DNA of 28,577 nt from Bacteriovoracaceae bacterium (GTDB taxonomy: Bacteria > Bdellovibrionota > Bacteriovoracia > Bacteriovoracales > Bacteriovoracaceae): the NCBI GenBank assembly GCA_041586955.1, contig JBFGZE010000037.1, positions 1 to 28,577 of the forward strand, written 5' to 3'. This document shows positions 1 through 28,577 of this stretch, piece by piece (the first letter of the stretch is position 1; each line of letters begins with the position of its first letter). The translations under genes and the position numbers were made by a program. Below the pieces are notes generated by a model. The model searched no databases. It was not told where the DNA came from and was given only the letters and a program-made list of their open reading frames with translations.

Positions 1-116
1 CAACGCTTACAGCGATATCTTTGAATTCTCTTCGCATCACAATTGCGCTTAAAAAACCCATCTTTAATAATGGAGTTTGAGTTTTTACATGATTTTTTCG
101 GGCAGCATAGATTCAT
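1..116 (-). mobile_element. Partial ORF (runs off the left edge): Cys-rich zinc-ribbon N-terminus resembling IS1/InsA-type transposases
   Basis: Not in the ORF track. Manual translation from ATG at 116-114 gives MNLCCPKKSCKNSNSIIKDGFFKRNCDAKRIQRYRCKR(C/W), i.e. CPxxxC...KxG...QRYRCK, the pattern of IS1-family N-terminal zinc ribbons. The catalytic domain and terminal repeats are not visible. Confidence 0.55.
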
Positions 117-237
117 ACTAAGCTAAGAGCAATGCTTATCCTGGTCGCTATTTGTAAGTATCCAAAAACATAAAATATTGGAGGGAGAGAGGTAAATTAT
201 TTATCGAAGTTTCAACACCATTTATATGGACCAGTTG

Positions 238-960
238 TTAAATATCATCTTCTTCTATAGGTGTCAGCGCTAAAGAACGACATCCACTACCAGATGGGGG
301 TGGCCCTTGTTCGATACATTGGTCATGACCTTTTGGACAAGTTAGACGTAAATGAAAATGGGTTTTATGATGTCTTGCTGGCCTTAAACGCCGTAAAACC
401 TTGACTCTCTCGGCTTTATCGATCTCTGGGTTATTGGAGGTATAGCGGCAGAGGTTACTTTTGATTGCCTGATCGACGAAGATGCGATTGACTTTAGTAT
501 TTTGGACAAGCCATGTAAAGACTTGCCAATTCGCCTTGCTGTCAAAATTGGGCGAAACCTTTTTTCCTTTGGTAAAACGTTCTTGCCATTCTTTAGCGTG
601 GGTTGGTTGTATTTTTGTTTTTTTTCCAAGATAGACAATATCGACATCGAGTCCATTTTGATGACTCCGATGCCTATAGGCCTTTCCTCCATGTTTCCCG
701 GCAATATCTCCTAGTTGGAGTGGTAGTGCCTGGGGCATGAATTGTTCTATATAAAGAGAGAGATCTGTAATGTTTTGCAATAATTCATCGGTGGCATAAA
801 ATTTATTTCTTTGTTGAAAAAGTTTATGCCAGGATCCTTGATAATGGCGAATATCTTGGGATTGTTTAATTTTTCCCTTCGTATAATAACCAATTGACTC
901 AGTGGCGAAAAGTGATGTTTGACCAAGTACTAACGATAAAATAAATCCAATTATTTTCAA
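238..960 (-). CDS. mepA: Penicillin-insensitive murein DD-endopeptidase, MepA family (peptidase M74)
   Basis: Signal peptide; SIGYYTKG N-terminal motif; GDI...GG...HRSHQNGLDVD zinc motif; RIFVD..IK..LC; HKTHFHLRLTCP and a Cys-containing tail QGPPPSGSGC. TTG start. Confidence 0.85.
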   Translation of the reverse strand: MKIIGFILSLVLGQTSLFATESIGYYTKGKIKQSQDIRHYQGSWHKLFQQRNKFYATDELLQNITDLSLYIEQFMPQALPLQLGDIAGKHGGKAYRHRSHQNGLDVDIVYLGKKTKIQPTHAKEWQERFTKGKKVSPNFDSKANWQVFTWLVQNTKVNRIFVDQAIKSNLCRYTSNNPEIDKAERVKVLRRLRPARHHKTHFHLRLTCPKGHDQCIEQGPPPSGSGCRSLALTPIEEDDI

Positions 961-1164
961 AGAATGACCCCTATTAGTTTTAAATAATTATAGGGCCACG
1001 ATGGGGAGGGCACACCTTATTTAAATAACTGACTAATTAAGACTGTGACATTTATATTGCTGCGCATGGGGCATATTATAGTTGATTACAATGCTTTGCG
1101 TGGTGCGCTTAGTGGTCGAATGCCCGAAATGACACCATTTTACTTAGTTTTGTCCATTATTTTT

Positions 1165-1179
1165 TGGCACGTATTTTGC
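1165..1179 (+). promoter_or_regulatory. Sigma54 (RpoN) -24/-12 promoter
   Basis: TGGCACG-TATT-TTGC is an exact match to TGGCACG-N4-TTGC (GG 1166-67, GC 1178-79), about 50 nt upstream of ATG 1231 and its AGGAG RBS. Confidence 0.75.
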
Positions 1180-1230
1180 GGTTAGAAGAAGACACTTTTA
1201 ATAGGGATACCGAAAAAGGAGAGAGAGAAA

Positions 1231-2088
1231 ATGAACGTTAAAAGAAATTTTGTATTAGCAGTCTTTTCATTGGCCTTAATGGTCTTGGTTGGTCAAACCC
1301 TGGCCAATCATAATACAGGCGACCGCTTCGACCATCGTGACTGGGGTCGTGGGCAACGAATTATATTACGATTTAATGATCTGCACTTGCGTGGGACCAA
1401 TGTTTTGCACCTTAAACAAGAAATCCGTCATCAGCATCCAGGTCTTCGAATGAGAGGCATGAGAGTGACTCAAGTAAACCTTGTCGCCAAAAGTAAGCAT
1501 GGCCGAGGTCAGGCGAGACTTATAGTGGATGGTTATGAGACCTATAGTGAAATAGTGAATGGTAACCCCTACGATTTTCATAATATGGACCCATTCACTT
1601 TTGATAAAATTGGTTTTAGGAATCCTAACCCTAGTCGTATGGGACGGGGCCCTCTGCAGATAAAGTTACAAGGCAATATTATTGTTAGAAAAGTTGTTCT
1701 TAAAGTGATGAGAGGAGGAATGGGTCCAGGACCAGGACCTCGCCCAAGACCTATTATGAGTTTTGAAACTATTGGCTCAGAAAAGTTCTCTAAGTTTACT
1801 GATGAAAGACGCTCATTTTCTGTTAACCGCTCACATGTGATGGCCTTAAAATTAATTGGCTCTCGAAGCGATGTTTTCGTCTCTCGTGCCATTGTTGTTT
1901 TAGATGATGGGACCCATCGACCTATTCTTGATTTTGAGGGGCGAATTGACCGTGGAGAACAACGTGTTTTTAATTTGGGTTCAGGCCGTTTTCCAGTGGG
2001 AGTGAGAAGAGTAGTGATTACTGCGACCTCTACTGACCCTATTGGAAGCCGAGGTCAATTAAGTCTCGAAGTTGGAACTTTTCACTGA
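1231..2088 (+). CDS. Secreted Arg-rich hypothetical protein; two predicted beta-rich domains joined by a GPGPGPRPRP linker
   Basis: Strong RBS, Sec signal (..GQTLA), alternating hydrophobic beta-strand patterns, own promoter and terminator. Function unknown. Confidence 0.8.
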   Translation: MNVKRNFVLAVFSLALMVLVGQTLANHNTGDRFDHRDWGRGQRIILRFNDLHLRGTNVLHLKQEIRHQHPGLRMRGMRVTQVNLVAKSKHGRGQARLIVDGYETYSEIVNGNPYDFHNMDPFTFDKIGFRNPNPSRMGRGPLQIKLQGNIIVRKVVLKVMRGGMGPGPGPRPRPIMSFETIGSEKFSKFTDERRSFSVNRSHVMALKLIGSRSDVFVSRAIVVLDDGTHRPILDFEGRIDRGEQRVFNLGSGRFPVGVRRVVITATSTDPIGSRGQLSLEVGTFH

Positions 2089-2137
2089 TAAGTATTTAAA
2101 ATTATGTTTAAGTAAAATGAACCTACGAAATTTCACT

Positions 2138-2164
2138 GAGGGCCTTTAATAAGGCCCTCTTTTT
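2138..2164 (+). terminator. Rho-independent terminator
   Basis: GAGGGCCTT-TAAT-AAGGCCCTC (9-bp perfect stem) followed by TTTTT. Confidence 0.85.
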
Positions 2165-2167
2165 ATT

Positions 2168-2194
2168 TAGGCCCTGACCATTTTTCACCGATAT
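2168..2194 (+). promoter_or_regulatory. Possible sigma28 (FliA) promoter
   Basis: TAGG-N15-ACCGATAT versus consensus TAAA-N15-GCCGATAA; lies just after the terminator and 30 nt before ATG 2225. Confidence 0.4.
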
Positions 2195-2224
2195 GAGAAA
2201 GAGAAAAATAAGATTGTGTGAGAG

Positions 2225-4060
2225 ATGAAAAAGCTGATACTTAAATCCATTTTGACTGTTTTGACCTTAGTTTCAACGCTAATGGGGTCGAGTTATGCTT
2301 GTTTTAATATGCAGGCCCAAGTCGGTGGCCTTATGCAAGGGAGTATAAGCCCTCCAATGGGAGGCTATTCTCAAGGTTATAGCATGTTGAGACCGCCTTA
2401 TGCGATGAGACCTCCTTATAGGATGGGCCATCAATATGGAATTATGGGCCCTACCCAGCAGTACTTCGCTCCTCCATCGCGACCGATGAGTTATATCACC
2501 GGTTTGCCCACGATGCCCCGGCCTTTGAATAATCCTATCTATGCTTCTCCTTATTATTATCAACATAATCAAGGATTCTATGGGTATAGCTATTTCGGCC
2601 AGCAAGGTGGGAGTGGCGCTTTCCAAATGCCCAATTACTCTTATAATTATAATTGCTTCCCCCAAATGATGGGAACGGCGGCCATGTATATGAAGTCTAT
2701 GATCGATAAACCTGTTGCGCCGATTGATCATGCTCCTTTGTTTTGGCGTGAGGAAACAAGTAAACCTGATACTGGCTGTGATAAGTTTTATTATTACTGT
2801 CCAGAGGATGAAAAGGAATACGATCAAGAAAAAGATAAAGATAAAGAAGAAACCATCGATGAACGCCCTAGTCCTGTAATTCCTGATGTCCCTGAAGATA
2901 ACATTATCACTACTGAGCCATCTAATCCGTCGGAGCAAGAAGTTCTGAAGCCGGAAGTTGTAGAGATCGTCGTTGGTATTGAAAAAATTAATGAGGGCGG
3001 ATTTTTACTACCGGAGTGGGTTCCTTGTCGGCCTAACTCCTCAATTCCTAGCAAAGGAGATAATCCATCTCTGGAAGGTGCCTTTGATTTATTTTTAACC
3101 TGGTATCAGGACTGTTCTGCCCTGGATATTGTAATTGGTGATATGCCTTTTGATTTTAACAAGTTCGGGAGTAAAAAGAGAAATGGTAATAACGATGTCG
3201 TTCGACATATTGAAGATCGCCTAGGTTATATCAAGTCTCATCCGTATTTAAAGGTATTACAAGACAAAAAGGAAAAAGGCCGTTTTCCTGGTAATAGTTG
3301 CCAAGATATTCTTAAGCAACCACCAATGTTTAGTTATGGAGGGAAGCCCATTATAAAAAATGGCATAATCGACCTTTTTGCCAATAAAGCGGCGGAGCCC
3401 ATTTGCACTCATAATAGAGTTAAATGTGGTACTCAGCCGGTTAGTACTATTGACTGTAGCGGTTTTATTGTAACGGCATTACGCTCACGTGGTCTCAATT
3501 TGAGTCCTCATAATACTTCTGTTCAGCACGTTAATACAGGTAAACTAGCAAGGCTTATTAAAGACCAAAATAGTTGCATGGAGCATGTTCAATTTAAAAA
3601 GACTGGCAATCATTTCGATGTTATGAAGGCCGGTGATATTATGACTGTGTCGCAACACCATACCTTTATGTTTTCAAAAGTCGGTGATGATCCACTGGGC
3701 ATTGAGCAGGCATTAAAGAAGGGGGATTGCCGTGCGATTACCCCTAGTCATTTTAATTTTGAAGTGATTCAATCTGGTGCAGCAGGTTCTCTTGGCGTTG
3801 CCCAGCTCAAAGGGAATAGTATTCATTTAAGTTCAGGGATGCAAGCGACCCTTCTTAAATGGGCACGCCAAATGTGTGGCCAATCATTATTGAGTAAAGG
3901 TCGCGATGTCATCATTAAAACCGAAGGCCAAGGCCGTAAAAAGCAAACGATTATTATTGGGCGCCATAAAGGTTCTAAGAAAGAAGGCTGTATTGATGCC
4001 AATCCTCCCAAGTTTAAAGGGAAGGATTGTATTGGAGATTGCCGGGAGGGAGGTCAATAA
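2225..4060 (+). CDS. Secreted protein with N-terminal low-complexity region, acidic linker and C-terminal NlpC/P60-like (papain-fold) domain; putative peptidoglycan hydrolase
   Basis: Signal peptide (..SSYA); FSYGG...IDCSGF (Cys411), then MKAGDIM...QHHTFM (His478/479), the NlpC/P60 motif order. Confidence 0.65.
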   Translation: MKKLILKSILTVLTLVSTLMGSSYACFNMQAQVGGLMQGSISPPMGGYSQGYSMLRPPYAMRPPYRMGHQYGIMGPTQQYFAPPSRPMSYITGLPTMPRPLNNPIYASPYYYQHNQGFYGYSYFGQQGGSGAFQMPNYSYNYNCFPQMMGTAAMYMKSMIDKPVAPIDHAPLFWREETSKPDTGCDKFYYYCPEDEKEYDQEKDKDKEETIDERPSPVIPDVPEDNIITTEPSNPSEQEVLKPEVVEIVVGIEKINEGGFLLPEWVPCRPNSSIPSKGDNPSLEGAFDLFLTWYQDCSALDIVIGDMPFDFNKFGSKKRNGNNDVVRHIEDRLGYIKSHPYLKVLQDKKEKGRFPGNSCQDILKQPPMFSYGGKPIIKNGIIDLFANKAAEPICTHNRVKCGTQPVSTIDCSGFIVTALRSRGLNLSPHNTSVQHVNTGKLARLIKDQNSCMEHVQFKKTGNHFDVMKAGDIMTVSQHHTFMFSKVGDDPLGIEQALKKGDCRAITPSHFNFEVIQSGAAGSLGVAQLKGNSIHLSSGMQATLLKWARQMCGQSLLSKGRDVIIKTEGQGRKKQTIIIGRHKGSKKEGCIDANPPKFKGKDCIGDCREGGQ

Positions 4061-4482
4061 TGAAAATATTAACTCCTCTTTTAATATTCTTAATTTCGAT
4101 ATCTCTACAGGCAAAGTTTGACTGTGGTGTCGCGATTAAGGAATTGGCCAAAGAGGTGGTCGAGGGAGAATTACGTGGACGCAGCCACCCTGCTCCCAGT
4201 CAATGTTTAAAACAAGGCGATTTTAAGTCCTATCGCCTACGCTGGGATCCTCCAGGCGAAGTGCGAAAGATATCAACTTTAATGGTCACGAAATGGGGTC
4301 TTTCTAAGGTTATTACCGTGGATAAAGTGATAGGGCATTATCGGGCCTATTTCTGGGTTCAAACAGAAAAAGGGCGGATGACTGATACTATTGACTTTAT
4401 GGAGATGGATGATCAGCGACTGGGATGCGCCATGGCCTTATTTTATCCCAAAAGATCCTATTTATTAGAAGGTTGTCGCTAA
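4060..4482 (+). CDS. Small exported hypothetical protein (140 aa, 4 Cys), translationally coupled to the upstream gene
   Basis: Start re-assigned to ATG 4060 (TAATG overlap with the upstream stop, GGAGG just upstream), which yields a clean signal peptide MKILTPLLIFLISISLQA. Confidence 0.75.
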   Translation: MKILTPLLIFLISISLQAKFDCGVAIKELAKEVVEGELRGRSHPAPSQCLKQGDFKSYRLRWDPPGEVRKISTLMVTKWGLSKVITVDKVIGHYRAYFWVQTEKGRMTDTIDFMEMDDQRLGCAMALFYPKRSYLLEGCR

Positions 4483-4558
4483 CTAGAGTGAAGCTTTTTC
4501 GCTTTTATTGACGCTGCGCCTTTGTGTATGGTTCTCTCAAATTCTGAAGTGAGGGGCC

Positions 4559-7500
4559 ATGGGGAATTGGAAGAACAATTTTTTTGTTTTCTTCGTATTG
4601 ATTTGTTTAATCAATGGCGTCTTTGCAGCATCTTCTTTTCCACTTTTTGTTTATGAAAAAAAAGACTGGCGCCAATTTGCGGTCATTGAGCAAGATAATG
4701 ACCGGTTTCAATTACAAATATTTGAACAACAAAGGGGCGATTTTCAAGATCTCGTGACCACTTTGTACTTCCCAACAATCATTCTTTTAAAAAGCTATTT
4801 ACGCGAAAATTATCCATTGATGAGGCCTGGAACTTTAGATCCATCATTTGAAGCCCCCATAAATAACGAGAAACTTCCATTTTTTGGTTCTGAACGAAAC
4901 TCTATCCGGAGAATGAAGCGGCAGCCGATATGGAGCGTTCGCCATGAGTGGAATTCCGAGTGGGAGGCCAAATACGCTACCTGGGTCGAGAAAAGCTTTG
5001 ATGATGAGTTTTTTGTTCGTTACAAAATCTCAACTGACTGTGCCGATGTCGCTATTGGGTTGCGATGGATTTTTTCTCGTATTCACTTTTTACCAGCAGC
5101 GAATCATCTCACTGGTAGCGAAACTCTTTTTGGCCATTTTTCCTCCCGTCAAAAGTGGAGAAAACTCAGGCGTCATGATGAATGGCATAAGGATAAGTTG
5201 TTTTTAGCGGCCCTGGAGTACGTTTTTTCTAATACCTATACAAAATCTTTAATGCTCGACTCCTTACCCGTTAATATAGTCAAAGGGCATTTTAGGGCCG
5301 GCAGTTATTATATTAGACGGGGAGAAACCGATGGCCATGTAAGAGTTTTTTCTCTGATTGATTTTGAAAGCGACAAATTCCCCTTAATGACCCTTTCTTC
5401 TACGCTTCCTACTGAAATAAGAGTGATGAATAAGGAATTATTTATGAATTCTTATTGGCCAGAGGAATCAGTGTCTGGAATTATGGCCATGCGCTGGCCA
5501 ATCAAAAAAAAGGGAAGGTGGAAACTAAAAAGTAGCGATAAACATCCGCATTATTCACTTTGGCAATACGATACTCACCATAGGCGTACCCAAAATTTTA
5601 CATTAACGATTTTATGGCAATTTGGTGGTAAAATTAATATTAATAATTTTATCCAGCAAGGACTTGATGACCTTATTAGTTATATTGATGCCCGTCGTAT
5701 CATTGTCGAGAGAGGGTATCTTTTTTGCTTAGAAAACGATTGCTCACAAGGGTCCTATGCCTACGAGGATTGGTCTACTCCTAGTCGTGATAAAAAATTA
5801 TTAGAAAAATTTAGGTTAATTGAATTATATTTAGATTTAATGGCCGTGAAGAATTCTCCCTATCATTTACGGTTTGAGAAATTATTAAAGCAAACATTCG
5901 TTTCTATTGAAGGCCGGCAATATAACTTTGCTAAAATACGTTTCGCATTGATGCGAAAAGGCGCATCGTTTGATCCCAGTGTTGACATTGATAAGCGTTG
6001 GGGCGTAAGTGCCTCCTTTATGGCGCAAAAATTTAAAAAAACAACCCTGCCTTTACTTCAATCCCGAAATGAAAAAATTAATAATCAACCTTGGCCATGT
6101 GTCTATTCCTGTTCACCTCCAGAGTATAGTTGGTGGGATTATAACTCCTATCTCGAAGATAATCAGATAAAAGCGGAGTTTGATTATATAAGAGGGATGT
6201 GTCGTGAGGATAATGATTTTTTTCAATGCCAAAAGTCCGTACTTGCATTGTTAAAAAAATCCTCCTTGCGTTTAAATGGAGAGGATTGGACATTCGCCTC
6301 GGTATACAAAAAAGCGCCACTCTTTGGAGCTGACCCACGCATGGATCGCCTCAGCCGTTGGGGCGATAATTCTCGCATTATTTTACTTCCCCCAATTGGC
6401 TCATCTCTTCATGCCAATAAGGGAGGTTACATTTTTATCGATAAGAAATACCTTTTTTCAATTAAAGATCAATCGGTCTTAGAATTTTCCCCTCAAGAAT
6501 ACATTTTGTCCCCAAATGGTGAAGTCTGGATTATTAAGAGAGAGGCCGATAAATTTGTCATTAATAATGGGAAAGTCACTATATTGAGTTTACCAAACGA
6601 TGATTATAAAACTCTCGCCATAGATGATTCAATTTACCTTTTTGGTAAAACTAATTATCGTTATGATTGTAAAAACGGAAATTTAACAGACCTTGGCGCA
6701 GAGAATAGGAAATTCTCTTATTTAGGGCTCGATCATTTATTCCTTGGTCAATATGAAAATCAATACTTTCTCTTACAAGGAAACAAAGGGATCCATATTC
6801 CTTTATTTAAAGATAAAGATCCTTCTGGTTCGATGGTGATCCAGGCCAGAAATCAAAATATTATTTATGGTTATTTAAAATTATTTTATGGCCAGAAATA
6901 TCGGCCGATTCGAGTCGACCTGCGCACTCAAAATGTGCTTATTGGAAGGGACACTCAAACAGAACCAAAGTGGGTTAATGATCATTATTTTGTGTATAGT
7001 GAAAAGTTAGGTAGTAAGCAGGAACAAACCTTTTTAGTGCATCGCGATTTCCCCAACGATTTAAAGCCTATCGCGTATCAATTTATTGATCAGGTTTCTT
7101 TTTTGCGGCAAGAGGTTATATTTTCCAATGGTGAAGAGTATGGCCAACGTGAGAGGGACCTTCTCAAGTTGAACAATGGTCAATTTAAAATGATAAAAAA
7201 TAATGTTGAGAAAAGCTTTGAGAGTGGTGGACATCTTTATTTGCCCAATGAAACAGACGCCTCAATATTTAGAATTGGCCCTTTAGGAGACCGTGCAATT
7301 GGACCACGAGGCCATCTCATATCTCCTCTTCTCTCGGCATGGGAAGAAAAGGGGGATCTATGGTCTTTATATATGGGAAATAGCTTCGGTGATAACTCGA
7401 GGAATGCGGCCATCTATCATTTCGATCATAAAAATTCACGTGAATTAATTCCAATCGCCACCCCAATTCGCTATAATGCCAAAAGTATTCCTCATTTTAA

Positions 7501-7588
7501 AAACCATATTGAGAAAGGAACCTTAATTCCCTTAACCGAATTTCAATGGGGAATACTTGTCCGAGAGTATTCCATTAATATGATTTGA
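4559..7588 (+). CDS. Large secreted multidomain hypothetical protein; candidate Cys-His catalytic domain, internal duplication, beta-rich C-terminus
   Basis: 1009-aa ORF, RBS GAGGGG, signal peptide; TDCAD (Cys161) and RAGSYYI...DGHVR (His260); two ~120-aa repeats each ending DPxxDxxxRWG. Confidence 0.7.
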   Translation: MGNWKNNFFVFFVLICLINGVFAASSFPLFVYEKKDWRQFAVIEQDNDRFQLQIFEQQRGDFQDLVTTLYFPTIILLKSYLRENYPLMRPGTLDPSFEAPINNEKLPFFGSERNSIRRMKRQPIWSVRHEWNSEWEAKYATWVEKSFDDEFFVRYKISTDCADVAIGLRWIFSRIHFLPAANHLTGSETLFGHFSSRQKWRKLRRHDEWHKDKLFLAALEYVFSNTYTKSLMLDSLPVNIVKGHFRAGSYYIRRGETDGHVRVFSLIDFESDKFPLMTLSSTLPTEIRVMNKELFMNSYWPEESVSGIMAMRWPIKKKGRWKLKSSDKHPHYSLWQYDTHHRRTQNFTLTILWQFGGKININNFIQQGLDDLISYIDARRIIVERGYLFCLENDCSQGSYAYEDWSTPSRDKKLLEKFRLIELYLDLMAVKNSPYHLRFEKLLKQTFVSIEGRQYNFAKIRFALMRKGASFDPSVDIDKRWGVSASFMAQKFKKTTLPLLQSRNEKINNQPWPCVYSCSPPEYSWWDYNSYLEDNQIKAEFDYIRGMCREDNDFFQCQKSVLALLKKSSLRLNGEDWTFASVYKKAPLFGADPRMDRLSRWGDNSRIILLPPIGSSLHANKGGYIFIDKKYLFSIKDQSVLEFSPQEYILSPNGEVWIIKREADKFVINNGKVTILSLPNDDYKTLAIDDSIYLFGKTNYRYDCKNGNLTDLGAENRKFSYLGLDHLFLGQYENQYFLLQGNKGIHIPLFKDKDPSGSMVIQARNQNIIYGYLKLFYGQKYRPIRVDLRTQNVLIGRDTQTEPKWVNDHYFVYSEKLGSKQEQTFLVHRDFPNDLKPIAYQFIDQVSFLRQEVIFSNGEEYGQRERDLLKLNNGQFKMIKNNVEKSFESGGHLYLPNETDASIFRIGPLGDRAIGPRGHLISPLLSAWEEKGDLWSLYMGNSFGDNSRNAAIYHFDHKNSRELIPIATPIRYNAKSIPHFKNHIEKGTLIPLTEFQWGILVREYSINMI

Positions 7589-7603
7589 CCTGATTTTTAG
7601 CGC

Positions 7604-7632
7604 TAAAATTTAATAACGTAGTTATCCGATAA
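7604..7632 (+). promoter_or_regulatory. Weak sigma28-like promoter upstream of the TolC pair
   Basis: TAAA-N17-TCCGATAA; good boxes but spacer 2 nt longer than canonical. Confidence 0.25.
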
Positions 7633-7671
7633 ACGTAATTAATGTGTTTTTATATTCTGTTGGAGGACATT

Positions 7672-9084
7672 ATGGAAATAGGAAGAGTTATGTGGATTTT
7701 AAGCTTATTAAGTCTTTTAAGTTTTGGGTATGCTGAGGAGTTAACACTAAATCAACTCAAAAATCGAGCAATACAAGATAGTACAGATGTTCAAATTGCG
7801 TATGAAGAATACTATCAAGCACAGCAACAAATTAAAGTGAGTTTAGGCCATGTTGTACCGCGGATAGATATTGAGGCATTTCGCTCCGGCGTCACTATTG
7901 GTGTCCTTGACTCTTTATTACCAACTCCAAGTGATTGGTTTGTCTACAAGGGGAGTCAAGATTTGGCCCAGGCTGAGAAATACGCTGGTCAGGCGATTTG
8001 GCTTAATATCCAATTGGGATTGGCAAAAAATTATTATGCCCTAAAGTTTCAAGAGAAAAATTTAATAGCTGTTACCTCGATTAAACAAATGTATGAGGAG
8101 ATACTCAGTAAATTACGTCCACAGATAGGAATCGGTAACGTGGAACCTATTCTTTTATATGAGATTGAAAGAAAGATTCTTAATTATAAACAACAAGAGT
8201 ACTTGATTAGAGAAACAATTACTCGTCAATACCAAGTCCTTAATGTCCTGCTTAAAAATGATCCCGAAAACGAGCTGACATTCGCCGATATGAAGGAGAA
8301 GGAAATATATAAATTTCCTGAGGATTGGAGAGAGGCCAGTGAAATAGGTCTCGATCATTCACCGGAGGTTATGCAAAGTAAATACCTTTACCGCGCTTCT
8401 CTTAAAACTCGTAAATCGAAATCGTGGGACTTTATCAACTTTCAAGGAGTAGGTTTTGATTATTTTTCCAATGTAAAAATAGCCCGTTCAGAATCTCGGG
8501 TTTTAAAATTAGAGGAAGAAAAAACGCGTAATAGAATTACCAATCAAGTTTTTTCAATATACGAGGAAATGAATTATCTTTTGGCCCGATTGGCGAATTC
8601 TGAATCATTTGTTACATCACAGCGGCATAATTTTGGTGGCATTGAAAGTCGCTTTCAAGCGCATCTCGTTCCCGCAATGGACTATGGGGAGGCCAAGGAA
8701 AAGTTAATTCTTGCTGAAATTGATCATTTGGGAATTATATTTGAAAAATTAGTCAAAGAGGAGGAATTAGCGCGTTTGCTCAATTATCGGCCATCTCTTT
8801 TTATCATCCCACAAGACATTCCTCTTCGCGAGGATATGAATATTGAAGTTTTAACTTATTCACGCCAGGAGAATGGTAAAGAGCGCGTACGCTTTTATCT
8901 ATCCGGTGTTGAATTAGACCAAGTTGACTCCTTTAAGGTGCTGGGGTTAGAGGATGAGTATATGACTAATAGGGCCCGTAATAATTTTAAATTGCGGATT
9001 TATCGCAACAATATTGGAAATAATATTCCATACGAAATTGTATTGAAAACGGGTGATATTATTCATGGGGTGGTTGAGTTATAG
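7672..9084 (+). CDS. TolC-family (outer-membrane efflux protein-like) protein 1, with a C-terminal extension
   Basis: Start re-assigned to ATG 7672 (GGAGG at 7662-66). Signal peptide then ELTLNQLKNRAIQDSTDVQIA...P, two helical OEP-like repeats (YYAL; GLDHSPEV; RFQAHLV..MD). Confidence 0.75.
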   Translation: MEIGRVMWILSLLSLLSFGYAEELTLNQLKNRAIQDSTDVQIAYEEYYQAQQQIKVSLGHVVPRIDIEAFRSGVTIGVLDSLLPTPSDWFVYKGSQDLAQAEKYAGQAIWLNIQLGLAKNYYALKFQEKNLIAVTSIKQMYEEILSKLRPQIGIGNVEPILLYEIERKILNYKQQEYLIRETITRQYQVLNVLLKNDPENELTFADMKEKEIYKFPEDWREASEIGLDHSPEVMQSKYLYRASLKTRKSKSWDFINFQGVGFDYFSNVKIARSESRVLKLEEEKTRNRITNQVFSIYEEMNYLLARLANSESFVTSQRHNFGGIESRFQAHLVPAMDYGEAKEKLILAEIDHLGIIFEKLVKEEELARLLNYRPSLFIIPQDIPLREDMNIEVLTYSRQENGKERVRFYLSGVELDQVDSFKVLGLEDEYMTNRARNNFKLRIYRNNIGNNIPYEIVLKTGDIIHGVVEL

Positions 9085-9122
9085 CGGCTTAAAGTGAAAA
9101 AACGAAAAATGGATAATTAGCA

Positions 9123-9158
9123 CGACTATAGGTCAGTTTTATTACTGGCCTATAGTTG
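9123..9158 (+). other. Intergenic stem-loop without U-tract between the two TolC genes
   Basis: ACTATAGGTCAGT-TTTATT-ACTGGCCTATAGT, 13-bp stem with one G-U, extendable by 2 bp. Confidence 0.7.
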
Positions 9159-9183
9159 AGAGCAGTTAACTGAGGGCATAATT

Positions 9184-10422
9184 ATGAAAATAATAATCTA
9201 TTTAATGACGTCTATTATTATCAATCAAGGGGTAAGTGCTGGAAGTCATCATTTTGATGAATTTGTTAATGGAATGAACCGATCATCAGCACAGGCCCTT
9301 ACATTAGAGGAGATTCAATGGGAGGTAAAGGAGGGGAATAAGGACCAACGGATCGCGGTTGAAAGGATTTATCAAGCAAAGCAGGAGATCAAAAATGCCC
9401 TCTTAGATTTTATCCCGCTGCGTACATCGGACTTTTACACATTCGATAAATTTGAATATTACGGCACCTTATTTGTCGCGAATGCGGTTTTGTCTATACC
9501 GTCAAAATGGTTTGCCTATAAACGGAATAAAAGATTGGCCAAAGTCGAATATTATGGGAGAAAAGCGATTACAGCTAATCTTCAAAAAGAAACGTCCCTT
9601 ATTTATTATGATGTCGTAAAACATCAAATTTTACTTAAATGCCTGATTAAAAATATAGAATTGAATGAGAATATTATTCGCCAAGTATCAATGCGTAATG
9701 ACCTTGGAGAGGATGATCGTGAGACTTTAAATGAGTTAAGATCGGAGCAATTTCATTTGAAAGATACTCTATTGCATGCCCGGCAGTTGGTCTCAAAGGA
9801 AATGATGGCGCTCCGGATTTTGGCCGGAAAAGATCCTGAGTATCCTCTCTTAGAATTGGCAACATCCTTAGATGAAATTAGGCCCAGCGATATTGAGGCG
9901 GACCGAGAAAAACTCTTTCAAAAGGCGCTGGATGATAGTTATGAGTATAAACAGAGTCGTTATTTGGTCAGCGCTATGGCCCATGAAAAAAAATCTGTGA
10001 AATGGTCAATCCTGGGTTTTACTGGTATTGGGTTCAATTATATGGCCCGTGTTCGCTTCGCAAAATCGAATGTCAAAGTGGCCAAGCTACGACGACAACA
10101 TTTGAAAAACCAAATTAGGCATCAAGTTTATACGGAATATGATAATTTATTGATAATGACTAATCGCTTGGCCTGGGATAAGGAGATGACAAAAATTTCC
10201 TCCAAGCAATACCAGGGTATAGTTGAGGCCTTTAATCTTGGTAGTGTCTCTTTGCGTGACCTGTATAAAGCGCAAATTAATTATCTGAAAGATGTCAAAA
10301 ATTATTTATTTTCCTATTATGATTCATTAAAAAAAATGGCCGAATTTGAACGTTTAATGGGGAAAGATTATTTCACCTTTCATGGCCGTTTAGCTATGGA
10401 CAAGAAAGGCGCAGACCACTAA
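9184..10422 (+). CDS. TolC-family protein 2 (paralogue of 7672-9084)
   Basis: ALTLEEI...N.D..IA.E.IYQAKQ; YYDV; FNLGSVSLRDLYKAQ (OEP-type G..s..dl..aq). Shares PSxWFxYK and WxxxxFxGxGFxY with protein 1. Confidence 0.75.
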   Translation: MKIIIYLMTSIIINQGVSAGSHHFDEFVNGMNRSSAQALTLEEIQWEVKEGNKDQRIAVERIYQAKQEIKNALLDFIPLRTSDFYTFDKFEYYGTLFVANAVLSIPSKWFAYKRNKRLAKVEYYGRKAITANLQKETSLIYYDVVKHQILLKCLIKNIELNENIIRQVSMRNDLGEDDRETLNELRSEQFHLKDTLLHARQLVSKEMMALRILAGKDPEYPLLELATSLDEIRPSDIEADREKLFQKALDDSYEYKQSRYLVSAMAHEKKSVKWSILGFTGIGFNYMARVRFAKSNVKVAKLRRQHLKNQIRHQVYTEYDNLLIMTNRLAWDKEMTKISSKQYQGIVEAFNLGSVSLRDLYKAQINYLKDVKNYLFSYYDSLKKMAEFERLMGKDYFTFHGRLAMDKKGADH

Positions 10423-10638
10423 CCCTAAAGGGAAGTTTATGATTACTGAGGGCCTGTAATATGGAGGAGTTGAAGGGTATAATTAAATTGTTATCAGAAA
10501 TTGGACAAGTGTTTGATATTCCGTTTTAATATGATGGGTTTGTGTCTGGGGATGCGGCCATGGATAGAAAGTTTTACAATACCACTGCCCAGAAAAGCAT
10601 AATACGTCCATAATGACACGCGGCGTATGGAGTGATTT

Positions 10639-11157
10639 ATGAATTGGAAATCCGTCTCTTTAACGGCTCCAATGGCCCTTATTGGACAGAAAATATTTAT
10701 GGCCCATCAACTGGGGCTTAAGTCCCTATCATTTGTGGGTGCTGTTAGGGACCGTCAAAAATCAGAGGCGGTCGTGCAAATTGGTGCGCATCTGGCCGAT
10801 GTATATGGTATTAAAGTGGCCATTTTTGATATGGAAAATACAATTGATAGGGATACAAAATGGGGTCCTCTGTCATTTTTTAATCTAGATGATCTTATTA
10901 TGGATCCCAACCAATTAATTATTAACGATAAAATTACCCACCGTTTAATGAATGAATTTGACCTTGTGCTTATTAACTCTAGGGTAAAATTTGGATTAAT
11001 TGAAAGTGCGCCCCCTGAAATACCTCGGGCCTGCGCCCATTTATTCCTTTGTTCTAAGAAATCTCTTAAAGGTCAGATGAATCGACTTCTCTTGGATGAG
11101 CTTAAGGCCGGGGACCATAATGTTCTTGGCGTTGTTAATATTGAAGGGCCGGAATGA
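10639..11157 (+). CDS. Stand-alone, degenerate BY-kinase (Wzc C-terminal/CapB/CpsD-like) domain; probable pseudokinase
   Basis: Topology SLSFVG-AVRDRQKS-helix-GIKVAIFDME...FDLVLINS...LK.....VLGVVN follows CapB/CpsD; overlaps the co-polymerase start (ATGA). Confidence 0.6.
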   Translation: MNWKSVSLTAPMALIGQKIFMAHQLGLKSLSFVGAVRDRQKSEAVVQIGAHLADVYGIKVAIFDMENTIDRDTKWGPLSFFNLDDLIMDPNQLIINDKITHRLMNEFDLVLINSRVKFGLIESAPPEIPRACAHLFLCSKKSLKGQMNRLLLDELKAGDHNVLGVVNIEGPE

Positions 11158-12350
11158 ACGATTCAAAGATCTATATAAAAAACACTTTTGAAATATTACG
11201 ACGCTACAAGATTGTGATATTCTTTTCTTTGGTTATCTGTACTGGATTATCGCTAGAAACGACTCGCTGGCTAAAGAAAAAGTACAAGGCCAGTTTTGTA
11301 ATTAATGTTTATAGTAAGTATTTTGCGAATCCTCTTGTTAATGAAGTGATCCGAGGGGAGTATTCTATTCCTCAAATGCGATTTACGATTGATTCGATGG
11401 TTAAAGAGGCCCTCGACGATGAGTATATCGACTCCATAGGTTACGAATATAGCTTCTACGCAAATAATATGAATAAAAAGCAATTGACCTGGGCACGTAG
11501 TTTTTTACGAGAGCGCTTTAAATTATTTTCGACAGGTGGTCAAAGTTACCAGGTGGACTTTTTCGGGCGTGATCCCATTACAGCACTTGAGATCAGCCAG
11601 AAGACCTTAAAGCACGTCAAAAACTATTTTGTCCAAACTCGGATTATGACCATTGAGAATGTTAAGAAAATTGTCATGAAAAGAATTGAGTCAATGAATG
11701 TTGGACAAAAAATTGAGAAAGATGGCCCTGCAAATCCTTTAGCAAGTATGAGTCCAGATGTTTTGCAGGGAGAGTTGAAAAAAGTTAATAATGAAATTAT
11801 TGCATTGAAAAAACAGTTTAATGGAGAACACCCCTCTGTCCTCAAATTAGAGAAGAGGAAAGTTCAATTGGAAAATTGGCTTTCTGATTATAAACCCGAA
11901 AAGAGTAACTCTAATGAGGACCTCTCATTATCTATTATGAATGTGGATGATAAGGACATTGCTCTTAACCTTTCAAGCCGGCTCTATATCAAGTTTAATG
12001 ATATCAATATGGCCTTGGCCTTAGAAAAACAAAATCTCCCTAGTTATATTGGAGTTATTAAGAGACCAAACTTACCCCTTTATCCCATTTGGCCAAAAAA
12101 ACGCATTTTCGCAAGTGTTGGTTTACTCATGGGGCTAATGATAGCATTTATTTATATTCTTTATCACGAGGTTATGTCAGAGACTCAGGTTGAGGCGATT
12201 GAGTTAATTGCCGAAGAATTGGGAACGGAATTTCTTGGAACCGTCTCTTTAAATCAAACACTCGCTCTCAATCCTCCTCGAGATCATACTATTTATGCTA
12301 GTGGGCCAAGGAAAAAGGCAGATACTTTAATTGACAATAATACTCATTAG
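11154..12350 (+). CDS. Polysaccharide co-polymerase (Wzz/GumC/Wzc N-terminal-like)
   Basis: N-terminal TM after LRRYK, Y.AS motif, periplasmic coiled coil with FNGEHPSV, Pro-rich PNLPLYPIWPKK before the second TM with GxxxG, then EELGTEFLGTV activator-like segment. Confidence 0.8.
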   Translation: MNDSKIYIKNTFEILRRYKIVIFFSLVICTGLSLETTRWLKKKYKASFVINVYSKYFANPLVNEVIRGEYSIPQMRFTIDSMVKEALDDEYIDSIGYEYSFYANNMNKKQLTWARSFLRERFKLFSTGGQSYQVDFFGRDPITALEISQKTLKHVKNYFVQTRIMTIENVKKIVMKRIESMNVGQKIEKDGPANPLASMSPDVLQGELKKVNNEIIALKKQFNGEHPSVLKLEKRKVQLENWLSDYKPEKSNSNEDLSLSIMNVDDKDIALNLSSRLYIKFNDINMALALEKQNLPSYIGVIKRPNLPLYPIWPKKRIFASVGLLMGLMIAFIYILYHEVMSETQVEAIELIAEELGTEFLGTVSLNQTLALNPPRDHTIYASGPRKKADTLIDNNTH

Positions 12351-12358
12351 GAAATGGT

Positions 12359-13789
12359 GTGCAAGATATCTTCGATCTCACATTTTCCTTGCATGAAATT
12401 GGATTTGGCATTCTTGGGGTCTATTTCCTTTTTGATCTTATTAAATACACCGAAGATCTAAAAAAATACCCAATCAACTTAAGAAAAAATATTTTTTTTC
12501 TACTATTAATAAGCGTTATTGGATTGACCGTTTTCCTTGCCCAGGAGTGGTTTGTCTTTGGACCTTTTTTACCGATCGAATTTGCCTTATTAATTACTCT
12601 TAGCTTCCTTCATCCCAAATACGGAGCTTCATTTTTACTCTATGCACTTTTATCGCGACCTTGGGAGGTTTTTGATAATCAATTGATGAGTAGTATGCCG
12701 AGAGATTTATCTTATATTGTTTTACTTTCAATTTTGATGCATAAAATGTGGCGTAAAGAGTTCTATTTGCGTTGGAACCATGCGAGTTCTTGTCTTCTTC
12801 TATATGCGGTGTGGGTCTTTCTCTCTGTTATCACCAGTGGTCATCCTACGAACGGTTTATACGAGTATGGAAATGTTTTTATTAAAGGAGTTGTCCTCTT
12901 CTTTCTATTAACTAATAGTATGAAAGTTAAAAGTGACTTATCCCCGGCGACCTTTGCCCTGGTTCTTTCTATTTTTGAAAAGGGAATTATTTCGTTTTAT
13001 AAGGCATTTATGACAGAGAACTTGGCCGCTGGGGCAAGGCTTGAAAGCATTGGCATTCTCGAAAACAGTAACGACATCGCTGCAATTTTTATTTTGGCCA
13101 TTCCTCTAAGCTTTTCTTTATTTCGCGGTATTAAATTGAAATCCATCCGTTTTTTTCTAAATAGTTTTTTTTCGATTTTTTATCTCGTATTGATCTGGAA
13201 GGCAAAAAGTCGTGGTGCCCTTATTGGGGTTGGTTGTATTGTAATGGCCTACTTTTTTTTAAAAGTCCAGAAAAAATGGATTAAAGTAGTTAGCGTTTTA
13301 CTTGTCGGAATGACGATTGTTTTAGCGAGTAACCTTATTAAAAGAGATGGATCTGACTTAGATGGATCTACCTCTAATCGAATGATTTATTGGAAAGCGG
13401 GGGTTAATATGGCCATTCGCAACCCTCTGTTCGGTGTCGGACTTGCGGGTTACCCACTTTATTTTGGAGATTATGCCATTGATGGAAACCTAGGTAGTGA
13501 AGGTAAGCTTCGGACGATTCACTCCAATTGGTTATTGCCTATGGCCGAATCTGGCCTTCCCGGATTCTTTTTCTATATTTGTTTTTGGGCCTTCGGGCAT
13601 TTGGCAATTAAAAGACAAGCACAGAGTTATCCAGAATTTTATATGGCATTCTTTGGATATGCAGGGACTATTACATTTTTATCACATACCTATTTACTTT
13701 ACGCTTATATTCTCATTGCTCTCATCCTTATGTCAGATCAATTACCTTTGCGATCTAAAAATGAATCTCACCAAAGGGAGCTGGCATGA
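12359..13789 (+). CDS. O-antigen ligase / Wzy polymerase family membrane protein
   Basis: Multi-TM; RL..IG..ENSNDIA, SRGA, R..YWKAG..M...NPLFGVG, IHSNWL...AESG.PG (Wzy_C motifs). GTG start. Confidence 0.85.
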   Translation: MQDIFDLTFSLHEIGFGILGVYFLFDLIKYTEDLKKYPINLRKNIFFLLLISVIGLTVFLAQEWFVFGPFLPIEFALLITLSFLHPKYGASFLLYALLSRPWEVFDNQLMSSMPRDLSYIVLLSILMHKMWRKEFYLRWNHASSCLLLYAVWVFLSVITSGHPTNGLYEYGNVFIKGVVLFFLLTNSMKVKSDLSPATFALVLSIFEKGIISFYKAFMTENLAAGARLESIGILENSNDIAAIFILAIPLSFSLFRGIKLKSIRFFLNSFFSIFYLVLIWKAKSRGALIGVGCIVMAYFFLKVQKKWIKVVSVLLVGMTIVLASNLIKRDGSDLDGSTSNRMIYWKAGVNMAIRNPLFGVGLAGYPLYFGDYAIDGNLGSEGKLRTIHSNWLLPMAESGLPGFFFYICFWAFGHLAIKRQAQSYPEFYMAFFGYAGTITFLSHTYLLYAYILIALILMSDQLPLRSKNESHQRELA

Positions 13790-14934
13790 CAGAAACTCTA
13801 TTGGTCTTTTCCTTATTATGCTTAACTTTTAATTATATTGGCTATCCTATCTCCCTGGCGATAATTGGTATGTTTTCCAAAATTAATAAAAATTATACAG
13901 ATATTCTTCCTCGAGTCGATTTTATGATTGCCGCCTATAACGAAGAAGAATTTATTGCGGAGAAAATTAAAAATACTTTAGAGCTCGATTATCCCAAAGA
14001 TTTAATGAATATTATAATTGTCTCTGATGGTTCACAGGATAAAACTGATCAAATTGTCAGAAGTTTTAAGGACTCTCGGGTGAAACTATTTCGGGTCGAA
14101 GGGCGACAGGGAAAAACTGAGGCGAGAAATATTGCTGTTGCTGCCTCTCAAGCTGAGATTATTGTTTTTTCTGATGCGACAGCAATTTATGAGAAGGATG
14201 CTTTAAGAAAAATAATGCGCCATTTTGGTGATGAGACAGTTGGAATGGTTAGCGGTAATTTAAAATATCAAAATCAACAACAAACTGGGATCGGATTTGC
14301 GACCACACTTTATTGGCGATATGAAAGGCTTATCAAAAAACATCAGGCGAGGCTATGGACTCTGACTGGTTCAGTTGGATGCATTAATGCTTTTCGCCGC
14401 TTGGACTATACTCCTTTACCTGCCCATATTATAGAAGATTTTACCGAACCGTTGATGTTTATTTTAAAGGGAAAAAGAGTTGTTTTTGAAGAAGAGGCCA
14501 TCGCTTACGAAAGAACGACCTCGAAACCATCTCAGGAATTGGTGATGCGCTCTAGGGTCATTAAAGGTGGTCTTCAAGGGATGTGGTTCGCCCGTCAATT
14601 ACTCAATCCATTCCTACATCCTTTGCCCTGCTACCAATTGATTGGGCATAAGATATTGCGCTGGCTTGGCCCTTTCCTGTTACTCACCCTATTCTCTTCT
14701 AATGCTGTATTATGGTGGGAAGATTATTTTTGGTTTTATCACTATCTATTTATGGCCCAATGCCTTTTTTATGGATTAGCTACTTTGGGGCTGGTTTTAG
14801 ATTTTCTGGGAAAGAGAATAGGAATTCTCAGTTTTCCCATGTATTTTTTGGTGGCCAATACCGCGGCGGCCTTGGCCTGGAGAGATGCTTTTCTCCACAG
14901 GAGATTGGCGACCTGGGAAACCAATACTTATTAA
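13786..14934 (+). CDS. Glycosyltransferase family 2 (cellulose synthase-like, membrane-bound)
   Basis: IAAYNEE, LDYP, VSDGSQD, GK..A.N, FSDA, YWRYE, ED motifs; N- and C-terminal TMs; ATGA overlap with upstream gene. Confidence 0.9.
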   Translation: MTETLLVFSLLCLTFNYIGYPISLAIIGMFSKINKNYTDILPRVDFMIAAYNEEEFIAEKIKNTLELDYPKDLMNIIIVSDGSQDKTDQIVRSFKDSRVKLFRVEGRQGKTEARNIAVAASQAEIIVFSDATAIYEKDALRKIMRHFGDETVGMVSGNLKYQNQQQTGIGFATTLYWRYERLIKKHQARLWTLTGSVGCINAFRRLDYTPLPAHIIEDFTEPLMFILKGKRVVFEEEAIAYERTTSKPSQELVMRSRVIKGGLQGMWFARQLLNPFLHPLPCYQLIGHKILRWLGPFLLLTLFSSNAVLWWEDYFWFYHYLFMAQCLFYGLATLGLVLDFLGKRIGILSFPMYFLVANTAAALAWRDAFLHRRLATWETNTY

Positions 14935-14943
14935 GAGGTCATA

Positions 14944-16134
14944 ATGAAAGTATTATGGGTATTACCCAAATGGACATTTCCTGTTAATGATGGTGCTCGG
15001 CATGCTTCATTTTCATTATTATCTCAACTAAAGGGAAATGAAATTGATTTCGATGTTTTGGCAATTGTTCCAGATAAAGAAGAGTGTGATATCGAGCAAA
15101 TGCAGGATGCTGTAGGTTCCACTGAAACTTTTTTAATTAACAGAACGTCAGCACCGACATTCAAAAAAAAATTGTCACTATGGTTAAGCTCTTTTTTTAA
15201 AAATCCTTCAATACCTCTTACTGCGAGTTATTTCTATTCATCAACTATTCATGAACCTATTTCTTGTATTTTAAGGGCCAAGCAATATGATGTTATTGTT
15301 TTAGATGGTTTTCATCTGGCATTTTCCTTTTTACCTTTTATGAAAAGTTTTTCGGGAAATATGATATTGCGATCGCATAATATTGAATCTGACCTATGGT
15401 TTAAAAAAGCGGAGAGAATGAGTTTTCCGATGAGCACGTTTTGCCGCTGGCAAGGAAACCTTTTCCAAAAATGGGAAAAAAAAATACTAGCACTCCTTCA
15501 TAAAACCTTACCTATCTCACAAACGGACCTCCAAACCTATCAGCAATGGGGAGGTGGGGTAGTTGAATTAATACCTCTAGGCCTCCCCTTTTTAACATCG
15601 CGACCTCAATTATTGCCACATGATAATCGCCTACTTTTCCTTGGGCGTTTAGACTGGGCGCCAAATAAAGACGGCCTGAAGTGGTTTTTGGATTATGTTT
15701 GGCCCAAGGCGCTCTCCATCCGCTCAGATTTGAAATTGAGAATAGTCGGGAGCGGTGATAGTGATTGGCTTCATTCTTACGCTGCTCTTCCGGGAGTGGA
15801 AATAATTGGACGAGTTGAAAGGGTCGCACCGTTTTTTGAATGGTGCTCCGCCACTATCGCTCCACTTTTTTATGGTAGTGGTACCCGTATTAAAATTGTC
15901 GAAAGTGTCGCTCATAATCGCTGTGTGATTACTACCCAATTAGGGGTACAGGGAACATCTCTATGTGGGGAAGAGTTTTTTCTCGCCCAGGGAATTGATG
16001 ATTGGGTTAACACTTTAGTTGGGCTTAACAAACAAGATGCCTTTGCCAAAACGAAGGCCGCTAAGGAAAAGCTTGAAAGAGAATTTGACCGGAATGAGAT
16101 TGGACGTCAATTAGTAGAATCACTTAAAACCTGA
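14944..16134 (+). CDS. Glycosyltransferase family 4
   Basis: MKVLWV...FP..DG, HNIES, LFLGRLDWAPN.DGL.WF, PL..GSGTRIKIVE; RBS GAGG. Confidence 0.9.
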   Translation: MKVLWVLPKWTFPVNDGARHASFSLLSQLKGNEIDFDVLAIVPDKEECDIEQMQDAVGSTETFLINRTSAPTFKKKLSLWLSSFFKNPSIPLTASYFYSSTIHEPISCILRAKQYDVIVLDGFHLAFSFLPFMKSFSGNMILRSHNIESDLWFKKAERMSFPMSTFCRWQGNLFQKWEKKILALLHKTLPISQTDLQTYQQWGGGVVELIPLGLPFLTSRPQLLPHDNRLLFLGRLDWAPNKDGLKWFLDYVWPKALSIRSDLKLRIVGSGDSDWLHSYAALPGVEIIGRVERVAPFFEWCSATIAPLFYGSGTRIKIVESVAHNRCVITTQLGVQGTSLCGEEFFLAQGIDDWVNTLVGLNKQDAFAKTKAAKEKLEREFDRNEIGRQLVESLKT

Positions 16135-17228
16135 TCATAAATATATTGGGTTTTTTTAAGCCACTGATCGATACCATATTGTTTTTGAATAAGTATAATT
16201 TTTGCCTGCGCCCCTTGTGCCAAATCCTTATAAGACTCTTTAAATGCTTTTAATATTTCTGGCCAGGAAGCTGGATCTTGAGGAGATAGCAGCAAACCAT
16301 TTGACCCGTGATCAATTAATCGTGGAATTGCTCCAACCTGGGTTGCTAAAACTGGTTTACCGGCGAGCATTGCCTCTAATAAAGTCATAGGAAGCCCTTC
16401 TCTATGACTAGGCATGATGAGCGCATGAGATTTGTCTAAGATTTCACTTGGATCTTTTAAAAAGCCATGCCATTTAAGATGATCGTTTACATTTAATTGA
16501 TGTGCTAAAGATTTAAGGGCCTGCTCCTCTGGGCCACTCCCAATGATATGAGTAATGAATTGGTTTTGATGATCAAGTGCTGCTAGTCCTTTGAGAAAAT
16601 CAGCGAGCCCTTTTTCTTTTGATAAACGTCCGATAAAGGCCAGGTGATAGGGAGGTGGGGGAAGCTCTACTGTCCTGGGTATTGTTTCAGCATGGGCCAT
16701 GTTCTCAATGACCTTTATTTTTGAAGGTTGAAATTGGTGATTTTCGACCAAGTCTTTTTTCATGGATTCACTAACTGTAATAGTGCATGCCAGCCGTTTC
16801 ATAATCACTTTAACGAGACTTTCATAAAATCGTATTTTAAAATTATGGGAGGTGTCTCCATGGTGAGTATGAACAATTGAGGAGGGGAGATTCCAATTGG
16901 CAATGAAAGCGTAAAAAAGGGCCTTATGTCCATGGGTATGGATAATAGAAGGCCTAATCTTTTTTAAGTATTGGCGTAGTTTAAAAAGGCCTGCCATATC
17001 AAATCGATTTTTACAGGGAAAAGGTTGAAAGGTGAGATTATTTTTTTTTAAGATTTCGCTGTAAAAAAGAAAAGGGGCGGTATTGCGCAATTCCTTGCCA
17101 ATGATAAGAGTCTGTGCGATTTGATCCTTTAGACCGCGAAACCCTAAGGAGGTCACCTTTTCTGCCCCACCCCAAGGTCCTGGGAAAAAAAAATGACAGA
17201 CTCGGATTTTAACTTCTTGGTCTGACAA
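16107..17228 (-). CDS. Glycosyltransferase family 4
   Basis: GGAE, IIHTHG, HTHHG, FIGRLSKEKG, PSHREGLPMTLLEAM..GKPVLAT.VG (ExxxxxxxE motif). TTG start 9 nt after the upstream peptidase stop. Confidence 0.9.
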   Translation of the reverse strand: MSDQEVKIRVCHFFFPGPWGGAEKVTSLGFRGLKDQIAQTLIIGKELRNTAPFLFYSEILKKNNLTFQPFPCKNRFDMAGLFKLRQYLKKIRPSIIHTHGHKALFYAFIANWNLPSSIVHTHHGDTSHNFKIRFYESLVKVIMKRLACTITVSESMKKDLVENHQFQPSKIKVIENMAHAETIPRTVELPPPPYHLAFIGRLSKEKGLADFLKGLAALDHQNQFITHIIGSGPEEQALKSLAHQLNVNDHLKWHGFLKDPSEILDKSHALIMPSHREGLPMTLLEAMLAGKPVLATQVGAIPRLIDHGSNGLLLSPQDPASWPEILKAFKESYKDLAQGAQAKIILIQKQYGIDQWLKKTQYIYDQVLSDSTN

Positions 17229-17237
17229 TCGTATTTC

Positions 17238-17915
17238 CTAGTTTTCCATAAGATTGGATTTTAATAATTCTTGGAACCCTTCTTTGTTTTCTTCCCATAT
17301 TTCTTTGAGACCTTTTTCTTCTGAAATGACTGGGGCCTCAAAGGTTAGAACAGGGGAATGATATTTTTCAGGACAATATTCACCTAATGAACCCGGTGTT
17401 GGATGGCCATCAATATCACCTAATATCTCATACTTATTGTACTTTGCAATGAATTCCGCTAAATGCTTGCAGTCCCCATTATAATTGAGGAAAGGTTTCC
17501 ACGAATGAAATGTAATAATATAACGAGCAGGATATTTTTGCAGTAATTTATCGAGGTAAATATTTTCTGGTTCGCAAAGAGGAAATTCTCCTGGGAAATA
17601 CTTGGCCGCCCTTGCTTCTTTGGTCCAAGATGTGGAGGCATAGTTGCGGTTGAGGTCTACTCCATGAGCATTAGTGCGAGAACCTGCTCGATAGCCATCA
17701 ATATTTAGGATGGGAACGACAATAAAACTATAGTTAATGTCCTCTTCTTCTTTGAGCCAATCAAAAAGTCGATTAAGAACATAAACGCCTTCAACTTCAT
17801 CACCATGGGTTCCTCCCAATAGATAAATATAACTCTCTGCTTTTTTCTCTGAGCGAAAGGCCACAATTTCATCGCCCTCCACGGATTTCCCTGGTTTTAA
17901 ATCCACAAAATTCAT
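17238..17915 (-). CDS. mpaA: Peptidase M14 zinc carboxypeptidase, murein peptide amidase A (MpaA)-like
   Basis: GGTHGDE (HxxE), NIDG, RTNAHGVDLNRN, EPE, TFHS, PTPGSLG, TFE; no signal peptide; RBS AGAGG. Confidence 0.75.
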   Translation of the reverse strand: MNFVDLKPGKSVEGDEIVAFRSEKKAESYIYLLGGTHGDEVEGVYVLNRLFDWLKEEEDINYSFIVVPILNIDGYRAGSRTNAHGVDLNRNYASTSWTKEARAAKYFPGEFPLCEPENIYLDKLLQKYPARYIITFHSWKPFLNYNGDCKHLAEFIAKYNKYEILGDIDGHPTPGSLGEYCPEKYHSPVLTFEAPVISEEKGLKEIWEENKEGFQELLKSNLMEN

Positions 17916-17959
17916 AAATACCTCTTCCTTAACTTTATTTTACTTGGAGTTGTTGCTCT

Positions 17960-17976
17960 TGGCGACATTTATGCCA
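17960..17976 (-). promoter_or_regulatory. Weak sigma54-like site upstream of the mpaA-GT4 pair
   Basis: Minus strand TGGCATAAATGTCGC has correct GG-N10-GC spacing about 45 nt upstream of ATG 17915, but the -12 box is TCGC rather than TTGC. Confidence 0.3.
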
Positions 17977-18167
17977 TTATTTTTCTAAACGCGTTCCGTC
18001 AAAGAGGCTTAAGGTAGGCAAGGCGTAAAATTTGGGGCATAATATGCGGCCAGGCCCATTTTTTTGACTTTTTAAGTTAATTATTAAAAGAGGTTGGACT
18101 ATGACTAAGGTCATTTATACCTTTGTTGGTAAGGAATAGGTGGCCTTAAGGTAAGATTGATAAAGGT

Positions 18168-19415
18168 ATGAGAAGTAAGATGGAAAACAGAGACTTAGAC
18201 CCAAAATTAGAAGCTGAATTACAACGCCAATTAGATATTTTAACTTTTGGAACCAGCGAAGTGACCCCTGGTCCCGAATTTATCAAAATGTTACGGCATT
18301 CTATTAGCACCAATACTCCCTTACGGGTTAAATGCGGAATCGATCCAACAGGAACTGATATTCACCTGGGCCATTTAGTACCTTTCCGCAAAATGCGTCA
18401 ATTTCAAGATTTAGGACATATTGGTGTCGTCATTATCGGTGATTACACCGCTTCAATCGGTGACCCTACTGGTAAGGTGGAGTCTCGCAATCACCTTGAT
18501 AAGGAGACTGTGACAGAAAATGCTAAGACTTATATGGAGCAAGTTTATACTGTTGTAGATCCCGCTAAAACAGAAGTTTGTTACCAGTCTGAATGGTTTA
18601 CTGACGTCGATCTGAGGACTCTCATCGGCTGGGCCGGGCAAACCACTGTCGCCAAGCTTTTAAGCCATGATACCTTTGCAAAAAGATTAGAAGAAGGTAA
18701 TCCTCTTTCATTGCATGAATTATTTTACCCTATGCTTCAGGGGATTGACTCTGTTTTTGTTAAGGCCGATGTAGAGCTTGGTGGAAGTGATCAAAAATTT
18801 AATGTCTTAATGGGGCGCGATTATCAAAAAAATAAAGGTCAGCGACCACAAGTTGCGATGCTTTTACCCATTATTACTGGGACTTGTGGTACCGCCAAAA
18901 TGAGTAAATCTCTTAATAATTATATTGGTATTAAAGACGAGCCTTTTCAGCAATTCGGTAAAGTCATGAGTATTCCTGATAGTCTTATGCTTGATTATTA
19001 TAAATACCTTACAGATATGACCGAAAAGGACTTCCTTGAGTTGCAAAAAGGCCTTGAAAGTGGGGAGCTCCATCCCAATGAGGCTAAAAAAACATTGGCC
19101 GAAACGATTGTCGGATTCTTCTATGGTGCCGACATCGGTAAAGAGATGCGGACAGAATTTGAGAATGTTTTTAAGAAAGGTGGAGTTCCAGATGATGCTC
19201 CTGAATTTACTTTTAAACGGGGTGAAACTCTAGTCGATAATTTACACGAGTCTGGCATTCTGGCGTCCAAAGGTGAGGTTCGCCGCATGTTTAAACAAAA
19301 TGCTGTAAGTATTGTGGATGGCGACAAATTAAAAGATATGGAACAATCCATGGACGAGTCTTTTGCTGGCCAAGTAATTAAAATTGGTAAAAGAAAATTT
19401 CTTCGCTTGAAATAA
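18168..19415 (+). CDS. tyrS: Tyrosine--tRNA ligase
   Basis: GIDPTG.DIHLGH (HIGH), IGDPTG, YPMLQG.D, ELGGSDQKFN, KMSKS, C-terminal S4-like domain ending KIGKRKF. True start may be ATG 18180. Confidence 0.97.
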   Translation: MRSKMENRDLDPKLEAELQRQLDILTFGTSEVTPGPEFIKMLRHSISTNTPLRVKCGIDPTGTDIHLGHLVPFRKMRQFQDLGHIGVVIIGDYTASIGDPTGKVESRNHLDKETVTENAKTYMEQVYTVVDPAKTEVCYQSEWFTDVDLRTLIGWAGQTTVAKLLSHDTFAKRLEEGNPLSLHELFYPMLQGIDSVFVKADVELGGSDQKFNVLMGRDYQKNKGQRPQVAMLLPIITGTCGTAKMSKSLNNYIGIKDEPFQQFGKVMSIPDSLMLDYYKYLTDMTEKDFLELQKGLESGELHPNEAKKTLAETIVGFFYGADIGKEMRTEFENVFKKGGVPDDAPEFTFKRGETLVDNLHESGILASKGEVRRMFKQNAVSIVDGDKLKDMEQSMDESFAGQVIKIGKRKFLRLK

Positions 19416-19422
19416 GGTCTCT

Positions 19423-20067
19423 ATGAATAAAAGTGCATTAAATAAATCATTAACCTATTTAAAAAAAATATTTTCTGAAGACCATAAGGCGATATCGGCG
19501 GTTAAATATTTGTTGAGTCAGGTTGAACAGTTAGAAGAATCAATACCGAAAAATAGTTCAGGCGAAAGGTTTCCCTTGCCCGACCAATTAGTTGATCAAG
19601 GTTATCACTTTGCCCTTTATAGTGATGGTGCGTGTCGCGGAAATCCCGGTCCTGGCGCCTGGGGGATGATGGGACAAGATCAAACTGGTGCCATCATATT
19701 TCAATCAAGCAGCGTCGAAATGATGACCACTAATAATAGAATGGAATTAGCGGGTGCTATTGCCGCCTTAAAAGAGTTATTAGACTACCGTGGAACCCAT
19801 TTTTTAGAAGAAAAGGTGGTACTCTTTAGTGATTCCAAGTATGTTGTAGATGGGATTACGAAATGGGTTGCTGGATGGAAAAAGCGCCAATGGAAAAAGG
19901 CAGATAAAAAGGAACCTGAAAACCTTGAGCTTTGGAAAGATCTCGATCGTCTTGTTTCCCAATTTTCGGCCATCGATTTTGAATGGGTGAAAGGACATGC
20001 AGGGCATCCTCAAAATGAATATTGTGATCATTTGGCCAATATTGCATTGGACCAAATTGGTAAATAA
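19423..20067 (+). CDS. rnhA: Ribonuclease HI with ~60-aa N-terminal extension
   Basis: YSDGACRGNPGPGAWG, TTNNRMEL, SDSKYV, W...WK...WK, WVKGHAGHPQNE.CD.LA. Confidence 0.95.
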   Translation: MNKSALNKSLTYLKKIFSEDHKAISAVKYLLSQVEQLEESIPKNSSGERFPLPDQLVDQGYHFALYSDGACRGNPGPGAWGMMGQDQTGAIIFQSSSVEMMTTNNRMELAGAIAALKELLDYRGTHFLEEKVVLFSDSKYVVDGITKWVAGWKKRQWKKADKKEPENLELWKDLDRLVSQFSAIDFEWVKGHAGHPQNEYCDHLANIALDQIGK

Positions 20068-20593
20068 AACACTTAAAATTTTAATGCTAGTGGCCTTAGG
20101 TCTAGGTCTGAGCAGTTGTGCCCAGTCCGCGAAGGTCAAAATCAAACAAACCCGCATTCAAGAATTCCAACAAGACAATTTTTCTCCCATTCCCCATGTT
20201 CTCGCAATGACAAAGCTTCAGTTAAAAAATCTTGACTGGTCTAGGCGATCCCGTTCTCCTCGTCCTTGGATTGGGATTGTTGCACAAAAGAAATACCTAC
20301 CTCTTGTTAAGCTAAAACTTAAGAATGTTTTATCTTTGGCAGACGCCAAAGGCGTCACAATTCATTGGTTTGTCTCTCATGAAAGCGGCCAAACGGAAAG
20401 TCAGAATGGTCAAACCCATTCCTTTGACGATCGTCGTCAACTTCTTTTGAAAATGGATAGGATGAGTCAGGTATCGCCCTGCGTTTTTGTTATCGATTCC
20501 TCCATTGACCTTGGGCATTGGACTATTCAGGAAAAGCAACAATACCATCATCTTTTTTCAAGGTTTTTTTATTTTGATCGTTATCGGTTCTAG
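20057..20593 (+). CDS. Hypothetical lipoprotein
   Basis: Lipobox LSSC after a hydrophobic stretch; start more likely TTG 20057 (or ATG 20084) than the track's 19997. Confidence 0.6.
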   Translation: MVNKTLKILMLVALGLGLSSCAQSAKVKIKQTRIQEFQQDNFSPIPHVLAMTKLQLKNLDWSRRSRSPRPWIGIVAQKKYLPLVKLKLKNVLSLADAKGVTIHWFVSHESGQTESQNGQTHSFDDRRQLLLKMDRMSQVSPCVFVIDSSIDLGHWTIQEKQQYHHLFSRFFYFDRYRF

Positions 20594-20667
20594 TTTTAGG
20601 CACTTGAAAAAACCGAGGGAAAGAGATAATCTTTTATTAATTTATAATTATACAAAGGAAGTTATCG

Positions 20668-21432
20668 ATGAAAGGGAAGTCTATTGTATTGAGTCTCGCT
20701 TTAGGGATGTCTTTGATTGGCTGTAAGAAAGCTGAGAAAAAGGTTGAAATTAAAACTGAAGAAGATAAAACATTTTACACGATTGGTTCAATGCTAGGGC
20801 AACGACTTGCCACATTGGGACTTAATGACCAAGAGATTGGTGCAGTGACAAAAGGTATTGTTGACGCGGCTAAAGGTAAAGAACCATTGGTTGCTGTTCG
20901 TGACTACCAACCAAAGGTTCAGGAATTATTCCGTGAGCGTATGAAAAAGCAGTCTAGTAAAACCAAAGAAGACGGGAAAAAATTCCTTGAAAGCTTTGTG
21001 AGTAAAGAGGGTGCCCAGAAAACAGCATCTGGCCTGGCCTATAAAATCCTTAAGGCGGGAACCGGTAAAAAACCAACCGCTACGGATACTGTCGAAGTTC
21101 ATTATCACGGTACTTTAATCGATGGAACAGTATTTGATTCATCAGTTGATAGAAAGAAAACAGTTTCCTTTCCTCTTAATCGCGTCATTAAGGGCTGGAC
21201 AGAGGGCCTTCAATTAATTGGTGAAGGTGGGAAAATTCGCCTCGTGATTCCTGCTGAGTTGGCCTATGGTGATAGTGGTGCTCCTCCTAAGATCCCTGGT
21301 GGCGCAACCTTAAATTTTGAAGTTGAACTCTTCAAGGTAATGGCGCCTCAAGCGGCTCCAGCTCCGAAAGCAGCTCCGAAAGCAGCTCCGAAAAAAGCAG
21401 CTCCAAAAGCAGCAGCACCAGCTAAAAAATAA
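20668..21432 (+). CDS. fkpA: FKBP-type peptidyl-prolyl isomerase (FkpA/Mip-like lipoprotein) with Ala/Pro/Lys tail
   Basis: Lipobox LIGC; FKBP_N dimerisation helices; TASGL.Y, VHYHGTLIDGTVFDSS, VIKGWTEGL, IPAELAYG, IPGGATL.FEVEL. Confidence 0.92.
   Translation: MKGKSIVLSLALGMSLIGCKKAEKKVEIKTEEDKTFYTIGSMLGQRLATLGLNDQEIGAVTKGIVDAAKGKEPLVAVRDYQPKVQELFRERMKKQSSKTKEDGKKFLESFVSKEGAQKTASGLAYKILKAGTGKKPTATDTVEVHYHGTLIDGTVFDSSVDRKKTVSFPLNRVIKGWTEGLQLIGEGGKIRLVIPAELAYGDSGAPPKIPGGATLNFEVELFKVMAPQAAPAPKAAPKAAPKKAAPKAAAPAKK
21361..21411 (+). repeat. Coding tandem repeat (GCTCCGAAAGCA)n encoding APKA units
   Basis: Two exact 12-mers (21361-84), a 15-nt variant and a 1-mismatch copy. Confidence 0.9.
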
Positions 21433-21453
21433 TTAATAATTAAAGCATAAAAT

Positions 21454-21488
21454 AAAGGCCCCGTATCAATACGGGGCCTTTTTCTTTT
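21454..21488. terminator. Bidirectional Rho-independent terminator
   Basis: AAAGGCCCCGTA-TCAA-TACGGGGCCTTT with a T-run on the right and an A-run on the left, between convergent FKBP and pullulanase genes. Confidence 0.92.
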
Positions 21489-21514
21489 GGATGAAACTCT
21501 TCGTTAAATTTAAA

Positions 21515-24500
21515 CTATTTTAAAAAGTACACCATTAGACTCATACAAGGTACGCTAATTTTACCAGCTTTTTTATCAACAAAAGAGGCCTTTTTACTTG
21601 GGGCACCAGAATGATCAAGAAGATCTTTTACCCTTTCCTCTTTTGTGTCAATGATATCATCAGCTAGAACTAATTCCTTATCTCTGAGTTCGTCTTCTTG
21701 AAAGTGAAGCCAATCATTCCATGACGTGTTAAATAAAACATATGCAGCTTTATTGTCACTATCCAACCTTTCTCCCTTCAGATCATCAATTTTCATCACC
21801 AAAAGTCGCTCATCATGTTGACTATTATTATTATAGGTATTACCAGGAAAGCTAACCTTCTTTTGGACTTGTTCTTTTGTGTGAAGTCTAAATAGAGGTG
21901 AACTTTTTCTTGTTTTTAGCATGGTTTTAAACCATTCTAGATTGCTGATAATTTGCTCTTTTGTAGGGCCAGGTATTTTCTGGAGTCTTTCCTTCCAATT
22001 TGGCCATGCGTGAAGGTTTTCCTCTTGCCAGGCAGGAGGTAACCCCTTACGCCAGTTATTTGTCGTGTAGGTAAAATCTAGTTTATTGTACCAGTCACCT
22101 GAATTATATGAATTCTCATCACCAGATTTCGACCTTAAGATTTCCACTCCTGCATGAAAGAATGGTATCCCTTGGGCAAGTGAAATAAAACCAATTCCCA
22201 TTTGTTGCATTTGAACAATCTTTTCCATCGGTGCCCATAGCCCAGCTTTTGCGATAAGATGATCGTAAAGGGTCGCCTTATCATGAGCTGTCAGGTAATT
22301 GATACTTTCTGCTGGATTATTATAGATCCCATCATGCCAATCATTAAGAGTTCCCCTCAGTGATAGCTTAACTTGATCTTTGTTCTGAGTCTTATCTGTT
22401 AAATAGGAGTCATCGACGAATAACTCTCTTTCATTTTGACCTTTTCCTTTAATGCTATCTCTAAATACATTATTAAAACTGCCAGTTCCGTTATCTAGCG
22501 AGCTTGCTCCATATTGGTGAAGTGCTTCACTAGGTAGGAGCCACTTTAAAGAACCAAAGTCCCATCCTTCTCCGTAGAGATAAACTTTCTTTCCGTTCAC
22601 TCCATCCTTTTCAAGGGTTAAGTCATCAATAGATTTACGAATATCTCTTAATGTATCCTTTGTAAGGAAATTCATTAAATCAAACCGAACACCATCTAGC
22701 TTATAATATTTAACCCATTTAACAGTAGCGTCCTTAATGAGCTTTCTCATCATTTTATGCTCACTTGCCGTGTCAAAACAGCAAGAGTCTTTTGTCGCAT
22801 TACCAAAATGATCTAATCTATAATAATAATCGGGAACAATTTTGTTAAAAACAGTATTGTCATAGGTATGATTAAATACCATATCGGCAATAACTCTAAG
22901 GCCATTCTCATGTAGATTCTTAACAGCGCTTCGAAGTTCTAATGTCCTCGCTGCACCATTTGTATTCGTTGCGTAAGCCCCCTCTGGCACCATAAAGTGG
23001 TGAGGATCATAACCCCAATTAAAACCATCTTGATCTTTTAATTTTGCAATTATTTTTTGCTGCTCATCACTATCGACAGGAAGACTTTCTAGTACTTCAA
23101 TAATCGTTTTATCCTTTTGAGGGTGGCGAGGATCAATTTTCTCCATTTTATCGGTAATCTCTATTCGTTCTTCTTTTGCTTCGTTAATCGAGGCCATATC
23201 ATTAATAGGCAGGAGATGAATGTGGGTTAGTCCAGCTTCTGCGAGGGACTTAAGGTGGTTTATACCATTAGTCTCTTTATGAGAAAAGGCCATAAATGTT
23301 CCTTTGTGCTCCTCAGGAACAGTGTCATCAAACATACTGAAATCTCTTGTGTGAAGCTCATAGATGGCCATGTCAGTAGGGTTCTTTAAGGGATAATGAT
23401 TTAGCGTATTATGCTTCTTCCAATTTGTGGGAAGAAAATCATTTTCAAGGTCAACAATTTGGCTTCTTTTACTATTCTCACTAAGCGAGAGAGAATAGGG
23501 ATCCGTAATTGTGACTCTTTCCACACTGCCGCTTTCTCTATGAAATTGTTCAATATCATAAAGGTAATAAGCGTTTTTATAATCTAGTGGTAGATTTGTA
23601 GACCAAACTCCTTTCTCTCCTTCCTTTAGGGAAACTTCAGTGAAATCTTCTGAATTATGATTTTTATAGAGTTTTACTTTTACTGTTTTAGCAGTTGGTG
23701 ACCATATCTTTATTGTGATCTTATCCGCCTTCACTACCGCACCTAAATCATCACCTTTATAATAAAACAATTCATCAAGAACTCCGGCCTTTTGAGTACC
23801 GGATTGTTCTATAATATTTCCTTGAGCATCTCTGGCAATCAAGACGATATGATCTTTTATCATGTCTTGAGCATCTTTTTCTGATAGGTTAAATTTAATT
23901 TTTTTGAACTGGTGAGTCTCGAGGAAGTCCCATCTTTTTTTAAACTCAGGGTCATCTGAATGAAATCCTCCCGTCATTGATCCCACAATTCCTTTTACTT
24001 CCTTGCCGTCACAGATGACCTTATTGTCAACAATTCTGATATCGCCGGTAGCAGAGTGGTAAAGTTCAAAGTGAGAATTCTCTTGAAAATCATGAGGTAA
24101 AGTATTAGGCCATGCAAAGGTATCGGGTGTGACCCATTTTGCCTTTAGGTCGTATACCTTTTGAAGGGCCTTAGTGGCCTCATCCTTTTCATAGAAAACT
24201 TTAGAGGCGCCTTGAATTAAATAGACTTTATCTGATCGTTTAGGGTCTATGGTAACTGGACCTAGGTCAACTTGGCCGTTTTTGTGGATGATAGCGTAAA
24301 CGAGGGAGTCATTTTTTAAATCTAAATTAACGACTTTATTTTGTAGGCGATGGACCTCCGGCCAAGTCGTTTTATCTTTATCTTGTAAGGAATTACCCCA
24401 TACATGTACCCCATAACTTGCTTCATCTGCGTCTTTTCGAATGTATTCTATTTCATAGGCACTTGATGAAATACAATAAAAGGTGAAAAGCAAAAAATAA

Positions 24501-24523
24501 ATGTAAGATTTAAAATGACTCAT
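21515..24523 (-). CDS. pulA: Secreted pullulanase-type alpha-1,6-glucosidase (GH13)
   Basis: Signal peptide; WSPTA/DPYS (CBM48 region), IYELH.RDFS, FNWGYDP, DMVFNH, DGVRFDLM (nucleophile), YGEGW (acid/base), NYLTAHD, QGIPFFHAG.E.LRSKS.D.NSYNSGDW.N. Confidence 0.92.
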   Translation of the reverse strand: MSHFKSYIYFLLFTFYCISSSAYEIEYIRKDADEASYGVHVWGNSLQDKDKTTWPEVHRLQNKVVNLDLKNDSLVYAIIHKNGQVDLGPVTIDPKRSDKVYLIQGASKVFYEKDEATKALQKVYDLKAKWVTPDTFAWPNTLPHDFQENSHFELYHSATGDIRIVDNKVICDGKEVKGIVGSMTGGFHSDDPEFKKRWDFLETHQFKKIKFNLSEKDAQDMIKDHIVLIARDAQGNIIEQSGTQKAGVLDELFYYKGDDLGAVVKADKITIKIWSPTAKTVKVKLYKNHNSEDFTEVSLKEGEKGVWSTNLPLDYKNAYYLYDIEQFHRESGSVERVTITDPYSLSLSENSKRSQIVDLENDFLPTNWKKHNTLNHYPLKNPTDMAIYELHTRDFSMFDDTVPEEHKGTFMAFSHKETNGINHLKSLAEAGLTHIHLLPINDMASINEAKEERIEITDKMEKIDPRHPQKDKTIIEVLESLPVDSDEQQKIIAKLKDQDGFNWGYDPHHFMVPEGAYATNTNGAARTLELRSAVKNLHENGLRVIADMVFNHTYDNTVFNKIVPDYYYRLDHFGNATKDSCCFDTASEHKMMRKLIKDATVKWVKYYKLDGVRFDLMNFLTKDTLRDIRKSIDDLTLEKDGVNGKKVYLYGEGWDFGSLKWLLPSEALHQYGASSLDNGTGSFNNVFRDSIKGKGQNERELFVDDSYLTDKTQNKDQVKLSLRGTLNDWHDGIYNNPAESINYLTAHDKATLYDHLIAKAGLWAPMEKIVQMQQMGIGFISLAQGIPFFHAGVEILRSKSGDENSYNSGDWYNKLDFTYTTNNWRKGLPPAWQEENLHAWPNWKERLQKIPGPTKEQIISNLEWFKTMLKTRKSSPLFRLHTKEQVQKKVSFPGNTYNNNSQHDERLLVMKIDDLKGERLDSDNKAAYVLFNTSWNDWLHFQEDELRDKELVLADDIIDTKEERVKDLLDHSGAPSKKASFVDKKAGKISVPCMSLMVYFLK

Positions 24524-24643
24524 GAACTAATTCTCCCCCGTCTAGAGATTGTCGATTTATTTTACAGTTGCTCAAATGCTGACAACATTTGGGCCCTATA
24601 TTTAAGCTAATTAAGAAAAATTATCTCTTTTGAAAGGATATTC

Positions 24644-24659
24644 TGCAAAGGGCATACCA
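24644..24659 (-). promoter_or_regulatory. Sigma54-like promoter for the pullulanase
   Basis: Minus strand TGGTATG-CCCT-TTGCA, correct -24/-12 spacing, about 120 nt upstream of ATG 24523. Confidence 0.55.
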
Positions 24660-25080
24660 AAACCTTGATAAGGCCTTTTACAAGGGATATGGCAGCTTTG
24701 TTCAATTGCTTGCTTGAAAGACCTCATTGCTTCTTTAGGTTTTTATAGTTTGGTCGGTTGGAATGTTAGACATCAAGGCCCCCTTGGAATAATGGTTCAA
24801 ATTTTTTAACTTATTCATAAATTGAGGTAAGTAACATCTATTATCACTCTGTTTAAAAATCCCTATATAAAGAGGATCGCTCACATTTTCTTGGGGAAAA
24901 AGTGGAGTGCCTCGCTGTTTTTACACTTTTCCACTTTTTCTGGGCACAAACGCGATAAATGGATTTTGTTTAGCAAATTCAATAAGTTACTTAAATCAAA
25001 AGCGGAGCAAAATTTTTCAGAAGTATTAATAATGTCATGTGCTTTCTTATCTATAATTATTAAAAAAGAGGGGAGATCGT

Positions 25081-26784
25081 GTGAAAAATCTATTATTTTG
25101 TATTTTACTTGGTACATTCTCTTGTGTACCTGCAACAAAAGTTGGTGATAAATTTGAAGTTTCTCTTTCTGAAGAGGGCGGGGCTTCGGTGACGATGACT
25201 GGCGCTCAGCTTTACACAATTAACTGTGCTAGCTGTCACGGAGCTTTAGAGTCCTCATTGAAAAAGGATTCGTCCTCTGATTCTATTCTGCAAGCAATTG
25301 TGAATGTTCCTGGAATGAGTCATTTAGATATGTTAACGGGTGAGCATATTAATGCCATTGCACTTGCTCTTAAAAGTGAGGCACCGGTAAGCACATCAAC
25401 GGCCCCTGCACCGACTCCGTCTCCTGCACCGGCGCCCGCACCCGCACCTACGACCCAGGTGAGTGTCGATTATGAAAGTTTCTTTCGTCACCCGTTTCAC
25501 AAAAACTCAGCGTGGAATATTAGACCAGAAAATCCTGTACTAGGGTCTCAAGGATTACAATCAAATACGTATAAACCACAAATAAGTAATGATAAATGGT
25601 CAGTAAAAGTTTTTAGGGCGGAAAAAACAGATCCTCCTCAGACCATCTATGCCCTTGATCCAGCAAAAGGGATTGCTGATCCAGACTCGGGTTATAATAG
25701 AAAATCAATTGTTATCCCCCATTGGCCAAAAGGGGTCTATGGAGCAGTTGAAGCCGATGGACATGCTGATGTTATTGATATGGCCAATGGTATAGTCCAC
25801 TCTTTTTGGAGACTTAAAAAAGATGCCACTACAGGCCAATATAAAGCAGATATGTGGGCGTGGACAAAACTTGATGGTCGAGGGTTTGCTGATCCATCGC
25901 ATACCTATCAAGGTGCAAGAGCGAGTGGTCTTGCGACTATGGGTGGTTTAATAAGAATTCATGAAGTAAATGACGGTAAGGACATGTATCACCACGCATT
26001 AGCAATGTCCCTTCCTGCAGAGTCATTATCGAAGAGCTATATTTACCCAGCGACTTCAACAGATAGTAATGCTGAATATGTCCACATTGGTAATATCCCA
26101 GACGGTGCCTTGATGATGCTTCCTGCAAGTTTTCCTGTCGAATCATTAAACAAAGAGTCGATGCGAAAAATAGCAAGAACATTAAAAACTTATGGAGCAA
26201 GGGTTGTCGACCGTAATACAGGCACTCCGTACGCCATTTATGCCGAAATAGGCACGCCTGCTCTTGGAGACTATAGTGATTTAGTGGCCATAAGAAAAGC
26301 TCTTAAGGTGGTTACAGGTCAAAGCTCGTGGATAAATAAAATAGGCGAAAATGTTCCTAACTCCTTCTTTGAAAATGAGAAAAAAGGGTTTGGTGTTGAT
26401 TTATTCTCCCTTAGATTAATTAATAAAGTAGTTCGCGGAGAAGCAAGTGAAGTCGGGACTTTTGATTCGTTATCAAAGTCTGTTAAATGGGGTAAAACAG
26501 GGGCGACTGCTGTCGTTCAAACTTCAAACTGGAGCTCCGGGATAAACTATAATAGAATTAATTGGGGACGATTGGTCGATGGGGCAACCTATAAGGTTAT
26601 AGGTGAATCAACAAATGGTGCAAAATGTACCATAAAAATTGGAAATCAAAGTGTTGTCGTTGATAAAGATAACAAAGAGGGGACATTTGTATTTGAATCA
26701 GGCAATTATATAACTCCCTATCTTACCAGTGGTATAAACCAAAATTCTTCATCAATAAAATGCACAATTAGAAGGGTTCAGTAA
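25081..26784 (+). CDS. Exported (probably lipid-anchored) monoheme c-type cytochrome domain + Pro/Ala/Thr linker + large domain of unknown function
   Basis: GTG start with GAGGGAG RBS; signal ending FSC (Cys15, non-canonical lipobox); GAQLY...CASCHG (C49-H53), candidate axial Met79, LT...I.AI..AL terminal helix; APAPTPSPAPAPAPAPT linker. Confidence 0.75.
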   Translation: MKNLLFCILLGTFSCVPATKVGDKFEVSLSEEGGASVTMTGAQLYTINCASCHGALESSLKKDSSSDSILQAIVNVPGMSHLDMLTGEHINAIALALKSEAPVSTSTAPAPTPSPAPAPAPAPTTQVSVDYESFFRHPFHKNSAWNIRPENPVLGSQGLQSNTYKPQISNDKWSVKVFRAEKTDPPQTIYALDPAKGIADPDSGYNRKSIVIPHWPKGVYGAVEADGHADVIDMANGIVHSFWRLKKDATTGQYKADMWAWTKLDGRGFADPSHTYQGARASGLATMGGLIRIHEVNDGKDMYHHALAMSLPAESLSKSYIYPATSTDSNAEYVHIGNIPDGALMMLPASFPVESLNKESMRKIARTLKTYGARVVDRNTGTPYAIYAEIGTPALGDYSDLVAIRKALKVVTGQSSWINKIGENVPNSFFENEKKGFGVDLFSLRLINKVVRGEASEVGTFDSLSKSVKWGKTGATAVVQTSNWSSGINYNRINWGRLVDGATYKVIGESTNGAKCTIKIGNQSVVVDKDNKEGTFVFESGNYITPYLTSGINQNSSSIKCTIRRVQ

Positions 26785-26818
26785 CAAAATGTTAAAAGTT
26801 AATTGCAAAAATAGATAG

Positions 26819-26880
26819 GTAGCACATGTTGAGGATAGTTAATTTTTCGGTGTAATATTAATTATCCTCAACATGTCTAC
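26819..26880. repeat. Long intergenic inverted repeat bounded by GTAG...CTAC
   Basis: GTAGCACATGTTGAGGATAGTTAAT / ATTAATTATCCTCAACATGTCTAC: 24-bp stem, one bulge, one G-U, 13-nt loop. Confidence 0.8.
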
Positions 26881-27141
26881 ATTGTAATTCATAGGTGAAT
26901 GTATATTTTTTTTATCGGATAAGGTTCTATTTACCATAAGGATAACCATTCTGTTTGAGTTAGCTCATTTCCCAACATTTATTGAACTCTCACGTTGCCC
27001 AGAAAAAACACAACATTAAAAAATATTTTCGATTATAGTCATATTTTAACCTAATTGATCTAAAGGCCACTTTTATTATTCATATTTTTGTAGTTATATA
27101 TTCTCAGATGAATTAGAAAGTATTCTATTAGGGGATTTATA

Positions 27142-28074
27142 ATGACACTTCTTTTCACTATTTTCGCGAGCTTTTTTTTTCAGGTTTATGCTGAAACTGC
27201 GGAGATATTAATTGTTCCTAAAGGGACAAATTTGAATTTTTGGAGACTTGTAGAAAAAGGTGCAAAAAAAGCATCCTTAGAGTATAAAACACCCATTATC
27301 TGGAGAGGGCCGGTAGATGATTGGGATATTAAGGCCCAAGTTAAAATAGCCGAAAGGTACCTTAATTCAGAAATTAAAGTTCTCGTTTTAGCGCCCGCAC
27401 ATGAGCAGGCCTTAACTACTGTTGCTCAAAAATTTAAAAAAAAAGGCAAAAAGGTCATTGTTTTTGATTCGGCCTTAAAAGGAAACTTGCATGATTCTTT
27501 CATCGCGACAGATAATTTTAATTCAGGATTGTTAATAGGAAATTATTTTGCAACTTTGATCCCTCCAAATGGAAAAATAATGGTTGCCCGAAATCTAAAA
27601 GGCAGCGACTCAACTGATAAGCGAGTCTCTGGTTTTATTCAGGCCATTAAGGAATCAAAAAAAAATATTCATATTGTTACTAATAACCAAGGAGTGGCCA
27701 AAGTTCGTTCTTCACTCCATCATACACTTGATAGTCTGAAACTGACTCCCGGTATCGTTGGGATTTTTGCTCCTAATGAGTCCACTATGGAGGGAGTTAT
27801 TCGCGCAACTAAACGTCTCAATCGAAAAGACCTTATTTTAGCAGGCTTTGACATTAATAAAACAATTTATAATGCCCTCAAAGAGGGGATGGTTAAAGCA
27901 CTTATTTTACAAGATCCTGTAGAGATGGGTTATCAAAGTACTTCTTTGGCAATTAAATTATTGAAAGATCAGCCGATTAAAAAAAGGATAACCCTCCCAT
28001 CTCTCCTTGTTACCGGAGAAAATTATCAAAAGACTGAAATAGTTAATCTTATAAGGCAAATGATTGGTCAGTAG
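27142..28074 (+). CDS. Periplasmic sugar-binding protein (RbsB-like, type I PBP)
   Basis: Signal peptide; IVPKG....FW..V..GA..A, IVFDS, IATDN...G, ST..R..GF, GIFAPNE, AGFD, LILQDP..MGY. Confidence 0.88.
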   Translation: MTLLFTIFASFFFQVYAETAEILIVPKGTNLNFWRLVEKGAKKASLEYKTPIIWRGPVDDWDIKAQVKIAERYLNSEIKVLVLAPAHEQALTTVAQKFKKKGKKVIVFDSALKGNLHDSFIATDNFNSGLLIGNYFATLIPPNGKIMVARNLKGSDSTDKRVSGFIQAIKESKKNIHIVTNNQGVAKVRSSLHHTLDSLKLTPGIVGIFAPNESTMEGVIRATKRLNRKDLILAGFDINKTIYNALKEGMVKALILQDPVEMGYQSTSLAIKLLKDQPIKKRITLPSLLVTGENYQKTEIVNLIRQMIGQ

Positions 28075-28178
28075 CTGACTACCTTTAGCTTATTCTAATG
28101 GGCCTTTTTTTGTAAAAGTTACTTTTAAGGTCGCCTATTTCGGCCACTTTTGTTAGGTTGGCCAAATAAGAGGTATTT

Positions 28179-28577
28179 ATGAAACGAGTTGTGGCGATTT
28201 TAGTTTTCTTTAGTTATTTTAGTTTGTTTGCAAAAGATGTAAATGTTTTGAACACAGAAATTCAAAATATGTTTGTAAACCTGAGACCGACTCTGGCCAA
28301 AAGGGTTACGAATGAACTTAGTGCTCTCGTGGCCAAGGAACTAGAGGAAAATAAAGATAAAAAACTTAAGGTTTTGAGTGCAACTATTGTTAAAAATAAT
28401 ATTTTAAATTATCCGCTTAAGTTTTATAAGATTGACGAGTCGGGAGCGGTTATAGGTACTCCTGAAGTCAACCCATGGAGATTAACAATTCATGCTAAAG
28501 TTCGCTATAGTGGAAAGCACGTCAATACCACGAAATTGCTAAAGATTAGAATTAAGAAACTAACTTTCAAATTAAGG
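28179..28577 (+). CDS. Partial secreted hypothetical protein (runs off the right edge)
   Basis: Not in the ORF track. RBS AGAGG, ATG 28179, open for 133 codons to the window end: MKRVVAILVFFSYFSLFA-KDVNVLNTEIQ... Confidence 0.75.
   Translation, partial: MKRVVAILVFFSYFSLFAKDVNVLNTEIQNMFVNLRPTLAKRVTNELSALVAKELEENKDKKLKVLSATIVKNNILNYPLKFYKIDESGAVIGTPEVNPWRLTIHAKVRYSGKHVNTTKLLKIRIKKLTFKLR

Follow-up and report, generated by a model that had tools for sequence, protein, structure and literature searches.

A probable TolC-family accessory module accompanies a Wzx/Wzy-type polysaccharide locus in a Halobacteriovorax-like predator

The two tandem TolC-like genes carried by a 28,577-nucleotide stretch of DNA (hereafter the window) from a Bacteriovoracaceae bacterium are not a substitute for an OPX protein; they are members of a conserved, probably accessory module that is co-inherited with a polysaccharide cluster. 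The genome is a draft MAG, Halobacteriovorax-like and 88% complete, and the window would hold half of a surface-polysaccharide locus of the Wzx/Wzy-dependent type from this marine predator. The explanation that we favour, and hold to be moderately probable, is a canonical Wzx/Wzy pathway with a PCP-OPX exit and an undescribed TolC-family accessory module alongside it.

A Pfam scan of the 22 non-nested ORFs of the window, complemented by a family profile, confirms the gene order given in the initial annotation: TolC-like, TolC-like, small BY-kinase-like, PCP, Wzy_C, GT2 and GT4, all seven on the forward strand. TolC-like outer-membrane factor 1 (7642/7672..9084) spans 480 aa if translation starts at the ATG at 7642 and 470 aa if it starts at that at 7672, matches Pfam OEP at 41.7 bits (cut-off 22) and has a signal peptide and a C-terminal extension of ~90 aa; against NCBIfam NodT it reaches only 27.4 bits (cut-off 210). 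Factor 2 (412 aa, 9184..10422; OEP 54.1 bits) likewise has a signal peptide and lacks the extension. OEP is matched by all 13 TolC2 orthologues, which come in a short (406-412 aa) and a long (491-506 aa) version, and the matches of the TolC2 profile to the PDB are weak, every one being an outer-membrane-factor protein (NodT-family 6u94 at E 0.0028; TolC at E 0.3-3, in register).

The glycan genes begin after a gap of 216 nt (10423-10638), also as first described. The 172-aa small BY-kinase-like P-loop protein (10639..11157) has no Pfam match by itself, and when 12 orthologues are combined into a family profile, the top match is 4jlv, the BY-kinase-type structure CapA1/CapB1 (E 4.2e-6). The P-loop EGK[ST] is kept in only 4 of the 12 aligned orthologues, the window copy reading RQKSE, and inspection of the sequence showed no C-terminal tyrosine cluster; with its degenerate Walker A, the protein is probably a pseudokinase-type PCP partner. 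Its stop overlaps, at 11154-11157, the start of the kinase-less polysaccharide co-polymerase (PCP, 398 aa, 11154..12350), which scores under the cut-offs of Pfam Wzz (19.1 bits) and GNVR (17.5 bits) and of the NCBIfam XrtA chain-length determinant (E 2.4e-7). The PCP has two TM segments, a periplasmic domain of ~277 aa and a proline-rich P-x2-P-x2-P-x2-PKK stretch before TM2 that is conserved in the alignment, and is 42-47% identical to its orthologues. Next come a 476-aa multi-pass membrane polymerase of the Wzy/O-antigen-ligase family (12359..13789; Pfam Wzy_C 68.2 bits, cut-off 31.7), whose orthologue in the relative G009 additionally matches DUF5935, a 382-aa membrane-embedded GT2 (13786..14934; Pfam Glycos_transf_2 90.8 and Glyco_tranf_2_3 56.6 bits) and an stp1-like GT4 (14944..16134; Pfam Glyco_trans_1_4 67.9 bits; NCBIfam TIGR03087 128 bits, under the cut-off of 316). 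A convergent, stp2-like GT4 on the reverse strand (16107..17228; Pfam Glycos_transf_1 120.8 bits) is the final cluster gene before a rearrangement breakpoint, downstream of which relatives have Wzx, GT4 and OPX genes, whereas an MpaA-like peptidase gene (17238-17915) lies here.

The absences reported for the window are real: among the ORFs scanned with Pfam, Poly_export/SLBB, Wzx-type and Bac_transf families (OPX, Wzx, priming transferase) were unmatched, as were HlyD, RND and ABC families (MFP and pumps), and HlyD_D23 and HlyD_3 gave zero matches on the window's contig. The caveat that missing components might sit elsewhere proved justified. Another contig of the same genome, C50, carries orthologues of the G009 OPX, GT4, Wzx and deacetylase (38-43% identity, tblastn), and its ORFs match Bac_transf (priming enzyme, 192 bits), Polysacc_synt_3 (Wzx, 73.9 bits) and Polysacc_deac_1 in Pfam. 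In relatives the OPX, Wzx and priming genes are contiguous with the TolC-PCP-Wzy genes; the window seems to be without them because, together with the deacetylase and a third GT4 gene, they have apparently been relocated to C50. The C50 OPX is a lipoprotein with SLBB at 33.9 bits (Pfam); the 15 orthologues whose ends were compared carry a lipobox and close with a conserved hydrophobic helix at the C-terminus, and Pfam Wza_C matched none of four OPX orthologues. A model of medium confidence (pLDDT 68.6) places this helix at 309-333 and finds its closest Foldseek hits in two full-length structures of E. coli Wza, 9r64_A and 2j58_A (E ~2e-13, 326-329 columns), with shorter alignments to truncated Wza (303-306 columns) and to Class-3 WzaB (163 columns). 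The proposal that TolC stands where a Wza/OPX exporter would be expected therefore fails on a finding that the initial annotation had itself named as evidence against it, namely a cognate Wza-like lipoprotein OPX, on C50.

What is conserved with the TolC genes is a triad of TolC1, TolC2 and a ~425-aa periplasmic protein, the gene of which, in relatives, occupies the position of the 216-nt spacer (10423..10638). A consensus scan found no terminator-like site inside the spacer, and no remnant of the gene was detected there by tblastn with the G009, G010 and G019 proteins, which matched only contig C5 (E <= 1e-3), where the 425-aa gene of the window's genome is located. The protein is soluble, not a porin, and combines a helical-repeat domain with two small 8-stranded beta-barrels; fold comparison yielded no functional label and no MFP-like fold. 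In a family sample of 121 genomes the 425-aa family occurs in 16 (the carriers), and in 11 of these the genes TolC1-TolC2-425aa-(BYK-like)-PCP-Wzy-GT2 are contiguous and co-directional. One carrier (G119) has 425aa-PCP-Wzy reaching the contig end, three have the triad apart from the glycan genes (at 36-40 kb in G019 and G094, on another contig in G086), and in the last, the window's own genome, the TolC pair still adjoins the PCP genes and the 425-aa gene is on C5. In relatives, the leading gene of the pair is the orthologue of TolC1 (31% identity and E 4e-57 for the G009 gene), and the spacing between the two TolC genes ranges from an overlap to ~30 nt. The gene arrangement is not due to chance, because it is found again where the orthologues of relatives share only 25-50% identity.

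The neighbourhood survey thus bears out that the TolC pair is linked to glycan genes in relatives, which favours a functional tie, in counts that overstate independence since the compared genomes are related. PCP matches (E <= 1e-90) fall in exactly the same 16 of the 121 genomes as the 425-aa family, and so do OPX matches (E <= 1e-73). Presence and absence of all three also agree within genera (one of four genomes in g7, two of three in g20 and two of three in g42), and the exact co-occurrence extends to genera lacking adjacency. This bears on the docking originally envisaged, in which the PCP coiled coil would sit directly on a (hetero)trimeric TolC1/TolC2 channel as the exit of the Wzy-made polymer. 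The conserved linkage, the co-directional position of the pair immediately 5' of the BYK-like and PCP genes, the lack of an MFP nearby and the synthase systems for which TolC-family channels have been proposed or shown to be necessary for polysaccharide secretion all fit such docking. We nevertheless regard it as highly improbable: a Wza-like OPX with its own C-terminal helix is present in every carrier genome, in the same cluster in relatives; related clusters, in which the OPX gene immediately precedes that of the PCP, work without TolC; and PCP and OPX assemblies are octameric while TolC is trimeric, a symmetry mismatch that counts against the contact.

Beyond the family, a wider sample of 301 genomes of the phylum contained 425-aa homologues in five genomes of four other families, all five within 10 kb of polysaccharide genes and three with OPX, PCP and Wzy nearby. 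At one of these loci (G355) the 425-aa homologue is immediately preceded by one OEP/TolC-like gene (32 bits), which hhalign shows to be homologous to the TolC2 profile (probability 99.2%, E 3.8e-19) and which is flanked by the cluster's epimerase and deacetylase genes. At the other four loci the scan of 28 ORFs turned up no TolC-like gene, so that linkage to the cluster has stronger support for the 425-aa protein than for the TolC genes. In two further genomes, G018 and G004, the cluster exists in a more divergent form in which OPX immediately precedes PCP-Wzy and the 425-aa gene is missing; they run the cluster without the module, and the core machine therefore does not need it. This, like the separation of the triad from the glycan genes in 3 of the 16 carriers, counts against our reading.

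Such independence would also suit a mere neighbour: an outer-membrane export or efflux module of the TolC pair, the 425-aa protein and the upstream ~1000-aa or transglutaminase-elicitor-like proteins, which could serve, for example, secreted predation enzymes, with its pump or adaptor encoded elsewhere and its adjacency due to shared ancestry only. Upstream of TolC1 there is always an exported non-glycan protein. In the window it is a 1009-aa exported protein of no assigned family (4559..7588, forward strand), a variable companion without match in Pfam, NCBIfam, the PDB profile search or Atlas, in which C161 and H260 are invariant in an alignment of six sequences. Orthologues sharing 25-31% identity immediately precede TolC1 in 7 of the 16 carriers (the window's genome, G009, G088, G118, G019, G094 and G076), including genus g20, where the unit ~1000aa-TolC-TolC-425aa is intact at 36-40 kb from the glycan genes; in five loci scanned the upstream gene is TGase_elicitor (PF16683). 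Efflux pumps or type I secretion are also the usual clients of TolC-family proteins. Against this stand the failure to find MFP, ABC or RND genes beside the pair in the window and the scanned flanks of relatives, the exact co-occurrence with PCP and OPX orthologues across the 121 genomes, non-adjacent genera included, and the 425-aa homologues within polysaccharide clusters of four other families, in one case accompanied by a TolC-like gene, and we consider a mere neighbour rather unlikely.

The GT2 invites another thought, that the TolC pair is the outer-membrane exit of a second polymer, made by the GT2 as a synthase-type enzyme and passed on by a periplasmic adaptor, either the PCP or the 425-aa protein, in a tripartite line like cyanobacterial Xcs or rhizobial Bgs-TolC that runs parallel to the Wzy/OPX line. 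Of all the cluster genes the GT2 is the best conserved (43-54% identity to orthologues); it has flanking TM segments, its top NCBIfam matches are of the PgaC/IcaA, NodC and CelA types, and TolC-dependent glucan secretion has precedents. All these scores are far under their cut-offs, however (PgaC 79 bits against 422), and QxxRW, the motif usual in synthase-type GT2 enzymes, is not evident, the corresponding place reading QELVMRSR. Neither the window ORFs scanned by Pfam nor the window's contig searched for HlyD_D23 and HlyD_3 yielded a HlyD-like adaptor, and the 425-aa protein has no MFP-like fold. We hold a second-polymer route to be distinctly unlikely.

In the canonical pathway that we favour, repeat units would be started by the Bac_transf phosphoglycosyl transferase and assembled by the GT2 and GT4 glycosyltransferases; Wzx would flip them, and the Wzy_C protein would link them into polymer under the control of the kinase-less PCP and its small degenerate BY-kinase-like partner. 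The polymer would leave through the Wza-like lipoprotein OPX with its own C-terminal membrane helix. Beside this PCP-OPX conduit, the TolC1-TolC2-425aa module may act as an outer-membrane and periplasmic device serving the polymer, and its physical or functional coupling to the pathway is suggested by gene context. Candidate tasks are keeping the polymer at the surface, processing it, or exporting another cargo related to the cluster, and the module's status may be likened to that of the Gfc/Wzi accessory proteins of E. coli capsules.

The closest general parallel is the E. coli group 1 capsule and colanic acid system (Wza-Wzc-Wzy-Wzx-WbaP/WcaJ), with which the locus shares Wzy_C, Wzx, Bac_transf, PCP and a lipoprotein OPX whose model is closest to full-length Wza, C-terminal helix included. 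Unlike in E. coli, no kinase is fused to the PCP, the kinase-like protein is a separate and very small one (172 aa) with no tyrosine cluster and a degenerate P-loop, the locus is split across two contigs in this genome, and a TolC-TolC-425aa module is attached, of which the papers found by literature searches gave no description. Staphylococcus CapA/CapB offers the best solved relative of the 172-aa family (CapA1/CapB1, 4jlv), and the short cytoplasmic C-terminal tail of the PCP in the alignment presumably resembles that of CapA; in contrast to CapB, the 172-aa protein is shorter, has no tyrosine cluster and has lost Walker A in 8 of 12 orthologues, the window copy included.

Myxococcus xanthus, also a predator, has in its EPS, BPS and MASC systems Wzx/Wzy pathways with a kinase-less PCP and the BY pseudokinase EcpK (PMC12004946), as well as genes for an additional outer-membrane protein beside the pathway genes (PMC9603273, PMC12819527). 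There, the Class-3 OPX has no membrane-spanning part and the exit is the Wzp porin, an 18-stranded PgaA-like beta-barrel; in the present locus, by contrast, a C-terminal helix is part of the OPX, the extra proteins belong to the TolC family, and the 425-aa protein, which is soluble and contains small 8-stranded barrels, is not a porin. Synthase systems, too, link polysaccharide secretion to an outer-membrane protein of the TolC family: the Thermosynechococcus cellulose synthase is described with HlyD-like and TolC-like proteins (reviewed in PMC8892547), and mixed-linkage glucan secretion in S. meliloti uses BgsA-BgsB-TolC (PMC13438883). As described, these pair a processive synthase with a HlyD-type adaptor and have no Wzy, Wzx, PCP or OPX, whereas here no HlyD-like gene was matched on the window's contig and the full Wzx/Wzy/OPX set is present. 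Finally, the Sphingomonas sphingan clusters resemble the present locus in holding efflux or T1SS-type components inside a Wzx/Wzy cluster, AtrB/AtrD, which affect yield (PMC9197254); in that case an inner-membrane ABC protein and a HlyD adaptor lie within the cluster and TolC is elsewhere, whereas here it is the outer-membrane factors alone that accompany the polysaccharide genes.

The draft genome that holds the window, the whole of contig C37, comprises 3.46 Mb in 194 contigs and is 88.45% complete. ORF listing together with Pfam and NCBIfam scans bore out the initial annotation's picture of seven co-directional genes, interrupted by a 216-nt gap and accompanied in the window by no outer-membrane polysaccharide exporter (OPX), Wzx, priming transferase, membrane-fusion protein (MFP) or pump: Poly_export/SLBB, Wzx-type, Bac_transf, HlyD, RND and ABC domains were found by Pfam in none of the 22 window ORFs scanned. 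On the forward strand, two TolC-like genes, TolC1 (7642/7672-9084; Pfam OEP 41.7 bits against a cut-off of 22) and TolC2 (9184-10422; OEP 54.1 bits, same cut-off), are followed, after a spacer at 10423-10638, by the genes for a 172-aa kinase-like ("BYK-like") protein without a family match of its own (10639-11157), a putative co-polymerase (PCP; 11154-12350), a Wzy-type polymerase (12359-13789; Wzy_C 68.2 bits against a cut-off of 31.7), a membrane GT2 (13786-14934) and a GT4 (GT4a; 14944-16134). The PCP-like protein scores 19.1 bits for Wzz and 17.5 bits for GNVR, both below the Pfam cut-offs; its two TM segments and a proline-rich motif before TM2 are seen in the alignment. A consensus scan detected no terminator-like site in the spacer, and its promoter part, with 42 promoter-like sites where 39.8 were expected, carried no information. 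GT4a converges with a second GT4 gene on the reverse strand (GT4b; 16107-17228), their 3' ends overlapping by 28 nt. Most relatives carry an extra gene of ~270 aa between GT2 and GT4a (L029:15044-15874; same position in loci L030-L033 and L036-L038), which the window lacks, the gap there being only 9 nt. Further downstream, a pullulanase-type alpha-1,6-glucosidase of 1002 aa (21515-24523, reverse strand) and a protein of 567 aa whose sole match, to cytochrome c, is weak (25081-26784, forward strand) appear unrelated to the finding.

The pathway parts missing from the window lie on another contig of the same genome, C50, where they were located by tblastn with the proteins of a relative's locus (genome G009) and then by Pfam. 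C50 carries an OPX orthologue (41% identity by tblastn), a Wzx (Polysacc_synt_3, 73.9 bits; 38% identical to the Wzx of the G009 cluster), a priming transferase (C50:688-1425; Bac_transf, 192 bits) that is absent from the window, further tblastn orthologues of the relative's cluster (a GT4 and a polysaccharide deacetylase) and, by Pfam, a phosphopantetheinyl transferase. Relatives have one contiguous block, running TolC1, TolC2, the gene for a ~425-aa periplasmic protein, (a ~170-aa gene), PCP, Wzy, GT2 and, further along, GT4a, with GT4b, Wzx and a further GT4 (GT4c) on the opposite strand and then OPX. The proposal that TolC-like genes stand where an OPX would be expected is not supported, the OPX, Wzx and Bac_transf genes being present on C50 and contiguous with the window genes in relatives. 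In the window's own genome the break in this block falls between GT4b and Wzx, with both breakpoints inside contigs: in the window GT4b is succeeded by an MpaA-like peptidase gene, and on C50 the gene after Wzx is an unrelated ORF of 245 aa. That the locus is distributed over C37, C50 and a third contig, C5, in a fragmented MAG could partly reflect assembly or binning, although all breakpoints are intra-contig. As a practical caution, the seeming absence of an OPX from this 28-kb window of a fragmented and rearranged MAG was misleading.

The surroundings of the OPX gene have features of their own. The phosphopantetheinyl transferase gene adjoins it on C50 (L016, 5764-6420) and in genomes G019 and G086 (loci L059 and L060), and in genome G010 an NRPS fragment with condensation, AMP-binding and PP-binding domains abuts it (L014:1-2352), which hints at a cluster-linked acyl or peptidyl modification. 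Between the priming transferase and the deacetylase, C50 also encodes a 1043-aa protein without a Pfam match (L016, 1510-4641); its kinship with the 1009-aa protein encoded upstream of TolC1 was considered and rejected, as BLASTP was not significant.

A genome-wide search for Poly_export/SLBB and Wzx had a divided outcome: an SLBB-containing OPX (SLBB 33.9 bits against a cut-off of 27; SLBB_2 22.7 bits) and a Wzx were recovered on C50, and Poly_export (PF02563) matched nothing in the genome at E <= 0.01, the C50 OPX protein included. Poly_export scores of the OPX orthologues range from 14.9 to 26.6 bits (cut-off 28), and the fold match to Wza spans that part. A lipobox is present in all OPX orthologues inspected, and so is a conserved, hydrophobic C-terminus of ~25 residues; Pfam Wza_C matched none of four orthologues, and PMC9603273 describes, where it treats this helix, the sequence of the Wza C-terminal helix as strongly variable. 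Sequence searches of the OPX against the PDB returned no significant match. An AlphaFold model of medium confidence (13-sequence alignment, pLDDT 68.6) places a C-terminal helix at 309-333, and its top Foldseek matches are full-length E. coli Wza (9r64_A and 2j58_A; E ~2e-13, 326-329 columns), with truncated Wza24-345 aligned over 303-306 columns and the Myxococcus Class-3 WzaB over 163. As modelled, the OPX architecture is Class-1-like, that is Wza-like, under the class definitions in section 6 of PMC9603273. The initial annotation suggested that the PCP may dock directly onto a TolC channel in place of an OPX; a Wza-like, predicted self-sufficient OPX, with lipobox, modelled C-terminal helix and modelled fold, is present in the genome and removes the premise that TolC must replace it, and we consider this scheme highly improbable.

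The TolC-like proteins themselves carry the OEP (PF02321) sequence signature. OEP was matched by Pfam in 13 of 13 TolC2 orthologues; scores for the curated TolC/NodT subfamilies are far lower than their thresholds (TIGR01845, 27.4 bits against 210; TIGR01844, 34.8 against 225), and the TolC-like profile gives weak matches against the PDB. Each of TolC1 and TolC2 has its own orthologues in other genera, with identities of 23-31%, and in relatives their spacing ranges from overlapping to ~30 nt. In every informative related locus, both are followed by the gene for the exported 425-aa protein, completing a triad; in the window's genome this gene stands alone on C5, between truD and a LysM gene, and no remnant of it was detected in the window's 216-nt gap. 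No MFP or inner-membrane pump is found next to the TolC pair, either among the window ORFs or in the scanned flanks in relatives, and HlyD_D23 and HlyD_3 matches in the genome are confined to contigs C11 and C28. MFP adjacency was tried as a discriminator among the genome's OEP genes and proved unclean: such neighbours are restricted to the OEP genes of C11 and C28, so that the other OEP genes also lack an MFP neighbour by the HlyD_D23/HlyD_3 models. These data bear on a second, synthase-type route in which the GT2 and TolC would work together, as in cyanobacterial cellulose and rhizobial mixed-linkage-glucan systems. The locus does pair a GT2 with TolC-like genes; however, GT2 synthase models score far below their cut-offs and the locus has no HlyD-like gene, so that an Xcs/Bgs-type route seems improbable.

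The third member of the triad belongs to a rare family, with ~155 cluster representatives at E <= 0.001 among 1.84 billion. Its model (pLDDT 84.5, pTM 0.77) comprises a signal peptide, a helical-repeat domain (31-203) and two small 8-stranded beta-barrels (209-312 and 332-421). The structures that resemble it are barrels of a generic kind (Cap15, avidins, BF2706 and designed barrels, Z 10-13), and Foldseek adds TbpB/HphA-type lipoproteins; together the fold searches returned generic 8-stranded barrels, helical repeats and multi-domain rows of low, chance-level TM-score, and no functional label. Nothing significant was found by sequence against the PDB, and Atlas scores of at most 0.81 gave no family. 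Judged by its predicted fold, the protein is neither an MFP nor a porin.

How closely the triad belongs to the polysaccharide cluster was assessed in 121 genomes of the family, 16 of which, from 8 of 69 genera, carry the 425-aa family. The initial annotation's linkage of the TolC pair to glycan genes holds in relatives: in 11 of the 16 carriers the neighbourhood survey found the triad immediately ahead of the BYK-like, PCP, Wzy and GT2 genes and on the same strand as these, although such counts are not independent events because the compared genomes are kin. One further carrier has a contig end after 425aa-PCP-Wzy, another is the window's own genome, whose TolC pair still sits beside the PCP block, and in the remaining three the triad lies elsewhere, 36-40 kb away (G019, G094) or on another contig (G086). 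Matches to the PCP (E <= 1e-90) and to the OPX (E <= 1e-73) occur in exactly the same 16 of 121 genomes as the 425-aa family, and this co-occurrence holds within genera of mixed presence (g7, 1/4; g20, 2/3; g42, 2/3). A sample of 301 genomes of the phylum yielded distant 425-aa homologues in five genomes from four other families, all five among polysaccharide genes; for three of them, OPX, PCP and Wzy genes are no more than 10 kb away. One of the five, G355, has a single TolC-like gene (OEP 32 bits; hhalign probability 99.2% against the TolC2 profile) immediately upstream of the homologue, wedged between the cluster's epimerase and deacetylase. Three lines, synteny, co-occurrence and wider range, thus say yes to a tie between triad and cluster, as far as gene content and order can indicate.

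Other observations speak against such a tie, and would suit an export module that is a mere neighbour of the cluster and unrelated to it. The triad is in some genomes separate from the cluster while keeping its other upstream companion, which in seven genomes is a ~1000-aa protein whose Cys161 and His260 are invariant and in five loci a transglutaminase-elicitor-like protein. Two genomes, G018 and G004, lack the triad and carry a diverged form of the cluster, OPX-(gap)-PCP-Wzy, and at four of the five distant loci the ORFs scanned (28) did not include a TolC-like gene. Weighing these against the three lines in favour of a tie, we judge the mere-neighbour reading rather unlikely.

In the window the upstream companion is the 1009-aa protein (4559-7588, forward strand), for which Pfam, NCBIfam, PDB profile and Atlas searches provided no lead. 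Across six orthologues of ~25% identity, a T-D-C-A-D motif (C161) and H260 are invariant, which suggests a thiol enzyme core. Genera without the ~1000-aa gene have, next to or near TolC1, a gene for a ~350-aa Transglutaminase-elicitor (PF16683) protein (L029:5286-6341, L032:13678-14727, L036:16145-17230, L037:2838-3878 and L024:4177-5208). Homology of the two on the strength of a common DCADV pentapeptide was rejected (BLASTP not significant; hhalign probability 0.5%). Upstream of the 1009-aa gene, three co-directional genes (1231-4482) encode exported proteins without family assignment: an Arg/Gly-rich protein of 285 aa, one of 611 aa whose N-terminal half is of low complexity and rich in Pro, Met, Tyr and Gly, and which has a weak, below-cut-off NlpC/P60 match (17.9 bits) around a DCSGF motif, and a third of 151 aa. 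All three might be cell-wall enzymes involved in predation.

The related loci have recurrent neighbours as well. Large BNR/Sortilin-Vps10 proteins are frequent (L014, L035, L036, L037), GH123-like glycoside hydrolase genes lie inside distant clusters with 425-aa homologues (L061:4924-6624, L064:7760-9325), directly adjoining the homologue in genome G251, and two OmpL-like BBP2 beta-barrel porin genes are found near the cluster in L062. A public MAG contig labelled 'Sulfitobacter sp.' (L020, JBLHVN010000003.1) contains the same locus at the same coordinates as the Halobacteriovorax-type genome G088; its organism label looks wrong.

BY-kinases are characterised by a C-terminal tyrosine cluster. 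The small protein ahead of the PCP has none: its orthologues have at most one tyrosine there, and the window protein ends in ...GVVNIEGPE, without tyrosine. The name BYK-like is nevertheless a fair one, as the best match for a profile built from 12 orthologues is 4jlv, the CapA1/CapB1 structure of BY-kinase type (E 4.2e-6), ahead of ParA/ParF and SRP GTPases (~0.01). The P-loop EGK[ST] is kept in 4 of the 12 orthologues, and the Walker A of the window protein is degenerate (G-A-V-R-D-R-Q-K-S). A more exact label, going by these motifs, would be a pseudokinase-like partner of a kinase-less PCP, and in this the protein resembles Myxococcus EcpK as portrayed in the relevant part of PMC12004946, a pseudokinase-type partner that likewise goes with a kinase-less PCP.

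On balance we lean towards a reading in which the polymer would be made by the standard Wzx/Wzy route and would leave through the PCP-OPX pair, with TolC1, TolC2 and the 425-aa protein as accessories of the cluster and not its main channel. The triad might then serve in surface retention or processing of the polymer, or export a second cluster-related cargo; an analogy may be drawn with Gfc and Wzi, which have an accessory role in E. coli capsules. It is also conceivable, though doubtful, that TolC-family channels with a dedicated periplasmic helical-repeat/double-beta-barrel protein form an unrecognised accessory class of Wzx/Wzy machines in Bdellovibrionota, physically coupled to PCP/OPX and giving a second outer-membrane passage or a surface-anchoring and processing station. 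The picture of polysaccharide passage across the outer membrane is still under revision, Wzp porins reportedly having joined it only in 2022, and to our knowledge the links reported up to now between TolC and polymer secretion are confined to synthase systems. If true, a TolC-family module co-inherited with a complete Wzx/Wzy/OPX cluster and an uncharacterised periplasmic family would be a further accessory type, and its carriers are predators, a group in which surface polymers have received hardly any study.

In a limited search of open-access papers, TolC-family genes were nowhere described as a conserved part of Wzx/Wzy/OPX clusters. Nearby precedents differ in kind. In the sections concerned, PMC9603273 and PMC12819527 describe as the extra outer-membrane part of Wzx/Wzy pathways the Wzp beta-barrel, which goes with OPX proteins without a membrane helix, and PMC9197254 reports that sphingan clusters contain ABC and adaptor genes of the T1SS type, whose role is unclear. 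The TolC family is linked to polysaccharide secretion, in the portions of PMC8892547 and PMC13438883 that deal with it, through processive synthases working with HlyD-type adaptors, whereas the locus described here has no HlyD-like gene.
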